A stretch of DNA of 51,183 bases from a virus. Under the pieces are notes generated by a model that was given only the letters and a program-made list of their open reading frames with translations, made no database searches and was not told where the DNA came from. The translations under genes and the position numbers were made by a program. The stretch spans positions 1 to 51,183 of IMG/VR virus record IMGVR_UViG_3300045988_161624; one strand, 5' to 3'. Positions 1 through 51,183 of the stretch are shown here, piece by piece; positions within the stretch are counted from its first letter, which is position 1, and every line of letters begins with the position of its first letter.

Positions 1-55
1 TGTTAGTTGGGAAAGTGCACAAACAGCCGTAGCAAGAGTTACCAGTAATACCGTT
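1..55. repeat. 55-bp terminal overlap, identical to 51129..51183 (circular closure signature)
   Basis: Direct comparison: tgttagttgggaaagtgcacaaacagccgtagcaagagttaccagtaataccgtt occurs at both window ends. Confidence 0.95.
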
Positions 56-916
56 ACTATGGTTATACATCGGGGTATGTATCTTATCAAAGCCGTTGAT
101 TTATTAGGTTTTGAGAGTAAAAACGCAACTGCTATTATTTCAGTTGACAGCGGTGCTTATAAAAATGTTGTTGAAGAATTGATACAGCATCCAAATTGGG
201 AAGGGAGAAAAGAAAATACATACGCAAGTGGTGGTATTTTAACTTTATCTCCTGAAAAATCCCAAGGATATTATTATTTTAATCCAGAACCTTTAGATTT
301 AGGAGAAGTATACGAATGTTCTTTAACAGCTGATGTTAAAAGTAATGCTGGAAACCGTTCGCGTGTTAGAGATATAGTTTCGGTTCGTTCTGTGGAATCA
401 ATTCGAAATTTTAATCTTTATTATCAAATAAGAACTGTTGAAAATATTAGAGCTTTGGAAGAAATTCGTACATTTTCATCGGCTAATTGGGAAGCTCGTC
501 TTGAAATGAATTTAAGTGATGATAATGAAAATTGGACGGGGTGGCAGCAATTTTCCGCTTCTCAACATGTGTTTAGATATTGTAAATTCAGAATATTTTT
601 ATTTATTGACAATTTGTTTTTTACTCCGAATGTATTAAAAGCGACTGTTACTGTCGACATGCCTGATAGATACGAAAGCGGTGAAGATATTGTAATAGCA
701 AATGCGGAACTTGGCCGTAGCATAACATATGAAAACGCTTTCTGGAACAATCCTTCAGTTAACGTAACGGTTCAGGATGGTGCTGTTGATGATAGAGTTG
801 AATTTATCAATAAAGATAATAAAGGCTTTACAGTTAAAATTTTTAATGCTACCTTAAACTCATATGTTACAAGGTCTTTTGACTATATTTCGGCAGGTTA
901 CGGAAAGGTTGTTTAA
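1..916 (+). CDS. C-terminal part of the gpI/gpJ-like central tail fibre (host specificity) protein, continuing from 47941..51183 across the junction
   Basis: Frame is open from nt 1. It is in phase with the 47941 ORF once the 55-bp overlap is collapsed (59+51128 and 47941 are both 1 mod 3). Stop at 914-916. Confidence 0.8.
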   Translation, partial: VSWESAQTAVARVTSNTVTMVIHRGMYLIKAVDLLGFESKNATAIISVDSGAYKNVVEELIQHPNWEGRKENTYASGGILTLSPEKSQGYYYFNPEPLDLGEVYECSLTADVKSNAGNRSRVRDIVSVRSVESIRNFNLYYQIRTVENIRALEEIRTFSSANWEARLEMNLSDDNENWTGWQQFSASQHVFRYCKFRIFLFIDNLFFTPNVLKATVTVDMPDRYESGEDIVIANAELGRSITYENAFWNNPSVNVTVQDGAVDDRVEFINKDNKGFTVKIFNATLNSYVTRSFDYISAGYGKVV

Positions 917-1456
917 ATGTCACAAACGTTAGTAGATTTTTCAGGAAATCCTTCTGGTGCAGAGCTTATGGATGATTATCTGACACCAATGCAAGAAAAC
1001 ATTTTAACATCTAACAGTGGCACAACTCGTCCTGATTATGCCAAAGAAGGAACTAAATGGATTGATAAAACTCAAACCCCTTGGCTTTTAAAACTTTATG
1101 ACGGTTCACAAGATATTGTTATCGGAGAACTTGACCCTAACAAACATTCTTTTGTAGCAACAGACCCGATGACGACAGCGGGTGATTTGATTGTTGAAGG
1201 TGATGCTGGTATACCCGTACGATTGGCTGCGGGAACTGCCGGACATGTTCTAACTTCAAACGGCCCGGGAACTTTACCGAGTTATCAGTTAGGTGTTTAC
1301 GCAAATACTTATTTAAGTAATTTAACTGACGGAGGTAATACTGTTATTGATAATCGGGCAACAGGTGTTATAGATAACCGTTTTCTAACTGTTAACGAAT
1401 TGCCAGATAATCCAGTATCTGGAACTTTTTATTTTATTGAAGAAGAGGAAGCTTAA
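917..1456 (+). CDS. tail fibre protein (small, adaptor type)
   Basis: ATG overlaps the J-like stop (TAAATG). Motif TAGDLIVEGDAGIPVRLAAGTAGHVLTSNGPG resembles the GDLL..G.G...RL..G..GQVL motif of phage fibre proteins. Position is directly after gpJ. Confidence 0.6.
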   Translation: MSQTLVDFSGNPSGAELMDDYLTPMQENILTSNSGTTRPDYAKEGTKWIDKTQTPWLLKLYDGSQDIVIGELDPNKHSFVATDPMTTAGDLIVEGDAGIPVRLAAGTAGHVLTSNGPGTLPSYQLGVYANTYLSNLTDGGNTVIDNRATGVIDNRFLTVNELPDNPVSGTFYFIEEEEA

Positions 1457-3552
1457 TGTCTTTGTATGTAGCAAAAGAGGACGGTTCTATCAAAAAAATC
1501 AGAGACAAAGGAACTTTCGGTATTTACAACGGTTCGAAGCCAATTACAAAAATATACACGGAAAGAAAAAAAAATGGTGTATCATACATCCCGCATGATA
1601 TTGATTTTGAAATCGTGAACGGAACGACGCCGACGCTGCATGCCGGTAGCGAAGTCTGGGTTCCTTACGGAAAGGCCGCTCCGGCTCTTAGTGTCGGCGA
1701 CAGTCTGAACAGCGGCATAATCACTGCCATTAGTTGGGATGGTAGTAGACTTTTTTACAAGGTGCGATATGATACGGATTTAAGCATTGATGTTACAAAT
1801 GACCCGGCAAGTGCGGAGCTTGTTAATTCAATCTCTGCGACGCATAATTTCTGGTGGTTTGCTTTCCACTGTAGTCAAGACACGGCACCGAGCAATTTCG
1901 GACATTATGCTTTGTGGTGGGATTCGAGTACAAATATTGTCAAATTTACAATTGATTCAGGTGCAACGTGGCAAAATTATGCGTCCCTTCCGATTGGCGT
2001 TTTTACAATGGCAGGGACCGGTGCCACGAAAAAGGTTAAACATGTTTTCAACGGTTTCGGATACTTAGGGTGTGAAATCTATGCGTTGCCGGGGGTTAAA
2101 GGACTAGAAGCCAATAGAATGGCGGAAGGGGGAGGATTTCTCAATACAGAAAGAGTTCTTGAAACTGTTATTTCTCGACAATTGTCTTTCAATAGGGAAA
2201 AATTCTATGGTTTAATTTTGAGTGACAGGAATGCTATTGATGGTGATAAATATATTGTAGCGGCGGAACTTCCTGACCCTGTACCAAGCGGTTATGTTTT
2301 TTGTTACAGGACTTCCGACAATACGCTTTGGTGGACGGAAAATATTGGCGTTTGGGTACGTGCGCATGGTTTTAAAATAGGTTGGTTTGGTTCTGATAGT
2401 AAAAAAATTACAGCTTTTCACGCAGACAATTCATTTGCAAAAGTTTATCAGTATAACTCTTACGAACCGAATACCGTGCTTTGTAATATTAGTAATGGTG
2501 CTTCAACAACTGTTCATATGAGAAAAGGTGTGTATTATATCCGTGCTCAGGGTGGCGGTGGTAGTGGTGGCACATTTGGTGACTTTTTTTGGGTCTGTGG
2601 TTCCGGCGGTGGCAGCGGTGCCGGTTTTGAAGGTTATATATTAGTTAAAAGAAATATTATCTGTAATGTTTCAACGGGTGCTGCTGTATCGTCAGGAAAG
2701 TTGTCGGTTAACGGCAATTCTACACAAATTGAAAATATGTTTATATTTGGTGGTGGAGAAGGAGGAAAGACCAATGAAGCCTTAGCTGTCGGTGGGGAGT
2801 TAACAGTTATTGCAAATGACGATTATGAGATATTAACGGCGAAATATCTGGGAAATGGAAATGGGACAAAAGTTGTTGACGGTAATAAGCGTTATGGCGG
2901 GGACAGTGTAATTTCGAAGGACGGTGGAGGCCTACCAAGTGCTAACGCTACCGCTCCTGGTGCTGGTGGTGGTGGATTTACCGGCTCTGGTATAAACGGT
3001 GGTGCTGGTGGTGCCGGCGAATGTCTTATCCAATATATCGGCTATGAACCCGAGGGGGGGGGGGTAACTAACCTTGAGTATTTTAAGACCCCAACATTAA
3101 CTGGGTCAATAACCCCTGTTGCAGAGGGTAATATTGTCGTAACCTCAAGCTATAATAATACGAGTAGTTGGAACAATATGTGCAACAACAGCTATATTAT
3201 GAGGAATACTATTTCAACTAAAACCGACCAGGGTTATTGGCAGATGAATGGTTCATCCACTCAATGGCTGAATATTCATTTCCCTTACACACTGCTGATA
3301 AAAGAGTTGACGATTGCCAGTCGCCCGTCAGATAATTATTCTGGTACAGTTACAGCATATACTTCTAGTCATATGACTGTAAACATGGGTTCTGTTACAA
3401 CAAATAATCCAGCAACTAACTTCTTGCTGACACGAATCAATAACGGTGCGTTTGAAACATCCAATATCTATCTTAGAATTACAGATATGGCTGAATGGTA
3501 TGGATTACAAAATCTGCAAATAAAAGGTTATAAGGTCAAAAAAAATACTTAG
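1456..3552 (+). CDS. tail fibre / receptor-binding protein with glycine-rich domain and C-terminal discoidin-like (galactose-binding-like) domain
   Basis: 698 aa, ATGA-type overlap with the previous gene. Glycine-rich blocks QGGGGSGGTF, GSGGGSGAGFEGY and APGAGGGGFTGSGINGGAGGAGE. C-terminus YWQMNGSSTQWLNIHFP..LIKELTIASRP. Position supports the call. Confidence 0.7.
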   Translation: MSLYVAKEDGSIKKIRDKGTFGIYNGSKPITKIYTERKKNGVSYIPHDIDFEIVNGTTPTLHAGSEVWVPYGKAAPALSVGDSLNSGIITAISWDGSRLFYKVRYDTDLSIDVTNDPASAELVNSISATHNFWWFAFHCSQDTAPSNFGHYALWWDSSTNIVKFTIDSGATWQNYASLPIGVFTMAGTGATKKVKHVFNGFGYLGCEIYALPGVKGLEANRMAEGGGFLNTERVLETVISRQLSFNREKFYGLILSDRNAIDGDKYIVAAELPDPVPSGYVFCYRTSDNTLWWTENIGVWVRAHGFKIGWFGSDSKKITAFHADNSFAKVYQYNSYEPNTVLCNISNGASTTVHMRKGVYYIRAQGGGGSGGTFGDFFWVCGSGGGSGAGFEGYILVKRNIICNVSTGAAVSSGKLSVNGNSTQIENMFIFGGGEGGKTNEALAVGGELTVIANDDYEILTAKYLGNGNGTKVVDGNKRYGGDSVISKDGGGLPSANATAPGAGGGGFTGSGINGGAGGAGECLIQYIGYEPEGGGVTNLEYFKTPTLTGSITPVAEGNIVVTSSYNNTSSWNNMCNNSYIMRNTISTKTDQGYWQMNGSSTQWLNIHFPYTLLIKELTIASRPSDNYSGTVTAYTSSHMTVNMGSVTTNNPATNFLLTRINNGAFETSNIYLRITDMAEWYGLQNLQIKGYKVKKNT
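3054..3064 (+). repeat. G11 homopolymer tract inside the tail-fibre CDS, followed by TAACTAA
   Basis: Counted: g3054-g3064. In-frame reading is GAG GGG GGG GGG GTA ACT AAC. G10 gives an immediate TAA and G12 gives GGT AAC TAA. Confidence 0.95.
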
Positions 3553-3812
3553 TTAATGAACCGTCAGTAGAGCCGACAGAGCCAACTTATTACTGTTATG
3601 ATTACGACACGTTGGACGGTTATTTCTATACTTTAGGTAAGGCCGTCGTGGGTAGTACAGTTTTAAGAACAAGCGACAACGCGGTAACGACGTTACCAGA
3701 CAATTTGTCCGCTAACAACGACGTTTCAATAACTGCGGTCAACGGCGATGTACTTACTTTAGGACCTTACTCTTTTACGGCGACGCGATACCCAGCCGGA
3801 GATATTTATTAA
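3534..3812 (+). other. -1-frame open extension past the tail-fibre stop (includes track ORF 3612..3812), entered at an A8 tract
   Basis: Frame 0 is open from 3534 to the TAA at 3810-3812. A8 run at 3538-3545 (A AAA AAT). The track ORF starts at TTG with no SD. Confidence 0.35.
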
Positions 3813-3956
3813 AAAAAGCTCTGCGGAATCTACCTAAGAGCTAGCAAAACCGTGGCATTTATATTGAGTTTGAAGAGGTGTAAAAACTTATTATACAATT
3901 TAAAACTTGATTAATAAATAAAAGCTTGTTAAAATATTATTCATGGAGGTATTTAT

Positions 3957-4151
3957 ATGGATAATATGGTTGAAATTATAAAAGAAGCTCGTAAAGCTGG
4001 TATGCAAACAGCATTAATATTGTTTGCTGCTTTATGCGTGGTTGCAAGTTTATTTGCGTTTTATATTTATCAAAGTTATCAGCCAAACTATGCTACTATT
4101 ACTCAAATGCAAGATGGTGAGAATAACAAACAGGAAATGATAAATGAGTAA
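3957..4151 (+). CDS. small single-pass membrane protein
   Basis: GGAGG 7 nt upstream of the ATG. Hydrophobic stretch ALILFAALCVVASLFAFYIY. Confidence 0.6.
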   Translation: MDNMVEIIKEARKAGMQTALILFAALCVVASLFAFYIYQSYQPNYATITQMQDGENNKQEMINE

Positions 4152-4195
4152 ACAAATTCAAATAGTTAAATTAGTCCTTCCTCGAGGAGGGGGTC

Positions 4196-4477
4196 GTGCA
4201 ACCGGAAGGGGCGGTAAAAGTGGACGTGGTTAAACGTAAAGTAATTGCTCTTTGGTTACATTTCTTTTTAAATCGTATTGGTTCTAAACATCCTGAATTT
4301 CTTTCTGACTTACTTAATGATTTGAATATTTCAGAACGTCATAAAATTATCATTAAATCCAGATATGTTGACAAGCTTAAGTTTAAGCAAATACCTGATG
4401 TTAAAGGTGTTAATTGTGAATTAAGACAGGTTATGAATTTGTATAAAGAAGTCATAGACAAACTTATAAATCTTTAA
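4196..4477 (+). CDS. small HTH protein resembling sigma-70 region 4 (possible transcription regulator)
   Basis: GTG start 5 nt after GGAGG. LNISERHKIIIKSRYVDKLKFKQI...VMNLYKEVIDKL resembles the region-4 pattern L..RE..V..LRY...S..EIA. Confidence 0.35.
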   Translation: MQPEGAVKVDVVKRKVIALWLHFFLNRIGSKHPEFLSDLLNDLNISERHKIIIKSRYVDKLKFKQIPDVKGVNCELRQVMNLYKEVIDKLINL

Positions 4478-4599
4478 AATCAATACTTTATCTTTACACA
4501 TTCCCAACATTTTAATTTTATATATCCTTGCTACTCTATAAACAGAGAGTGAGGTTATTTTTTATCAAAATTAAAACCATCTTTAAAGGGAGTTAAGAG

Positions 4600-5001
4600 A
4601 TGTTTGAAAATAATACTTTGAATCAATATAACCCAAATAATCAAAGTTTTATCGGCTTTGTACAAAACGGAAAAATATTTAATTCTTATGGACAGCAACT
4701 CGGTTATATCACAGATGAATATAATAAAGCTATTGAAACGGCTAAAGGTTTTCAACAAAAATTAATAGAAGCCGGAATACTTGTAAAACCTAAAACACCT
4801 GAAGAAATAAATCAGGAATTGCAAGAAACATTAAAACAGACCCAAACGATGATGACGGAGATGTCCAATACTATTATTTCATTAAACGAAAAAGTCAATA
4901 GATTAGAGGAGAAGAAAGATGTTCAACAAGCAATCAATCCTGTCAGCGGCAGGACGATTCTTACCACAAGAAAAGATTCAACTCCTAAGTCAAGCGTATG
5001 A
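4600..5001 (+). CDS. hypothetical coiled-coil protein
   Basis: AGGGAG SD upstream of the ATG. Heptad-like C-terminal half. No recognisable motif. Confidence 0.5.
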   Translation: MFENNTLNQYNPNNQSFIGFVQNGKIFNSYGQQLGYITDEYNKAIETAKGFQQKLIEAGILVKPKTPEEINQELQETLKQTQTMMTEMSNTIISLNEKVNRLEEKKDVQQAINPVSGRTILTTRKDSTPKSSV

Positions 5002-5266
5002 TTTTGCTAATAAAATAACTGACATTACGCAAAACCCGAAAGAAGCTTTAGAAAAAGCCGGTGTTACTCGAGAAGATTTGGAAAAAGCGAAAAAACTTAT
5101 AAACAATCCTATGGCTGGTTTTTTTCTCGGTGATAAAAAACAATCAGTCATTGACGGATTAAATAGAGCCGAATCGTTATTCGATAAACAAGTTAACTCA
5201 TTATCTGAACAAGCCCCGGTTAATGAGTTAGAGCAATTGCAAGCTAATCTTGCAAGGCTTAAGTAA
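4919..5266 (+). CDS. hypothetical protein
   Basis: ATG preceded by GGAGAAG. Overlaps the previous ORF by 83 nt. Confidence 0.5.
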   Translation: MFNKQSILSAAGRFLPQEKIQLLSQAYDFANKITDITQNPKEALEKAGVTREDLEKAKKLINNPMAGFFLGDKKQSVIDGLNRAESLFDKQVNSLSEQAPVNELEQLQANLARLK

Positions 5267-5291
5267 TGTCGGGCTTAACGGAGAATATATA

Positions 5292-5867
5292 ATGGATAAA
5301 GAATCTTATAGTTGGGGAGGGATTGGTTTTCTTGCCTTGTTCTTCCTGATTATCATTGCTTTTTGGGGCCGTGGTGGTAACGGTTTTGGTTGGGGTAATA
5401 ACTGCGGTAACGGTTTTGCCCCTTTTGGTGATGGTATTGGTTTCGGTGCTTCTAGTTATGGTTTCCAGAATTATCGTGCAACCTGTGATGCTGAAAAATC
5501 TGAAATCATCAATACCGCCCGTACTCAGTATCTGGTAGAACAGCAGGCTGCTGGCACTCGTGAGCTGGTTAATGCAACGGCTAATGCAACTCAGACCAAA
5601 ATTGATTTTTATGCTTATCAGGCAGAACGTGACAAAGTTGCTGACCGTGACCGTAGAATTATGTCTTTGGAAAATCAGCTGTTTATGAAAGACCAGCTTG
5701 CAGCGTTGACGGCTTCAATTGCTGATATTCGTTGCAACATGCTTACCCGTCCGAATATTACCGGGGTTGGTGCGGTTTGCCCGAATGCTGGTGTTTTGAA
5801 CGGTTTAGGAATTGACCGTTTCACTGGTTGCGGCTGTGGTTGCAACGGTAATAACGTTCTGGTTTAA
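5292..5867 (+). CDS. membrane-anchored Gly/Asn/Phe-rich protein with coiled coil and Cys-Gly C-terminus
   Basis: Internal ATG at 5292 after GGAG. TM segment GGIGFLALFFLIIIAFWG, then GGNGFGWGNNCGNGFAPFGDGIGFGASSYGF. C-terminus GCGCGCNGNNVLV. Confidence 0.6.
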   Translation: MDKESYSWGGIGFLALFFLIIIAFWGRGGNGFGWGNNCGNGFAPFGDGIGFGASSYGFQNYRATCDAEKSEIINTARTQYLVEQQAAGTRELVNATANATQTKIDFYAYQAERDKVADRDRRIMSLENQLFMKDQLAALTASIADIRCNMLTRPNITGVGAVCPNAGVLNGLGIDRFTGCGCGCNGNNVLV

Positions 5868-5936
5868 TTTAACTCCCTCGGGCGGTTAGATTATTCTGGC
5901 CGCCTTGACTTAAAATCTTTTATTTGGAGAAATAAA

Positions 5937-6269
5937 ATGACTTGTAATTGCAATTGTGTTCATCTTGTAAGTTCGGTTACTTCTAGTACGGAAAGTCTTA
6001 TATTAAATTTTTCCGCAGCACCGGCAGTGTTAAACACTGATGAGTTTAATTTTCGCATTTGCTGCGATGTTGGCTCAAATCCGAGCACATATGTCCCAGT
6101 TCAAATCAATGTATCAGTAAATGGAACTGTAACTGCCGTTCCGTTGCTTAACCGATTTGGTAATCAGATGTATTCAAATGAATTGAGAACCCGTGTTGTT
6201 TACAAAGGATATTTCGGCAGCGTTGCAACGCCTCATGTTATTGCCCATAATACCCCTAAAAACTGCTAG
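5937..6269 (+). CDS. small Cys-rich beta-type protein of unknown function
   Basis: N-terminus MTCNCNCVHLV, internal RICCDVG, C-terminus KNC. GGAGA upstream. Confidence 0.55.
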   Translation: MTCNCNCVHLVSSVTSSTESLILNFSAAPAVLNTDEFNFRICCDVGSNPSTYVPVQINVSVNGTVTAVPLLNRFGNQMYSNELRTRVVYKGYFGSVATPHVIAHNTPKNC

Positions 6270-6277
6270 GAGATGAT

Positions 6278-6451
6278 ATGAGAGGTTTAGGCATAATTAT
6301 TGGATATATACTCGGAAATGCAGCAGCACGTGATTGGTGTATTGAAAAAATATGCCAAGCCTCTTGTATTATTGAAAAAGAATTGAAAAAAACACCTATG
6401 GCGAAACTCATAATTAAGGATAAAAAAGATGAAATTTCAGGAGATAATTAA
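6278..6451 (+). CDS. 57-aa small ORF, below the track threshold, with a hydrophobic N-terminus
   Basis: Hand translation: MRGLGIIIGYILGNAAARDWCIEKICQASCIIEKELKKTPMAKLIIKDKKDEISGDN. AGGAG 5 nt upstream. Confidence 0.4.
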   Translation: MRGLGIIIGYILGNAAARDWCIEKICQASCIIEKELKKTPMAKLIIKDKKDEISGDN

Positions 6452-6872
6452 AGAATATACATGTTCTGATTCTGAGAAAGATATGTATATGTTAACTGAA
6501 ATGATTGATGATTTTATTTGTGAAGTTAAAAATCTTCATCCTGAAACAGTTAATCATTTTTTAAGAAATTTGCAAATGTATAAGCATCCCTTGCATGATA
6601 GGGAATCCGCCGAATATGCAGTTTCAAAACTTGAAAACGAAGATGGTTCTGTTGGAGAGCATTGGGATTTTGAAACAACTTCCAAGCTTGCTGACAAATA
6701 TTCAATACACGATAAACCCGCTTTTTATTACGTATTGAATATGATTTACAGTGATTTTTACGAATCGGGTCGTTCAGATTTGGAATACGTTAAAGATGCC
6801 GTAAAATTTATAAATGATAAGGATGCCCCACACGATAAAGCCGAAAGATATTATCGTGCTATGAATTATTAA
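6429..6872 (+). CDS. hypothetical acidic protein
   Basis: 147-aa ORF. Motif FYYVLNMIYSDFYE. No function assignable. Confidence 0.55.
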   Translation: MKFQEIIKEYTCSDSEKDMYMLTEMIDDFICEVKNLHPETVNHFLRNLQMYKHPLHDRESAEYAVSKLENEDGSVGEHWDFETTSKLADKYSIHDKPAFYYVLNMIYSDFYESGRSDLEYVKDAVKFINDKDAPHDKAERYYRAMNY

Positions 6873-6891
6873 TGTTGACATTTTTATTGAT

Positions 6892-6922
6892 AGGGGCTAC
6901 GCTAAAAACAGCCCCTTTTTGT
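6892..6922 (+). terminator. rho-independent terminator
   Basis: Stem AGGGGCT (6892-6898) pairs with AGCCCCT (6910-6916), 11-nt loop, then TTTTTGTT. Confidence 0.75.
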
Positions 6923-6937
6923 TAAAGGGTATTATTC

Positions 6938-7303
6938 ATGAGAAGTAAATTAATGACACAACCTCAACAAAGAGTAGCTCTTGATATGTTATTAGCCCAA
7001 AAAAATCATGGGGGCTTGTCGTCGGCCGCTTTGTTACTTCATCAGAAACAAGCTGAGGATGCCGAAAAAATGGATAAAAGAATGTATGAAATTGAAAAAA
7101 AAGTCGACATTCTCGATAAAAAAGTTGATTCTCTTGATGAAAAAATCAATGAAATAAAAACTTTAATAGCCAAAAGAACAAGTTTTACAGAAAATATAAA
7201 AGAAATTTTAAGTAATAAAATTTTTATCTATTTATTGATAATCATTACAGCCTCTGCCTGCGGTGTTCAAGTCGCAGATTTAGGAACATTTTTATTTAAA
7301 TAA
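6938..7303 (+). CDS. XhlA-like lysis-associated membrane protein (coiled coil plus C-terminal TM)
   Basis: Heptads EIEKKVDILDKKVDSLDEKINEIK, C-terminal TM IFIYLLIIITASACGV. Lies immediately upstream of the lysis genes. Confidence 0.4.
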   Translation: MRSKLMTQPQQRVALDMLLAQKNHGGLSSAALLLHQKQAEDAEKMDKRMYEIEKKVDILDKKVDSLDEKINEIKTLIAKRTSFTENIKEILSNKIFIYLLIIITASACGVQVADLGTFLFK

Positions 7304-7316
7304 AAAAGGAAATGCT

Positions 7317-7898
7317 ATGATTTATCTGATTTCATTTATAATTGTCGCGATTTCGGCGTTGTTGTGGCGCATTCGCGGCGGACTTTGGAAAGAATATATT
7401 CCGGAAAATAAAATCTGGTATGCGCTTTTTTTCGGCATTTTCGGGTATTTCTATTTTGGAAACAGTCTTGAGAAAGCCATTGTTGGCGGCATTGCCTGTT
7501 TCACGTCTTATAAGCTTTACGGCTGGGGCTTATATCTTGGCAGATTATTGGAGGGCGGCCAGCTTAACCCGAATTTAGTACAATATCGGGAGTGTGAGCT
7601 GATAGACGATTTGCTCTATTCATGCCGAATTACTTTCAAGGGAAAGACCTTCTGGTTGTATGAAAATCCAAAATGGTTCGGCTTTTGTGGTACGACGCTG
7701 ACCGGCCTCATCATCACGTTTCTGTGGGGCTTGTACTTCGGCAGCCTGCCGCTGATGCTCTCAGGCCTCGGGATGGGCATCTGCTATTGGTTGGGCGGGA
7801 AGCTTGAGAAACTAAAAGCGCTGGGAAAATCCGGCTGGAACTGGGGCGAATGGATTTTCGGTGCATATGCAGGAGCATGTCTGGTTTGGATGATTTAA
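7317..7898 (+). CDS. polytopic membrane protein, putative holin
   Basis: Several hydrophobic segments. Abuts the endolysin start. Confidence 0.45.
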   Translation: MIYLISFIIVAISALLWRIRGGLWKEYIPENKIWYALFFGIFGYFYFGNSLEKAIVGGIACFTSYKLYGWGLYLGRLLEGGQLNPNLVQYRECELIDDLLYSCRITFKGKTFWLYENPKWFGFCGTTLTGLIITFLWGLYFGSLPLMLSGLGMGICYWLGGKLEKLKALGKSGWNWGEWIFGAYAGACLVWMI

Positions 7899-7900
7899 AA

Positions 7901-8326
7901 ATGTACAGAAGTAAAGATATAGACATCCTTGCCAGAACTATATACGGAGAAGCAAGAGGGGAACCAGAAATCGGTAAATGTGCCGTTGCATCGGTTGTTT
8001 TAAATAGATACAAAGCGCACAAATGGTTTTCAGGTAAAACTATTGCTGACACATGTCAATTTTGCGTTAAAGGTTCAAAATATCATCAATTTAGTTGTTG
8101 GAACGAAGACGACCCGAATTTCAGATTAATAACTCAAATTTCCGAAAGTGATAAAATTTTTTGTAAATGTATAGATGTTGCTGAAAAATATATTTCAGGC
8201 ACTTACAAAGATATTGTGAACGGTGCATGTCACTATTGCGTCGTTGGTACAAATCCGGCGTGGGCAAAAGGAAAACGTCCCGATTTGCGAATCGGGCGTC
8301 ATTTGTTTTATTGCGAGGTGGAATGA
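7901..8326 (+). CDS. endolysin, SleB-type cell wall hydrolase
   Basis: LARTIYGEARGEPEIGKCAVASVVLNR ... QFSCWN matches the SleB/Hydrolase_2 signature. ATG at 7901. Confidence 0.85.
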   Translation: MYRSKDIDILARTIYGEARGEPEIGKCAVASVVLNRYKAHKWFSGKTIADTCQFCVKGSKYHQFSCWNEDDPNFRLITQISESDKIFCKCIDVAEKYISGTYKDIVNGACHYCVVGTNPAWAKGKRPDLRIGRHLFYCEVE

Positions 8327-8538
8327 AATATGCGTTTTTTGTTGGTATTTTTCTCCTTGTTATTGGTGGAACTTATTATACTGGCTATCGCGTGGGAAGT
8401 GCTGACACAAAAATTGAATATATAGAAAAAGAGGTTATTAAATATGTGGAAGTTGAAAAAGCGAAGTCGACAATTTATTCTTCTGCTAATCTTAGTCGTG
8501 ATATTTTGCTGCGGATGTACTCAGAAAATAAATTCTAG
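8323..8538 (+). CDS. i-spanin (inner-membrane spanin subunit)
   Basis: ATGA overlap with the endolysin stop. N-terminal TM YAFFVGIFLLVIGGTYY followed by a charged periplasmic part. Confidence 0.6.
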   Translation: MKYAFFVGIFLLVIGGTYYTGYRVGSADTKIEYIEKEVIKYVEVEKAKSTIYSSANLSRDILLRMYSENKF

Positions 8539-8677
8539 GCCTTGCGCAGTTTATCCAATCGGCGGTGAAAAAGTTGCAAAAGAAGTTAAAAACATTCCGT
8601 ATAATGGTTACGAGAATTTTTGGGAACATCAAGCAAGACTTTATAAATTAAAACAAGAGTTAGATTTGTGTAAATAA
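8444..8677 (+). CDS. o-spanin (outer-membrane lipoprotein subunit), overlapped architecture
   Basis: Starts in the +1 frame inside the i-spanin gene. Signal plus lipobox-like LILVVIFCCGC. Confidence 0.65.
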   Translation: MWKLKKRSRQFILLLILVVIFCCGCTQKINSRPCAVYPIGGEKVAKEVKNIPYNGYENFWEHQARLYKLKQELDLCK

Positions 8678-8679
8678 AA

Positions 8680-8707
8680 AGTCCGGTAGGCACCCACCTC
8701 CCGGACT
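8680..8707 (+). terminator. hairpin after the lysis cassette (no U tract)
   Basis: AGTCCGG (8680-8686) pairs with CCGGACT (8701-8707), 14-nt loop. Confidence 0.3.
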
Positions 8708-8767
8708 GATATGTAAATGTTATCGCAAACGCCAATAACATTTACATTATGTAATAAAATTTGGCAG

Positions 8768-9193
8768 ATGTCAATGCAAATCTGGGTGGACGGAGCTTTT
8801 AACCATAAAACAAAAGAAGCCGGGTTAGGTATTTTAATTCGGGAAATAATACCGAACGGTACAAAAGAAACCAGATTACATGTAAAAACTAAAGCAGAGG
8901 ATAATAATCAGGCGGAATTATTGGCTATTTACAATGCCCTTCAACACATTAAAGGTTCGCCCCGTAGCGAGCCTATTTTTATTATCACAGACAGCCAAAT
9001 TGCTATTGAGAGTATATTGCACCCAGAAACCAAGAAAGACAAATATAGAGAGATTGCAGAACGAATAAGGGGCATGTTGTATTGTGAGAGATGGAAAATA
9101 TATCACAAGAAAGCACATACGGGCAGAAGGGATAGATATTCAATCTATCAAGACCTTGCAGATAAACTTGCAAAAAGCCTTGATTTTAGTTAA
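8768..9193 (+). CDS. rnhA: RNase H (RNase HI-like)
   Basis: IWVDGAF, NNQAELLAIYNAL, FIITDSQ, KKAHTG..D supply the DEDD-type catalytic residues. Confidence 0.85.
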   Translation: MSMQIWVDGAFNHKTKEAGLGILIREIIPNGTKETRLHVKTKAEDNNQAELLAIYNALQHIKGSPRSEPIFIITDSQIAIESILHPETKKDKYREIAERIRGMLYCERWKIYHKKAHTGRRDRYSIYQDLADKLAKSLDFS

Positions 9194-9236
9194 AATGTTT
9201 TTACAATAAAACTCTAAACTCCAAATGCTAGAACAA

Positions 9237-9297
9237 GCCCCCCTGCTTCAGGCATTATTACCAGTAATAATGTACAGCTTCTCGGGGGGCGTTTTTT
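9237..9297 (+). terminator. terminator between convergent late and replication operons
   Basis: GCCCCCC (9237-9243) pairs with GGGGGGC (9284-9290), inner cattatt/aataatg stem, then TTTTTT. Confidence 0.6.
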
Positions 9298-9529
9298 ATA
9301 AAAGTTTGTTTCTTACTTTACAAACAGTTTCGGCGGTATGTAAATCGAGAAATATATCATTTATGCTGGTGTATTTTTTGCAGTTATTAGATTTGATGAC
9401 AATTTCTAATTTGTTATTGGTTATATTAATACCTTCAATGTGCCAATCCTCTTTGCTGACCTCCCAACCATTATTAATCCACCAATCATAATCTTCTTGA
9501 ATGTAAAAAACTTTATCCCCAATTTTCAT
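9296..9529 (-). CDS. hypothetical protein
   Basis: 77-aa ORF, last gene of the leftward operon. Confidence 0.55.
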   Translation of the reverse strand: MKIGDKVFYIQEDYDWWINNGWEVSKEDWHIEGINITNNKLEIVIKSNNCKKYTSINDIFLDLHTAETVCKVRNKLL

Positions 9530-9735
9530 TTTAACAATCCCATGTTATTTTTAAGTTCACGATGATAACCATAAATAATACCGTCGACATCTTTAACATA
9601 AACATCCATGCCGTAAGGTAAAATTTCCAAAAGTTCGTTTAAATTTTTTTCAAATTTTATTTTCGAACATTTTTCAATCATTGTTAAAGGCGGTAAACCA
9701 GTTTCAACATATTGTCCGATATAAAAAGTATACAT
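9526..9735 (-). CDS. hypothetical protein
   Basis: 69-aa ORF, 4-nt overlap with the downstream gene, GGAGGA upstream. Confidence 0.6.
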   Translation of the reverse strand: MYTFYIGQYVETGLPPLTMIEKCSKIKFEKNLNELLEILPYGMDVYVKDVDGIIYGYHRELKNNMGLLK

Positions 9736-9744
9736 AACATCCTC

Positions 9745-11802
9745 CTATATAATAAGTTTTTGAGCTTCTTGAATGTACCAATCGTAATTGATATTATCCC
9801 ATTTAAAAGTTTCAATATCGTTAACAACTGTGACTTTATATCCGGCCGCTAATCCTGTAACACGTTCCTCGTATTTTGATTTATTCTTTGTGCAAACTCT
9901 TTCATCCCATTCACCGCCTGTTTCAGCCATGACCCTATTATATTCCGTTTCAGTAATACCATTTCGACGTTTATAACAACCTACCGGACCGGCAGGGGGC
10001 ATAACTTTTGATAAAAATTCCCCATCTGTACTGATATAAAATCTTGTATTTTTTTGGACATGTTTATTACCCCAAAACAGCTTAGAACCGCCGGTAGCTT
10101 TAACTGCGCAACAAAAGTCAAACGGATTGAAGCAACTGCGAATGTATGTTTCAATATCAACACCATCAACCATATTTGCAACAGCCGCCCGCGTGCTGAC
10201 AACGTTTGAAAAGTTTTTATGCCATGCCGGCGGTTGCGAGGATGCTACCGATTCGTGATAATTTAACGGGTCAGGTGTCCAATAAGCACCTTTGAGTTTA
10301 CATTTCCCGTCCGTACCAACGGCAATATAGTTATTAACGTCGCGAATATACATTTTAGCGTATCTGGCTTCTTTAAGGTCCAGATGTGTTAATTGTTCCC
10401 ATCGTTTACAAATCTCTTGTGTCTGTTGATAATAATCTTTGTGAATGTAAAATGTAATACCATCTGTATTGGCTTGAATAACTTGCAATGTCGGAACATC
10501 TGTCAGCCATTCGAGCAACATTGACAACATTAATTGACCGTTGATAGTAATTGTCATGGTAAATTGCGGGTCATACATCACGCTGAATTTGGAGTTTGAT
10601 TTACCATAAGCACCATTGAGAGCGAGTTTGATAGCGTTGGCTTCCGTGCATTTTTCACCTTTTTCTTTTTGCCATTTTTTACGTTCTTTTTTAAGGTCAC
10701 CGTAAATGCTTGCGAATCTATCTCCCAAATGTTCGGGATGCAAGCCGTTTACAATAGCAATTGACGGATATAGACTTGATACGTCAACATCAACAATCCA
10801 CCAATCGTCTGTAGCTTGTATGCGTTTCTTTTCAACAGAACCGTGAATACCACCAACTCCATAATGATATTCAACGCCGTTGACAGTCGCTGTAAGATTT
10901 TCAAACACACCTTTGGTTTTAATATTTGTACTTTCTTCGCCAGCTGCATTGATTTCTTCACTTCTCAATACCTGAGAACACATATAATCGTAGATATGCT
11001 TAAATTCAGGCTTTTTTAATTTTACATAAGAAAAAATAATATTTTTAAGTGGTATTTGCGTTCTTGGTGTTTGACGCATCTGTCGGTAACCTGTGGAGAC
11101 ATCATAACATACTTCATCACCAAGACGGGATATGATAGTTTGTTCGCCGATTTTTGTATCATTCCAGTTATAAACGTCGATACCAAATTGTGATTCAAGC
11201 CCTTGTCTAAATTCAACAGCGTGATGCGCATATTCAGCAAATCGCTTAGTTTCCTGTACGTCATGTATGTTATAAGGGATGAGCAAGGTGTTAACTTGTT
11301 CTTGAGTTAGCACTGTTCCCGGTTCTATCGGCATATCCTCAACGCTATCAACGCGCATGTTTATCTGAAGGAATTTTAAGCTGGTAGATTTTGCCTTGTT
11401 ATCAAAATGGTGCATTTTAAACAAATCCACCTGCGGCGTAAAACGGTCAGAAGCCCATATAATATGACCGAATTTGCTCTCGGCGTTAATAATGTCAGAG
11501 GCCTTTGCGTAAAGCTGCTGATAGGTTGCCGAGGGATTATTCCAAAGGAAATGGATAACAGGATAGTCGAAATTGATGTTATTAAAGCCTATCATAGGCG
11601 TTTGAGTTGCTGCAAGCTCTCTAAAAAATGCTAAAAGCTGCTTGCGGTCGTCACGATATTCAGAAATTTCCCAAACTGAACGAACATTAGAATTTAACAT
11701 TTCCATTGATAATGTAAAACAGTTCGGGAAAGTTTCAATATCGTAGACTATAGCGTTTGTAAAGTTAAGAGGCATTTTACCACCATCCGAATACCCGTCC
11801 AT
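9745..11802 (-). CDS. DNA polymerase, family-B-like with 3'-5' exonuclease domain
   Basis: Exo motifs VYDIETFPN, GFNNINFDYPV, YNIHDVQET. Polymerase motifs VDVSSLYPS, KLALNGAYGKSN, ANTDGI. Alternative start ATG at 11775. Confidence 0.85.
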   Translation of the reverse strand: MDGYSDGGKMPLNFTNAIVYDIETFPNCFTLSMEMLNSNVRSVWEISEYRDDRKQLLAFFRELAATQTPMIGFNNINFDYPVIHFLWNNPSATYQQLYAKASDIINAESKFGHIIWASDRFTPQVDLFKMHHFDNKAKSTSLKFLQINMRVDSVEDMPIEPGTVLTQEQVNTLLIPYNIHDVQETKRFAEYAHHAVEFRQGLESQFGIDVYNWNDTKIGEQTIISRLGDEVCYDVSTGYRQMRQTPRTQIPLKNIIFSYVKLKKPEFKHIYDYMCSQVLRSEEINAAGEESTNIKTKGVFENLTATVNGVEYHYGVGGIHGSVEKKRIQATDDWWIVDVDVSSLYPSIAIVNGLHPEHLGDRFASIYGDLKKERKKWQKEKGEKCTEANAIKLALNGAYGKSNSKFSVMYDPQFTMTITINGQLMLSMLLEWLTDVPTLQVIQANTDGITFYIHKDYYQQTQEICKRWEQLTHLDLKEARYAKMYIRDVNNYIAVGTDGKCKLKGAYWTPDPLNYHESVASSQPPAWHKNFSNVVSTRAAVANMVDGVDIETYIRSCFNPFDFCCAVKATGGSKLFWGNKHVQKNTRFYISTDGEFLSKVMPPAGPVGCYKRRNGITETEYNRVMAETGGEWDERVCTKNKSKYEERVTGLAAGYKVTVVNDIETFKWDNINYDWYIQEAQKLII

Positions 11803-11929
11803 AAATCGGTAAATATACGCAATGAGCCGTTAAACATACAGTAAGTTGATAAATGGTATGTACGTTGTTCATCGATTTAACAAATATAAAAAGCCATAAT
11901 ACTACTGCATAAATAACAATCCAGTCCAT
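11777..11929 (-). CDS. 50-aa hydrophobic micro-ORF, not in the track
   Basis: Hand translation MDWIVIYAVVLWLFIFVKSMNNVHT... GGAGAA SD. Stop lies 1 nt before the polymerase ATG at 11775. Confidence 0.35.
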   Translation of the reverse strand: MDWIVIYAVVLWLFIFVKSMNNVHTIYQLTVCLTAHCVYLPIYGRVFGWW

Positions 11930-11930
11930 T

Positions 11931-12230
11931 TTAATTCTCCGCACTCAATAAATCAAAAGGATGTTCTTGCAATATCGGATAAAGAAAATTCGTCAAAACT
12001 TCAACGACTCTTTCTTCCCCGTCTTCTTTGCACAAATAACCGTTTCGATAGCAAATATGAAGTATCTCGTGCAGCAAGACATTTTCCTGTACTTGTAACG
12101 GCATATCTTTGTTAATAAAAATTTTAGCTTCGGCAAAATTTGATTTTCCCATATTTCCGCCACAATAATCACCGTCAACCATTTTAATTTCATAAAGTAC
12201 ACCGGCAATGTTTAACATCTTTTTAACCAT
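11931..12230 (-). CDS. small HExxH metallopeptidase-like protein (ImmA/IrrE-like core)
   Basis: ATG at 12230 after GGAGAA. AKIFINKDMPLQVQENVLLHEILHICY. Confidence 0.55.
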   Translation of the reverse strand: MVKKMLNIAGVLYEIKMVDGDYCGGNMGKSNFAEAKIFINKDMPLQVQENVLLHEILHICYRNGYLCKEDGEERVVEVLTNFLYPILQEHPFDLLSAEN

Positions 12231-12231
12231 T

Positions 12232-12423
12232 TTAATTCTCCACACCTGCAAGAAGTTCATCAACGATATAAAATTTTTCAACTTTTTCAGCTGGTAAAAA
12301 CAAAACAATGTTTTCTTCATCGGGGTTGATTGAAGGTATTTCAAAATGGTCTTCTATTTTATAACCGATATAAAATTGATCATCTTTTGTTTTTATCAAT
12401 AATCTTTCAAGCGATAACGACAT
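12232..12423 (-). CDS. hypothetical protein
   Basis: ATG at 12423 after AAGGAG. 63 aa. Confidence 0.55.
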   Translation of the reverse strand: MSLSLERLLIKTKDDQFYIGYKIEDHFEIPSINPDEENIVLFLPAEKVEKFYIVDELLAGVEN

Positions 12424-12427
12424 ATTT

Positions 12428-12787
12428 TTACTCCTTATTTGTATGATGATAAGTGCCTTCGGCAGTTTTTTGCCATATCCGAGCTTTATTTTTCTGATGT
12501 TTATTATAAACCTGTTTGTAGAAAACATCGTTATAATGCGTTAAATCGTTCAACAGCCCCATGGTAATTATTCTGCCGGTAACAGAGTTCCAACGCCCGA
12601 GACCGCAACAAACAATGAAAATATCGGCAAGTTCTTTACCGGAATCTTCAACACCTGTTGCAGCCATCCATTCTGTAAACTCTTCTTCAAGCTTTACGAG
12701 TTGTCCCTCAAGCGTTGCGTCCGGGAAACAATTTTCGTGCCATTCGGTGATTTCACTAGATAATTCAGTCCATTTGTCTTTGTTCAT
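12428..12787 (-). CDS. MazG-like nucleotide pyrophosphohydrolase
   Basis: EWHENCFPDATLEGQLVKLEEEFTEW ... ELADIFIV matches the all-alpha NTP-PPase pattern. Confidence 0.65.
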   Translation of the reverse strand: MNKDKWTELSSEITEWHENCFPDATLEGQLVKLEEEFTEWMAATGVEDSGKELADIFIVCCGLGRWNSVTGRIITMGLLNDLTHYNDVFYKQVYNKHQKNKARIWQKTAEGTYHHTNKE

Positions 12788-12965
12788 TTTCCAAATCCTT
12801 TAATATTTGAGGGCGTACTTGATATTTATAAATGCTATCGGCGTTTTTAGCAACTTCTGCTGTTGTAAAAAGTTTCATATCTACAAGCATAGCTATTAAC
12901 GTCATGAGAATTACATAATTTCGCAATCCCATATCTTTCAAATCTTCAAATTTTTCCGGCAACAT
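12765..12965 (-). CDS. hypothetical protein
   Basis: 66-aa ORF with GGAGG upstream. Confidence 0.5.
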   Translation of the reverse strand: MLPEKFEDLKDMGLRNYVILMTLIAMLVDMKLFTTAEVAKNADSIYKYQVRPQILKDLENEQRQMD

Positions 12966-13028
12966 GAAAAATACCTCCTAAATTAATAAATTGACAGACT
13001 TTTACCGGTCTGTCAGCGGCTGTCAACA

Positions 13029-13949
13029 TTACCTAGTAGGGAATGAAGTCGCAAAAGGTACAGTACCATTTGCCGTTTGGGGCGTGGTAGCAGGCTGGGC
13101 GGCCACATTCGCAGCAGGCTGGGTAAACCCCTGCGGTGCTTGCGGCATCGGCATACCCTGAGCATTGTTAACAAAGTCATAAGCCGGTGCAGGCATAGGT
13201 GCTTGTGCAACTGGCTGTTGCGGTGCTTGCGGCATTGCAGGAGCTGCAGGTGCCATAGGCATAGCCGTCGGCTGTTGCGGCATCGGCATTTGAGCTGTGG
13301 TCGGTGCCGAGCTAATGGGTGTCGCAGATGCTCCGGCAGGAACGGCAGATGCCTGACCGCCAAACAATTTCATCGGGTCGGCATTTATAGAGCCTTTGAT
13401 AGCCTGCCCGTAACCTACAAGTTCATAAGCGTTCGGGTTCCAATAGATGCCGCCGTCTTTTTCAGTGTGTACACTCAAATTAACACTTGCAACGACATAA
13501 TCACCGGTTTTAACTTCGTCCGCTTCAACTTTACGATAAGCTCCGTTTTCAAATTTATAAGTTGACGGACAATAGGCAGATGTACGAACTTTAATGATAT
13601 AACAGCCTTTATATCCGTCACGGGTGTTATACGGTACATTTGAACCTTGCGGACAAGCAGGGCTGTCACCGTTAATAATTTTCCAAGCAAATCTCGTCAT
13701 CTCAAGCTGTTCGGGATTAGCGTTTGCATATTGCGGATAAACTTTTGCAACTTCCTGAACAATATACGGCCAAACATTCTGCATAAATTCAGCTTTGGGA
13801 ATTGCAAGGTCAATACGGTGTTCTTTGACCGGCTGACCGTTCTTATCTGTTTTAGGCTGTTTGGTATAATAATCAATAGCCTGTTCAAATTTGTTAGGGT
13901 CGCCGCCGACAATACGTCCGGCAGGCAGCTTAAAACATTCTAACGTCAT
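13029..13949 (-). CDS. ssDNA-binding protein, DUF2815-like, with long Pro/Ala/Gln/Met-rich tail
   Basis: VKTGDYVVASVNLSVHTEKDGGIYWNPNAYELVGYG core. Tail contains APAYDFVNNA. Neighbours the DUF2800-like nuclease. Confidence 0.7.
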   Translation of the reverse strand: MTLECFKLPAGRIVGGDPNKFEQAIDYYTKQPKTDKNGQPVKEHRIDLAIPKAEFMQNVWPYIVQEVAKVYPQYANANPEQLEMTRFAWKIINGDSPACPQGSNVPYNTRDGYKGCYIIKVRTSAYCPSTYKFENGAYRKVEADEVKTGDYVVASVNLSVHTEKDGGIYWNPNAYELVGYGQAIKGSINADPMKLFGGQASAVPAGASATPISSAPTTAQMPMPQQPTAMPMAPAAPAMPQAPQQPVAQAPMPAPAYDFVNNAQGMPMPQAPQGFTQPAANVAAQPATTPQTANGTVPFATSFPTR

Positions 13950-13968
13950 TTCTTTTCTCCGTTTTAAG

Positions 13969-14211
13969 TTAAATATCTAAAGCTTTTCTATAAGTTTCGA
14001 GTAAAAACTCTTTCTCGTCCCTATCAGCAGCGTTCATTTTGCGAAGTTTGATAATCTCACGCATGATTTTAGTATCAAAACCAGCGCTTTTGGCTTCCGC
14101 ATAAATATCGTTAATATCCGATGTGATAGCAGATTTTTCTTCCTCGAGATGCTCGATTCGTTCAATTAAAGATAGCAATCTGGTGCTATCAATTCCGCCA
14201 ACTTCTGACAT
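13969..14211 (-). CDS. GapR-like DNA-binding protein (DUF2312/UPF0335 family)
   Basis: LLSLIERIEHLEEEKSAITSDINDIYAEAKSAGFDTKIMREIIKLRKM matches the family consensus along the full length. Confidence 0.8.
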   Translation of the reverse strand: MSEVGGIDSTRLLSLIERIEHLEEEKSAITSDINDIYAEAKSAGFDTKIMREIIKLRKMNAADRDEKEFLLETYRKALDI

Positions 14212-14231
14212 ATTTTTACTCCTTTTTAAAA

Positions 14232-14615
14232 TTAACGTTTTCCTGCTTCTAAAATCGGTAAACCAGCCTCTGTCGGAATATAAATTACTTTATTTCCTTG
14301 AGTTTCGGTTTCGCTAAGATTTTGAATATACAAATATCTCAAATAACCTTCGTTATTTTTTAAGCTGTCACCGATTATTTTGTTTGCTTTAGCAACTCCT
14401 TCAGCTCTTATTACTTCCGCTTCCGCAAGCGCTTTTGCTGATTCTTTTTTAGCATGAGCTTCTTCAATAATAATTTTTCTATTGCTTTCAGCTCTTTGCA
14501 ATTCACCTTCACCAATCAATCTGCTTGTATATACATTATATCGAGGATAAATGTATATACAAGCACCAATCAAACCAACAAAGATTAAAAAACCTCGTAA
14601 ACCGCTATTACTCAT
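14232..14615 (-). CDS. truncated SPFH/Band-7 (prohibitin-like) membrane protein
   Basis: ATG at 14615 after AAGGAG. N-terminal TM, then AKALAEAEVIRAEGVAKANKIIGDSL..YLRYLYIQNL..NKVIYIP. Confidence 0.6.
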   Translation of the reverse strand: MSNSGLRGFLIFVGLIGACIYIYPRYNVYTSRLIGEGELQRAESNRKIIIEEAHAKKESAKALAEAEVIRAEGVAKANKIIGDSLKNNEGYLRYLYIQNLSETETQGNKVIYIPTEAGLPILEAGKR

Positions 14616-14619
14616 ATTT

Positions 14620-15696
14620 TTACTCCTTTTCTCCAAAATATTTTTCTGCAATTTTACTTTCATCAACTGCAACAAGTTTAAAACCGTTGTCAGGTCTATA
14701 AGTGCATTCGGCCACAAAATCCTCCGGCACACCGGCTTTTTTAGCCTGTGCAGGTGTCATAAGTTTTTCAACACGGACATCAATACCTGTCATTGCTTTA
14801 ATAAAATCAGCATTGATATTTTTATTCCATGCCGTCTGACCTAAAGCCGGAACGATTGAATAACCTTTAACACCTTTACCTTCCGACAGTCTGTGCTTTG
14901 CTAAATCCTCATAAGCGTCATAAGACTGTTTTAGGACTTCCTGAGCGCGTTTGAGATTTGTCAGCATCCATGATAGCCGTTCGTTGCTAATTTCGCTATC
15001 AAAAGCCAATTCTGCAACGTCCACGGCATTCATAGCCGCTATTTGTGCTGCGGGGCATTGAGAGAGCGACTGGCATTTATAGCATTGTGCGCCGCTGCAA
15101 ACTGTTGATGAGGGGTTGACAAGGGTTTGAATTAATTTGTCATACAGTTGCAATAGCTCACTATAACTTACCTGCCACTCTCTAATGCTTCCTTGCGGAT
15201 GATACGGTCGGGGTTGAAAAATTTTGAACACTATCAGGTTCGGATAAGAATTGCCAAGCTGTTTGCAATATCCAATCGCATGACTGATTAATGTCCAATT
15301 CATTTTCGGTTCAACAATCCGCCAGCCGTATTTCAAGTCCGCAATGGTTAAAATACCATCAGCACATTTAACGCAATCAGCACGTCCGTGAATTTCCCAG
15401 CCGTTACCGGAATGAGATGTATCCACTTCGACCTTGCAATTATCGGAAGTTATAAACTCGAAATAATCCCGGCAATTTTCAACCATTTCATCGGTTATAA
15501 ATAAACCGTTCGGTGCTGATTGTCCGATTAACGTTTCCGGGCTGATACCACCCGCAACCTGCTCAGCAAGCCAATGGACAGCATTACCTTCGTCGGTCAA
15601 TTCGGTTGAAGGGTCAAAAGGCTGTACGCTGCCTAAAGACTTATAACCGTTGCAGGCCATAAAACGCGGAAGTTCTGTTGCAGTTAATGATAACAT
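14620..15696 (-). CDS. PD-(D/E)XK Cas4-like exonuclease (DUF2800-like)
   Basis: ILTIADLKYG nuclease motif. C-terminal Cys cluster CSGAQCYKCQSLSQC. Adjacent to the DUF2815-like SSB. Confidence 0.7.
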   Translation of the reverse strand: MLSLTATELPRFMACNGYKSLGSVQPFDPSTELTDEGNAVHWLAEQVAGGISPETLIGQSAPNGLFITDEMVENCRDYFEFITSDNCKVEVDTSHSGNGWEIHGRADCVKCADGILTIADLKYGWRIVEPKMNWTLISHAIGYCKQLGNSYPNLIVFKIFQPRPYHPQGSIREWQVSYSELLQLYDKLIQTLVNPSSTVCSGAQCYKCQSLSQCPAAQIAAMNAVDVAELAFDSEISNERLSWMLTNLKRAQEVLKQSYDAYEDLAKHRLSEGKGVKGYSIVPALGQTAWNKNINADFIKAMTGIDVRVEKLMTPAQAKKAGVPEDFVAECTYRPDNGFKLVAVDESKIAEKYFGEKE

Positions 15697-15699
15697 AAA

Positions 15700-16422
15700 T
15701 TACAAACCTTTTTTAACCAATTCGTTAATTACATAACTAAGAGCCTGTGCGTTACCTCTCAATTCAGCAGCTCCCTGATAAGAGGTACCGAAAGTGGCAT
15801 TAACACCGGCAATTACATTCTGCATGAAGTTGGCATCCAGTACTTTCATCTGCAAACCGTTACGCAACTGTTCAAACATTCTGTTATAAAGAGCCTCCGG
15901 GTCTTCTGCTACCGGTGCAGCCTGCGGCATGATTGATTCTACAGGTGCGGTAGCATTATTAACAAAGTCATAAGCAGGTGCTACTGGAGCTGCTGGAGCT
16001 GCTGGAGCTTGCGGTACAATCGGCTCAGCAGGCGCTACAGGTGCCTGCGGTGCTACCGGAGCTGAGGCATAGGGTATTATCGACTCTACTGATGTTACGG
16101 GTGCTACCGGTGCAGGGTCTTCAATCGGACTCAACGTAATAGGTGCTAACAATTCAGTTTTAACGCGATTATATTCTTCATCGGTAATACCACGACGACG
16201 TTGCCAAACACCTTTAGCGGTCATCTGATGATTTGAACTGTGGATTCTCTCATCCCATGGCAAACCTTCTTTGTCCAGCGTCAAAACATTATTAACCGAT
16301 TTAACCGATTCGATTGATTCAACCGATTCAGTCTGTTTGACTGATACCACCGGCTCATCAGTCAAAACTTTTGCAATTTTCAACAGCTCATCGGCTGTCA
16401 ATCCTTCAAGTGTAATTTTCAT
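15700..16422 (-). CDS. replication-module protein of unknown function with PWDERIH motif and Pro/Ala-rich linker
   Basis: GLPWDERIHSS..WQRRRGITDEEYNRV. APAYDFVNNA is shared with the SSB tail. Confidence 0.6.
   Translation of the reverse strand: MKITLEGLTADELLKIAKVLTDEPVVSVKQTESVESIESVKSVNNVLTLDKEGLPWDERIHSSNHQMTAKGVWQRRRGITDEEYNRVKTELLAPITLSPIEDPAPVAPVTSVESIIPYASAPVAPQAPVAPAEPIVPQAPAAPAAPVAPAYDFVNNATAPVESIMPQAAPVAEDPEALYNRMFEQLRNGLQMKVLDANFMQNVIAGVNATFGTSYQGAAELRGNAQALSYVINELVKKGL
16293..16328 (-). repeat. four imperfect 9-bp tandem units inside the 15700..16422 CDS
   Basis: taaccgatt taaccgatt cgattgatt caaccgatt, encoding SVESIESVKSV. Confidence 0.8.
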
Positions 16423-16443
16423 TTTATTTCCTTACAATAAATG

Positions 16444-16480
16444 TTGACATTTAACAATAACCGTTTTACATTATTGTCAA
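16444..16480. promoter_or_regulatory. divergent promoter region between the two replication operons
   Basis: + strand TTGACA (16444-16449), 17-nt spacer, TACATT (16467-16472). A TTGACA on the - strand (16480-16475) faces it. Confidence 0.5.
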
Positions 16481-16506
16481 ACAGATTGCAAGAGGAAAAT
16501 TAAAAA

Positions 16507-17103
16507 ATGTCAAAAATTGTTATAAAAAGTGATGATTTATATAGATTTTCAAAGCTCGTGGACGACGGTGGATATATAAGAATAGAAATTAAAGACCATA
16601 AAGCTTTTATGATTGCAAGCAATGAAATTATAGCTTGTGTAAAATATTTCGGCGATTCGTTTGGTGCAAATGAAATTGTGTACATTAAAGTTGACGCAAC
16701 GTTCAAAGAAAGAATGGAATTTGATTCAAAATTTTCAACATCTGTAATATTAGAAACTGTACCGGAATTTGGTCTTGCAACATTAAAAACAGATAAAGAT
16801 ATTTCCGAATCACTCATATATCTTGATGAAACTTTTTATGATGAATGGCGTTCTTGGTTTGTCGAATCATCAGAGAATAAAGGGTTTATGTTTTGGGATA
16901 CTTATCAAATAATTAAATTGTTTGAATGTAGTCCTTCGGGACAAATAACATTTCCGGCAGTTATAAACAGCTCTAAACCTGTTTTATTAAGAGATATTAC
17001 CGATTCAGAGTGGGTTGGAGTATTTATACCTACCGCAAAAGATGATAAGAAAAGTAAACCCGCTGAATTGCCGGAGTGGTTAAAAGATGCCGATAAAGCT
17101 TAG
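16507..17103 (+). CDS. hypothetical protein, first gene of the rightward replication operon
   Basis: 198-aa ORF. No motif recognised. Confidence 0.6.
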   Translation: MSKIVIKSDDLYRFSKLVDDGGYIRIEIKDHKAFMIASNEIIACVKYFGDSFGANEIVYIKVDATFKERMEFDSKFSTSVILETVPEFGLATLKTDKDISESLIYLDETFYDEWRSWFVESSENKGFMFWDTYQIIKLFECSPSGQITFPAVINSSKPVLLRDITDSEWVGVFIPTAKDDKKSKPAELPEWLKDADKA

Positions 17104-18733
17104 AGATTATCAGCAGGAGGCTGTCAATAAAATTTACGACAGTTGGAATCAAGGGAATCGAAATGTATCTTTAGTGATGTGTACGGGATTAGGTAAATCT
17201 GTCTGTATGTCTTCCATAGCCCTTAACTTTGATAACCAACACAAACCTGTTGCAGTTGTTGCACATCGTAACGAGCTTGTCAGTCAAATGTCTTGTCATT
17301 TAGCACGTGTGGGTCTTTATCATCGGATAATAGCTCCAAGAGCTGTTGTCGGGCAAATTTCAAGAAAACATAAAATTGAATTTGGAAAATCTTTTATTAA
17401 TCCATCGGCATTATCGGCAGTTGTTGGTGTTGATACATTAATGGCACGAGCCGATAGTTTAAAAAATTGGGCGCAGCAAATAGCTTTGTGGGAGGTTGAC
17501 GAACAACATCACATTACTCGCGGCAATAAGTGGGGTAAAGCTGTTGAAATGTTTGTCAATGCCCGTGGGCTTGGTGTAACTGCAACACCGAATCGAGCTG
17601 ACGGTCAAGGATTAGGTCGATGGGTCGATGGTGTTATGGACGACATGGTTTTAGGTCCTTCAATGCGTTGGGCTATTGAAAATAATTTTCTTGCAGATTA
17701 CGAAATTGTCTGCCCTAAATCAGATTTAAATGTTGAAGACAGCCCGTTGTCTGCGAATGGCGATTGGTCTAGTCAAACTTTGCGTAAAGCTGCTAAAAAA
17801 TCACGAATCATCGGGGATGTAGTAACAAATTATATTAAATATGCTTTCGGTCGAAAAGCTATCGTTTTTGCTACTGACGTTGAAACAGCTGAAGAAATTT
17901 CAAGAGATTTTAACGCTCACAATATAAGAGCGGTTTCACTCAACGGTAAATCGTTACCGGCATTTAGAGAACAAAGTTTAGATAATTTTCGAGATAGTAA
18001 ATTACAGGTACTTGTCAATGTAGATTTGTTTGATGAAGGATTTGACGTTCCGAGTTGTGATGTTTGTATTATGGCCCGTCCCACTGCTTCACTTGGTAAA
18101 TTTTTACAACAAATAGGTCGTGTATTGCGTCCTGCACCTAATAAAACAGCTCTTATTATCGACCATGTTAGCAACGTTATTCGACATGGTTTGCCGGATA
18201 TGCCCAGAGAATGGTCCTTAGAACGGCGACAAAAAAAAGCTAAATTAACTAAAGACCCGGACGAAATAGAACTTACGGTTTGTAAAAAATGTCTTAAACC
18301 TTATGAAAAATTTAGAACTCAATGCCCTTATTGCGGGGCTGAGCTACCTGTACCAGAATCAAAATCTCGTACAATTGAAATAGTTGCTGGTGATTTGGTG
18401 TTATTAGATAAAGCAACCTTACAGCGCTTGCGGCAAAATGCAATGTTAGAAAGTCCGGGAAATATAGCCGCAAGAGTCGCAAAAGCCGCTGGACCAATAG
18501 CTGGTAAAGCCGCTGCAAATCGTCAAATGGAAAAGATAGAAGCTCAGAATGAATTAAAAGATACTATTGCTCAATGGGCAGCTATCGAACGTGAAAAAGG
18601 ATTTAACGACAGAGAAATTTATCGGCGTTTCTATTTGTCGTTAGGTATGGATGTGTTAACCGCTTTAAACGGTACTAGAACACGTCAAGATTATTTAACA
18701 ACAGCTGAAAGAATTAAAGGATGGTATGAATGA
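17087..18733 (+). CDS. SF2 DEAD/DEAH-box DNA helicase with C-terminal zinc ribbon
   Basis: CTGLGKS (Walker A), VDEQHH, VTATPNR, QQIGRVLR. CKKCLKPYEKFRTQCPYCG. Confidence 0.85.
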   Translation: MPIKLRDYQQEAVNKIYDSWNQGNRNVSLVMCTGLGKSVCMSSIALNFDNQHKPVAVVAHRNELVSQMSCHLARVGLYHRIIAPRAVVGQISRKHKIEFGKSFINPSALSAVVGVDTLMARADSLKNWAQQIALWEVDEQHHITRGNKWGKAVEMFVNARGLGVTATPNRADGQGLGRWVDGVMDDMVLGPSMRWAIENNFLADYEIVCPKSDLNVEDSPLSANGDWSSQTLRKAAKKSRIIGDVVTNYIKYAFGRKAIVFATDVETAEEISRDFNAHNIRAVSLNGKSLPAFREQSLDNFRDSKLQVLVNVDLFDEGFDVPSCDVCIMARPTASLGKFLQQIGRVLRPAPNKTALIIDHVSNVIRHGLPDMPREWSLERRQKKAKLTKDPDEIELTVCKKCLKPYEKFRTQCPYCGAELPVPESKSRTIEIVAGDLVLLDKATLQRLRQNAMLESPGNIAARVAKAAGPIAGKAAANRQMEKIEAQNELKDTIAQWAAIEREKGFNDREIYRRFYLSLGMDVLTALNGTRTRQDYLTTAERIKGWYE

Positions 18734-19059
18734 TAATAAACGATAATTCAATAATGCTTAACAAAATCCGGTGGGACATTAAATTTGTCTCTGAAAACAA
18801 TGATGTTTTGGATGGTAACAGAGGTGTGTGTTGTTACAGAACTTCAACAATTTATATATTAGAAAGTCTAAAACCTAGTGAAAAATTATTCACTTTATTT
18901 CACGAATTGGCTCACGCTCTTTTAGCAGAAACTGATTATAATATAGAAATTAAAGAAAATTTAGGTAACAATTATGAAAAATTTGTTTCTTTATTAGGCG
19001 CTAGAATATATGAACTTTGTGAACAAATAGAGCTATCTCAATGCGTGAATCAGCGGTAA
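18730..19059 (+). CDS. small HExxH metallopeptidase-like protein (paralogue-type of 11931..12230)
   Basis: STIYILESLKPSEKLFTLFHELAHALL. Confidence 0.55.
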   Translation: MIINDNSIMLNKIRWDIKFVSENNDVLDGNRGVCCYRTSTIYILESLKPSEKLFTLFHELAHALLAETDYNIEIKENLGNNYEKFVSLLGARIYELCEQIELSQCVNQR

Positions 19060-19424
19060 CATCTCATATTCGCCTCGCGGCTGCACAGCTTAATTGCCCT
19101 CTTTGGCGCAATAACTGTGGGGGATTTTATGATGATACCGGTCGTTTTGTTCGATATGGTTTAGGGTCGGAAGCTAAATTAGCTTCCAGTGATTTTATCG
19201 GTATTCGTCCGGTGCTTATAACACCTGAAATGGTTGGACAAGTTTTAGGCATATTTACAGCCGTTGAAATGAAAGCTGAAAATTGGCATTTTAACAAAAA
19301 TGACAAACACCTCTTGCAACAAAAACAGTTTATTGATATTATTAAACAATACGGGGGGTTAGCAGGATTTGCAACAAGTGTTGAAGATTTTTATAGGATT
19401 ATAAAATATGTCGATAACAAATAG
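19041..19424 (+). CDS. VRR-NUC type nuclease
   Basis: PD-(D/E)XK pattern SDFIGI ... AVEMK. Size and position after the helicase fit. Confidence 0.6.
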   Translation: MRESAVTSHIRLAAAQLNCPLWRNNCGGFYDDTGRFVRYGLGSEAKLASSDFIGIRPVLITPEMVGQVLGIFTAVEMKAENWHFNKNDKHLLQQKQFIDIIKQYGGLAGFATSVEDFYRIIKYVDNK

Positions 19425-19695
19425 TATGAAAAAACAAGGTGAACAAACAAGAGAATCCATCCTTGAAACTGGATTAAAACTTTGGCCGAATGTTACACCT
19501 ACAAGTATTGCTAACACCTTAAACATTTCTCATGGAACGGTAATTTATCATTTCCCGGATATAAAAAATGCTGTGGCGGAATATGCTGTTAAAACGGGGA
19601 ACTCTCGAGTAATTGTACAATTACTTGCGATGCGACACAAAGCTGTTAAAGATATGAACGCCGTTGAACGCATAAAACATTTTACAGCCATATGA
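19408..19695 (+). CDS. TetR-like HTH DNA-binding domain protein (N-domain only)
   Basis: TRESILETGLKLW..VTPTSIANTLNISHGTVIYHFPDIKNAV. Confidence 0.5.
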   Translation: MSITNSMKKQGEQTRESILETGLKLWPNVTPTSIANTLNISHGTVIYHFPDIKNAVAEYAVKTGNSRVIVQLLAMRHKAVKDMNAVERIKHFTAI

Positions 19696-20251
19696 TTTCC
19701 GGTCTACCTGTAAATCCGTGCATCCATATAAACCATGCGTAACAAATCGCGCTTTTTTCTTTAACCGGAAAGAGGCCGTTTTTGCTCGATGGTATTCGTT
19801 CAGTGAATACACACACATATCGAGGGGGAAACCTGTCAAAAAATGCCTTGCGTTTCACAGATTCTAAAAATCTTATGTTTAAAAAATGGCAAGCAACAGG
19901 TACGAGTTCTATTGACCGTTTAACGCATTCTAAAGCGTGAGAATAAGGTGGATTAGTAATTATAGCATCAAAAGGTAAAGAATCATATAAAGTAGGTTTA
20001 AGAAAATCAACACCGCCGATGCCATATCCACGATTGATTAAGTCAGTAGATACTACTTTATGACCGAAAGTAATAAGAGCTTCTGAAAGATGACCCCGTC
20101 CGGCACATGGTTCCCAAATGTATTTACCGCCATCGAGCCAACTAAGCACGGATAATAACGGCGGAATTGCTGAAGGGTGTGTAGCGTAGAAATCATATTC
20201 TTCGCGTTTTTCACCCTCTTTCAGATATAAACCGTGCATGTTACCGCTCAT
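19682..20251 (-). CDS. N6-adenine DNA methyltransferase
   Basis: Motif I WEPCAGRGHL, motif IV IITNPPY. Confidence 0.8.
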   Translation of the reverse strand: MSGNMHGLYLKEGEKREEYDFYATHPSAIPPLLSVLSWLDGGKYIWEPCAGRGHLSEALITFGHKVVSTDLINRGYGIGGVDFLKPTLYDSLPFDAIITNPPYSHALECVKRSIELVPVACHFLNIRFLESVKRKAFFDRFPPRYVCVFTERIPSSKNGLFPVKEKSAICYAWFIWMHGFTGRPEIIWL

Positions 20252-20281
20252 TTATATATTCTCTCCGATATTATTGTCTGA

Positions 20282-20321
20282 TTGTAAAATGTATAAGCGT
20301 AAACTTCCTTACATTTTACAA
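20282..20321. repeat. perfect 12-bp inverted repeat between two leftward genes
   Basis: ttgtaaaatgta (20282-20293) and tacattttacaa (20310-20321), 16-nt spacer. Confidence 0.9.
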
Positions 20322-20354
20322 AATAAAATATAACTTTATTACCGTTTATAAATT

Positions 20355-20597
20355 TTACGATTTATCCACATTATAAGTACTTCCACAAGCTACTATCAAA
20401 TCTTCATCGTATGTTGGATTTTTACCTTTTCCACATCCGATATATTTTTTAATTTCATCGGTTATGGTATCTTTAACAGTAACAATACCTATACATTCTA
20501 TTTCACCTTTATTAATATAACAGTATGTAGTAACAGGAAACCAGATAGAATCTAAAACAATTAAATGTTCGTAACCAGCTTGTTGACATTTTCGCAT
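20355..20597 (-). CDS. hypothetical protein (80 aa)
   Basis: ATG at 20597 after GGAGAA. The track start at 20654 is a TTG lying inside the promoter. Confidence 0.55.
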   Translation of the reverse strand: MRKCQQAGYEHLIVLDSIWFPVTTYCYINKGEIECIGIVTVKDTITDEIKKYIGCGKGKNPTYDEDLIVACGSTYNVDKS

Positions 20598-20609
20598 ATT
20601 AAAAATTCT

Positions 20610-20733
20610 CCTAACAATTACCAACACCTTATAACCCTTATTATTCGCTGTCAAGTATAAAATTATGCAATAATGTATAAAAATGTAATTGACAATGATT
20701 AATAACAGTTATAGGGTGTTAGTAATTGTTATT
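20610..20733. promoter_or_regulatory. divergent promoter pair with 26-bp inverted repeat covering the -10 and leader of both
   Basis: + strand TTGACA (20689-20694), N17, TAGGGT. - strand TTGACA (20654-20649), N17, TAAGGT. IR 20610-20635 versus 20708-20733, 22/26 matches. Confidence 0.6.
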
Positions 20734-20749
20734 AAATTTGAGGTATAAA

Positions 20750-20935
20750 ATGGATAAAAAAACATTAAATCTCACAGAGTTATCAATCTATATCGGCATC
20801 AGTCGCCGAACTCTCTATAACATGATACAGGACGGTCGATTCCCCGTTCAACCAATTAAAGGTTTAGAACCTAAACGTTGGAGTGTTGAAAAAGTTAATG
20901 AATGGATAGAGAGTAAAGGGAATGATAACAATTAA
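20750..20935 (+). CDS. AlpA/excisionase-type HTH regulator
   Basis: [42 protein letters not shown]. Confidence 0.65.
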
Positions 20936-21476
20936 TGAGTTATGGAAAGATGTTCGAAACTTTGAGGGAGAATATCAAGTTTCGACATTGGGAAATTTTA
21001 AATCTTTACCTAAAAAAATATGGAACGGGCACGGTTTTTATATTTCCAAAGAAAGAATTATAAAACCTTACAAAACCAAAAAAGGTTATTTACATATTGA
21101 TTTCAGAACTAAAACCTTGAAAGCTCATAGAATTGTTGCGGAAACTTTTATACCGAATCCTGAAAATAAACCACAAGTAAATCATATTAACGGTATTAAA
21201 TCTGACAATCGAGTTGAAAACCTCGAATGGTGTAATAATTCCGAAAATCAAATTCACGCTTGTAAAAATAAATTAAACGTCCGTTCTGAAAAAGCCGGTA
21301 GAAAAAAAATCAAAGTAGAACAGTATGATTTGAAAACCAAAAAAACTATAAAAATATGGGATTCTTATAAAGAAATTCAACTTTATTTTAAAGTAAAACA
21401 TAATAATTTTCGCGAATGTTGTGAAAATAAAAGAATTTCATGTTTAGGTTATGGATGGAAAAAAGCAAATGCTTAA
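20922..21476 (+). CDS. HNH homing endonuclease with NUMOD4-like N-terminus
   Basis: [41 protein letters not shown]. Confidence 0.85.
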
Positions 21477-22770
21477 AGTTATAACTCTTTTCACAGGCAT
21501 TGGTGCCCAAGAAGCAGCTCTTAAACGTTTAGGTCTTGATTTCGAAATGGTTGGTATTTCAAAAATTGATAAATATGCTATACAATCTTACGAAGCTATC
21601 AACGGCTCTGTGCGTAATTATGGTAATATAACACAAATTGAACGGTTGGATTATGCGGATTTATGGACTTATAGTTTCCCTTGTCAGGATTTATCTTTTG
21701 CAGGTAAACAACGTGGTATTTCAGAAGAAACACGTTCAGGGCTTTTGTTACATGTTGAACGTCTTTTGACCGAATCAGTGCTTTATGGAACTCAACCTAA
21801 ATATTTATTGTTAGAGAATGTAAAAGCTCTTGTAAGCAAAAAATTTATGCCGGATTTTCAACGCTGGTTAGATAAATTAGAACAATTGGGATATAATAAC
21901 TATTGGCAAGTTTTGAACGCTAAGGACTATGGTATCCCTCAAAATCGTGAGCGTGTTTTTGTTATCAGCATACGAAAAGATATAGATACCAAAGGTTATA
22001 AATTCCCCTCACCTATACCACTTGAGAAACGCTTGAAAGATATGCTCGAACCTTGTGTAGATGAGAAATATTATTTGAGCGCGGATAAGGTTGAGAAATT
22101 AATAACACAAATAAAAGAAAAAGAAGTTAGCAACACTATTCGTTGTGGTGGTGGTGGTAGCTTGGATGGTAAACATACTTGGGATATTGTAGTTGAACCT
22201 TTATGTGCCGCAAGTAGAGGAAGAAATCCGGAAAACCCAAGTGATAGAACAGCAGGAATCCCAACCGAACAAATGCTTGAGATAAACTATTCTGGTTGCA
22301 CAAACACGCTTACAAGCGTTCAAAAGGACAATTATGTTGTTGAGCCTAAAGTTATAAATCCACTTAAAGGAAAAACTGATTATGGTTGGCATTTTGAACA
22401 AGAAGTTTACGATGAAAATGGAATAACTAGAGCTGTAAAAGCGGGTGGTGGAAGTGGAAATATACCTAAGATTATAATTGGTTCAACTCAGAAAAATGCT
22501 TATATTGGTTCCGTAGAAAATTATTCTCCGTCGTTAACAGCTGCAATGGGAATGGGTGGTGGACAGATACCTATGTTAGCAAACGATTACTGCCTCCGTA
22601 AATTAACACCTCGTGAATGTTGGCGATTAATGGGATTTACTGACATTGAATTTGAATGTGCAAAATTGTCAGGTGTATCAAACTCACAACTTTACAAACA
22701 AGCTGGTAATAGTATTGTTGTCAATGTTTTAGTCGGTATTTTTAAGGGGTTATTCGATGACAGATTTTAA
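21451..22770 (+). CDS. dcm: DNA (cytosine-5)-methyltransferase with unusually long target-recognition region
   Basis: [11 protein letters not shown] (I), SFPCQDLS (IV), ENVKAL (VI), QNRERVF (VIII), [14 protein letters not shown] (IX), [11 protein letters not shown] (X). Alternative ATG at 21469. Confidence 0.9.
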
Positions 22771-25015
22771 CCTTACAACAGCTTATATTACCTCTCTTAC
22801 CGGCAGTCCCGATACATCTTGTTTTTGGCTGCTGATAGACGAACATAATAAAAAAAACCCGCCGGTTATTATTTGCGATTCGTTTGACAACTGTAATCAA
22901 ATCTTGAAACTTTATAATGATTCTGGTTATGGTGTTTTTATAGCTATTAACTCTATTCGTTCCGGCTGTCCGAGAACACTTGAAAATGTTGAACATGTTC
23001 GAGCACAAGTAGTTGATATTGACAACCCGTTGCAAATGCAAGACAGTTATAACAGAGCTATACAATCAGCTTGCCCACCGCATTTTGCCGTTCAAACATC
23101 GCCCGGTCACATTCATCTTTATTGGTTAACAGAACCATATGTAGGAAATGATTTTTTCAAAATTCAACAACAAAAACTTAATCAGCTTTACAATGGGGAT
23201 ATGAATGTTACTGACGCTACAAGAGTCATGCGCGTTCCCGGGTTTAATCATTGTAAAAGCATACCGCAACTTGTAACATGTTGGGGGATTCATAGCAATC
23301 CACGATATACAACGGAACAGATGCAAAATTATCTCGCGGATGTTAACATTGTTGAACATAATTTTGGGCTTCGTAAAAAACTTGGTAACGAAATGTTACA
23401 GGCACCAAATTTTGAATTGTTGTTGAAAGCTTTGTATGATATTGACCCAAATGAACTTTCTCGAGATGAATGGTTGTCTGTTAGTGCATCGTTCAAACAA
23501 GCCGGGTGGTCGTTAACAAACGAGAATAACCTTTATACCGAATGGCTTAAATGGTGTTCAAATTATAAAAACAATAATCCAAAAGAAAACAAAACACTTT
23601 GGAACTCATTGAAAGAAACTCAAATCGGTTGGAAAAGTTTGCTCAGAAAAACCGAAAATATTCAACCTGTTGTTTATTTTGGTGAACGAGCTGAAGAAGA
23701 CGAAAAAGAAATTGAAGTTTTAGGCGATGTGCTCGATGAACGCGGTAAAAAAATATGGTTTAAAAATTGTTATTTTGTCGAAAGTGAAGGGCGTATTTTT
23801 ACTTCCAGTGGTCGATTTATGAATCAAATACAATTCAATGGGCGATACGGCGGCAAGGAATTTACAATTAAAAGCGCCGGAACAAAGCTTACAGACAATC
23901 CATGGAAAGCCGCTTTAAGCAGTGTTGACTGGTCCATACCAAAAGTCGACCATTGTCGTTTTTTACCTCAAGAACCTACTTTTTCAATCATTCATGATGA
24001 TTTAGGTCGCAAGGGACTAAATACATATATTCCAGCAAAGATAAAATCTATCGAAGGCGATGTTAGTAAATGGAAGGATTATTTGTCAAAAGTATTTAAT
24101 ACACCAGAGGATGTTAAAATATTTGAAGATTACATTGCTCATTGTATAAAATTTCCCGGTGATAAAATTCCTTGGTCTGTTTTATTACAGTCAACCAAAG
24201 GTGTCGGTAAGCAAATGATAGGCGACGTGCTTAAACATTCAATTGGTGAAATATATACTTACCAGCCTGATGCTGAAGAACTTGTTAGCGGTGTTAGTCA
24301 GTTTAACGGTTGGATGCGTAATAAACTTATGATATTAGTCGATGAAGTGCGTGTCGGTGACCGCAATGAACTCATGAACGGGCTTAAAACTATCATCACT
24401 GACCGAAGAATTGCTGTAGAATCTAAAGGTGTCGACCAGCAAATGGAAGATAACGTCGCTAATTGGATATTTTTTAGCAACTTCAAAGATGCTTTTCCAA
24501 TCGACGAAAACGAGCGACGTTATTGTATATTTTACAGTAAATTACAATCAGCCTTGCAATTAGAAGAAGTTGGGATGAATAAAAATTACTTCGATTCAAT
24601 GTATAACTGGCTTGAATGTGAACATGGATTTGAAAAAATTGCATGGTATTATCTAAATTACCCGATTGAAAAAGGTTCCTTGTCGCATAGGGCACCACAT
24701 ACTTCAAGTTACGAAGAAGTGTTGAGAATCGGTAGAAGCCCCTTGCGTGTTATTCTTGACGATAAAATCGAAGCTGAAGAACGCGGATTTCGTGGTGGAT
24801 ATGTCAGTTTTGTGATGTTTCAAAAAGCCGTTTTAGACAGTTCTATGCGTACTAAACCCGCCGAGCATACATTGAAAGCTATTCTTGAAGGAAGGGGTTA
24901 TCACGAGCTTGGACGGACGATAAAACCTATCCCGGGTGAAGATTTAACACATCCGAGTTTGATATTCGGTTTAAAGGGCAAAAGTATTGATGGATATGAA
25001 GATGCGCAAGGATAA
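22757..25015 (+). CDS. primase / SF3 (D5/P4-alpha-like) helicase fusion
   Basis: N-terminus ATRVMRVPGFNH. Walker A STKGVGKQ, Walker B MILVDEV. 752 aa. Confidence 0.8.
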   Translation: MTDFNLTTAYITSLTGSPDTSCFWLLIDEHNKKNPPVIICDSFDNCNQILKLYNDSGYGVFIAINSIRSGCPRTLENVEHVRAQVVDIDNPLQMQDSYNRAIQSACPPHFAVQTSPGHIHLYWLTEPYVGNDFFKIQQQKLNQLYNGDMNVTDATRVMRVPGFNHCKSIPQLVTCWGIHSNPRYTTEQMQNYLADVNIVEHNFGLRKKLGNEMLQAPNFELLLKALYDIDPNELSRDEWLSVSASFKQAGWSLTNENNLYTEWLKWCSNYKNNNPKENKTLWNSLKETQIGWKSLLRKTENIQPVVYFGERAEEDEKEIEVLGDVLDERGKKIWFKNCYFVESEGRIFTSSGRFMNQIQFNGRYGGKEFTIKSAGTKLTDNPWKAALSSVDWSIPKVDHCRFLPQEPTFSIIHDDLGRKGLNTYIPAKIKSIEGDVSKWKDYLSKVFNTPEDVKIFEDYIAHCIKFPGDKIPWSVLLQSTKGVGKQMIGDVLKHSIGEIYTYQPDAEELVSGVSQFNGWMRNKLMILVDEVRVGDRNELMNGLKTIITDRRIAVESKGVDQQMEDNVANWIFFSNFKDAFPIDENERRYCIFYSKLQSALQLEEVGMNKNYFDSMYNWLECEHGFEKIAWYYLNYPIEKGSLSHRAPHTSSYEEVLRIGRSPLRVILDDKIEAEERGFRGGYVSFVMFQKAVLDSSMRTKPAEHTLKAILEGRGYHELGRTIKPIPGEDLTHPSLIFGLKGKSIDGYEDAQG

Positions 25016-25030
25016 AATAATATAAATAAA

Positions 25031-25071
25031 AACCCCCTTCAGGCGGATTCGAAAGACCTAAAAAGGGGGTT
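25031..25071. terminator. bidirectional terminator between convergent operons
   Basis: AACCCCCTT (25031-25039) pairs with AAGGGGGTT (25063-25071). On the - strand it is followed by TTTTATTT. Confidence 0.7.
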
Positions 25072-25132
25072 AAGCGCGCTTTACATTTTTATATTAACTT
25101 AAAATATTTAAAATGTCAAGAAATATATAATG

Positions 25133-25594
25133 TTAAACAGTTTTCCATCGTTTAATAGGTTTCCATTTTGTCGAACATTCTTTTCGTCCGTTATCATATC
25201 TAAAACCTGTTTTTTCATATATATTAATATGCTTAGATGGTTTTTCAAATTTATAATGTTCTTTAGGTTGATAATCATTTTCGGATATTTTTTTTGCCAA
25301 AGCTATATCCTCTTCTGTTATAGATTTTATATGATATTCGATAGTTGTATGATTAAATTTAGCGACGTCCCCCGCAGCAAGTTTCGGTAACTTTTCAATT
25401 ACACAACATATATAACAATAAATTCTTTTAGGTTTTGTTTGATTACTATAACGCCCTGAAAATACTAATTGAAAGTAATTTTCAACTTTTTTTAATATTT
25501 TTTCACATTTTTTTCTTGAATATTCTTTTCTACATTTCATGGAACAATAATTTTTATCAAAAGATGTTTTCACACCACAGTTAAGACATTTCAT
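25133..25594 (-). CDS. zinc-ribbon protein with possible DnaA-domain-IV-like HTH
   Basis: MKCLNCG..CSMKC. AAGDVAKFNHTTIEYHIKSI resembles the DnaA C-terminal HTH. Confidence 0.3.
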   Translation of the reverse strand: MKCLNCGVKTSFDKNYCSMKCRKEYSRKKCEKILKKVENYFQLVFSGRYSNQTKPKRIYCYICCVIEKLPKLAAGDVAKFNHTTIEYHIKSITEEDIALAKKISENDYQPKEHYKFEKPSKHINIYEKTGFRYDNGRKECSTKWKPIKRWKTV

Positions 25595-25809
25595 TTCCCC
25601 TCACTTTCGCCGTTTAAGGTCTTGGTTAACAAATCATCAATAAAACCGCACCGAGGACAATCTTGCGTCGATTGATATGCTGTATCTCGGGCTAACCGAA
25701 TAGCTTCTCTAAGCCGATCAATCTCTGCTTGCTGTTCTTCTATCTTTTCTTTTAAATTTTTAATCTTTGAACAAGCATATAAGTTTGTGCAATTCCTTCT
25801 ACTCATCAC
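25591..25809 (-). CDS. hypothetical coiled-coil / Cys protein
   Basis: 72-aa ORF, 4-nt overlaps on both sides. Confidence 0.55.
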   Translation of the reverse strand: MMSRRNCTNLYACSKIKNLKEKIEEQQAEIDRLREAIRLARDTAYQSTQDCPRCGFIDDLLTKTLNGESEGK

Positions 25810-26027
25810 TCCACCTCAAACAAATCATCAATGTTTGCTTTGCTCTTGCCGAGATATTTAAGCTGAGTTGACATAGGACTTTTTGCGTCTATCAATCTTA
25901 TGTTTTTTGTTCCTTTGTTGTAGGCAACAAAATCGTTACTTGTAGGATTAAAGTCTAAAATAACAAATTTTACACCACTCCATTCTTTAATCCATACATC
26001 CCCAATTTCTGGTTTTTCTGCGCTCAT
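25806..26027 (-). CDS. hypothetical protein
   Basis: 73-aa ORF, coupled to its neighbours. Confidence 0.55.
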   Translation of the reverse strand: MSAEKPEIGDVWIKEWSGVKFVILDFNPTSNDFVAYNKGTKNIRLIDAKSPMSTQLKYLGKSKANIDDLFEVE

Positions 26028-26167
26028 TTGTAAAATCCTCCGTTTTCAACAATACCTTTTAAAAATATATATCCCGCCCAAGCACAAAATAGGATAAAAA
26101 CTATTGCCGGAATCCCGATAATCAAGCCGATTGTCCATAATACCCAAACTGGAATAGAAAAAATCAT
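26024..26167 (-). CDS. 47-aa hydrophobic micro-ORF, not in the track
   Basis: Hand translation MIFSIPVWVLWTIGLIIGIPAIVFILFCAWAGYIFLKGIVENGGFYK. ATGA overlap with the next gene. Confidence 0.45.
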   Translation of the reverse strand: MIFSIPVWVLWTIGLIIGIPAIVFILFCAWAGYIFLKGIVENGGFYK

Positions 26168-26182
26168 CTTACACCTACTTTC

Positions 26183-26320
26183 TTACCCTAAATTTCTTTT
26201 TACCCTTCCACACTTATTGCATATTTTGCAAAACTTACTATCTAGCCTCATCAAATCCGCGCAGCGCGAGCACCAGCGCACGTTGCAAAAACCTAGCCAG
26301 CACAACAAACGTCTAATCAT
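26183..26320 (-). CDS. 45-aa Cys-rich (zinc-ribbon-like) micro-ORF, not in the track
   Basis: Hand translation MIRRLLCWLGFCNVRWCSRCADLMRLDSKFCKICNKCGRVKRNLG. GGGAGGG SD. Confidence 0.45.
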   Translation of the reverse strand: MIRRLLCWLGFCNVRWCSRCADLMRLDSKFCKICNKCGRVKRNLG

Positions 26321-26398
26321 CTTAAAGCCCTCCCAAATAAATACGCAGCAAAAAAGCACATGACAGTAGTAATAACGTCTGACAGGTTTTCTCCAATT

Positions 26399-26608
26399 TC
26401 AATCATTGTTTTTTTCCTTTTGCATTTGTTCCGTTTCCGCGATAATCAGCATCGGGTAATTTTTATGCAGACAATTAAAAATTTTACTCAATGCCTGCTG
26501 CTGTGCTTTTGGTGTATCGGGGTCGATATGCGCATAATCTTTTATTCCCATGGCGTCCCCATCATCAAAAAAGTCAATTACAAATCTACCGTATATTTTT
26601 TCAATCAT
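26399..26608 (-). CDS. hypothetical protein
   Basis: 69-aa ORF in the operon. Confidence 0.55.
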   Translation of the reverse strand: MIEKIYGRFVIDFFDDGDAMGIKDYAHIDPDTPKAQQQALSKIFNCLHKNYPMLIIAETEQMQKEKNND

Positions 26609-26982
26609 TTCAGCACCTCGGTTATTTTGGTTAAAAGTTTGTGGAAATTATCTATTGACACAATATCTTGGTTAATAAATTCATTGTGTATTTTTTCTTT
26701 AACTTCTTTAAGCAACTGGCAGAGATGATCTATCTCTATCTCATTACTAGTTACAAGAGCTGATAAATCATTATTTTCATCTCTCACACACTTCAGTTCT
26801 TCGTAATCACACGGAGCTAGAACTTCGACAACTTCAAACGTGTAACTTATCGCATAAAATCTATTAAATTTACTTAGCTTGGCGACGTCTACACGCCCGT
26901 TTGATAGCCTGACATAATACGGCCCTGCTTTTAATTTTCTAGCTTTCCAGTCATCCGTTAAGCTCATCGCCCATCTCCTCAA
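26605..26982 (-). CDS. hypothetical protein
   Basis: ORF in the operon. The likely start is the internal ATG at 26967 (MSLTDDWKARKL). Confidence 0.55.
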   Translation of the reverse strand: MRRWAMSLTDDWKARKLKAGPYYVRLSNGRVDVAKLSKFNRFYAISYTFEVVEVLAPCDYEELKCVRDENNDLSALVTSNEIEIDHLCQLLKEVKEKIHNEFINQDIVSIDNFHKLLTKITEVLK

Positions 26983-27247
26983 TTTTCATTTCAGAAAAAA
27001 CATCCGGCTCTATGTCGCCAATTCCACCCATCACTTCCATATACTCTTCTTTTTTTTCGGCGCACATTTCATTTAAATACACCCACTTTTTACACCAATT
27101 TTGTAAATGTGTTTTTCTCGGATATGCTTTATATGCGGAAAATCCAAAATAATATACATACCCATTGAAATAAAAACCGACATGATTTTGGTCGCCTAAA
27201 ATATAGCCATTAACTTTTGGCGCATACGTATTGTCGTGAATTTTCAT
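26951..27247 (-). CDS. hypothetical protein with acidic C-terminus
   Basis: 98-aa ORF. Confidence 0.55.
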   Translation of the reverse strand: MKIHDNTYAPKVNGYILGDQNHVGFYFNGYVYYFGFSAYKAYPRKTHLQNWCKKWVYLNEMCAEKKEEYMEVMGGIGDIEPDVFSEMKIEEMGDELNG

Positions 27248-27281
27248 TTTTTCATCCTAAAATAGTTAAAGAGTTAAAAAA

Positions 27282-27650
27282 TTACAAAGCTAGCACCGGG
27301 CGAACGTACTTATTGTTGTTCTTATAGCCGTAGTTGTACAAACCGTAACTGGTGCCTAGGTTAGAGTACCACGCGTAGTAGTAGGAGTACTCCGACGAAG
27401 ACCAATACCAGTCTCTTTTAAGCGGCTCCCCGCCGGCTCGAACGAGTGCCCGGTTTACATCGTTGAAATTCTCAGCAATCGCTATCCATTCTTCCTTGCT
27501 CGGAATACCTACTTTTACGGCGTCATACCAATTCATAGGCTCCAGCTCATCTTGCAAGGCCAAATAAATAACTCGGCCGTTTATTTGAGCGGCACGGACG
27601 CCGATGGGACGTCCGTCTTTCTTAACAATCATTACTCTGAATTTTGCCAT
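27282..27650 (-). CDS. DUF1566-like (Lcl C-terminal-like) small protein, paralogue A1
   Basis: PMNWYDA..IPSKEEW..GGEPLKRDWYWSSSE..AW....KYVRPVL. Confidence 0.6.
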   Translation of the reverse strand: MAKFRVMIVKKDGRPIGVRAAQINGRVIYLALQDELEPMNWYDAVKVGIPSKEEWIAIAENFNDVNRALVRAGGEPLKRDWYWSSSEYSYYYAWYSNLGTSYGLYNYGYKNNNKYVRPVLAL

Positions 27651-27660
27651 TTGTTTTCTC

Positions 27661-28074
27661 CTAAATTAAAACCGGGCGAACGTAGTTATAGTTGAGCTTA
27701 TAGTACCAGTCCAAACCGTAACTGTAGCCAAGGTCACAGCCCCACGCGTAGTTGTAGGAGTCCTCCGACGAAGACCAATAGTTTTTATTCAGAAGGTCGC
27801 CGCCTACTTTTTCCAGCATTTTGTTGATTCGTTTGATATTTGCGATAACAAACTCCCACTCGTGTTTCATCGGCAAACGGCAATAGTTCTTTTCACACCA
27901 GCATTTTGCGTTGAACCAATCCATGGTTCTAGGCGCGTCGTAAAGTGCAAGGTCGAAATAATGTTTGTCGTCATCAAGCCAACACCTAATCCCGACAATT
28001 TCCTTTTCTCTATCAATATCTTCTGAAGCCGTTCCGTTAGCATATGCGTATTCAATAAAAATTTCTTTCTTCAT
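27661..28074 (-). CDS. DUF1566-like small protein, paralogue B1
   Basis: MDWFNAKCWCEKNYCRLPMKHEW..NYWSSSE..AW..YVRPVL. Confidence 0.6.
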   Translation of the reverse strand: MKKEIFIEYAYANGTASEDIDREKEIVGIRCWLDDDKHYFDLALYDAPRTMDWFNAKCWCEKNYCRLPMKHEWEFVIANIKRINKMLEKVGGDLLNKNYWSSSEDSYNYAWGCDLGYSYGLDWYYKLNYNYVRPVLI

Positions 28075-28113
28075 TTTTGTTCCTTTATTTAAAAATTTGA
28101 TAGCCTTTGCGTT

Positions 28114-28386
28114 CTATTTTATTAAATTTTCCAAAATTATTTTCATTTGCTCCGGGGTACGATTAACCGCTATACAGGGAATTACAAGATTACCGTCAAT
28201 ATCGTAAGTATCTACATGCAGATAAATATCCCCTGTATCAAAAAATTCTAAATCATTTGCGATAATACAATAATTGTCATATATTTCTACACCATCAATT
28301 TCTTTGGCCCATTCAACCAACTCAAACCATGTGATAGTAGGCATAAAAGCCAAATTATCCTCATAATCCGGCGTGTTGTTACTCAT
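28114..28386 (-). CDS. highly acidic 90-aa protein
   Basis: About 20 Asp/Glu against 4 Lys/Arg, by eye. Confidence 0.55.
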   Translation of the reverse strand: MSNNTPDYEDNLAFMPTITWFELVEWAKEIDGVEIYDNYCIIANDLEFFDTGDIYLHVDTYDIDGNLVIPCIAVNRTPEQMKIILENLIK

Positions 28387-28864
28387 CTTTCAATCCTTTC
28401 AATTTATCAGACCAGTGTTTTATTAGTTTTAAGTCCTCTTTGCGCTGCGGGCTGCTGTAATACATATCATTCCCGCACTCGTGTATATACTCCTGACTTT
28501 TGGCCCATTGCAAGCCGCTCAGCACTGTTTCCAAACTTTCGACTATCGCGCCGCCGGCAGTTTTATAATGCGGTTTCCCTTTAAGAATATTTGTAATTAT
28601 AACAGGACTCACGCCTAAAAATTTTGCGACATCGGAAGCGGTTTTAAAAACCTCTGTTTTACCGTTCTGCAAGTGTAATAGTACCCCGTTTGTCTGTGTA
28701 ATAGTACTTGCGTCAACAAGTAAAGGTAGTAAACCAGCTTTAAAAGTTTCATGCGTTGTAAGTGTGATAGTATCGCCGAGAACAAGCTTAAGATGTCTTA
28801 AATTTTTAATTACCATTCGAGTTTTATACCCATTTTTATGCGTAATAGTACAGCTGTAAAACAT
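28379..28864 (-). CDS. protein with NUMOD1-like HTH
   Basis: VFKTASDVAKFLGVSPVIITNILKGK. Confidence 0.45.
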   Translation of the reverse strand: MFYSCTITHKNGYKTRMVIKNLRHLKLVLGDTITLTTHETFKAGLLPLLVDASTITQTNGVLLHLQNGKTEVFKTASDVAKFLGVSPVIITNILKGKPHYKTAGGAIVESLETVLSGLQWAKSQEYIHECGNDMYYSSPQRKEDLKLIKHWSDKLKGLKDE

Positions 28865-28879
28865 TTTTACATATCCTTT

Positions 28880-29455
28880 TTATTTGTGAAGTTTAACCGT
28901 AAAGCCGAAACTTTCAGCTTTTAATAAGTTTTTTGTTGTAAATAAAACATTGCCGAAATCGTCTAAAACATCCCATTCAGTTGTTTTAATGTTCTCCGGT
29001 TTTAAATTTAAAGGCTGTAATAATGCCGCCTTTTTTTTATCACGACTTTCTAATAAAATAGCGTTGTCAGTTCTTGACGGAATTAAAAGCCGTGAATCAT
29101 TCCCGATAAAATTTAAAGCAATTTTAAAATAACTTTCCTTAATTAAAAAATTGTCAATCTGTGCAAGGCCGGCTGTATATTTTATTCTATCAAGCTGCCA
29201 AAGTCGCTGGGCGTTTTTTTTTGCTGAATCATATACAATTTTCCAATCGGCGAGAGGTTTTAAGTCGGTCGGAGCAGGTACGGGCATTTGAAGACGCCAG
29301 CAAAGCGAAAGTTGACCGCCGCCGCTGTCATCAATAAGCATAATCATCCCGTCAGACGCTATATATTTCCCGTCTGTATCTTGATAAATATATTGTAGCG
29401 ACAACCTATCCATTAAACGACTTGTCACTTTGTCAAGCTCGCACGAGTAAAACAT
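28880..29455 (-). CDS. hypothetical protein (191 aa from the ATG at 29455)
   Basis: The track start at 29512 is a TTG. MFYSC N-terminus as in the 28379..28864 product. Confidence 0.55.
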   Translation of the reverse strand: MFYSCELDKVTSRLMDRLSLQYIYQDTDGKYIASDGMIMLIDDSGGGQLSLCWRLQMPVPAPTDLKPLADWKIVYDSAKKNAQRLWQLDRIKYTAGLAQIDNFLIKESYFKIALNFIGNDSRLLIPSRTDNAILLESRDKKKAALLQPLNLKPENIKTTEWDVLDDFGNVLFTTKNLLKAESFGFTVKLHK

Positions 29456-29457
29456 TT

Positions 29458-29622
29458 TTAATAATCCTTTAAAATTGTTAAACATTCCGTCTTTGACAAA
29501 TCTTTTAAACAAATAAAATATTCTGTTTCAGCGTCATAATAAGCATTTTGCCGACGAAAGCCGCTATTTGCAGCGACAAGAATCGCTGCAAATATTAAAA
29601 CCGTTGTAAAATATTTAAACAT
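29458..29622 (-). CDS. 54-aa ORF with signal-peptide-like N-terminus, not in the track
   Basis: Hand translation MFKYFTTVLIFAAILVAANSGFRRQNAYYDAETEYFICLKDLSKTECLTILKDY. AAGGAAA SD. Confidence 0.45.
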   Translation of the reverse strand: MFKYFTTVLIFAAILVAANSGFRRQNAYYDAETEYFICLKDLSKTECLTILKDY

Positions 29623-29653
29623 TTTGGTTATTTCCTTACGTAACCGTTAAGAA

Positions 29654-30067
29654 TTACAAAGTTAGCACCGGGCGAACGAAGCAATCGTCATACCTACTTG
29701 CAGCGTAGTTTAAACCGTAACTGCCATAAAGGATCGATAACCACGCGCTGCCGCTGCTGTATTCCGATGAAGACCAGTAACGGACGCCATCTTTAAACGG
29801 CTCGCCGGCGGCGTCGTTCATCATTTTGTTAATCAATATCAAATTCTCACCGATAAGATTTAGTTCGTGTTTCATCGGCAAACGGCAATAGTTTTCTTCA
29901 CACCAACCCTTGCTTTCGTAATAGTTCATTGTTTCAGGCGCATCTTTCGGACTGATGATAAAATTATGTTTATCGTCAACGTAACAGCGAATGCCGAAAA
30001 ATTCCTTATTTTTGTCAAGCGTTTCGGTTGATGTTCCGTCTGTGTATACAAATTCTAATTTATTCAT
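29654..30067 (-). CDS. DUF1566-like small protein, paralogue B2
   Basis: MNYYESKGWCEENYCRLPMKHEL..RYWSSSE..AW..FVRPVL. 20-nt identity with B1 around catcggcaaacggcaatagtt. Confidence 0.6.
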   Translation of the reverse strand: MNKLEFVYTDGTSTETLDKNKEFFGIRCYVDDKHNFIISPKDAPETMNYYESKGWCEENYCRLPMKHELNLIGENLILINKMMNDAAGEPFKDGVRYWSSSEYSSGSAWLSILYGSYGLNYAASRYDDCFVRPVLTL

Positions 30068-30084
30068 CTGTTTTTACTCCATAA

Positions 30085-30450
30085 TTAAAAATTTACAATT
30101 ACGCGGACATTATGTCTAAACGGTTTTTCATCAAAATTTAAACCGGATATTCTGTTAAAATCATAATAAAGCGCGTAATCGTGCCTGGCTTCCGACGCCG
30201 ACCAATAACAGTCTTTTTTAAGCGGCTCCCCGCCCGCCTGCTCGCATGCGTCATTGATAGCGTCAAAATTTTCACTAATCGCAAACCATTCTTCAATTGA
30301 CGGGATCGCTTGATATGAAGCGCTAAACCAATTCATCCGCTCCGGCTCATCCTGAAGCGCGAGGGTAATTATCCGGCCGTTTATTTGGGCAGCGCGGACG
30401 CCTACCGGCCGCCCGTTTCTTTTAACAATTTCAACTTTAAATTTTGTCAT
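30085..30450 (-). CDS. DUF1566-like small protein, paralogue A2
   Basis: ATG at 30450. MTKFKVEIVKRNGRPVGVRAAQINGR matches A1 MAKFRVMIVKKDGRPIGVRAAQINGR. Confidence 0.6.
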   Translation of the reverse strand: MTKFKVEIVKRNGRPVGVRAAQINGRIITLALQDEPERMNWFSASYQAIPSIEEWFAISENFDAINDACEQAGGEPLKKDCYWSASEARHDYALYYDFNRISGLNFDEKPFRHNVRVIVNF

Positions 30451-30454
30451 CTCA

Positions 30455-30646
30455 TTAACCTTTAAAATTAATTTCAGCACCGTCAACGTAATCAATAGCT
30501 TCGCGCAGGTATTCCGGCAAACCGTCAACCATGTCGCAAACCCATTGATTGTTATATCCGTAAATTTGGAAACTTATCGAATCTTTCCCGGAATTTATGG
30601 CTTTTTCAACCATAGTTTTAAAATCACTTGAATCAATTTTTTTCAT
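30455..30646 (-). CDS. hypothetical protein, first gene after the internal early promoter
   Basis: 63-aa ORF, AAAGGAT SD. Confidence 0.55.
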   Translation of the reverse strand: MKKIDSSDFKTMVEKAINSGKDSISFQIYGYNNQWVCDMVDGLPEYLREAIDYVDGAEINFKG

Positions 30647-30647
30647 G

Positions 30648-30706
30648 TTCGAATCCTTTTCTTGTGTTTATACTTAATATATAACATAAATTATTAAAAT
30701 TGCCAA
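30648..30706 (-). promoter_or_regulatory. early promoter plus leader, copy 2
   Basis: - strand TTGGCA (30706-30701), N17, TATATA (30683-30678). About 50 nt nearly identical to 32393-32440. Confidence 0.65.
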
Positions 30707-30727
30707 TAGGCTTTTTAATAATTTATG

Positions 30728-31030
30728 TTAAAAACTCCACGGTCCCTTGATGATTTTACTATTGCCCGTGCCGGGTTTGTACCAGACAAAACCCCCACCC
30801 GCCGCGCCTTGTCTCCATTTCGTACAGCTTAATTGATTGTCAATAAATATTTTACCATCCGGCCGCAATTCGACAACATCAGCGTCCCAAAAATTTTTTA
30901 TTTTGTCAGCCAAGTCTTGCAGCGTCGACGCCGTGTCATTTACTTCTTCGCGCTGTAATTCAATTTCATAAGCTGTTTTTAGCTCCGCGATGTCTCGATT
31001 CGTAAGTTTTGCACGGATTAAAATTTGCAT
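30728..31030 (-). CDS. hypothetical protein
   Basis: 100-aa ORF. Confidence 0.55.
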   Translation of the reverse strand: MQILIRAKLTNRDIAELKTAYEIELQREEVNDTASTLQDLADKIKNFWDADVVELRPDGKIFIDNQLSCTKWRQGAAGGGFVWYKPGTGNSKIIKGPWSF

Positions 31031-31034
31031 GGCG

Positions 31035-31196
31035 TTAACCTCTGATACTTTTAATATACGCGTTGTTAAAGCCTAAATATTGCAAAATCCCTAATTGCGT
31101 TTTTGCATGATTTAAATAATAACATTTAACAGCTACGTCTTTTTTAGTTGGTTTTTTGTCAAGCCCGAAATACACGATAAATTTTGTTTTTTGCAT
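31035..31196 (-). CDS. 53-aa ORF, not in the track
   Basis: Hand translation MQKTKFIVYFGLDKKPTKKDVAVKCYYLNHAKTQLGILQYLGFNNAYIKSIRG. AAGGGGG SD. Confidence 0.4.
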   Translation of the reverse strand: MQKTKFIVYFGLDKKPTKKDVAVKCYYLNHAKTQLGILQYLGFNNAYIKSIRG

Positions 31197-31238
31197 TTTA
31201 ACCCCCTTAAGCGGCTGGCATGTTCTAAGACTTTTTCT

Positions 31239-31583
31239 TTATTGAAAAAGCAATCTCATCATGGACGGGCATTGTTCAACTACTCCGCACGGTGTCAACA
31301 TATACCATTTGTTTGTTGCTATCTCCACGCCGTTCGCGTATTGTTTACCGGCTTTTTGTGTTATTCTTAAACCTTGAATCGCGTTTAAACGTTCGCGGAT
31401 CGTTTGCGTTGGCCGGTTCGCAAGCGTAAAAAATATTTGTCCTTTGTCGTTATGTTCAGCAATTAAATTTTCGTGTAAATATAAGCGCGCGCCGCTGTCG
31501 TCGCTTTGGACTCTGGTGTTTGACTGTTTGAAGTTTTGAAAGCGGTTGAAAGCGTCCGCGGCTTTGTAACTAATATCTTTCAT
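31239..31583 (-). CDS. hypothetical protein
   Basis: ATG at 31583 lies 7 nt after GGAGGA, whereas the track start 31598 lacks an SD. Confidence 0.55.
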   Translation of the reverse strand: MKDISYKAADAFNRFQNFKQSNTRVQSDDSGARLYLHENLIAEHNDKGQIFFTLANRPTQTIRERLNAIQGLRITQKAGKQYANGVEIATNKWYMLTPCGVVEQCPSMMRLLFQ

Positions 31584-31608
31584 TTTTGAATCCTCCATAA
31601 ATTATTAA

Positions 31609-32064
31609 TTAGCCAAAAATTTCAACAATTTGATATTTTTTAATTTTTAACATTTTGCAAAGTGATTCTAACACAAATTTATTATCACCACTGCCGCCGA
31701 AGCTTGGAAAGTTAAAAATTCCCGCGTTGTTAATCGCTTCTTCAAACGCCGCGCTTTGTCTGTTATAACCATAACCGCCCGCGCAACCACTGCCGCGCGT
31801 GTCGACGCCAACGCCGTTGGCGGTTATCCACAAGCAACAATAACTTGTAGATTTAGTGTTATAAAATCTAACGTCAATTGCTTCCACAAAATTCCCATTG
31901 CAATTTTTTTCTTCGAAATTGAGAACTTTATAACCGGAGGTGAAATTATTTTCTTTTCTGAATTTAACGTTAAATTTTTGCCGGGCCGGGTCAATGTCAA
32001 CTTTTATCATTTTTTCATCAGCTGCCCAACATGACGGTTTATTTTTAAATTTAAGTGTTATCAT
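31609..32064 (-). CDS. hypothetical protein with GSGCAGGYGYNRQSAAFEEA motif
   Basis: 151-aa ORF. Motif noted but not assignable. Confidence 0.55.
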   Translation of the reverse strand: MITLKFKNKPSCWAADEKMIKVDIDPARQKFNVKFRKENNFTSGYKVLNFEEKNCNGNFVEAIDVRFYNTKSTSYCCLWITANGVGVDTRGSGCAGGYGYNRQSAAFEEAINNAGIFNFPSFGGSGDNKFVLESLCKMLKIKKYQIVEIFG

Positions 32065-32087
32065 TGTTTTTAACCTCCAAATATGTT

Positions 32088-32390
32088 TTACATTAATTTA
32101 CTGTCAACCTGTTCGCGTATAACCGCAATAGCTTCTTGATTTAAAGCCGTTTTTAGCAATTCAACGATAGGACCAATATCCAAATCGCCGCTGAAGTCTA
32201 TTATTTGGACGAGTAGCGTCGTCTCTAAAACTCGAGTCCCGTCGGTATGCGTATAAAGCCCCTTGCCCTCTGTTATCGTGCAATCTCCGACAATACCGCC
32301 AACAATTTTATAAGCATCTGTTGTTAAAATTTCTTGCTGTTTGGTGTCTTTGTCGTTAAGCCCTATATACAAATTAAATTTTGTAAACAT
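32088..32390 (-). CDS. hypothetical protein (possibly DUF3574-like), first early gene
   Basis: ATG at 32390. FNLYIGLNDKDTK...TITEGKGLYTH..G..LETTLLVQII. Confidence 0.4.
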   Translation of the reverse strand: MFTKFNLYIGLNDKDTKQQEILTTDAYKIVGGIVGDCTITEGKGLYTHTDGTRVLETTLLVQIIDFSGDLDIGPIVELLKTALNQEAIAVIREQVDSKLM

Positions 32391-32392
32391 TT

Positions 32393-32451
32393 TTCGAATC
32401 CTTTCTTTATGTTTATACTTAATATATAACATAAATTATAAATGTTGTCAA
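32393..32451 (-). promoter_or_regulatory. early promoter plus leader, copy 1
   Basis: - strand TTGACA (32451-32446), N17, TATATA (32428-32423). The leader is shared with 30648-30697. Confidence 0.7.
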
Positions 32452-32841
32452 GTGTTTAGTGTTAATTTTTTGGTTAAAAATTATTAAAAGCTGCTGTTAA
32501 AAAACTCGAATCCTCTAAAACCGTTGATATACTTAGGATTCCGAGAGTTGTCAATTTGTCTTGCATTGTTGAAACAACAAACAACGACAACTTACAACTT
32601 TTAAAATGCGAAAAAAAAGTCCTCCAAACCATTAACCAACGCACGCCAACGGAGCTTTATAGTATAAAATGTTTATAGTGTTAAGAGTTTGTACACAGGC
32701 CAACGGTTTTTAAAGAAGGGGGGTATCCCCGGGCTGTTTTGGGCTGCTCTTACCCCAACACCCGAAACACTGAAAACATCAAAAACTCTTGACAACATCT
32801 AAAGTTTATAATAACATTCATAACAAAAGGAGAAAAAACCC

Positions 32842-33618
32842 ATGTATTTAACGATAGATAGTCCAAACAAATGGCGACTTTATAAAGTGTATGATGACAA
32901 GGGAGAACTTGTTTATATAAATATAGCGAAGCTCCCTGACATAATTACCCTGCGCAACATTTCCTGCGCAAGGTCTTTCAACCCTTTAACGACATACGAA
33001 GTTATTATCGAAGAGAAGGAGTATGAAAACAAAATTGATGCGCTGAATGCTCTTACTCGTGCTCGTCCTTACAAAACACCTAAATTTAATCTGGAGGTTA
33101 AAGGGTATATGAATGACAGTCTCATTATCTGCGAGCAGACAAACGAAAAGTTTAAGAATCAAAGCGACGTATGCCAAAGATACGGCATTGACAAATCGAA
33201 TTTAAGCAATCATCTGCGTAACAGAGATTTGAAAAAAAACATTAAAGGATTGTCGTTCCATTATTACAATGCGTTGGACGAGCAGAGAGAACTGATGCGG
33301 AAATGGACGCCGCTTATGTTTAATGTGGATCCACAGTATTGGGGAAATTTTGACGCGGATGTGGTTTACATGAGCTATAAATACCGACATCCGCTTGATT
33401 TAAAATCGATTGACAAGCCGGTGTTCAATTACACGCCGTGGGCGCCTATCATTCCCGACGGCGACGACCCTATCCCGCCTGAAGCGCTTAACTTCCCCGT
33501 CCCGGGACAGGTCCCCTTGCCTGTACGGCACTGCAACCTTCAGGCCTTGTATGCGACAGAGGAGCTGCCGTGGCACAAGCCGGGGAGCAAAAGACCGCCT
33601 ATTAAGTTAGACGATTGA
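32842..33618 (+). CDS. protein with central NUMOD1-like HTH
   Basis: AAGGAG SD. IICEQTNEKFKNQSDVCQRYGIDKSNLSNHL..KGLSFHY. Confidence 0.5.
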   Translation: MYLTIDSPNKWRLYKVYDDKGELVYINIAKLPDIITLRNISCARSFNPLTTYEVIIEEKEYENKIDALNALTRARPYKTPKFNLEVKGYMNDSLIICEQTNEKFKNQSDVCQRYGIDKSNLSNHLRNRDLKKNIKGLSFHYYNALDEQRELMRKWTPLMFNVDPQYWGNFDADVVYMSYKYRHPLDLKSIDKPVFNYTPWAPIIPDGDDPIPPEALNFPVPGQVPLPVRHCNLQALYATEELPWHKPGSKRPPIKLDD

Positions 33619-33633
33619 CTTAGGAGATAAACC

Positions 33634-33993
33634 ATGTTATTAAATAACAGAGATTGGTATATATTTATCAGAGACGGTGAGTACATAGTCGGCAAACTGC
33701 CTTATGCTCTCAAAGAGGGGAGGGATATAGAGGTGCTGGGTCATGCGACCGCCAAACCTGAGGCTTATCGGCTGCTTGAGATGCTTGTTGGCTATCGCCC
33801 CCTCCGGCGGCACAAACAAGGTGTACCGGTGGAGTGTATAGACACAGGGGAGAGATTTGTCAATGCCAGAGAGGCGTGTGAGAAATATGGAATCTCTCAG
33901 CCTCTTATGAGTTTTCATCTCAGCGGCAAACCTTGCTATGCTACATGCAAGGGGCTGCGCTTTAAATATGTAGACAACGACACAGAGGTATAA
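33634..33993 (+). CDS. NUMOD1-like HTH protein, GC-rich paralogue of the previous gene
   Basis: VECIDTGERFVNAREACEKYGISQPLMSFHL..KGLRFKY. Confidence 0.5.
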   Translation: MLLNNRDWYIFIRDGEYIVGKLPYALKEGRDIEVLGHATAKPEAYRLLEMLVGYRPLRRHKQGVPVECIDTGERFVNAREACEKYGISQPLMSFHLSGKPCYATCKGLRFKYVDNDTEV

Positions 33994-34610
33994 TGACATC
34001 CTGTTATCCTACAAGTGCTTATGACATGATAACTGAGGCGGAGAGAGCCGTGCTCGAGGAGTATGTTAGCTATGCCGTGACAGAGCAGCAGCGCAAACAT
34101 CAACGGGTAGACCTCGCGCTTAATCTTCCGGTGCCTGCCGAGTTCATGCGCAAGGGGAGAGAGTGCTTTGCCAAGCCTGTGGTGCTTGCGGCATTGCGTG
34201 AGCGCCTGCTTGAGGAGAGTGCCAGACGCGACATATCGCCTGACAGAGTGATAAGAGAATACGGCAAAATAGCTTTCAGTGACATAAGCGACTATCTTGA
34301 GCAAGGGTCATGGGGGACCGTGCAACTGAAAGACTTTGCGAATATTTCGGCTGATAAACTCGGAGCAATCAAAAGTGTAGAGACACGTATGGGGAGCAAT
34401 GGTGCGACACAGGTCAAACTCGTGTTGCATGACAAATTTCCGGCGCTTAAGGCGCTTGCCGAGCTTATGGGGCTGGTAGCTCCTGACGCTCCTCCGGCGC
34501 TTGAAGGCTATGTCAAACAAGAGATACGGTCGATGGAGCAAGCGGCGCTGCAAGCTCCTGAGGCAGAGTATGAGGAGCTGCTGGAGGAGGTCAACCGTGG
34601 GGACGACTAG
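33993..34610 (+). CDS. terS: terminase small subunit (Terminase_2/P27-like)
   Basis: RDISPDRVIREYGKIAFSDISDYL ... LGAIKSVETR ... VKLVLHDKFPALKALAELMGL. Confidence 0.8.
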   Translation: MTSCYPTSAYDMITEAERAVLEEYVSYAVTEQQRKHQRVDLALNLPVPAEFMRKGRECFAKPVVLAALRERLLEESARRDISPDRVIREYGKIAFSDISDYLEQGSWGTVQLKDFANISADKLGAIKSVETRMGSNGATQVKLVLHDKFPALKALAELMGLVAPDAPPALEGYVKQEIRSMEQAALQAPEAEYEELLEEVNRGDD

Positions 34611-36339
34611 CAGCATGAGAGCGTTGACGGCTGCGCGCGCATCAACTGGACCAGTGCGCCCTTGGCATCCTCAACCGCTCGACAACGGCACATGGCCTCC
34701 TGACTACAAAGCGGTGTACGCATGGCGGACAGCTATGCTCCGCAGGCTTCGCTCAACGCCCGGTGCGCTTGAGGCGGCCCGGGCTTATTATAGTACACGG
34801 TCGGGCAATTTTATAATGGACTGGATAGACACATATGACCCGAGACGTCAACAGGACAAATGGGTGCCTTTCATCTTCTTCAAACGCCAACAGGAGGTGA
34901 TAGACTTTTTTGAGAGCTGTGCGGCAGACAGAGAGAGCGGGCTGGTGGAGAAATGCAGGGACTTCGGCTTGACATGGCTTGCTTGCGCTTATTCCGTATG
35001 GCGATGGCTTTTTATTAAAAATGATGCTGTCGGGTGGGGGAGTCGCAAAGAAACGCTTGTCGACAAACCCGGAGACCCGGACAGTATATTTGAGAAGATA
35101 AGACTTATTTTACACAGACTTCCGCGCATTTGGCTGCCTGAAGGCTTTAGCTTCGGGCGCAATTGTACTTATATGAAATTGCTTAATCCGGCTACTGGCG
35201 CCATTATTGCCGGAGAGGCCGGTGACAATATCGGCCGTGGTGGTCGACGGAGTTGTTATTTTTTAGACGAAGCAGCGCATTTGGAGAGAGCGGAGAAAGT
35301 AGAAGCGGCTTTAGGGGACAATACTAATGTCCGTATCGATATTTCATCGGTCAACGGCGTCGGTAATGTTTTTCATCGGAGACGCGAGAATGGTATTGTA
35401 TGGACCCCGGAGCGAAAGGAGTATCCAATCGGTTATGTCAGGGTGTTTGTAGCAGATTGGCGAGACCATCCGACTAAAACGCAAGAATGGTATGACGCTC
35501 GTAAAGCTCGATATGAACGAGAGGGTATGGCACATATTTTTGCACAGGAGGTTGATAGGAATTATGCAGCTGCCGTAAGCAATACTGTTATCGTTTACGA
35601 ATGGATATTGGCGGCTGTCGACGCGCATATCAAACTTCCGTGGCTGGGAGAAGCTGTAGAAGCACATAAAAACGAATGGACGGCCGGGCTTGATATAGCA
35701 GACGAGGGAAATGACCGTAACGCTTTAGCCATGCGGGAATATGTCGTGTGGCGTCAAGTGGATGAATGGGGCGAGAGAGATCCGGGGATTTCCGCTCGCA
35801 AGGCTGTATTGGCATGTCGCCCACATGCGGGAAATATTACTTGTCAATATGACTGTATCGGTGTAGGAGCGGGTGTTAAAACAGAGTACAACAGACTTGC
35901 GATAGACGACGGGGTAATAGATGCAAAACGCATACCTTTTATTCCGTGGAATGCGGGCGCTGCTGTAGAAAGACCTTTTGAAAGAATTATACCTGATGAT
36001 AATGAAAGCTTGCAAAATAAAGATTTTTTTGATAATTTGAAAGCACAAGCTTGGTGGTCTATGCGCACAAGATTTTATAAAACCTATAAAGCTGTAACGG
36101 AAGGTGTAAGATATAAACCGGAAGAACTTATATCTATAGACAGTTCAATGCAGCTTTTGGAACAGGTAAAAAAAGAACTTATGCAACCGACGGTCGGATA
36201 TAGTTCTCGGCTTAAAATGTTGATAGAAAAGAAACCGAACGGGATGAGATCGCCTAACTTAGCTGACAGTGGTGTTATGGCTTTCTTTCCTCTGTCGGAG
36301 AATACAAATTACAGTGTGGTTGGTTCATATGGGATATAA
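34597..36339 (+). CDS. terL: terminase large subunit
   Basis: GTG at 34597 lies 6 nt after GGAGGAGG. VPFIFFKRQQEVIDFF, VEKCRDFGLTW, YFLDEAAH. Position before the portal gene. Confidence 0.85.
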   Translation: MGTTSSMRALTAARASTGPVRPWHPQPLDNGTWPPDYKAVYAWRTAMLRRLRSTPGALEAARAYYSTRSGNFIMDWIDTYDPRRQQDKWVPFIFFKRQQEVIDFFESCAADRESGLVEKCRDFGLTWLACAYSVWRWLFIKNDAVGWGSRKETLVDKPGDPDSIFEKIRLILHRLPRIWLPEGFSFGRNCTYMKLLNPATGAIIAGEAGDNIGRGGRRSCYFLDEAAHLERAEKVEAALGDNTNVRIDISSVNGVGNVFHRRRENGIVWTPERKEYPIGYVRVFVADWRDHPTKTQEWYDARKARYEREGMAHIFAQEVDRNYAAAVSNTVIVYEWILAAVDAHIKLPWLGEAVEAHKNEWTAGLDIADEGNDRNALAMREYVVWRQVDEWGERDPGISARKAVLACRPHAGNITCQYDCIGVGAGVKTEYNRLAIDDGVIDAKRIPFIPWNAGAAVERPFERIIPDDNESLQNKDFFDNLKAQAWWSMRTRFYKTYKAVTEGVRYKPEELISIDSSMQLLEQVKKELMQPTVGYSSRLKMLIEKKPNGMRSPNLADSGVMAFFPLSENTNYSVVGSYGI

Positions 36340-36341
36340 AC

Positions 36342-37820
36342 ATGGTTAAAAAATCAGAGATGTTAAAACGGTCGCCGGATATTGAAACAATGGTGCCTTA
36401 CTGGGACAAGGTAACGGACATTCTTAACGGACAGGAAGCTGTCAAATGCGCTGGGACGGCATATATGCCTATGTTTCCCGATGAGAGTACGAAAGATTAT
36501 GACTTCCGCTTACAAATCAGCAAATTTACTAATATTTATCGGGATGTGGTCGAAGGACTGGCCAGCAAACCTTTTCAGAATGAGATAACCCTTCTGGGCG
36601 GTGAGGGCATCCCGCAAGAATTGCTTGACTTTGCTGAGAATGTTGATGGAGCTGGGAACAATTTGACGAGTTTTGCGGCGTTAACATTTTTTAACGGTAT
36701 TAATTACGCTCTCGACTGGATTTTTGTTGATTATCCGTCAGTTCCTAATCCTGAAGTCATTACGGTTGCTGAGGCTAAAAACATGAATCTTCGACCGTTT
36801 TGGGTGCATATTCTGGCTAAGAATGTACTTGAAATCAGAACGGAGATGAAAGGGTCTGAGCAGATTATAACATATTTCAGACACATGGAACCCGGCTTTG
36901 GCGACGAACCCATGCACGTCAGAGAATTTGTTAAAAATGAAAACGGTCAAATTGATTGGCGGCTTTATGTTGAAGTGCTGAACGATAAGGGTGAGAAAGA
37001 GTTTATTGTAGAGCAAGAAGGGGTGTTAAGTATTGATTTTATCCCGATGGTACCGTTTGTAACTGGTCGTCGGGACGGTAAAAGCTTTAAGTTTTATCCG
37101 CCAATGTCTGATGCCGCAGATTTGCAGATAACTCTTTATCAGAATGAATCGGCACTTGAATATATTAAAATGCTTACGAGTTATCCGATGCTTGCAACAG
37201 ATGGAACAAGAGTGCCGATGGAAGCTGACGGTAAAACCCCTAAAAAAGTGGCGGTAGGCCCTAATCGCGTGCTTTACGGTGTGCCACAGGACAACGGTAT
37301 CGGTGGGAGTTGGAAGTATGTAGAGCCGCAAGCAAACAGCTTGGAGTTTTTGCAGAAAAACATCGACAAGACTAAAAATGACTTGCGTGAGCTGGGTCGT
37401 CAACCGCTAACAGCGCTTTCAACACAGTTAACGACAGTAACGACTTCCATTGCAGCCGGTAAAGCTAAATCTGCGGTTACAGCATGGTGCTTTAATCTCA
37501 AAGACGCTTTAGAAAACGCCTTGCTGGTAACAATGAAATGGATGAACTCGGATTATGAACCGGAGGTTAATGTTTACACCGGGTTTGACAATGTTCTCGA
37601 TGACGGGCAGGACCTTGAAGAGTTAGGGAAAGCTCGTGAGCGGAGAGATATTTCGGTTGAAACTTATTGGGAAGAGCTTAAACGGCGTAAAGTGCTGTCC
37701 CCTGAGTTCAGTGTTGAGCTTGAAAAAAAGAGATTGCTTGAGGATATACCGGTAGATGAGCCGGATCTTAATTCTGGAAATGAAGCAGACAATAATCTTA
37801 ACCAAATTGAGGAAATATAA
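36342..37820 (+). CDS. portal protein (DUF4055-like)
   Basis: 492 aa directly after TerL. N-terminus VPYWDKVTDILNGQEAVKCAGTAYMP. Confidence 0.8.
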   Translation: MVKKSEMLKRSPDIETMVPYWDKVTDILNGQEAVKCAGTAYMPMFPDESTKDYDFRLQISKFTNIYRDVVEGLASKPFQNEITLLGGEGIPQELLDFAENVDGAGNNLTSFAALTFFNGINYALDWIFVDYPSVPNPEVITVAEAKNMNLRPFWVHILAKNVLEIRTEMKGSEQIITYFRHMEPGFGDEPMHVREFVKNENGQIDWRLYVEVLNDKGEKEFIVEQEGVLSIDFIPMVPFVTGRRDGKSFKFYPPMSDAADLQITLYQNESALEYIKMLTSYPMLATDGTRVPMEADGKTPKKVAVGPNRVLYGVPQDNGIGGSWKYVEPQANSLEFLQKNIDKTKNDLRELGRQPLTALSTQLTTVTTSIAAGKAKSAVTAWCFNLKDALENALLVTMKWMNSDYEPEVNVYTGFDNVLDDGQDLEELGKARERRDISVETYWEELKRRKVLSPEFSVELEKKRLLEDIPVDEPDLNSGNEADNNLNQIEEI

Positions 37821-38575
37821 TGACAAGAGGATGGAAATTTGACGAAGCCGGTAATGTTGTTATGAGAGACGGCAATCCGGTTTATATCAATACAAATGGT
37901 GATGAACAGACTATTTCTGTAGACACTATCGCCAATCTCAACAGAGAGGCAAGGGACAATCGAATTGCGAAAGAAGAAGCTTTGGATAAACTTAAAGCCT
38001 TTGAGGGTATCGATGCCGCAAAAGCTCGTGAAGCTTTGGAGGCTATCAGCAAAATCGACAGCAATAAACTTATCGAGGCAGGTAAAGTGGACGAGGTTAA
38101 AGCTCAAATTACCTCACAGTTTCAAACACAGTTGGATGAGAAAAACAAAGCTTTGACAGAATTGCAAGGCAAATATGAGGATATGATTATTAATAACGTA
38201 TTTGCCAACAGTGATTTCATTCGCAACAACGTTGCCGTTCCGAGAGATATGTTTGAAGCTAAATTCCGTAAGAACTTTAAGGTTGAAGACGGTAAAGTGG
38301 TTGTTTACGATAATAACGGTAATCGGCTTTACAGTAAAGACAAGCCGGAGTATGCAACCCCGGAAGAAGGATTGCGTATTTTGGCAGAGAGCCATCCGCA
38401 GCGTGACAGCATTCTGCGTGCTAATGCTGGTAATGGTACGGGAAGCTCTGGAGCCGGTGGTGGCACGGGCGGCTCTCGGTATATGAAACGTGCTGATTTT
38501 GAAAAACTTTCGCCTCAGCAGCAGTTGGAATATGCCAAGAAAATGTCGAACGGTGAAATTACCTTGACAGATTAG
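37820..38575 (+). CDS. scaffolding protein
   Basis: Coiled-coil-rich 251 aa lying between the portal and coat genes. Confidence 0.65.
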   Translation: MTRGWKFDEAGNVVMRDGNPVYINTNGDEQTISVDTIANLNREARDNRIAKEEALDKLKAFEGIDAAKAREALEAISKIDSNKLIEAGKVDEVKAQITSQFQTQLDEKNKALTELQGKYEDMIINNVFANSDFIRNNVAVPRDMFEAKFRKNFKVEDGKVVVYDNNGNRLYSKDKPEYATPEEGLRILAESHPQRDSILRANAGNGTGSSGAGGGTGGSRYMKRADFEKLSPQQQLEYAKKMSNGEITLTD

Positions 38576-38711
38576 AAACAAACTGTTAAATTATAATTGC
38601 TTTTTTCTAGAATTGAGAAAGCGCATCGGGTTGGATGACCTACATCAATCAATCGGTGCGCTTTTTTTACGCACCAAATAAAGTTTAACAAAATTTGAAA
38701 GGTGCTGAATT
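38562..38711 (+). promoter_or_regulatory. late promoter-like boxes plus structured leader, copy 1 (before the major capsid gene)
   Basis: CCTTGACA, N22, TATAATTGC. Hairpin AGCGCATCGG/TCGGTGCGCT followed by T7. Alternative GGTGCG/CGCACC stem. GAAAGGTG SD. About 85% identical to 42830-42925. Confidence 0.7.
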
Positions 38712-39857
38712 ATGGCTAATATTTTGACCAACCTCATCCCGGCTCTTTATCAGAATTTGGATGAAGTTTCTCGCGAGCTGACCGGCTTCCTGCCGTCTGT
38801 GGCTCGTAATTCTTCTGCCGCTCGTGCCGCTGTTGGTGAATCGGTAACTGTACCGGTCAGCTCGGCTATGGAGTCCGGCGATGTTACCCCGGCAATGACC
38901 GTTCCGGAGCCGGAAGACTTCACGATGGACAACGTTGCTATTCAGATTACGAAATCCCGTAACGTTTCTTTTGGTCTGACTGGTGAGGAATTTCAGGGTC
39001 TGAATAACGGTGTCGGAGCTAATTATATTCTCGGTGAAAACATCAAACAGGCTATTCGTACTTTGGCTAACGAGATGGAGAAAGACGTTGCTATTGAAGC
39101 TGCCGCCGCCTCCTCTCGCGCTTATGGTACGGCTGGTACTACCCCGTTCGCAACTGATTTGTCGGATGCTGCCCAGATTAAAAAACTCTTGGATGATAAC
39201 GGCGCTCCGATGGGTGGACGTTCTTTGATTATCAACACGACCGCCGGTGTAAATCTGCGTTCTTTGACGCAGTTGACGAACGTCGGTGATGCTGGTACCA
39301 ATATGACCCTGCGTCAGGGTGAGTTGCTGAACCTGTTTGGTTTCTCGATTAAAGAATCCGCTGGCATTCAGAATGTTGCTCAGTCGACGATTTCCGGTGT
39401 TACGTTGAATGCTGCGGAAGCTGGCGCTACCGAGCTGACGATTAAAGCTGCTACCTCTGGCTCTCTGAAAGCTGGTGACATTATTACCATTGCTGGTGAT
39501 GACAACAAATATGTTGTTGCCGAAGCTAACAGCTCTCTGGCTGCCGAAGGTAAGATTAAAATTGCTAAACCGGGTCTGCTTCAGGCTGCTGCTGACAGTG
39601 CTGCGGTTACCGTTGTTGCTGCTTCTGCCCGTAACATTGCGTTTACGCAGAACGCTATTCAGTTGGTTACCCGCGCTCCGGCTCTTCCGGGCGGACGTGA
39701 CGCGGCTGTTGACAGCTACATTATGACCGATTCCCGTTCGGGTATGGCTTTTGAAGTCCGTGTATATCAGGGCTACAGAAAGATGCGTATGGAAGTTGCC
39801 TGCGCATGGGGTGTTAAGGTTATTAAACCTGAGCACGTCGCAACCTTGCTTGGTTAA
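38712..39857 (+). CDS. major capsid protein (P22 coat-like)
   Basis: 381 aa after the scaffold gene. C-terminus MEVACAWGVKVIKPEHV resembles P22 gp5 CRIALWYGVNATRPEAI. Flanked by terminator hairpins. Confidence 0.75.
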   Translation: MANILTNLIPALYQNLDEVSRELTGFLPSVARNSSAARAAVGESVTVPVSSAMESGDVTPAMTVPEPEDFTMDNVAIQITKSRNVSFGLTGEEFQGLNNGVGANYILGENIKQAIRTLANEMEKDVAIEAAAASSRAYGTAGTTPFATDLSDAAQIKKLLDDNGAPMGGRSLIINTTAGVNLRSLTQLTNVGDAGTNMTLRQGELLNLFGFSIKESAGIQNVAQSTISGVTLNAAEAGATELTIKAATSGSLKAGDIITIAGDDNKYVVAEANSSLAAEGKIKIAKPGLLQAAADSAAVTVVAASARNIAFTQNAIQLVTRAPALPGGRDAAVDSYIMTDSRSGMAFEVRVYQGYRKMRMEVACAWGVKVIKPEHVATLLG

Positions 39858-39865
39858 GGTAAACA

Positions 39866-39898
39866 GGGAGGGTGGTAACCTGCCCTCCCAACTTTTTT
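39866..39898 (+). terminator. rho-independent terminator after the capsid gene
   Basis: GGGAGGG (39866-39872) pairs with CCCTCCC (39883-39889), then AACTTTTTT. Confidence 0.75.
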
Positions 39899-39910
39899 AT
39901 GGAGATGAAA

Positions 39911-40099
39911 ATGACCGCATTACCGACAATGAAAGTAAAGCATAAAGAATATGGGATTGAAATGGTTATCAATCAGTCAGATTTTGATGAGAAAATTCAT
40001 GAAGATTTGAACAAGAAAGCCGCCGCTCCCGCTGAATCAAAAAGAAAGAAAGCTGATAAAATTGATGATGAGCTGAAAGCCCTTATGGGAGAAGAATAA
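39911..40099 (+). CDS. small hypothetical head-associated protein
   Basis: ATG at 39911 lies 6 nt after GGAG. 62 aa. Confidence 0.5.
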   Translation: MTALPTMKVKHKEYGIEMVINQSDFDEKIHEDLNKKAAAPAESKRKKADKIDDELKALMGEE

Positions 40100-40608
40100 T
40101 GTATTACGGTAACGTTGACGATTTTAAAACCTATTGCACGTCAAGAGGGAAGTCATTGCATGAAACATGGAGTGATGAGATGATTGAGTCGGCGTTACTG
40201 GTTTCTTCTGAATGGCTTGATGGTGAGTATGAAAACATTTTTATCGGTTATAAAGCTAACGGATATAAGCAGGAGCGCAGCTGGCCGAGAGAGGCTGCTG
40301 TTGTTCAATCTTATCCGTATTATTTGTTTGCGAAAGATGAAATTCCGGCACAAATGGAAAAAGCAACGTATGAAGCTGCTTTTCGTAATTTGACATCGCC
40401 GGGTTCTTTGCAAGTTGATTTTACCCCCAATCAATACAGTTCCGTCAGAGTTGAAGGGGCTATTTCCGTTGAATATAATTCATCTGTTACCTATGCGTCA
40501 GACATTCAAACGGAGATACCGATTATTCAAACTTTGATGTCCGATTTAATCGATTATGATAAAGCCGGTTCGTTCAGTCGAGTGTCCGGGAGAGCGAGCC
40601 GTGTATGA
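40099..40608 (+). CDS. head-tail adaptor (DnaT-like/gp6-like)
   Basis: DDFKTYCTSRGKSL...LLVSSEWLDGEY...QERSWPR pattern. Position supports the call. Confidence 0.55.
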   Translation: MYYGNVDDFKTYCTSRGKSLHETWSDEMIESALLVSSEWLDGEYENIFIGYKANGYKQERSWPREAAVVQSYPYYLFAKDEIPAQMEKATYEAAFRNLTSPGSLQVDFTPNQYSSVRVEGAISVEYNSSVTYASDIQTEIPIIQTLMSDLIDYDKAGSFSRVSGRASRV

Positions 40609-40970
40609 GTATTTATGATGATTTACAAGGCGTTGCTTCAAACCTCTTAAAACAATTTAAACAAGGGTCGATAGAGCTCATTCAGTTTGTTTATCCTGAG
40701 GATTCAACACCTGACAACCCCGGAAAGCCGGAAGAGGTTGTGACGCCTTTAGATGCTGTTGCTAACGGTGAGCGTTTTAAATTTATGAATACGAGTTTCA
40801 TAAACGCTTCGGATATTGAAGTTACTACAGCGGTTGTTGAAGGTATAAGCCCGTCTGTAAATGATTTTATCAACATTGATGGTACAAAATATAAGATTAT
40901 AGAATTTAATCCGTTACCGGCAGCAGGGACGGCTTGTGCGTGGAAGTTTATTGTCCGCAAAGGGGGTTAA
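40605..40970 (+). CDS. head completion protein (unassigned)
   Basis: 121-aa ORF in the connector block. Confidence 0.45.
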   Translation: MSIYDDLQGVASNLLKQFKQGSIELIQFVYPEDSTPDNPGKPEEVVTPLDAVANGERFKFMNTSFINASDIEVTTAVVEGISPSVNDFINIDGTKYKIIEFNPLPAAGTACAWKFIVRKGG

Positions 40971-41972
40971 ATGGCTACAACCCTTGACACGCTTTACGCT
41001 TTACAAATCCCTCAAGTTCAAGAGCTTTTTATTCAGGCAATGGAGAACATTGTCGACCGTGCTGTTATTGAGGAAATGGTAGAGGCCATTGAGAATAATG
41101 ATGTTGAAGCTCTTTATGCTGCATCTGGTTTCACCCCTGTTGTTTTGAATACGGTTGTCAATCAAATTGAGCGGATTTATGAGGAAGCCGCAAACATTAC
41201 AATCGGCGCTTGGCCGAAAAGACTTAGAGCGGTTTTTAACATCCGTAATCCGAGAGTTGAAGAACAGCTCTCCGAATATTCAAGTAATTTCATTACAAAT
41301 ATTTCCGATGAAATAAAAGCTAATATCCGAACGACTTTGACGGACGGACTGGCAAGGGGTATAAATCCGAGAGAAACAGCGCTTAATATTGTCGGTCGTA
41401 TTAACCCTGCAACAAAAAAACGTGAAGGCGGGGTAATAGGGCTTTCAGCGAATCAAGTAGGGTGGGTTTCTAACGCCAGAATGTATTTGGAGAATTTAGA
41501 CAAGCGTTATTTTACGTTAGGGTTAAGGGATAAACGCTTCGATTCGTTGGTTCAAAACGCTATTAATAGCGGTCGGAAATTAACAAAAGATGAAATTTCC
41601 CGGCTGATAACGGCTTATGAGAATAAAGCCTTGCGATTTCGTGGCAATGCAATTTCCCGGACTGAAACAATGCAGGCTATTAACCGCGGTGAGTATGCTG
41701 CAATAGTTCAGAATATTGAAGAAGGTCTTATCAGTGAAAATCAGGTAACAAAATGGTGGGATGATACCCATGACGGCCGGACGCGTTTAACGCATTTGGC
41801 ACTTGGCAATACTTACGGTCGGAAAAATCCTATATCGTTTAACGAACCTTTTGTTACTATGACCGGACAGCAATTACTTTATCCGGGTGACAGGTCGCTG
41901 GGAGCCGATTTGCGAGAGATTGTTAATTGCCGTTGTAAAGCTCAGTATAATATTGACTTTTTAGCGAGGTAG
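40971..41972 (+). CDS. head morphogenesis protein (Mu F / SPP1 gp7 family)
   Basis: RGNAISRTETMQAINRGEY ... WWDDTHDGRTRLTH ... VNCRC. Confidence 0.8.
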   Translation: MATTLDTLYALQIPQVQELFIQAMENIVDRAVIEEMVEAIENNDVEALYAASGFTPVVLNTVVNQIERIYEEAANITIGAWPKRLRAVFNIRNPRVEEQLSEYSSNFITNISDEIKANIRTTLTDGLARGINPRETALNIVGRINPATKKREGGVIGLSANQVGWVSNARMYLENLDKRYFTLGLRDKRFDSLVQNAINSGRKLTKDEISRLITAYENKALRFRGNAISRTETMQAINRGEYAAIVQNIEEGLISENQVTKWWDDTHDGRTRLTHLALGNTYGRKNPISFNEPFVTMTGQQLLYPGDRSLGADLREIVNCRCKAQYNIDFLAR

Positions 41973-41975
41973 AGA

Positions 41976-42410
41976 ATGGCTGATTTTAATGCTACAATAG
42001 ACAGAATTGTTGCTAAAACTCAAAAAGATATGCTTGCGGTTGTCAAGAATAGTATTCAAGAGGTTGTACAAGATGCTCAAACGCCTCGTGATAAAGGTGG
42101 TAAAATGCCGGTTGATACGGGCTTCCTGCGGTTTTCAGCTACAGCGGCTCTTAATCATGTACCTTCAGGAGAAACGCTTGGTCGCGATCGTTTACCGGGT
42201 GAAGAAGGTGTATTGCCAGATTACGCAGTGAGTGATGATGCCAGTTATATTACCGATACGCTTGTTAAAATGAAAATCGGCGATGTTTTTCATTTTGGTT
42301 GGACTGCTGTTTATGCAAACCGACAAGAAATTTATAACGGTTTTATGGAATCGGCGGTTATGAATTGGCAAAGAATTGTAGACAATCAGGTTAGGAGATT
42401 GCAAAAATGA
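41976..42410 (+). CDS. HK97 gp10-like head-tail joining protein
   Basis: MPVDTGFLRFSA motif. 144 aa. Confidence 0.65.
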   Translation: MADFNATIDRIVAKTQKDMLAVVKNSIQEVVQDAQTPRDKGGKMPVDTGFLRFSATAALNHVPSGETLGRDRLPGEEGVLPDYAVSDDASYITDTLVKMKIGDVFHFGWTAVYANRQEIYNGFMESAVMNWQRIVDNQVRRLQK

Positions 42411-42808
42411 TAGAATCTAAGATTATCGACCTCTTGCAAAAGCAGGTTACCAAAGCCGTTGATGGTTTATATCCTATTAAATATTTGAATGTTAATATTG
42501 AACCGACTGATTCATTTTGGGAGGTTGTTTATATCCCGAATAATGTTGAAAATGAGTTCTGGGATAAGGGAAAAACTTATCAGGGTATTTTAAGATTGAT
42601 ACTTCATTGGCCGGCCGATAATACAGGTATTTATACACCTCTTCAAGAAGCTGAAAGAGTTTCTGCTGAATTTTCCAAAGGTACCGAATTATTTGGCGAT
42701 GATGTTAAGGTTATTATTACAGATAACCCGAATTTAACAAGTCTTAATGAAGACGACGGAAAATTGCTAATACCCTTGACAATTCGTTATTTGTGCTTTA
42801 AGCTATAA
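42407..42808 (+). CDS. tail terminator / tail completion protein
   Basis: 133 aa immediately upstream of the major tail gene. Confidence 0.5.
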   Translation: MIESKIIDLLQKQVTKAVDGLYPIKYLNVNIEPTDSFWEVVYIPNNVENEFWDKGKTYQGILRLILHWPADNTGIYTPLQEAERVSAEFSKGTELFGDDVKVIITDNPNLTSLNEDDGKLLIPLTIRYLCFKL

Positions 42809-42920
42809 TTGCATGGAATAATACCTCCGAGCGCACTAGGTTGGATGACCTAAAAAATCAATCAATCGGTGCGCTTTTTTACGCACCAAACAAAGTTTTA
42901 ATATTTGAAAGGTGCTAAAA
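42774..42920 (+). promoter_or_regulatory. late promoter-like boxes plus structured leader, copy 2 (before the major tail gene)
   Basis: CCTTGACA (42774-42781), N22, TATAATTGC (42804-42812). Same hairpins and SD as copy 1. Confidence 0.7.
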
Positions 42921-43673
42921 ATGGCGAATACAAACGCATTTTCGAAAATTTATGTTTGCCCCGACCCGCAGAACGATGACTTGACTGCTGACGATTATGC
43001 AGGGTTGAGCTGGGTTCTTATCAAAGGTGTGGGTAATCTCGGTGAAACTGGTAAGTCTACTAACATTTTGACGTATAACACATGGGAAACCGCAGTGGCG
43101 GATAAGGCTAAAGGTATTACTGATGCCGGTTCCCCGACACTTGAAGTTGCTCGTGACCCGAACGATGAAGGTCAGAAAATTCTCAACAGCGCCGCGGCTG
43201 TTGGTAACAACAACGACTATGCTTTCAAAATCGAACGTGCTGATGCTCCTCTCGGTGGAACGGGTACTATCATGTACAACCGCGGTCTGGTTGGTGGCCC
43301 GACCCGTCCGAACGGACAGAATGAAGACTTTGATTTGGAAGTCTTTACGCTTGGTCTGGTGCAGGAAGAAATTGTTGTCCCGCCGACGACCGGAACGGGC
43401 GCTCCTGTGATGACAGCAGCCCCGGCTATCACTGGAACGGCGCAGGTTGGAGAAACCTTGACCTGTTCGACCGGTACATTTACAGGTACTTCTTTGACCT
43501 ACAGCTATCAGTGGTTTGCTAACGGTCTTGTAGTGTCAGGAGCGGTTGAAAGCACTTATGATTTGGTTGAAGCGGATTTGGGTAAGGTATTTTCCTGCCG
43601 TGTAACTGCTAGAAACGACGGTGGTTCTGCTACCGGATTTTCTAACACTACAACTGGTGTAATTGCTGAATAA
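42921..43673 (+). CDS. major tail protein with C-terminal Ig-like domain
   Basis: ATG at 42921 (MANTNAF). C-terminus ITGTAQVGETLTCSTGTFTGTSLTYSYQWFANG..VTARNDGG is an Ig-like repeat. Confidence 0.75.
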   Translation: MANTNAFSKIYVCPDPQNDDLTADDYAGLSWVLIKGVGNLGETGKSTNILTYNTWETAVADKAKGITDAGSPTLEVARDPNDEGQKILNSAAAVGNNNDYAFKIERADAPLGGTGTIMYNRGLVGGPTRPNGQNEDFDLEVFTLGLVQEEIVVPPTTGTGAPVMTAAPAITGTAQVGETLTCSTGTFTGTSLTYSYQWFANGLVVSGAVESTYDLVEADLGKVFSCRVTARNDGGSATGFSNTTTGVIAE

Positions 43674-43689
43674 CAAAAGGATTTGAAAT

Positions 43690-44067
43690 ATGGATATAGC
43701 AAAACTTAAACCGGCCGAACGAGTTATTGAAATTACCCACCCTGCAACCGGTGAGAATATCGGGGTTAGGGTTACTGTAATTTCACTTGTTGATGACCGG
43801 TTGAAAGCTGTCAGACGCAGATTTCAGAACAAAAAAATTGAGCTTGAAAAACGCGGAAAGACGTTTAAGGCTGATGATTTGGAAGAAAATGCGATTGAAT
43901 TGCTTTTAAATGCTATTACAAGCTGGGATTGGTACGACGCCGATTTTGGTGGGGAAAAATTGGCTTTTAACGAGAAAAACGTTAAAATGGTTTTAGACGC
44001 ACTTCCATGGTTTAAGAATCAAATTGTGGAGGCAATCGACGACGAAAAAGCTTTTTTTCAGAGTTGA
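43690..44067 (+). CDS. tail assembly chaperone (gpG-like)
   Basis: 125 aa between the major tail and tape measure genes. Ends just after the T7 slippery run. Confidence 0.7.
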   Translation: MDIAKLKPAERVIEITHPATGENIGVRVTVISLVDDRLKAVRRRFQNKKIELEKRGKTFKADDLEENAIELLLNAITSWDWYDADFGGEKLAFNEKNVKMVLDALPWFKNQIVEAIDDEKAFFQS

Positions 44068-44471
44068 AAATAAATCTGGTCGAGGCCGTACGGGTATTTG
44101 TCCGGTACGACCTCCCAGACGAAAAAGGGGATACCCGAAGGGAACGAAATGAAAGAGTAGGTGTTTATACACCGCCTTTTGAAATTCCCGAAGATGGAAT
44201 ATATTTGTGGAATTGGTTTATTGACTTAAATAACAGTATTTCACGGGTTGATTTTAACGGTTATTATTGTTTGATACCGCCCTCCGAGTTTCTTGCTTGG
44301 TCGACAATTACAGGAAACGGATTATACCCGGAAGAGTATGATATTTTGAAAAGTATGGATGCGGTATATTGCAAGGAAACAAATGCAGATATACAATCTA
44401 AACGGGCGAGAGAGGATGAAGCTCGAAAAAGGGAAGTGAAAGCTAAAAGTTCAAGAGTGCGGAGAAGGTAA
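43690..44471 (+). CDS. tail assembly chaperone G-T fusion made by -1 programmed frameshift
   Basis: T TTT TTT heptamer at 44052-44058 in XXY YYZ phase. The -1 frame is open from 44058 to 44471. The downstream ORF has no ATG or SD of its own. Confidence 0.65.
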
Positions 44472-46727
44472 ATGGCTAGAGATATTTTAAATGTAGGTTT
44501 CGCTGTTGAAACTTCTCAGCTTGAAAAAGGTATTTCCGCCCTTAGCACTTTTAGCACGTCTGCAAAATCTGCAAATTCAAACGCTCAGGCAATCGGAACA
44601 GCTATGAACAAAGCGGCTGTTACTTTTGCCGGAGCCGTTGCAGGTATGAGCCGCAGTATTGCAAGTTTGGTGTCTGCTACTAAAACAGCAACGGTTGAAG
44701 AAGTTGCGGCTGCTAAAGAGGCATCTGATTTTGCTAACAGCATTTATCGTGCTGCACAAGCTCAGGATACATTAACTACCAGCACACAGAAAACTACCCG
44801 TAGCTTGCAGAATATGTATTCCGCAATGCTTAAAGCTGCTTCCAGTGAAAGTATTTTGGATAGGATTAATAGAGTTACCGGTGTTAGCGGATTGACTAAC
44901 AAATCCGCCGAATATTCTGCTGAATTTTTTAAACGTTCCACAACTAAAGAAGAATGGAATGCTATGACGGGTACTCTTGCTAGGGACCAGATGCCTAACA
45001 GATTTAATACCGCTAATATTGCCGCACAGTTTCAAGATATTGGTGTAACGGCCGCGATGGGTATGAATCCGTTGCTTATTGCTTTGCAACAAGGTACTCA
45101 GTTGTCGGCAGTATTGAACAGTATGGAAAAACCTATACAAGGTTTAGCTGATGCTTTTAAACAAATTATCAATCCGACTTCATTGTGGACTATCGCTTTA
45201 ACAGCTTTAGCTGTTGTCGGATTGCAAATGGTCGATTGGATTGGGGTAGCTCAAAGTAGTTTAAACGGTCTTGCGAGCGCTATGGATTTTGTGGCATCTC
45301 ATTCGGATAGTTTTGGTGCTGTATTGACGGGATTGGTAGGTGTTATAGGTGTTATTAAGTTTGAATCTATTAAAACAGGATTATCATCTGTCATTTCCGT
45401 AGCTTCAAAAGTTTTTACAACGTTTACAAGTTGGTCGAAATTAGTTAAAGTTTTTAACAACATTAAAAAATCAATAGTAGAATTGAAAGTTGTCACCTGG
45501 GCGTTAGCAAATCCTGTTAAAGCTGTTACTGCGGTAATTTTAGCAGGTGTAACAGCGTGGGCTGCGTTTAGTGAAGCTGGAAGAAATGCTTTAAATAAAA
45601 CAATAGGTTATACTTTAGCAGCAGCTTATTCTATCGGCGGTGCTATGGAAGCCGGTTTTAAAAGTATTTATAAAGGTTTTGACGAAGCTTTCGGTGAATT
45701 ATCAGATAAGATGAAGGAAATTGCAGGTAAGGATTATATCGCCGCAGTAGATGATATTATTGGTTCAGTAGCGTCTGCGGCGTCTGCGAAATTTGAAGAA
45801 TGGTCTAACAGTTTGAATAAGATAGATAAAAAAACCAAAAAAGTTATAGAAGCTTGGGCGGATTTACAGAACCAAATGAATCAGGATATATCCGGAGCAC
45901 AACTTGAACAACGGCTCATTGGTGTTGATACATATACTTCCGAGTATGAAAAAACAAGAGCAGATTTAATGAATCAAGCAACAAATGCCGGGATACCTTT
46001 AACACCGGATAAAATTGCATATATAGAAGAAGCTTCGGACAGTTTAGCTCGTACAAGAGAAGAAACTGAAAAATTAAACGATGTTTTCAACACTTCTAAA
46101 TCAATAACCAATTCGTTTTTTCAAGACATGCGTACAGGTTTGCGAGATGGAGCGTCCGCTTGGGAAGCTTTTGGTAATGCCGCATTGAATGTTTTAGATA
46201 GTATTTTAAGTAAAATGACGGATGTTGGTGTTGATTATTTGTTCAACGCTATGGGGGCTGCCGGTTGGTTTTCCGGTAATAGTGCTGAATTTTCAACAGC
46301 TTCTGGTGGTTTTGATTACGTAGGGTACGACGATGCTTTTAATGCAGGAATGGCAGACGCAGGGCTTTTCGCTAAAGGTGGAGCATTTACCAACGGTGTT
46401 TATAACTCACCAACATTATTTAAATTTGCAAACGGTGGACAATTTGGTGTAATGGGTGAAGCTGGTCCTGAGGCTGTTATGCCTTTACGTCGCGGTCCAG
46501 ATGGTTCTTTAGGTGTCGATGCCGAAGGTATAGGCGGTAATAATGTAGTTGTTAACGTTATTAATAATTCAAATGCTCAGGCAAGTGTAAATCAACGAGA
46601 AACTAGACAAGGAACTGAAATTGATGTATTGATAGACCAAACAGTTGCTCAAAAGATGACTCAACAAGGTTCTTATTCAAATAATGCTTTAAATGCTTAT
46701 AGTAATCGTCGATTGGTTATGAGGTAA
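44472..46727 (+). CDS. tape measure protein
   Basis: 751 aa, with a helical N-terminus and hydrophobic central segments. Canonical position. Confidence 0.85.
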   Translation: MARDILNVGFAVETSQLEKGISALSTFSTSAKSANSNAQAIGTAMNKAAVTFAGAVAGMSRSIASLVSATKTATVEEVAAAKEASDFANSIYRAAQAQDTLTTSTQKTTRSLQNMYSAMLKAASSESILDRINRVTGVSGLTNKSAEYSAEFFKRSTTKEEWNAMTGTLARDQMPNRFNTANIAAQFQDIGVTAAMGMNPLLIALQQGTQLSAVLNSMEKPIQGLADAFKQIINPTSLWTIALTALAVVGLQMVDWIGVAQSSLNGLASAMDFVASHSDSFGAVLTGLVGVIGVIKFESIKTGLSSVISVASKVFTTFTSWSKLVKVFNNIKKSIVELKVVTWALANPVKAVTAVILAGVTAWAAFSEAGRNALNKTIGYTLAAAYSIGGAMEAGFKSIYKGFDEAFGELSDKMKEIAGKDYIAAVDDIIGSVASAASAKFEEWSNSLNKIDKKTKKVIEAWADLQNQMNQDISGAQLEQRLIGVDTYTSEYEKTRADLMNQATNAGIPLTPDKIAYIEEASDSLARTREETEKLNDVFNTSKSITNSFFQDMRTGLRDGASAWEAFGNAALNVLDSILSKMTDVGVDYLFNAMGAAGWFSGNSAEFSTASGGFDYVGYDDAFNAGMADAGLFAKGGAFTNGVYNSPTLFKFANGGQFGVMGEAGPEAVMPLRRGPDGSLGVDAEGIGGNNVVVNVINNSNAQASVNQRETRQGTEIDVLIDQTVAQKMTQQGSYSNNALNAYSNRRLVMR

Positions 46728-46729
46728 AA

Positions 46730-47062
46730 ATGATAATTTGGCCTTCGAAATTTAAAATATTAAGAGACAATTTTCAATTGTTACCAGTTAGCCGTGTTTT
46801 AAGTTCTGACATGGATATTGGGCCAGCAAAAAAACGGCGCCGTACAGTTATGAAATTAATGAATGTTTCATTTTCAATGTATATGAAACAAGATGTTTTT
46901 GACGAATTTATGGATTTTTATTACGATAACGATGCTACCGTATTTTATTTCCCTCGTCCTGATACAAAAACAACAGTTTCCGCTCGTTTTATCGCCGCCC
47001 CTAGCGCAACTTTTGTTGAAAGTCTTTGGCAAGTTTCGGTTCAACTGGAGTTCTTACCGTGA
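46730..47062 (+). CDS. minor tail protein (gpM-like)
   Basis: 110 aa directly after the tape measure gene. Ends ..VSVQLEFLP. Confidence 0.55.
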   Translation: MIIWPSKFKILRDNFQLLPVSRVLSSDMDIGPAKKRRRTVMKLMNVSFSMYMKQDVFDEFMDFYYDNDATVFYFPRPDTKTTVSARFIAAPSATFVESLWQVSVQLEFLP

Positions 47063-47556
47063 TTAGTGATAATTTACGACAAGTTTCATACGCTCAGGAA
47101 ACAGACGTTGCCGTCATCATTTTATTGACATTGCGAACAAATGATTTGCCTGACGCTATAAGAATTTGCAGTACACCAGTTGAAAAATTTGCTGATTTGG
47201 GCGAAAATGTTTATGGTTGTACAAGTAACGGGCAAAGGTATCTTTTCTTGCCTTTTAACATTGTCTTGCCGCAAGACGATAAAACCGGGGCTGTAACAGC
47301 AAAATTAACGATTGATAACGTCAATAGACAAATTGTACAATATGCCAGAGAAACCAAATCAGCCATTAATGTTGATATTCAGGTAATTTTGTCTAATGAT
47401 TTGAACGCTGTAGAATTAGAGTTTAAGGACTTTAAGCTTACTAATGTCAGTTATGATGCTTTTACGGTTTCCGGGGATTTGTCTGTTGATTACCTTGGTC
47501 TTGAACCATTTCCTTGCGGTCGTTTTACACCGTCTGGTTTTCCGGGATTGTTCTAA
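47059..47556 (+). CDS. minor tail protein (DUF1833 / gpL-position)
   Basis: GTGA overlap start. LLTLRTNDL..IRI.. YLFLPFNIVLPQDD..AKLTIDNVNRQIV. Confidence 0.55.
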   Translation: MISDNLRQVSYAQETDVAVIILLTLRTNDLPDAIRICSTPVEKFADLGENVYGCTSNGQRYLFLPFNIVLPQDDKTGAVTAKLTIDNVNRQIVQYARETKSAINVDIQVILSNDLNAVELEFKDFKLTNVSYDAFTVSGDLSVDYLGLEPFPCGRFTPSGFPGLF

Positions 47557-47951
47557 TGTGGAGTGACAAATATATATCAATACCTTTTGCAGATCATGGT
47601 CGTTCTAAAAACGGCTGTGATTGTTGGGGCTTGGTAACTGTCGTATATAAAGAAAAATTTAATGTTGATTTACCTCTGTTATTAGACTATGATAGCATAA
47701 AAGACGTTCGGCATATAACTACCTTGTGCAAAAATGAGTGTGAGAATTGGCATGAAATACCTAAAGGCGAAGAACAAGCTTACGATGTACTTGTTTTTAA
47801 CATTTTGGGCGCTCCATGTCATGTTGCGCTTGTGGTTGAAAAAGGATTAATGCTACATACGGAAAAAGGGATTGGAACGCATATAAGCGAGTACAATCGA
47901 GATAAACAATGGTGTTTAAGGCTTGCAGGGGTTTACAGATATGTTAAATGA
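47556..47951 (+). CDS. NlpC/P60 peptidase-type tail protein (gpK-like)
   Basis: TAATG overlap start. NGCDCWGLV catalytic Cys context and CHVALVV His. Confidence 0.75.
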   Translation: MWSDKYISIPFADHGRSKNGCDCWGLVTVVYKEKFNVDLPLLLDYDSIKDVRHITTLCKNECENWHEIPKGEEQAYDVLVFNILGAPCHVALVVEKGLMLHTEKGIGTHISEYNRDKQWCLRLAGVYRYVK

Positions 47952-50900
47952 AGACATAATTGTTCAAAAATCTGTTTTGCCGTTTAGGCAAGATTTTGAA
48001 ACCCTGCATCTCGAAAATTGCAAAACACCCAGGGAAATTGTCAATAAACTTGTACCTTTTAATTTTGTTGATTGTAGACTTGTTGTAACGCTCGACGGTG
48101 AAATATTACCGGAAGAAAAATGGGGTCAACAACTTAAAAAAGGTCAGCTTGTAGGGCTTAATTATATCCCCACAGGAGGGGGTGACGGTGGTAAGAATGT
48201 TCTCACGGCTGTTGCGGTAATAGTTGCCGCTATAGCTATACCTGCTCTTGCAGGGAGTTTAGCTTTGATGGCCGGTAATGCTGCTGTAGCAGCAGGGGCA
48301 GGGGCGTTTGGTGCTGGTATAGGTGGTTTTACAGGATTGGCCGCGGCCGCTTATGCAGCAACATATGGAGTAGTAATGATCGGTGGGTCGATGTTGCTCT
48401 CTATGGCGACAAGTTCGCTTATGTCAACACCAAGTCAATCTTTTGGTACATCAAGTTATAAAGAATCTCAAACTCAATTTGTTGAGGGTGCTTCGAACGC
48501 TGTTAATAAATTCGGGGTTATACCGGTTAATTTGGGAACAAACAGAATGTTCCCTCCGCAAGCCGCACTTCCTTATACAGAGAGCAGTAGTAACGATCAA
48601 TATTGCCGTCAGTTATTTACTTATGGATACGGAAAAGTAAGTGTTGTTGAACGTAAATTAGGTGAAACAGCTTTAGACGAATATGATTATGTGGAAATTG
48701 AAGACAAGCTTGATGCAGATTTAAATTCCGGCACAAAATTGTATGCTAATGACGTGTATCAGGAAGACTTTAGCATTAAAGTTACAAAAGCTGAATCCCC
48801 TTTCACTCGCGTAACGCAGAAAGATTGTGACGAATGTATTTTGGATTTTACGTTTCAGGGATTAGTACAAGTTATTACTGCCGGTAAATATGCAGGATTA
48901 AAATTAAAAACTACCGTTCAATTTGAGGTTCAATACGCTCCGGTTAATACAGAAGATTGGAGTACGTCAATCAACGGTGCTACAATCAAAGAACAGTCGA
49001 TAACTGCTAATATAAGTGTTTATTTGTTATACAGATTTTTAAATACTTGGGTTTGCCGTCGTTATTTTCTTGCTTTAAATACACAAACCGGTGATATAAG
49101 TATTCATTCTGTTGATTCTAAAGTTAACAGACTTGAATATCCGTCTTTGTCTTCTGAATATGTTTATCTTGGTTATTATGAAAATGGTTCTTTTCATGAT
49201 TTAAGACAAAACCTTGTAGGCTCTTCGATTAAAAGTATCGATGATTTTGTTGTTACGACCGACGCTGCTGATAAATCAAACGCTTTGATAACTGTTGGAA
49301 GTGGTAGTATTCTTGGTACGACTTCAACAATGACAGTAACTGACGCAACTTCAAGAGTTTTAAGAGTTTCTCGGCGAATTGTTTTCCCGGTTAGAGGTCA
49401 ATATCAAATAAAAGTTACTCGTTTAACGAATGATTCGAATGATGAAGCTTTGTCGAATGATTCGTATTGGACAGCGTTAAAATCTATAACTTATCGGAAC
49501 CCGGTTAATTTTCCGGATATTTCCGGTACAGCTATAAGAATTAAAGCTACAGACCAGTTGAACGGTACTATATCGTCTTACAACGCCATTGTTTCAACTC
49601 TTATCAAATCTTATAATCCTGAAACAAATCTTTGGGAAAATGATGTTGCCAGCTCTAATCCGGCAGACATTTTCAGATATGTTTTACAGTCTCCGGCTTT
49701 TGCAAAGCATGAACAAATTACTGATGATAAAATTGATTTGGAAAAGCTGAAAGAGTGGTGGATTTATTGTAATTCATTGAATCTTACGTTTAATAAAGTT
49801 GTAGATTCAGATACAAGTATTGACGATGTTTTAAATGATATTTGTGCTGCGGGTGTTGCAACATTATCAAAAGTTAATAATATTTTTAGTGTTGTTATCG
49901 ATAATGAACGCCCTTATGTTAAAGGGTTGGTAACACCTCGTAACAGTTGGGATTATAAAGGAAATATCAGTTATCCAGAACTTCCTGATGCTTTGCGTGT
50001 TGAATTTCGCAACGCTGAAGCAGGTTACGAAACTGACGAACGCATTGTTTACAGAGACGGATTTGACGAAAGCAATGCTAAATTATTTGAACGTTTGGAA
50101 TTTGCGAGTTGTACAAATGCTGATTTAGCTTATTGGTATGGTAGACGTTATTTTGCTACGGCTTTGTTGCAACCGGAAACCCATTCATTCAAAATGGATT
50201 TCGAACATCTTACTTTTAACCGCGGCGACCGTATCAACCTTGTTAACGATGTTATTCTTGTCGGTGTCGGGCAGGGGCGTATTAAAGAGTTGCTTATAGA
50301 CGATACAGGTAATGTTACAGGTTTTGTTATTGACGATGAGGTAAATATTCCGACAACGAAGAATTTTGCAGTTCGTATTCGTGATAATAATGCCAAAGGT
50401 TTTAATTATTATTTGCTGGAGCAATTTGTCGGAACCAGTGATACATTTAATTTCGCACAACCTTTAACGGCTGAAAATGCCCCCTCCATCGGTAGTCTTT
50501 GTGCATTTGTTGAAGACGGCAAAGAGCTTGATTTAATCATAACACAGATAAAAACCGCCAGTAATGAAACGGCCACAATTACCGCTGTAGACTATTCCCC
50601 GGCACGTTTTGACCCGATTGAAGAGTTTCCTGAATGGACAAGCAACATTACAATTCCCGGAGATTTTTACAAACCTTATGCTCCTGAATTAAATGGAGAA
50701 ATTCAATCAGACGAATCTGTCATGATTAGAAATTCCGATGGTTCTTTAACTTCGGTTATGATTATACCTCTTAAAAATATTAATGAAAGTTCAGTAATTC
50801 CGGTAATACAGATGAGAATTACAGGTGCTACTGAATGGTTTGTACCAAATACTTTGAAAAATGATTCGAACGAACTAGTTTTAACAGGTCTTAGTGACGG

Positions 50901-51183
50901 GTCGTATTATGATATAAGCATTCGTTATCAACGTCAAACAGGTTTGCAACTGCTTTCGGATGCTTTGTTTATGAACAATGTTAAATTTATCGGCGGTTCA
51001 ACACCTCCTAAAGATGTTAAAAACTTTAGGGTTACTGTTACAAACGGATTGGCTCTTTTTGAATGGACCCCAAATGATGACATCGATATATCTCATTATG
51101 TAATCAAGTATTCTTTAGATACAAAAGATGTTAGTTGGGAAAGTGCACAAACAGCCGTAGCAAGAGTTACCAGTAATACCGTT
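47941..51183 (+). CDS. gpI-like domain fused to gpJ-like central tail fibre / host specificity protein (continues at 1..916, about 1367 aa in total)
   Basis: Hand translation shows no stop across 47941-48720 or 50101-50290. No stop-bounded + strand ORF of 60 aa or more is listed in this frame up to the window end. The N-terminus has a Gly/Ala-rich hydrophobic segment and NKFGVIPVNLGTNRMF (gpI-like). Later, FASCTNADLAYWYGRRYFATALLQPETHSF is gpJ/Phage-tail_3-like. Confidence 0.8.
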   Translation, partial: MLNEDIIVQKSVLPFRQDFETLHLENCKTPREIVNKLVPFNFVDCRLVVTLDGEILPEEKWGQQLKKGQLVGLNYIPTGGGDGGKNVLTAVAVIVAAIAIPALAGSLALMAGNAAVAAGAGAFGAGIGGFTGLAAAAYAATYGVVMIGGSMLLSMATSSLMSTPSQSFGTSSYKESQTQFVEGASNAVNKFGVIPVNLGTNRMFPPQAALPYTESSSNDQYCRQLFTYGYGKVSVVERKLGETALDEYDYVEIEDKLDADLNSGTKLYANDVYQEDFSIKVTKAESPFTRVTQKDCDECILDFTFQGLVQVITAGKYAGLKLKTTVQFEVQYAPVNTEDWSTSINGATIKEQSITANISVYLLYRFLNTWVCRRYFLALNTQTGDISIHSVDSKVNRLEYPSLSSEYVYLGYYENGSFHDLRQNLVGSSIKSIDDFVVTTDAADKSNALITVGSGSILGTTSTMTVTDATSRVLRVSRRIVFPVRGQYQIKVTRLTNDSNDEALSNDSYWTALKSITYRNPVNFPDISGTAIRIKATDQLNGTISSYNAIVSTLIKSYNPETNLWENDVASSNPADIFRYVLQSPAFAKHEQITDDKIDLEKLKEWWIYCNSLNLTFNKVVDSDTSIDDVLNDICAAGVATLSKVNNIFSVVIDNERPYVKGLVTPRNSWDYKGNISYPELPDALRVEFRNAEAGYETDERIVYRDGFDESNAKLFERLEFASCTNADLAYWYGRRYFATALLQPETHSFKMDFEHLTFNRGDRINLVNDVILVGVGQGRIKELLIDDTGNVTGFVIDDEVNIPTTKNFAVRIRDNNAKGFNYYLLEQFVGTSDTFNFAQPLTAENAPSIGSLCAFVEDGKELDLIITQIKTASNETATITAVDYSPARFDPIEEFPEWTSNITIPGDFYKPYAPELNGEIQSDESVMIRNSDGSLTSVMIIPLKNINESSVIPVIQMRITGATEWFVPNTLKNDSNELVLTGLSDGSYYDISIRYQRQTGLQLLSDALFMNNVKFIGGSTPPKDVKNFRVTVTNGLALFEWTPNDDIDISHYVIKYSLDTKDVSWESAQTAVARVTSNTV
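51129..51183. repeat. 55-bp terminal overlap, identical to 1..55
   Basis: Direct comparison. Confidence 0.95.

Follow-up and report, generated by a model that had tools for sequence, protein, structure and literature searches.

We conclude that the tail fiber gene of a human-gut phage probably carries repeat-length switches at the joints between its domains, where slippage would give rise to alternative forms of the fiber. Near-identical relatives of this phage differed only in the lengths of the repeats; thus, the fiber is probably made with or without its putative sugar-binding end domains.

The fiber gene and its repeats

The window analyzed here is a 51,183-base stretch of DNA from a circular phage genome (~51.1 kb, 39.2% GC), and its first 55 nt are identical to its last 55 nt. 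The phage came from the human gut, and its tail module was of the lambda-like siphovirus type (PHROGs). The anatomy of the locus was read directly from the DNA, and its features were as follows, beginning with the gene that spans the contig junction:

47920–51183, continuing across the contig junction to 916, + strand: gpJ-like central tail-tip protein, ~1375 aa, frame open to the end of the window
917–1456, + strand: 179-aa protein, encoded between the J-like and fiber genes; 178 aa in relatives, position conserved
1456–3552, + strand: tail fiber gene, 698 aa with G11 and A8, directly after the tip protein and the 179-aa protein
2473–3039, + strand: glycine-rich fiber domain, residues ~340–528, the last folded domain of the putative short isoform
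3054–3064, + strand: G11 homopolymer (candidate switch 1), from the last base of E533 through G534–G536 to the first base of V537
3065–3071, + strand: TAACTAA, one stop per alternative frame (TAA right after G10; AAC TAA after G12)
3064–3549, + strand: C1 domain, V537–T698, predicted all-beta and galactose-binding-domain-like (discoidin/CBM32/DOC-like)
3538–3545, + strand: A8 homopolymer (candidate switch 2), four codons before the fiber stop (…K V K K N T stop)
3546–3812, + strand: C2 module, ~87 aa, YLVNEPSVEPTEPTYYCYD…AGDIY-stop, read in the −1 frame with respect to the fiber

The fiber gene lies downstream of tape-measure, M/L/K-like and J-like genes. The orthologue of the tip protein in relatives contained PF24801 (FNIII-A_GpJ), the 179-aa protein weakly matched a virion structural protein in PHROGs, and the order J-like gene, 178–179-aa gene, fiber gene was common to relatives L018, L053, L054 and L058–L072. 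Its position in the tail module, together with a structural match to the solved fiber of cyanophage Pam3, identifies the gene product as a tail fiber. No family was assigned to it in Pfam or PHROGs, and no match was found among 50,697 deposited phage genomes (INPHARED; megablast and tblastn); more than 120 homologues were present in gut metagenomes. In search of a host, 185,579 species genomes were compared with the capsid protein, and none contained a relative of it. Fiber queries returned only distant fragments, from gut MAGs with the labels Alphaproteobacteria, proteobacterium or Clostridia. A tblastx comparison showed mosaic sharing only. Among cultured phages, the closest capsid was that of Rhizobium phage P106B (55%). 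A scan for promoters and terminators around the fiber gene gave nothing informative.

The original prediction described an 11-G run followed by TAACTAA inside the fiber gene, between a glycine-rich body and a C-terminal domain. This description was accurate: both elements lie in frame in the 698-aa ORF, which reads GAG GGG GGG GGG GTA ACT AAC (E533 G G G V T N) through the tract. The start of the predicted span (3054) was also correct, whereas its end (3070) fell one base short, because TAACTAA runs to 3071. A tract of ten would read …GGG TAA and yield 536 aa, and a tract of twelve would read …GGT AAC TAA and yield 538 aa. The clean truncation that was foreseen for a one-base change in either direction therefore stands (EPEGGG-stop at G10, EPEGGGGN-stop at G12), but both products lack V537–T698, a loss of 162 aa rather than 163.

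The original prediction had further placed the tract in an otherwise AT-rich genome. In agreement with this, it was the sole G or C run longer than six in the 51,183 bases of this 39.2% GC genome, the runner-up being a run of six. GGG was also the rarest glycine codon (8 of 88 in the fiber outside the tract; 11.7% genome-wide), so that the probability of GAG GGG GGG GGG given the peptide EGGG was ~5e-4. Only 0.4% of coding positions were followed, within two codons, by a stop in each of the alternative frames. In the structure model, the linker around the tract (residues 529–558) had a pLDDT of 21–34.

The glycine-rich domain was the only confidently modelled part of the fiber (pLDDT 80–95). 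Its best Foldseek match was the Pam3 fiber (7ypx_A; E = 5.9e-7, 26% identity, 239/250 residues), a 250-aa protein (PDB 7ypx) without C1 or C2 that corresponds to the terminal domain of the putative short isoform. Homologues entirely without C1 formed two classes, ending in YEP-stop and KAVGAY-stop; the former stop naturally just past the glycine-rich domain, and truncation at the G tract falls only 4–6 residues beyond that end. Because the truncated product would end near the natural C-terminus of homologues, the alternatives appear to be a short and a long fiber, not a functional and a dead one. Judging from sequence and model, a fiber of the short form is probably complete and native-like. 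Of the predicted ON/OFF switch, then, we retain the length switch and drop the sense of OFF. The domain that would be toggled is a putative receptor-binding domain.

The C1 domain was modelled by AF2 as all-beta, at low confidence (pLDDT 57). Foldseek with this pLDDT 57 model gave 54 PDB matches at E ≤ 1e-3, and those listed were mostly of galactose-binding-like fold at TM ~0.5, including APC10/DOC, IFT25, CBM32, muskelin discoidin and PITH (E = 1e-5 to 1e-4). The window's C1 had no Pfam match at the gathering score, and C1 of relatives had only sub-threshold matches (F5_F8_type_C, F5_F8_type_C_2 or PITH). Remote homologues of C1 occurred in other phage fiber proteins, also with weak F5_F8_type_C matches. 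We tentatively assign C1 to the galactose-binding-domain-like (discoidin) fold on the basis of the model; the ‘discoidin-like’ label of the original prediction agrees with the Foldseek fold class from the pLDDT 57 model.

A second putative switch, overlooked by the original prediction, is present at the next domain joint, where by its sequence it would fuse or detach C2. In the window C2 was unfused, and was called as a 66-aa ORF with a TTG start (3612–3812). Its sequence constitutes the C-terminus of homologues of ~780–791 aa, and it had no match in Pfam or among PDB sequences. Translation of the different A runs of relatives showed that A9 reads VKKKYLVNEPS… into C2, A10 reads VKKKILS-stop, and A12 is fused again. 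Contigs that were otherwise identical differed by A9 versus A10. In a sister lineage the C1/C2 joint carried a (TC)n repeat instead of the A run, and contigs 99.75% identical over 4.39 kb differed by a single indel, a 2-nt (TC) change at that joint.

Tract lengths among relatives

Comparison with related genomes had been proposed as a check on the tract, and it supported the length-switch reading. Relatives from human-gut metagenomes carried, at the DNA level, a pure run of G at the matching codon, in lengths of 3, 5, 7, 8, 9, 10, 11, 12 and 13. TAACTAA was invariant in 17/17 distinct relatives with the tract, whereas flanking sites varied synonymously and neighboring glycine codons were GGT, GGC or GGA. 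Among 191 distinct proteins, in-frame forms (G5, 1; G8, 34; G11, 41) were the majority over out-of-frame forms (G7, 1; G9, 2; G10, 5; G12, 6; G13, 3), at 76 versus 17, a predominance that weighs against the switch. Out-of-frame forms were commoner around the longer tract, with 14 versus 41 near G11 and 3 versus 34 near G8.

Polymorphism in tract length was observed directly on identical backgrounds. Proteins with identical bodies of 530–538 aa ended in EPEGGG-stop (G10), ended in EPEGGGGN-stop (G12) or read through (G11); different tract states were found in P0010, P0145, P0146, P0147 and P0150 (530/530 residues identical) and in P0130 and P0127 (538/538). Protein P0005, a G12 copy, had a 532-aa body identical to that of the window's fiber (532/532). 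Contigs from runs SRR13668442–69, all from one study, showed 0 mismatches over 3.3–7.6 kb and differed only in the G tract (11, 12 or 13) and the A tract (9 or 10). Individual variants also recurred: 4 runs contained G12, and 10 contigs had G11. The downstream modules were likewise seen to be intact: every out-of-frame locus retained a C1 or C1+C2 ORF of 165–253 codons, and a cluster of stand-alone C1+C2 ORFs (P0193) had 35 member sequences. When C1 by itself was the query of a word-index search, all that came back were C1 ORFs split off from the fiber.

We rejected an independent start of C1 as a general route to its expression in out-of-frame genomes, because the ATG chosen by gene callers is not conserved: it is part of TAT GAA, and several relatives have TAC GAA at that place.

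The tract was not universal. About 30 relatives had an interrupted run (EGWGVT, EGKVT, EGRVT, EGEGGVT or EGGVVT), indicating that the G tract is dispensable, and relative L020 had only G3, out of frame, so that no fast switch is possible there.

Proposed mechanism and alternative explanations

The locus displays three properties of a contingency locus, as the original prediction had suggested: its repeats are pure and in frame, a change of one unit in either direction alters the product, and otherwise identical genomes are polymorphic, with relatives of identical body showing the G10, G11 and G12 outcomes. Predicted frame-shifted proteins of the G10, G12 and A9 types were found in databases. 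Contigs that break at the tract and the intact downstream ORFs hint at rapid, reversible switching within one population. In the mechanism that we propose, the fiber gene would be laid out as body, linker, C1, linker and C2, with a mutable simple repeat encoding each linker. Slipped-strand mispairing during replication of phage DNA would change the G run by one base up or down. Lengths of 3n+2 (5, 8, 11), the only ones at which C1 is fused to the fiber, would join this lectin-like domain to the glycine-rich fiber, and other lengths would lead to a stop in TAACTAA and a short fiber ending a few residues past its last folded domain. The second repeat, an A run or (TC)n in the sister lineage, would set fusion of a C2 of ~87–110 aa. 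Because both repeats would set module fusion, a clonal lineage could produce virions with three fiber forms (body, body+C1 and body+C1+C2), which may serve as bet-hedging in adsorption or host range. We infer the rate of slippage, its reversibility within a population, the assembly of both isoforms and any phenotype.

Recoding could also produce short and long fibers from one genome. If RNA polymerase slipped, or ribosomes shifted frame, at the G and A runs, each genome would make a set ratio of short to long product and the differences in DNA length would be incidental. Bacterial RNA polymerase slips on A runs of the length A8–A10, and the A8–A10 runs seen here fall within that range; Gly-tRNA could re-pair in any frame on a pure G run, with G10 placing a stop in the A site. 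C2 is in the −1 frame directly past C AAA AAA AAT, and the intact downstream modules of out-of-frame genomes would fit residual expression. However, recoding leads one to expect a fixed slippery sequence, whereas the runs varied from G3 to G13 and from A8 to A12, with (TC)n in one lineage, and folding against shuffled sequences revealed no stimulatory RNA structure downstream of either run (z = 0.10 for the A run, −0.81 for the G run). The features of a programmed −1 frameshift, a slippery sequence of fixed length and a downstream stimulatory structure, were therefore absent from the locus. Moreover, the commonest genomes (G8 and G11) make the long form without a frameshift. We consider recoding unlikely as the main explanation; it may well be an addition to DNA slippage and not a substitute for it.

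Errors of sequencing or assembly must be weighed as well, since assemblies are the source of all of the evidence. The tract might simply encode a flexible GGG linker, with the out-of-frame lengths arising where homopolymers were miscalled in assemblies of short reads. The tract does lie within a low-confidence linker, the out-of-frame calls are mostly one base off or two bases longer around the longest tract, and two contigs (L066 and L068) end inside it. Because homopolymers of 11–13 are prone to miscalls or PCR stutter and these contigs were broken there, some of the one-base calls could be technical. Still, the series G5/G8/G11 along with out-of-frame G7, G9 and G3 is not stutter around one true length, the same variants recurred in several runs and contigs, and 2-nt (TC)n and A9/A10 differences are atypical of Illumina consensus errors. 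Nor does a plain linker account for exclusive use of the rarest glycine codon followed by an invariant double stop. On balance we regard error as distinctly improbable. The out-of-frame copies could alternatively be dead-end pseudogenes of a fiber that is losing a dispensable domain, a reading in keeping with the existence of the YEP and KAVGAY classes and with the short, out-of-frame G3 of L020. Against it, the frame of C1 or C1+C2 ran uninterrupted over its full length in all out-of-frame loci, C1 was 73–92% identical across the family, and bodies were identical in out-of-frame and in-frame copies. Such decay seems to us very improbable indeed, and we favor length switching by slippage.

Relation to known phage systems and implications

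The closest parallel is with Campylobacter phages of the Fletchervirus group, whose receptor-binding-protein genes contain polyG tracts that are hypermutable (Sorensen et al. 2021, Cell Rep 35:109214; as summarized in PMC10579305 and PMC10877375). In those summaries, as in the locus studied here, a long G run lies in a host-recognition gene, and its length changes shift the frame and give mixed virion populations. In contrast, our phage is a lambda-like human-gut siphovirus, probably of a non-Campylobacter host, and shows no sequence relation, given that its fiber was unmatched in the 50,697 deposited phage genomes. On the same summarized account two further differences emerge: because the G tract is exactly at a domain joint, slippage would apparently remove a terminal module and not the whole protein, and a second repeat here would control a further module. 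In T2, T4 and other cultured phages, homopolymers of at least 6 bases gain or lose a base reversibly at a high rate, which has been read as bet-hedging (Gomez, Barrick & Waters 2025 preprint, PMC12633550). Those contingency loci consist for the most part of A runs, for instance in agt and rIIA, with escape from host defense shown experimentally (PMC12633550). Our locus resembles them in having a homopolymer in a phage gene and in the bet-hedging reading; it differs in that its repeats are G, A and TC, in that the effect would be on fiber architecture, and in that our data are comparative and theirs experimental.

Programmed ribosomal frameshifting is known to add C-terminal domains to virion proteins, as in lambda G/GT, T7 10A/10B and the Ig-like domains on tail proteins of Listeria and lactococcal phages. 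The likeness is that one locus would yield a virion protein both in a short form and with an added C-terminal part, and that this addition is a small, beta-rich and possibly carbohydrate-binding module in the −1 frame. Unlike those cases, however, the shift site here was variable in length, no stimulatory structure was found downstream, and the fusion was hard-wired in the DNA of most genomes. To our knowledge, repeat-driven switching has been demonstrated experimentally only in Campylobacter phages, for host-recognition proteins, and in T-even phages, for other genes.

Other tropism switches of phages include the invertible G/C segments of Mu and P1 and the diversity-generating retroelement of Bordetella phage BPP-1 (via PMC10579305). 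As outlined in that source, they share with our locus a heritable, stochastic variation limited to the distal fiber, but here it would come from a change in repeat length, with no part for an invertase, inverted repeats or a reverse transcriptase.

We also observed a different variable polyG tract (G7–G13) adjoining a related glycine-rich fiber gene in another group of gut phages. The variable polyG in this second group suggests that such switching may be widespread among gut viruses.

A bolder reading, to which we give an even chance, is that this family of gut siphoviruses has two independent switches at successive linkers, giving three architectures from a clonal genome, and that mutability itself is under selection, with the second repeat replaced between sister lineages and the G run kept pure against codon bias. 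If true, this would be a case of selection for mutability itself in a virus. Switching by repeat length in this family of human-gut phages, which is abundant and uncultured, would, if true, help explain how these phages persist beside hosts with varying surface structures. It would also mean that truncated or split fiber genes in virome assemblies often represent alternative states of the gene and not mistakes or pseudogenes, a point that bears on annotation and on the prediction of host range. Finally, a mutable linker between modules would offer a simple, engineerable design for phages that hedge between receptor specificities.

The fibre gene and its G tract

Bases 1–55 of the window recur as its last 55 (51129–51183), and the assembly is therefore circular, with an overlap, and the genome ~51,128 bp. 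It encodes a terminase, a portal and a major head protein, together with a tape-measure protein, lambda M/L/K-like minor tail proteins and a J-like tip protein of ~1375 aa, whose gene spans the contig junction. The replication genes are its own family-A DNA polymerase, a helicase, a primase, an exonuclease and a Gp2.5-like SSB; a DNA methyltransferase is also encoded. No integrase match was found among the window proteins scanned against PHROGs. Among cultured phages, the closest capsid was that of Rhizobium phage P106B (55%). A 193-aa ORF (7317–7898) was without a match in the PHROG search and showed 79–86% identity by tblastx to L011 (‘proteobacterium’), L017 (‘Clostridia’) and L030, contigs binned to unrelated gut MAGs; it looks like a mobile module that is shared widely.

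The fibre gene lies two genes downstream of J. Its product has neither a Pfam nor a PHROG family, 50,697 deposited phage genomes contain no relative of it, and its homologues in human-gut metagenomes form more than 120 protein clusters.

Features at the G tract
1456–3552, + strand: fibre ORF, 698 aa (ORF list)
3054–3064, + strand: run of 11 G’s (G11), in frame in the fibre ORF
3065–3071, + strand: TAACTAA, directly after G11

At the tract the ORF reads GAG GGG GGG GGG GTA ACT AAC (E533-G-G-G-V-T-N). As the original prediction held, a change of one G brings a stop into either alternative frame: by frame arithmetic, G10 gives GGG TAA and a product of 536 aa, and G12 gives GGT AAC TAA and one of 538 aa. 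The predicted truncation stands, with 162 rather than 163 residues lost, and the tract with its heptamer starts at 3054 as proposed and ends at 3071, one base later. The window’s GC content is 39.2%, and a whole-window scan found every other G or C run to be six bases or shorter. Of the glycine codons, GGG is used least (8 of 88 in the fibre when the tract is left aside; 11.7% genome-wide); the probability of three GGG codons after GAG, given the protein sequence, is ~5e-4. At only 0.4% of coding positions do both alternative frames reach a stop within two codons. The only A9 run in the genome (1566–1574) also lies in the fibre gene, at codons 37–40 (ERKKNG), and is confined to the ‘MSLYVAKEDG’ N-terminal allele. 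A frame shift there would abolish the entire fibre; no length variants of this run were seen among relatives.

In a full-length AlphaFold model only the glycine-rich domain, residues ~340–528, was confident (pLDDT 80–95). It matched the whole of the cyanophage Pam3 fibre, 250 aa in total, which was the top PDB match of the fibre model (7ypx_A, E 5.9e-7, 26% identity, 239 aligned columns). Residues 529–558, including those encoded by the tract, look like a flexible linker because their pLDDT was only 21–34. The C-terminal 162 residues after the tract (C1) have a predicted all-beta sandwich fold, and PDB matches were overwhelmingly galactose-binding-domain-like (APC10/DOC, IFT25, CBM32, muskelin discoidin and PITH; E 1e-5 to 1e-4, TM ~0.5). 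An exhaustive HMMER search placed a C1-like region in 24 representatives, among them several other phage fibre proteins whose N-terminus is of the T7-tail-fibre type and whose F5/8-type-C matches over the same stretch are sub-threshold. The earlier label ‘discoidin-like’ is thus plausible from the galactose-binding-domain-like matches, and a C1 model of such low confidence (pLDDT 57) does not establish it. We infer that C1 is the putative receptor-binding domain.

Tract length among relatives

Homologues fell into classes of ~530–544 aa, ~693–709 aa (the window’s class) and ~780–808 aa, and the shortest stop exactly at ...YEPEGG, YEPEGGG, YEPEGGGN or YEPEGGGGN. The original prediction looked to related genomes for conservation of the tract and TAACTAA, and both were present there from G3 to G13. 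In the DNA of relatives that have the motif, the G run is always unbroken and in the same place (3, 5, 7, 8, 9, 10, 11, 12 or 13 G’s), and an invariant TAACTAA follows at every length; flanking codons vary synonymously (TAT/TAC, CCC/CCA, AAC/AAT/AAG, CTT/CTA), and adjoining glycine codons are GGT, GGC or GGA. Among 191 distinct proteins, in-frame states were G5 (n = 1), G8 (n = 34) and G11 (n = 41), and out-of-frame states were G7 (n = 1), G9 (n = 2), G10 (n = 5), G12 (n = 6) and G13 (n = 3), counted as non-redundant database proteins, not independent samples. Relative to in-frame copies, those out of frame are thus more frequent around the longer tract than around G8, as expected if mutability rises with length. 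In ~30 further proteins one base change interrupts the run (one G replaced by W, R, E or V), which would stabilise the long fibre form. One contig, L020 (OHTG01000193.1, 5106–5125), has only G3 at the site (GAG GGT AAC TAA, out of frame), and there the frame of C1 and the further module C2 is unbroken and fused (A9); the G3 state reflects either a large tract deletion or an assembly collapse.

Identity differs between C1 and the body, the part before the tract: 85% in the body versus 98.5% in C1 for contigs L021 and L023, 85% versus 96% for L002 and L053, and 95% versus 89% for the window and L002. Mosaicism breaks at the tract; the joint between the domains is a boundary for recombination as well.

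Length variants occurred on identical backgrounds. P0005, a protein from an NCBI record of 51,164 bp, matches the window’s fibre at 532/532 body residues and ends EPEGGGGN, the G12 state; P0130 (G11) and P0127 (G10) share 538/538. Five further proteins (P0010, P0145, P0146, P0147 and P0150) are identical over 530/530 body residues and together cover G11/A9, G12, G13, G11/A8 and G11/A10. Their contigs, from Logan assemblies of runs SRR13668442-69, had 0 mismatches over 3.3–7.6 kb and differed only by one or two tract G’s and one A in an A run. Decay of the out-of-frame copies is contradicted by the intact frames downstream: C1 is complete in every out-of-frame locus (165–253 codons), and stand-alone C1+C2 ORFs form a cluster of 35 sequences, so these copies are not decaying. 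Contigs L066 and L068, of the same phage strain, both end inside the G tract, consistent alike with within-sample length heterogeneity and with poor read quality at the run.

In a large homologue class the natural end is ...IQYIRYEP*, and the sequence beyond it is unrelated; another class ends at ...KAVGAY*. The window phage’s G10 and G12 products end just 4 and 6 residues past the ...YEP* end, directly after the glycine-rich domain, whose match covers the whole Pam3 fibre. The short product is probably a normal fibre. Hence, of the proposed ON/OFF length switch, the length switch is retained, and ON/OFF is better replaced by a short fibre versus a fibre with a lectin-like end module.

A second repeat at the C1/C2 joint

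Features at the C1/C2 joint
3538–3545, + strand: run of eight A’s (A8), four codons before the fibre stop (K V K K N T *)
3546–3812, + strand: C2 frame, ~87 aa, in the −1 frame, open from A8 to 3812

The −1 frame encodes YLVNEPSVEPTEPTYYCYD...AGDIY, the same sequence as the C-terminus of the ~780–791-aa homologues. In A9 relatives C2 is fused to the fibre, and in A12 relatives it is fused again; it is unfused in A10 relatives (VKKKILS*) and with A8. A sister lineage carries a TC-rich dinucleotide repeat, (TC)n, at the same joint. Its contigs L069 and L071 share 99.75% identity across 4.39 kb, with a single indel, one TC unit at the joint; L069 encodes an 805-aa fused protein, L071 a 707-aa protein and a 94-aa ORF. 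Two repeat types at one joint in sister lineages are hard to explain unless a mutable joint is selected for. A hairpin (AGCTCT...AGAGCT, 3813–3850) lies just after the C2-frame stop and no comparable hairpin follows the fibre stop at 3552, which suggests that C2 is part of the fibre transcript.

Farther downstream, ~1 kb past its fibre gene, L069 carries an IS1595-family transposase gene and a KilA-N/BstA_C gene (4883–5418), with two small ORFs in between; L071 has a different small-ORF set there. Distantly related, higher-GC gut phage contigs have a different polyG tract, GGCGGAAATCTA-Gn-AGCGTTGC (n = 7–13), ~120 nt before the start of a fibre-like gene rich in glycine; depending on the tract length, a small ORF ends in one of three short C-terminal tails.

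Positions of this second polyG tract
L006 3880; L038 2612 and 3377; L040 3376; L041 3379; L043 1923
L044 3377; L045 3377; L046 3378; L047 3376

Besides these and the junction tracts, only three G or C runs of at least 7 bases occur in the 504 kb of loci, in L017 and L029.

Mechanism and known systems

Slipped-strand mispairing at the DNA level, at the linker repeats, is the best-supported reading. A purely technical origin of the length differences would agree with the two contigs that break within the G tract, and individual ±1 calls may be technical; it is weakened by the existence of G5/G8/G11 and G7/G9 states, by recurrence of the same variant across several runs, and by the TC-repeat and A9/A10 differences. 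Recoding, by slippage of transcription or translation on the repeats, is plausible as a mechanism and may make the switches leaky, but it cannot be the main design because the sites vary in length, one of them is built of dinucleotide units, and downstream RNA structure was not detectable (z = 0.10 and −0.81).

PolyG-controlled receptor-binding proteins are established in Campylobacter phages (Sorensen 2021). Contingency loci have been demonstrated in T2/T4 and proposed to be widespread (2025 preprint, PMC12633550), and in a 2025 gut-phage paper (PMC12823448) polyG tracts are listed as no more than a possible determinant of host range. The resemblance to contingency loci that had been suggested is supported by tract-length variants on identical backgrounds with intact downstream frames, and the window’s fibre switch would work in the same way as the Campylobacter-phage polyG system. 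The window’s fibre is not homologous to the Campylobacter-phage proteins, its switches lie at domain joints and come as a pair, and the phage belongs to an uncultured gut siphovirus family. On the reading favoured here, slipped-strand mispairing in DNA would change the length of repeats encoding inter-domain linkers, and these changes would give rise to three heritable fibre architectures.

Follow-up and report, generated by a model that had tools for sequence, protein, structure and literature searches.

Four small genes of a gut phage are best read as encoding early, cytoplasmic, lectin-like binders, whose variable tails, of the type made by a diversity-generating retroelement (DGR), would be diversified in trans, or would have been so recently, and shuffled among unrelated phages of one uncultured host. 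We put the probability of this reading at about 0.55. The window, meaning the whole stretch of 51,183 nucleotides analysed here, is a complete circular genome, as bases 1-55 are identical to bases 51129-51183.

Conserved heads and variable tails

The four minus-strand ORFs (122, 137, 137 and 121 aa; Table 1) are located exactly where the original prediction had placed them. The CRLPMKHE motif attributed to type B is found in both B copies, and the two exact strings quoted as a sign of locally very high nucleotide identity have just two occurrences each (27868/29873 and 27416/30216), with 0 repeats expected (100 shuffles). The DUF1566 signature, which had been claimed for all four proteins, is complete in A1, B1 and B2 but not in A2, where AL stands for AW and VRVIV for VRPV, and for which the Pfam scan gives no Lcl_C match. 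Amino-acid identity is 55% between A1 and A2, 47% between B1 and B2 and 29-39% between types; A1 has homologs in 645 clusters.

Table 1. Coordinates of the four genes and of their tail segments in the window
Feature	Position	Strand	Description
A1	27282-27650	minus	ORF; 122-aa type-A mini-protein, conserved head and variable tail
B1	27661-28074	minus	ORF; 137-aa type-B mini-protein with CRLPMKHE motif
B2	29654-30067	minus	ORF; 137-aa divergent type-B paralog, only in this phage lineage
A2	30085-30450	minus	ORF; 121-aa type-A paralog, tail fixed and degenerate
A1 hypervariable segment	27309-27389	minus	27 codons, WSSSE to YVRPVLAL
B1 hypervariable segment	27685-27762	minus	20/25 codons NNC/NNT, 0 ending in A
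B2 variable-region-type tail	29681-29761	minus	scaffold retained; 20/27 codons NNC/NNT; B2 without orthologs
Conserved 3' element of variable region	27254-27308	minus	TACGTTCGCCCGGTGCTAGCTTTG, stop codon, then TTTTTTAACTCTTTAACTATTTTAGG
A2 fixed tail	30085-30204	minus	AL replaces AW, VRVIVNF replaces VRPVLAL

On profile and structure evidence, the four proteins are assigned as stand-alone C-type-lectin-like binding domains of the DUF1566/Lcl_C family. It is through these two lines that the proposed DUF1566 relation is upheld, as direct scores on Pfam PF07603 (Lcl_C) are 21.1 bits for A1, 22.9 for B1 and 21.6 for B2 (E 1e-4 to 4e-4), all below the gathering threshold of 34.9 bits used as the cut-off for membership. 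A family profile search retrieves 3,582 cluster representatives at E <= 1e-3; five large representatives score 56.5-123.7 bits on PF07603, and many close homologs carry a precomputed match to it. The fold evidence comes from the AF2 model of B1 (pLDDT 91.4), which has a C-type-lectin-like fold, while the A1 model (shallow alignment, pLDDT 53) was left out as too poor. The best PDB match of the B1 model is 8q4e_A, the C-terminal domain of Legionella Lcl (E 7e-4, TM 0.53-0.55, identity 23%), followed by C-type lectin-like domains, and 8q4e is also the best PDB match by sequence profile (E = 0.013, alignment over YWSSxE...VRxV). The top viral matches of the model are the C-terminal tips of tail fibres, proteins of 1,300-1,400 aa (TMq 0.78-0.83); many phage tail fibres have this fold at their distal tip, and so do the CLec2-class variable proteins of DGRs. 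Nucleotide searches of annotated phages in near and distant modes gave no match, and tblastn against them gave three weak matches only.

Each gene consists of a conserved head and a C-terminal variable region of about 27 codons. The description of the genes as two diverged pairs turned out to be too simple: the strongest nucleotide similarity runs across types and links the 3' thirds of A1 and B1, which are neighbours (77-89% in sliding windows, 82% over 113 nt, compared to about 30% in the 5' parts), and the tail scaffold of B1 is that of A1 at 82% nucleotide identity. The patchy identity reflects variable-region scaffolds in common together with head/tail mosaicism, not diverging pairs. The original suggestion of duplication with ongoing recombination or diversification goes in the right direction, but it missed the confinement of the variation to the C-terminal region and the DGR-type footprint described below.

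Among 62 A-type and 24 B-type genes sampled from about 70 loci, heads are under ordinary purifying selection and entropy peaks in the last ~30 residues, between the invariant AW, SYGL and YVRPV. For 25 gene pairs, heads are 99.1% and tails 67.5% identical. A1 and its ortholog in the close relative L007 agree at 250/255 nt of the head and 86/114 of the tail, and B1 and its copy in the unrelated P2-like prophage L005 agree at 299/300 nt of the head and 80/114 of the tail. The close relatives L007, L102 and L064 have no B2, and in a search of 5.8 billion proteins the nearest relative of B2 had 55% identity; its tail keeps the scaffold, which reads GCG TGG ... AGT TAC GGT TTA ... GTT CGC CCG GTG CTA. 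The tails end in a 3' element made of a ~21-nt conserved end and ~25 nt past the stop codon, and this element, including the part beyond the stop, lies behind most family genes regardless of the next gene.

A2 is a fixed derivative in which variation has ceased, and it serves as an internal non-diversified control. Its tail is identical at 117/117 nt in five genomes with heads 89-99% identical, its mosaicism is limited to the first ~110 nt, and its third bases show no C bias (C in 5/26).

An adenine-directed pattern in the tails

The tails of A1, B1 and, judging from scaffold and codon pattern, B2 carry what appears to be the footprint of adenine mutagenesis by a DGR. About 18 tail codons are hypervariable; they alternate with invariant, adenine-poor scaffold codons, and their changes fall almost wholly on positions 1 and 2 of NNC/NNT codons. 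In the 62 A-type genes, H1/H2/H3 are 0.41/0.29/0.86 for heads compared to 1.65/1.52/1.08 for the 18 hypervariable tail codons, and the distribution of variable sites by codon position differs between tail and head (Fisher p = 8e-7). The B family has a like footprint (tail 1.07/1.00/0.63, head 0.54/0.39/0.92), as do the five tandem copies of an array in an unrelated phage of 88 kb.

NNY codons make up 88% of the A-type hypervariable codons compared to 46% in heads. The residues in these columns are mainly Y (24%), N (14%), S (12%), G (11%) and D (9%); of all residues there, 94% can be encoded by an NNC codon. Likewise, degenerate amino-acid codons (G/A/V/T/P/S/L/R) end in C in 63% of cases in hypervariable columns and 31% in heads. 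In A1, where the columns of the segment are the hypervariable ones across the 62 A-type genes, 21/27 codons are NNC/NNT, 46% of the bases at the first two codon positions are A, and the last five codons of the segment read AAG AAC AAC AAT AAG.

Five prophage genes with heads >=96% identical contain 42 variable tail sites, of which 37/42 include A and 37/42 are at positions 1/2. At the invariant tail sites of these same genes, A is found at 7/75 compared to 30% in heads (p = 1.6e-5). If each variable site is read as A, the template that emerges is rich in AAC/AAT. The adenine-to-N rule is here derived template-free from VR-to-VR comparison, because neither an RT nor a template repeat was found.

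Point mutation followed by positive selection for Tyr/Asn/Ser/Gly/Asp-rich loops, with no retroelement, could also produce such a residue composition. Paratopes rich in Y/S/N/G/D are common among binding proteins, and the B1 model places the variable residues in strands and loops at the C-terminal end of the lectin-like fold. Nonetheless ordinary diversifying selection of this kind would leave unexplained the synonymous choice of C-ending codons (63% vs 31%), the adenine depletion at invariant tail sites, the near-fixed third bases (e.g. H3 = 0.24 beside H1 = 1.74) and the saturation of the tails at 1% head divergence, and we regard it as very improbable.

Several observations count against a DGR. 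Adenines are conserved in some scaffold codons (AGT, TAC, AAG), 35 contigs carry allele P0406 without a difference, and the window and L007 have one and the same B1 tail. In the closest pairs, third-position identity is 80% for tails vs 98.5% for heads, and 6/28 of the tail differences between A1 and its L007 ortholog are at third positions. These third-position changes point to cassette replacement over mutagenesis in situ, certainly for the clade to which the window belongs.

Search for a reverse transcriptase and a template

We found no RVT match among the large ORFs (at least about 200-250 aa; Pfam/PHROGs) of the complete window genome, and no YxDD box in its ORFs >=180 aa. No RT motif and no template repeat were found in 66 loci (864 kb, within 10 kb of family genes), nor is there an RT near the array of locus L017 by Pfam. 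Neither blastn (word size 7) nor an nhmmer profile revealed a further VR-like copy in the window. The template search of four complete IMG/VR contigs returned exactly one scaffold match each, the known VR, and patterns for the inferred AAY-rich template had 0 matches in IMG/VR.

Three kinds of candidate template were rejected. The 3' patch of A1 and B1 is not a VR/TR pair: both copies are coding and, whichever is taken as the template, the differences between them are not specific to adenine. The A2 tail is invariant and A-rich, but it mismatches the VRs at many non-A positions, and its invariance belongs to a ~260-nt block that changes at an ordinary background rate. The VR-like matches outside family ORFs (L074, L103 and L083) are 45-nt 3' remnants fused to unrelated genes.

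An overlooked diversifier encoded in cis, with a highly divergent RT or a template unlike the VRs, might hide among the window ORFs, about half of which have no recognisable family. We give it hardly any credence: the genome is complete, Pfam and PHROGs identified no RT in any ORF >=250 aa, the YxDD box is missing from ORFs >=180 aa, and a template must equal the VR at non-A positions while blastn and nhmmer found no fifth copy.

The same negative searches suit another explanation, in which the tails are relic variable regions of an ancestral DGR target whose machinery was lost, the old pool of tails being shuffled onto conserved heads by homologous recombination among paralogs and among co-infecting phages and prophages. 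Mosaicism (a tail in common between A1 and B1, the mosaic 5' part of A2, the B1 head common to an unrelated prophage), the raised third-position divergence of tails, the 3' remnants behind unrelated genes and the stable, widespread alleles are all in line with it. So is the lack of a target-side hairpin: none of the VRs in the window has a stable hairpin predicted downstream of it (z = +0.6 to +1.5), and a GC-rich 8-bp hairpin ~27 nt downstream is found in a minority of loci. In BPP-1, a downstream hairpin/cruciform is needed for efficient retrohoming (PMC3240598).

Old alleles, however, are expected to carry synonymous differences. In the five-gene prophage cluster, third positions vary in 5/~38 tail codons vs 6/87 head codons, and the 37 position-1/2 tail sites are scrambled while scaffold codons are about as conserved as heads. 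Because tail third positions and scaffold show roughly head-level conservation, these tails are as young as the heads, with differences that arose within ~2-4% neutral divergence. Furthermore, tail identity is saturated (~67%) even at 99% head identity. We consider relics an unlikely origin of the tails, though one to be taken seriously.

In the reading we prefer, the tail diversity would have arisen as a template repeat was copied into the tails by mutagenic retrohoming directed to adenines. Because the phage itself is without a template, this repeat would act in trans and come from the host chromosome or a co-resident element. Homologous recombination via the invariant flanks (YWSSSE upstream; YVRPVLAL and ~25 nt downstream) may then spread tails and heads among unrelated phages of this host. 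In favour, complementation of BPP-1 demonstrates that avd-TR-brt functions in trans (PMC5758913). Against it, the DGRs of phages are not expected to have remote targets (PMC5758913).

Genomic setting, possible function and known systems

The early-operon location originally proposed is supported by synteny alone, which places the genes in early/accessory regions. In the window, the four genes lie within a minus-strand block of small ORFs without assigned function, at a distance from the structural module, which is on the other strand. In related prophages, family genes are found between a CI-like repressor and an integrase, adjoining an ERF recombinase. As to the host-takeover or anti-defence role originally put forward, PHROGs gave no functional match on neighbouring genes, a PADLOC scan gave no match, and Rfam and tRNA scans were negative.

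Members of the family appear to be present in three or more unrelated phage types whose host is a single uncultured gut alphaproteobacterium. In an unrelated prophage whose copy of B1 has the 299/300 match, a sign of exchange between phages, the flanking host gene matches Candidatus Scatocola at 99%. In three phage types, family genes are in replication, recombination or early regions, adjoining ERF, SNF2 helicase or primase.

As originally stated, the proteins have no signal peptide by hydropathy and regular expression, and TM segments and lipoboxes are likewise missing. The lack of export signals, together with the early/accessory operons, leads us to suggest that they act in the cytoplasm early in infection. 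There they might bind fast-evolving host defence or rival-phage proteins, several paralogs giving several specificities with A2 as a frozen one, although we hold this whole line of reasoning, the site of action included, with lower confidence. Gene location, protein size and missing export signals are the whole basis of this proposed function.

Alternatively, the proteins could be extracellular or virion adhesins, whether docked to tail or capsid as accessory receptor-binding tips or released on lysis, or they could be superinfection-exclusion sensors of prophages. T4-type gp38 is a separate adhesin and offers an analogue for the virion-adhesin case. The best structural matches are tail-fibre tips (TMq about 0.8), and the prophage copies are on the repressor/integrase strand. 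Phage DGR targets in surveys are mostly tail proteins altering host range (PMC8144416). Against this stand the distance of the genes from the structural module and their opposite strand in the window, and the early regions they occupy in three phage types. The mini-proteins contain neither an export signal nor an N-terminal fibre-attachment domain, no effector domain or fixed partner gene is paired with family genes, and the window's own tail genes have no such lectin domain. On balance we judge a role as adhesin or sensor improbable.

Returning to cytoplasmic binders diversified in trans, the boldest form of this reading would have a DGR of the host chromosome or another resident element hypermutate phage early genes, by retrohoming into the variable regions of several unrelated phages and prophages. 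The result would be an antibody-like, continually renewed repertoire of cytoplasmic binders, likely for counter-defence or against rivals, in which a useful specificity would now and then be frozen, as with A2; we put this forward tentatively, as a possibility with the odds against it.

What differs here from the surveyed targets is the presence of stand-alone, apparently cytoplasmic lectin-like arrays with a hypermutation footprint in early/accessory operons of at least three unrelated phage types of one host, in complete phage genomes without the retroelement. Should the footprint stem from activity that still goes on, mutagenic retrohoming would pass from one replicon, that of the host or of a co-resident element, to another, the phage, and targeted hypervariation would serve an intracellular purpose, possibly counter-defence. 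Even if the tails are relics, the family offers hundreds of natural variants of one 120-aa scaffold, a library with A2 as a built-in fixed control, of use for specificity studies and binder engineering.

DUF1566-type VRs constitute DGR target category 'd', half of whose targets are short proteins with DUF1566 as their only domain (Wu et al. 2018, PMC5758913). Category 'd'/CLec2 (DUF1566, DUF823, Fib_succ_major; prototype Legionella LdtA; PMC5758913) resembles the window proteins in domain family, in a VR at the extreme C-terminus, in the AAY-derived codon pattern and in the invariant 3' end, and multi-target arrays are known there. Its members differ in having RT, Avd and template repeat adjacent or in the same genome, whereas no RT or template was found in the window phage. 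Typical members are also lipoproteins, surface or tail proteins, unlike the window proteins with their early/accessory operons and lack of export signal.

In the Treponema TvpA family and in BPP-1 trans-complementation, one template serves several dispersed genes and the machinery acts in trans (PMC5758913). Known remote DGR targets belong to the DGR's own replicon or genome and are not phage-associated, whereas the window targets are on a phage genome in which no DGR was found. The DGR literature cited here (PMC5758913, PMC8144416, PMC3240598) does not describe a target on a separate, DGR-less phage genome.

Lcl of Legionella pneumophila (8q4e, PF07603), the best PDB match to the window proteins by profile and fold, is a secreted collagen-like adhesin with a C-terminal domain that is not hypervariable; the window proteins are single-domain, predicted to be cytoplasmic and sub-threshold in Pfam. 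Finally, DGR-diversified tail-fibre tips (BPP-1 Mtd, the DUF1566 targets of the Bacteroides 'Bacuni' phage, tentaclins) have in common with the window proteins the fold and the principle of a stable scaffold with a hypervariable face. Such tips are the C-termini of large late-region structural proteins beside the DGR, whereas the window proteins are free-standing, 120-140 aa long and encoded in the early region.

Lectin-like mini-proteins in a complete phage genome

The first and last 55 nt of the window are identical and represent an assembly overlap, indicating that the genome is complete and circular (or circularly permuted), with a length of about 51.1 kb (about 51,128 bp). The phage is siphovirus-like and encodes a large terminase, portal, major head protein, tape measure protein, family-A DNA polymerase, helicase, primase, exonuclease and methyltransferase. 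Its large terminase is ~60% identical to those of Rhizobium phages, and no nucleotide-level relative was found among the deposited phages searched. The tRNA and Rfam scans of the window gave zero matches, and none of its larger ORFs was recognised as an integrase. Over the large terminase gene the GC content rises to 0.51, compared to 0.32-0.42 in the rest of the genome.

The type-A genes A1 and A2 and the type-B genes B1 and B2 are found within a block of ~22 small ORFs, with the primase gene on one side and packaging genes on the other (see table). Pfam, PHROGs and PADLOC scans of this block assigned no function to their neighbours. The four ORFs lie exactly where the original prediction placed them, and the two exact strings it quoted each occur twice in the window, with zero expected by chance. 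Amino-acid identity is 55% between A1 and A2, 47% between B1 and B2 and 29-39% between types. The same block contains an AT-rich intergenic element of 59 nt, repeated at 88% identity and present in three copies in the related phage L012, which could serve as an early promoter or operator. The window also has four copies of a looser 28-nt motif.

Coordinates of the features described (window unless another locus is named)
Feature	Position	Strand	Remark
A1	27282-27650	minus	122 aa
B1	27661-28074	minus	137 aa
B2	29654-30067	minus	137 aa
A2	30085-30450	minus	121 aa, counted from MTKFKV
Block of small ORFs	25133-32644	minus	
Terminal overlap	1-55 and 51129-51183		
High-GC stretch	34001-36000		over large terminase gene
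59-nt AT-rich element	30648-30706 and 32393-32451; L012 about 8373-8434, 9041-9119, 9914-9988		
28-nt motif	25096, 27254, 30683, 32589		
193-aa protein and tail-fibre fragment	7317-7898 and 2443-2585; L002/L006 about 14370-15120 and 17500-19170		
Prophage copies L005 and L006	377-398 kb and 417-437 kb of ERZ28574599 scaffold_1		integrated beside EF-Tu gene
A-type pseudogene	L102 11899-12129		
GC-rich hairpin	L010 about 10825-10850; L012 about 12290-12312; L071, L072, L075, L078, L080		downstream of last A gene
45-nt fused remnants	L074 1320-1368; L103 3190-3238; L083 295-340		

The Pfam Lcl_C (DUF1566) profile matches A1, B1 and B2 at 21-23 bits, under its gathering score of 34.9, and does not match A2. 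The DUF1566 signature, predicted for all four, is incomplete in A2, which has AL for AW and VRVIV for VRPV. Homology to DUF1566 is secure because of profile and structure comparisons. The family profile retrieved 3,582 cluster representatives, many of them huge multi-repeat proteins, and the five representatives tested score 57-124 bits with PF07603. The top PDB sequence match of the profile is 8q4e, with an alignment spanning YWSSxE...VRxV. Finally, the PDB structure that best matches the AF2 model of B1 (pLDDT 91.4) is the Legionella Lcl C-terminal domain, with many C-type lectin-like domains ranking next. In a viral structure library, B1 best matches tail-fibre proteins of 1,300-1,400 aa, at their C-terminal tips (TMq 0.78-0.83). 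The mini-proteins belong to the DUF1566 superfamily as stand-alone lectin-like domains, and all four lack a hydrophobic N-terminus, a TM segment and a lipobox.

At 90% identity, the A type forms 645 clusters and the B type well over 100; every one comes from gut metagenomes. Among deposited phages, only Dulem virus 29 (23.5 kb, lemur gut) has a recognisable homolog. The commonest A-type carriers are contigs of ~21-22 kb with almost no Pfam matches (L008, L013, L014, L071, L073 and L091; about 21-23 kb), which may represent a small phage or satellite of the same host.

Hypervariable tails on conserved heads

In a set of 120 A-type proteins, hardly any change is seen over the first ~86 residues; the variation is concentrated at particular positions of the last ~30, between which AW, L, SYGL, K and YVRPVLAL stay invariant. 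At the DNA level (about 70 loci, with 62 distinct A-type genes and 24 of the B type), the conserved heads of the A-type genes behave like ordinary genes under purifying selection, as judged from entropies of 0.41/0.29/0.86 at codon positions 1/2/3. The 18 hypervariable codons of the tails show the inverse pattern (1.65/1.52/1.08). In the window, the segments of this type are 27309-27389 in A1, 27685-27762 in B1 and 29681-29761 in B2, and the A2 tail is 30085-30204. NNC or NNT codons make up 88% of these hypervariable codons compared to 46% in heads, and codons for degenerate amino acids end in C in 63% of cases compared to 31%. Y, N, S, G and D are the predominant residues of the hypervariable columns, and NNC codons can encode 94% of the residues seen.

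Tail divergence is decoupled from head divergence: in 25 gene pairs the heads are 99.1% identical and the tails only 67.5%. For example, A1 and its ortholog in the close relative L007 agree at 250/255 head and 86/114 tail positions, and B1 and its copy in the unrelated prophage L005 at 299/300 and 80/114. In a prophage cluster of five genes with heads at least 96% identical, 42 tail sites vary: 37 fall on the first or second codon position, and 37 have adenine among the bases seen. Adenine occupies only 7/75 invariant tail sites compared to 30% of head sites (p = 1.6e-5). If adenine is placed at all variable sites, the sequence becomes rich in AAC/AAT: ...GAG AAC TCA AAC AAC AAC GCG TGG AAT GCA AAA CTT AAT AAC AGC AAT TTG AAC AAC AAC.... 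The B family has the same tail pattern, as do five tandem copies of a distant family branch in an unrelated 88-kb phage.

We read this pattern as the footprint of mutagenic retrohoming by a diversity-generating retroelement (DGR). Each protein has a C-terminal variable region (VR) with a DGR-type footprint, and one paralog, A2, is fixed. DUF1566-type ('CLec2', category d) proteins are a recurrent DGR target class, about half of them short DUF1566-only proteins (PMC5758913; PMC8143477).

The original prediction described two diverged pairs. DNA similarity is not highest within a pair, but between the 3' thirds of the adjacent A1 and B1 (82% identity over 113 nt, 77-89% in sliding windows), with 5' parts at ~30%. 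This patch is explained by the use of the same tail scaffolds on both A and B heads. Scaffolds of the family read GCGTGG-NNN-TCN-NNN-YTT-...-AGTTACGGTTTG or GCGTGG-NNT-GNN-NNN-CTT-...-AGC-NNT-TTG.

Genomes without the retroelement and the origin of the variation

No ORF of the complete window genome matches a reverse transcriptase (RT) family or carries a YxDD box, and no fifth VR-like sequence was found in the window. In 864 kb from 66 loci, VR-like sequence outside family ORFs is limited to 45-nt 3' remnants, which rules these out as templates. Scaffold-only patterns, which should match any cognate template, give one match each in four complete IMG/VR contigs (22.8, 38.7, 39.5 and 50.9 kb), corresponding to the known VR. 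Inferred-template patterns have zero matches across IMG/VR, and Pfam finds no RT near the five-copy array of the 88-kb phage. The complete phage genomes searched lack cis machinery.

On the target side, ~21 nt of the VR end and ~25 nt past the stop codon are conserved whichever gene comes next. In BPP-1, efficient retrohoming needs a downstream hairpin (PMC3240598); no stable hairpin is predicted downstream of the VRs in the window. A minority of loci have a GC-rich hairpin (8-bp stem, 4-5-nt loop, e.g. CCGGCGGC-TTGAC-GCCGCCGG) ~27 nt past the stop codon of the last family gene, which could act as a terminator or as a target hairpin of the DGR type; it is absent from the window. The last ~45 nt of a family gene (ACGGCCGGCGGCAACGATTATGTTCTTCCGGTGCTCGCTTTGTGA and conserved flank) are also found fused, with identical breakpoint, behind two unrelated genes (HTH-like and YebC-like), either as a deletion scar moved by recombination or as an aberrant retrohoming product.

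We propose that adenine-directed retrohoming would have produced the tails, with a template that lies elsewhere than on the phage, and that recombination would have spread them. Remote targets are not expected for phage DGRs (PMC5758913). Alternatively, the tails could be ancient relics. In the prophage cluster, synonymous and scaffold sites of the tails are about as conserved as the heads, so that hypermutation is recent when set against a neutral divergence of about 2-4%. This speaks for a system that is active, or was so until very recently, rather than for ancient relics. In the window clade, the A1 tail differs at third positions too, making cassette replacement the likelier proximate event there.

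A2 behaves differently and serves as an internal control. Its orthologs in five genomes have identical tails (117/117 nt) and heads 89-99% identical; its last ~260 nt evolve at the ordinary background rate, and mosaicism, through exchange with other A heads, is confined to its first ~110 nt. Given its identical tails, codons without C bias and diverged 3' end, A2 is a fixed derivative. Between the window and L007, tails differ at 0/117 sites in A2, 0/114 in B1 and 28/114 in A1. B2 is found in this phage lineage only (nearest relative 55% identical), with the tail scaffold kept and 20 of 27 codons NNY.

Gene exchange, gene context and known systems

Gene repertoires differ between phages that are otherwise 91-98% identical: A2, B2, B1 and A1 in the window, A2, B1, A' and A in L007, A2 and a truncated A in L102, and A2, B and A in L064. 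In L102, the closest relative (91-98%), a truncated, frameshifted A-type pseudogene stands in place of B1 and A1, which marks the locus as a hotspot of gene gain and loss.

The same family is found in related P2-like prophages, whose flanking host gene is 99% identical to one of Candidatus Scatocola faecigallinarum, an uncultured gut alphaproteobacterium. The window phage has almost nothing in common with them except the mini-protein genes, one 193-aa protein (84% identical, 78-81% DNA) and a tail-fibre fragment. The last two are consistent with a shared host and with module exchange. Recent gene exchange has occurred between unrelated phages of one host. One such prophage is found twice, ~39 kb apart, on a 554-kb host contig; the arrangement is either tandem or polylysogenic, or else stems from the assembly.

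In three phage types, family genes lie in early, recombination or replication regions. They adjoin primase in the window clade, follow an SNF2 helicase in the 88-kb phage and, in the prophages, lie between a CI-like repressor and integrase, beside an ERF recombinase, the equivalent of the lambda pL operon. This context, the lack of export signals, the variable copy number and the absence of a fixed partner gene lead us to favour cytoplasmic binders of variable specificity, directed against fast-evolving host or rival-phage proteins. The main rival is an adhesin or exclusion role; viral DGR targets are mostly tail proteins (PMC8144416).

DGR targets of the DUF1566 class, short targets, multi-target arrays and trans-complementation are already known. 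What is new relative to the DGR literature surveyed is the presence of hypervariable, apparently intracellular mini-lectins in phage early operons, in complete genomes without a retroelement.

Follow-up and report, generated by a model that had tools for sequence, protein, structure and literature searches.

Structured GGAU-hairpin leaders precede scaffold, capsid and major tail genes of diverse phages and may constitute a late-gene switch

Analysis of a viral DNA of 51,183 nt (IMG/VR record IMGVR_UViG_3300045988_161624, referred to as the window) revealed two related cassettes, one 5' of the major capsid gene (ATG at 38712) and the other 5' of the major tail gene (ATG at 42921). Judged from sequence comparisons, the leaders of both belong to a widespread, uncatalogued family of GGAU-hairpin RNAs that precede scaffold, capsid and tail genes. 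We lean toward reading each copy as a self-contained late-gene cassette in which a factor-dependent attenuator is combined with a translation switch, with free scaffolding protein as its possible driver. Such a leader would probably let the phage tune the output of its most abundant virion proteins. The positions of the features discussed below are collected in Table 1.

The resemblance of the two leaders, put at about 85% in the initial annotation, was 82% when measured from the 5' arm of the terminator to the ATG, so that the earlier figure was fair if slightly high. Mean column identity was 82% over the 197 columns of a pairwise alignment of the two cassettes from the -35 hexamer to past the ATG, and identity between the copies from -35 to ATG was 71%. 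The exact 14-mer and 24-mer words reported as common to both cassettes were found as described. Thus, exact occurrences of GGTTGGATGACCTA in the window were noted only at 38629 and 42839 and those of ATCAATCAATCGGTGCGCTTTTTT only at 38644 and 42857, with matches to the latter in 0 of 100 dinucleotide-preserving shuffles. In agreement with the same annotation, the capsid and tail genes both open with ATG GCx AAT and carry GAAAGGTGCT ahead of the start, and the products of the downstream genes were recognized in PHROGs as major head (E 3e-93) and major tail (E 2e-24) proteins. Further likeness between the cassettes, which had been missed, reached upstream to CCTTGACA and TATAATTGC. The cassette region gave no match to cultured phages by megablast. 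A tRNA-like reading of the leader was rejected, as no T-loop was present and ARAGORN found no tRNA in the window.

The motif shared by the leaders is about 45 nt long and consists of a lower stem (P0) that encloses a hairpin (P1), followed by a GCGC linker and a second hairpin (P2), with a Y-G pair closing the GGAU tetraloop of both P1 and P2. In the capsid copy, P0 is formed between GCUU (38599-38602) and AAGC (38619-38622), P1 is a degenerate hairpin with a GAAU loop (UCUA-GAAU-UGAGA, 38606-38618), the linker is GCGCAUC and P2 is GGGUU-GGAU-GACCU (38628-38641). In the tail copy, the position of P1 is occupied by unrelated sequence and P2 is UAGGUU-GGAU-GACCUA (42837-42852). Of the two GGAU-loop hairpins, P2 is thus intact in both window copies while P1 is degenerate in the first and absent from the second; in three close relatives (L001, L002 and L003), P1 of the capsid copy is intact. 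The apical "loop" of the initial annotation, although conserved in sequence as stated there, is itself this small hairpin P2, (U)AGGUU-GGAU-GACCU(A), within the wider two-hairpin motif. P2 (GGUUGGAUGACCU) also resembles the 3' end of 16S rRNA (GGUUGGAUCACCU); the resemblance is probably due to chance, since nothing beyond Y-GGAU-G is retained in the consensus of the family and its stems show covariation.

Table 1. Features of the two cassettes and associated genes, in window coordinates.
Feature	Position	Strand	Remarks
Scaffolding protein gene (DUF6651)	37820..38575	+	phrog_784/206, PF20356
Scaffold N-terminal domain, residues 1-57	37820-37990	+	conserved; candidate trans-acting partner
-35 TTGACA, predicted promoter of capsid leader	38564..38569	+	within final codons of scaffold gene
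-10 TAAATT, capsid leader	38587..38592	+	spacer 17 nt; TG at 38584-38585
Second -10-like TATAAT, capsid leader	38592-38597	+
GGAU-hairpin motif, capsid copy	38597..38644	+	model R1, 30.7 bits, E 1.9e-5, full length
Predicted intrinsic terminator, capsid leader	38618..38668	+	hairpin 38618-38664, U7 38662-38668
Element X (CGCACC), capsid copy	38670..38675	+	complements terminator 3' arm GGUGCG and SD GGUGC
Shine-Dalgarno region GAAAGGUGCU, capsid gene	38697..38706	+	paired with X in minimum-free-energy fold
Major capsid gene (P22-coat-like), putative regulated gene	38712..39857	+	phrog_283 major head protein, E 2.7e-93
Predicted strong intrinsic terminator just 3' of capsid gene	39866..39899	+	10-bp stem, 7 GC pairs, then AACTTTTTTA
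-35 TTGACA, predicted promoter of tail leader	42776..42781	+	inside tail-terminator-protein gene
-10 TAAGCT, tail leader	42799-42804	+	spacer 17 nt
TATAAT, tail leader	42804-42809	+
GGAU-hairpin motif, tail copy	42809..42854	+	model R1, 27.2 bits, E 1.2e-4
Predicted intrinsic terminator, tail leader	42829..42880	+	hairpin 42829-42876, U6 42875-42880
Element X (CGCACC), tail copy	42882..42887	+
Shine-Dalgarno region GAAAGGUGCU, major tail gene	42907..42916	+
Major tail gene	42921-43673	+	phrog_158 major tail protein, E 2e-24

The distribution of the motif was determined with a covariance model (R1) made from 46 seed sequences, mostly from distant relatives, 2 of which were close to the window. 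On both strands of the 51-kb window, the only significant matches to R1 were the two leaders. All 117 matches obtained, both window copies included, lay on the gene strand at positions 44-280 nt 5' of scaffold (52), capsid (57) or major tail (8) gene starts, and none was found elsewhere. Among these, 105 were + strand matches in related loci, and 10 further matches were in loci fetched independently via the scaffold protein. No match was found in 718 kb of unrelated control DNA. A looser genome-wide pattern (GGATGACCT...TCGGTGCGC) was discarded because it returned only chance matches in GC-rich genomes, the loci from that search being reused as a negative control for R1. In 170 capsid loci, GGAU was the commonest tetraloop on gene-strand hairpins of at least 5 bp, being seen 233 times there and 56 times on the opposite strand, while the median count over all 256 tetraloops was 55. 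The motif was carried by prophages of Betaproteobacteria (Cupriavidus, Aquitalea, Variovorax, Caldimonas, Paraburkholderia and Duganella) and was also noted in Alphaproteobacteria; members include E. coli phage HK639 (scaffold leader at 4927-5003 of NC_016158), 12 E. coli prophages and Rhizobium phage P106B. The earlier reading of a structured leader before abundant virion genes is upheld in part: the element is conserved and strand-specific and was seen only before such genes, but the predicted promoter, P2, possible masking of the Shine-Dalgarno sequence (SD) and the clade-specific nature of the terminator had been overlooked.

Structural covariation in homologues, on which the proposal of a functional leader RNA hinged, was evident from an alignment of 46 diverse copies in which all 10 base pairs of P1 and P2 showed changes on both sides. 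P0 behaved as an independent stem, paired in approximately 89% of cases over its three core GCC/GGC pairs and in 80% over all four. Conservation of the leader loop beyond the stems, also claimed previously, was seen in the near-invariance of GGAU among copies with variable stem positions. Because the GGAU loops are nearly invariant while the stems covary, the apical sequence appears to be conserved for a reason other than pairing. At gathering thresholds, cmscan against Rfam 15 gave no match in the whole window or in 12 motif-bearing loci, and at E<=10 the leader gave only chance-level matches of less than 17 bits, with neither TwoAYGGAY (RF01731) nor CsrB/RsmZ-type families matched. The motif was not found in the literature searched, and the RefSeq genomes that contain it carry no annotation for it.

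Both window copies are preceded by TTGACA, a 17-nt spacer and TAnnnT, the arrangement of a sigma-70-type promoter, and that of the capsid leader scored 10/12 in a promoter scan with a TG-extended -10. Among 97 family copies, TTGAC was present 22-36 nt 5' of the motif in 21, as opposed to 1.7% of random positions, and TTGAC with 16-18 nt and TAnnnT ahead of the motif was present in 13, as opposed to 0.09% of random positions, an enrichment of approximately 150-fold. The -35/-10 arrangement was also kept in diverged relatives. With a predicted sigma-70-type promoter immediately 5', the structure would form the 5' end of its own transcript. Each cassette thus appears to comprise a predicted, presumably active promoter and a structured 5' leader, and the predicted terminator that follows the capsid gene would close a capsid-only transcription unit.

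The terminator-like hairpin followed by U6-7 that was described initially was recovered in both leaders, with folding energies of -21.0 (capsid) and -20.4 kcal/mol (tail) and z scores against shuffles of -4.7 and -4.3, respectively. Each is a GC-rich hairpin with a basal stem AGCGCAYCG/CGGUGCGCU and then U7 or U6. That of the capsid leader is imperfect, with about 20 bp, and shares its 5' arm with the linker, P2 and the 3' strand of P0. These hairpins, which at a length of about 47 nt exceed typical terminators, were not listed by a simple terminator scan that allowed loops of 3-8 nt. In 17 leaders of the clade, 87% of stem cells were paired. The alternative pairing GGUGCG/CGCACC, also predicted in the initial annotation, is possible in both copies and was chosen by the RNAalifold consensus; together with the terminator it was kept in relatives at 55-65% capsid identity. 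What had escaped notice is that CGCACC (element X) also complements GGUGC of the SD, the calculated duplex energies being -11.9 kcal/mol for pairing to the terminator 3' arm and -9.8 kcal/mol for pairing to the SD. The X:SD helix was 94% paired, with one compensatory change (GUACC:GGUAC in L354). Covariation of the terminator and of X:SD was mostly of the wobble type with few double changes, as a result of the shallowness of the clade. In terminator-type leaders, X was complementary to the terminator 3' arm as well as to the SD. In terminator-less leaders, the sequence from SD to AUG was instead a perfect complement of the P1 loop and 3' arm, as in the tail leader of L277 (CUUCUCAUC versus GAUGAGAAG) and in L280 (GAUCAUCC versus GGAUGAUC). 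These comparisons indicate that the output module made up of the predicted terminator and its U-tract is specific to the clade and that other members would bury the ribosome-binding region instead.

Since CGCACC could sequester the SD as well, the leader can be described as a putative four-segment switch. The predicted promoter would start a transcript whose 5' portion of about 45 nt is the GGAU-hairpin motif. Segment 1 would comprise the 3' strand of P0, the linker and the 5' half of P2; segment 2, AUCGGUGCGCU and then U6-7; segment 3, CGCACC; and segment 4, GGUGC of the SD. In the OFF state, segments 1 and 2 would pair to form the intrinsic terminator, and in any read-through RNA segment 3 would mask the SD. 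In the ON state, the motif fold would hold segment 1 so that segment 2 pairs with segment 3, with loss of the terminator and release of the SD. In 20 capsid leaders, the motif fold cost a mean of +6.2 kcal/mol relative to the minimum-free-energy fold, and enforcing it raised SD accessibility in 5 of the 20 and lowered it in none. Because the alternative fold usually exceeds the motif fold in stability, a trans-acting factor that recognizes the two GGAU loops may stabilize it. When P0 and P2 of the window leaders were enforced in silico, a shortened terminator stem persisted and the hairpin of segments 2 and 3 was not produced; P2 lies at the tip of the terminator, and a bound protein therefore need not prevent termination. 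Both termination and the direction of the switch are predictions from sequence.

A candidate for the factor was evident from the association of the motif with the N-terminal domain (approximately 55 residues) of the scaffolding protein, which was detected by tblastn in 68 of 74 motif-positive loci as opposed to 2 of 75 motif-negative loci (Fisher p 1.5e-32). All 8 exceptions were resolved on inspection, so that co-occurrence was essentially perfect. Motif-negative phages had homologous scaffold cores with a different N-terminus, and the capsid tree implied 14 or more changes of motif state. No other motif-specific family was noted in gene content within 6 kb on either side. The scaffold leader, scaffold gene and capsid leader adjoin and could move as one module, and linkage could thus explain part of the co-occurrence. 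An AlphaFold2 model of the domain contained beta strands (4-31) and a helix (36-60) at a pLDDT of approximately 80. Two such models gave no significant match in Foldseek, nor did the domain in a PDB sequence search; profile-profile comparison with CsrA gave a probability of 0.4%, and no sequence or fold likeness to known RNA-binding proteins was found in the PDB, Foldseek and profile comparisons. The factor would most likely be the phage's own scaffolding protein, acting through this conserved domain. Precedent for translational autoregulation by the P22 scaffolding protein is credited to Wyckoff and Casjens 1985 (cited in PMC2115188). The N-terminus of the P22 protein has been implicated in this autoregulation (bioRxiv 10.1101/2022.12.13.520362). 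With a scaffold protein as the factor, synthesis of scaffold, coat and tail-tube would be coupled to the pool of unassembled scaffold. It is possible, as a tentative extension, that the DUF6651-type N-terminal domain is a new RNA-binding module that reads the GGAU hairpins of scaffold, coat and tail-tube leaders in an assembly-sensing feedback. If so, unassembled scaffold would repress its own translation by way of the hairpin over the SD while activating the coat and tail genes through stabilization of the motif fold, whereby the terminator is removed or the ribosome-binding site unmasked, and the circuit would be common to hundreds of phages and prophages in several bacterial phyla.

Other explanations were weighed against this factor-dependent switch. 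Dimers of a host CsrA/Rsm protein could span the two GGA loops and so govern whether late structural mRNAs are terminated or translated, thereby tying virion output to host physiology. GGAUG in short hairpin loops at two sites approximately 23 nt apart is a textbook CsrA target, and the GGAU loops of the motif, with start-to-start distances of 19-28 nt, fall within the spacing of CsrA sites (at least two GGA loops within approximately 10-63 nt); a two-hairpin Rfam family, TwoAYGGAY, has matched a CsrA-site model (PMC4333381). Some phages, moreover, carry csrA, and in Bcep22 a csrA-like gene lies immediately 5' of the major head gene, whose 95-nt leader contains GCGC-AGGAU-GUGC and an alternative pairing with the SD/AUG region. 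However, csrA-carrying phages Bcep22 and VvAW1 gave no R1 match, and no CsrA homologue was found with phmmer and three CsrA queries among all ORFs of the complete window genome and of related loci. Many motif-bearing prophages are from Betaproteobacteria and others from Alphaproteobacteria, groups reported to be almost without CsrA; in one survey, CsrA was present in only two betaproteobacterial species and absent from some proteobacterial classes (PMC7366521). The A two bases before GGA that is typical of CsrA sites was not conserved, as this position falls in a covarying stem, and a host factor would not predict perfect co-occurrence with a phage protein domain. Control by CsrA was thus judged improbable. 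It also seems unlikely that the cassettes work without a factor, as a strong promoter combined with leaky termination and partial masking of the ribosome-binding site that together fix a high output, with hairpins that block 5'-end-dependent decay and a loop sequence conserved for folding or tertiary reasons. A dedicated, stable and abundant mRNA would fit the promoter-proximal motif and the terminator right after the capsid gene, and the leader is AU-rich 5' of the SD. Near-invariant GGAU loops on stems in which every position varies nevertheless argue for sequence-specific recognition. In addition, the motif fold, though conserved, is not the one of lowest energy, sequences complementary to the motif are found at the terminator or ribosome-binding site in different lineages, which is the signature of a switch rather than of a static stabilizer, and an unregulated terminator between a promoter and its sole gene would be wasteful.

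Processive antitermination, in which the nascent two-hairpin RNA, by itself or aided by Nus factors, would alter RNA polymerase as in lambda nut or HK022 put and so allow it to pass terminators dispersed over the late operon, was considered quite improbable. Two promoter-near hairpins are also found in put, the linker GGCGCU(C/U) loosely resembles the boxA core (presumably CGCUCUUA) and a universal RNA polymerase would explain the broad host range; in the capsid relative HK639, terminators are annotated before the scaffold and major tail genes, with the motif directly after one of them. Against this, the motif overlaps the very terminator to be suppressed and precedes individual genes rather than standing once at the operon start. 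Many members, furthermore, are without a terminator and appear to mask the ribosome-binding region, and the last hairpin of scaffold leaders abuts the SD/AUG; such masking acts at the level of translation and would not be needed by a polymerase modifier. Finally, a promoter followed after approximately 65 nt by a strong terminator would give a discrete RNA with a conserved exposed loop, and each unit could thus be a small RNA gene of approximately 65-70 nt, present in two copies, whose product works in trans as an antisense RNA or decoy, its location ahead of the capsid and tail genes being incidental. This was regarded as highly improbable since many family members lack the terminator yet retain the motif at its place 5' of the start codon, covariation with the unit extends to X and the SD, and no convincing loop-complementary target was found in the window.

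In tailed phages, the very different levels at which scaffold, coat and tail-tube proteins are made have mostly been explained by translation efficiency. The leaders add a defined, widespread and strongly covarying RNA element placed exactly at the genes for these proteins, with predicted lineage-specific output modules (terminator or ribosome-binding-site masking) and a concrete candidate protein partner. The presence of members in cultured phages (HK639 and P106B) makes the switch hypothesis directly testable, and the compact combination of promoter, switch and terminator may serve synthetic biology.

Several known systems bear comparison with the proposed switch. Like CsrA/RsmA leaders and sponges (hcnA, glgC, CsrB/RsmZ and TwoAYGGAY RF01731), the motif has short hairpins with GGA(U) loops, two or three of them 19-28 nt apart, and the last hairpin of scaffold leaders overlaps the SD, as would suit a dimer bridging two sites. 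It differs in its fixed architecture of P0, linker and P2, in the lack of a conserved upstream A and of an Rfam match, in the predicted activating output of capsid leaders and in its occurrence in many host groups mostly without CsrA. With BglG/SacY-RAT and trp-type attenuators it shares a conserved RNA structure that overlaps the terminator 5' arm and mutually exclusive segment pairings that would decide between termination and read-through; the sensor motif is different, however, there is no leader peptide, segments 3 and 4 would control the ribosome-binding site rather than form the terminator, and the same sensor appears to have purely translational outputs in other lineages. The lambdoid PR'-qut-tR' region with Q and the put elements of HK022 and HK639 likewise combine a promoter, a close terminator and structured nascent RNA in phage operons with internal terminators. 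The present element is instead repeated before single genes and coupled to predicted ribosome-binding-site control, its GGAU tetraloops are not like boxB, a hairpin with a GNRA-like pentaloop, its loop sequence and architecture are presumably unrelated to boxB or put, and no Q-like or N-like gene was recognized in PHROG scans of the ORFs tested. Bcep22-like phages have, within the head module and adjoining the capsid gene on its 5' side, a small gene for a (csrA-like) RNA-binding protein, as well as a capsid leader GGA hairpin with an alternative SD/AUG pairing; with a DUF4043 capsid family, a different leader and a recognizable CsrA homologue, they offer an analogy only. To our knowledge, autoregulation by the P22 scaffolding protein has been without a defined RNA target since the 1980s. 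P22 has the same head module order of portal, scaffold and P22-type coat, and post-transcriptional control there is attributed to the scaffold N-terminus (bioRxiv 10.1101/2022.12.13.520362), the region that tracks the motif in the phages described here. In P22, on the other hand, the interval between portal and scaffold genes is only 13 nt and gene 8 is not preceded by a leader of this kind, whereas the scaffold family of the present phages is a different one (DUF6651) and its members would control capsid and tail-tube genes as well.

The duplicated cassette that the initial annotation placed before the major head and major tail genes was confirmed, with gene identities backed by PHROGs, and it is of greater interest than that annotation suggested. 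Both cassettes belong to a widespread, uncatalogued family of cis-regulatory RNAs that marks the genes of the three most abundant virion proteins. Stretches upstream of the capsid ATG (38712, copy 1) and the major tail ATG (42921, copy 2) had a mean column identity of 82% over 197 columns; identity was 82% from the hairpin to the ATG and 71% from the -35 element to the ATG. The shared 14-mer GGTTGGATGACCTA and 24-mer ATCAATCAATCGGTGCGCTTTTTT each occurred exactly, twice, and in these cassettes only, and the 24-mer gave no match in 100 shuffles.

In copy 1, TTGACA is followed by 17 nt, TAAATT with an upstream TG, an overlapping TATAAT, TTGC and approximately 20 variable bases before the terminator hairpin, the apical "loop" of which holds a small hairpin, (U)AGGUU-GGAU-GACCU(A). 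The terminal U7 is followed by ACGCACC, an AU-rich spacer, GAAAGGUGCU and AUG. CGCACC pairs with GGUGC of the Shine-Dalgarno sequence (SD) in the minimum-free-energy fold (duplex energy -9.8 kcal/mol) and, in agreement with the alternative pairing proposed previously, is also complementary to GGUGCG in the terminator 3' arm (-11.9 kcal/mol). With a predicted promoter and the leader upstream and a strong intrinsic terminator past its stop codon, the capsid gene would constitute a capsid-only transcription unit.

Among relatives, the cassette was present at both positions in close IMG/VR and metagenome sequences and, with a lengthened terminator stem, in locus L006 (65% capsid identity), but was seemingly missing at about 50% identity. 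In the scaffold-capsid intergenic regions of 150 capsid loci, two small hairpins recurred as a pair, with GGAU loops, covarying stems and a GGCGC-like linker between them. A simple scan found about 100 such pairs, every one on the gene strand, and GGAU was the commonest of all 256 tetraloops in gene-strand hairpins of at least 5 bp (233 versus 56 on the other strand; median 55). The consensus from alignment of 46 diverse copies was UGCC, an internal loop, hairpin P1 (stem-GGAU-stem), GGC, GC(U/A)nn and hairpin P2 (stem-GGAU-stem). Changes on both sides were seen in 10/10 pairs of P1 and P2; because the inner four pairs of these hairpins were the criterion by which copies were selected, their percentage paired is uninformative whereas their variety of pair types is informative. 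The lower stem, P0, played no role in selection, and its three core GCC/GGC pairs were approximately 89% paired (80% for all four pairs) and included some compensatory changes. Covariation scored 0.76, compared with 0.27 in shuffles and at most 0.20 with partners slid. The P2 sequence of both cassettes, GGUUGGAUGACCU, is one position off the 3' end of 16S rRNA, GGUUGGAUCACCU; this likeness is probably due to chance, because the family consensus keeps only Y-GGAU-G.

A covariance model of the motif (R1) matched the window only at the two cassettes. The capsid loci gave 105 matches, none on the minus strand, including many outside the seed, such as E. coli phage HK639 and prophages of Erwinia, Leclercia and Franconibacter; ten more came from five loci fetched independently via scaffold homologues, and none from 718 kb of unrelated bacterial DNA. 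All 117 matches were situated 44-280 nt upstream of the start codon of a scaffold (52), capsid (57) or major tail (8) gene. The motif corresponds to no Rfam 15 family, and the sole annotation at the HK639-type leader in RefSeq E. coli genomes is the DUF6651 protein. We are highly confident of the motif family, its specificity and the anatomy of the cassettes. HK639, which has a third hairpin (GGAA loop) ahead of the SD, is a tractable phage for experiments on the motif.

In low- and mid-GC phages, capsid and tail copies were directly preceded by TTGAC(A), 17 nt and TAnnnT; the motif starts 4-10 nt past the -10 hexamer and so would lie at the very start of a transcript of its own. A correctly spaced TTGAC was noted for 21/97 copies versus 1.7% of random positions, and the full promoter pattern for 13/97 versus 0.09%. 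Scaffold copies and copies in GC-rich prophages had a T-tract directly upstream instead (35/97 versus 2%), which in enterobacterial examples is the tail of a terminator hairpin.

Sequences downstream of the motif varied. In the window clade and in loci L277, L274, L279, L280, L353-L355, L357 and L358, the P0 3' strand, the linker and P2 (or P1) together constitute the terminator 5' arm, and past the U tract lies an element corresponding to the CGCACC of the window, with complementarity to the terminator 3' arm as well as to the SD. This element and the SD changed together in L354, from GCACC:GGUGC to GUACC:GGUAC, with the GCGCGU part that matches the terminator arm kept. Compensatory pairs lengthen the terminator stem in L006, L353, L355 and L358; within a 17-sequence alignment, terminator changes were mostly of the wobble type, and the RNAalifold consensus was P2 plus GGUGCG:CGCACC. 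In terminator-less leaders (the L277 tail leader and L280), the bases from SD to AUG perfectly complement the P1 loop and 3' arm, in L205 and L221 the SD is buried in a long helix, and scaffold leaders have an extra GGAU hairpin abutting or containing the SD. This is the behaviour expected of a sensor that has interchangeable expression platforms. The motif fold cost a mean of 6.2 kcal/mol relative to the minimum-free-energy fold of 20 capsid leaders and, when enforced, increased SD accessibility in 5/20 and decreased it in 0/20; in capsid and tail leaders, it would represent the ON state. Because a shortened terminator still formed on constrained folding of the window leaders, we infer rather than demonstrate a switch. 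In the window clade, the motif is fused to a predicted promoter and a putative terminator/anti-SD switch, in the logic of which we have moderate confidence.

Capsid and tail leaders of one genome had lineage-specific features in common, as seen for the two window copies and for L006, L277 and L355. Both copies contain a GGUGAAG...CUUCAC stem extension in L006, GGAUAACC in L355 and 28 identical bases in L277. The L006 copies were 75% identical to each other as opposed to 58-63% identical to the orthologous window copies. This likeness within genomes suggests that the copies undergo gene conversion or co-evolve with a shared partner.

The exact 55-nt direct repeat at its ends indicates that the contig represents a complete genome of 51,128 bp, either closed into a circle or terminally redundant. 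PHROGs identified a normal siphovirus morphogenesis module (small and large terminase, portal, scaffold, capsid, adaptors, tail terminator, tail tube, chaperones and tape measure), and DNA polymerase, primase, helicase and exonuclease are also encoded; no recognisable RNA polymerase gene was found among the window genes. Cultured phages gave no close match in DNA sequence, and the most similar capsid among them was that of Rhizobium phage P106B (55% identical). The sole source names for close scaffold homologues P0054, P0058 and P0080 were hypothetical proteins of MAGs labelled "Alphaproteobacteria bacterium" and, in one case, "Methanobrevibacter sp.", the latter probably a binning artefact; these labels give a weak hint of an uncultured, low-GC, gut or rumen alphaproteobacterium as host. 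Three paralogous small genes with repeated segments in the early region resemble a small multigene family. An AT-rich repeat of 59 nt (88% identity, starting TTCGAATCC), one copy of which is within the divergent region separating leftward and rightward gene blocks, contained no tRNA by ARAGORN and may mark early promoter or operator regions that were duplicated. A 30-nt element with an internal near-palindrome, CGAATGATTCG, is present in four copies, which may be regulator binding sites in the distal tail and lysis region.

Coordinates of features in the window and in related loci
Feature	Location	Coordinates	Strand	Remarks
-35 TTGACA, copy 1	window	38564-38569		within final scaffold codons
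Terminator hairpin, copy 1	window	38618-38664		~47 nt; ends in U7; -21.0 kcal/mol, z-score -4.7
Intrinsic terminator after capsid gene	window	39866-39899		9 nt past stop codon; 10-bp stem, 7 GC pairs, T run
R1 matches	window	38597-38644; 42809-42854		E 1.9e-5; E 1.2e-4
P2 sequence	window	38629-38641; 42839-42851
Direct repeat	window	1-55; 51129-51183
Small paralogous genes	window	27282-30067	minus
Repeated segments, small paralogues	window	27336-27407; 27709-27780; 29708-29779	minus	68-86% identical
Second repeated segment pair, small paralogues	window	27860-27939; 29865-29944	minus
59-nt repeat	window	30648-30706; 32393-32451
30-nt element	window	47388-47417; 49422-49478; 50853-50882
Leader pair, same genome	L006	5776-5876; 9997-10098
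Leader pair, same genome	L277	2849; 7524
Leader pair, same genome	L355	7300; 11599
Regions with annotated terminators	HK639 (L348)	4901-5003; 9019-9065		terminators directly before scaffold and major tail genes
R1 match	HK639 (L348)	4927-4973		just 3' of first terminator
Region of csrA-like gene and capsid leader	Bcep22 (L351)	6171-6460		gene directly upstream of major head gene

Scaffold, capsid and portal were the only gene families within 6 kb on either side that were common to all motif-bearing loci, and scaffolds from phages with the motif have a strikingly conserved N-terminal domain in common (MTRGWKFDEAGNVVMRDGNPVYINTNGDEQTISVDTIANLNREARDNR in the window; consensus MKLKLDDQGHVVVQDGKPVY...TISRLNGEAKTHRE). 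This domain was detected by tblastn in 68/74 motif-positive versus 2/75 motif-negative loci (p 1.5e-32); in the six apparent misses, it is present behind a hydrophobic N-terminal extension, and the two apparent false positives have variant motifs, with GGAA loops in one case and wider spacing in the other. Scaffolds of motif-negative loci L007, L309, L316 and L160 are homologous from about residue 56 onward and differ at the N-terminus. Motif state changed at least 14 times on the capsid tree, indicating that the motif is not limited to a single clade. AlphaFold2 (pLDDT ~80) predicted that a small beta unit at residues 4-31 leads into a long helix, and the domain showed no similarity to CsrA or any solved fold. 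Physical linkage of the scaffold gene with its flanking leaders could have inflated the co-occurrence; a trans relationship is favoured because tail copies are 4-5 kb from the scaffold gene. The scaffold protein is a tentative candidate for the partner of the motif.

Paired GGAUG hairpin loops are the classic target of CsrA/Rsm (PMC7366521; TwoAYGGAY case, PMC4333381), and the GGAUG loops of the motif, in pairs approximately 23 nt apart, fit this target. However, many prophages with the motif are in Betaproteobacteria and Alphaproteobacteria, whereas CsrA was reported from just two betaproteobacterial species and from none in some proteobacterial classes (PMC7366521), and neither the window nor the related loci encode a CsrA homologue. 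Binding of the GGAU hairpins by a host CsrA/Rsm protein is unlikely.

For the scaffold protein as candidate partner, a parallel exists in phage P22, the scaffold N-terminus of which has been implicated in translational autoregulation (bioRxiv 10.1101/2022.12.13.520362), although P22 itself, unlike the window, is without a GGAU-type leader. Burkholderia phage Bcep22 has a csrA-like gene directly before its major head gene, and its 95-nt leader contains GCGC-AGGAU-GUGC, in which the CsrB-type word CAGGAUG is embedded and which is paired with the SD/AUG region in the minimum-free-energy fold. Bcep22 may be an independent case of control of capsid translation by an RNA-binding protein of the head module and, with its csrA-like gene and GGA-hairpin capsid leader, provides an analogy for the recruitment of RNA-binding regulators by head modules.
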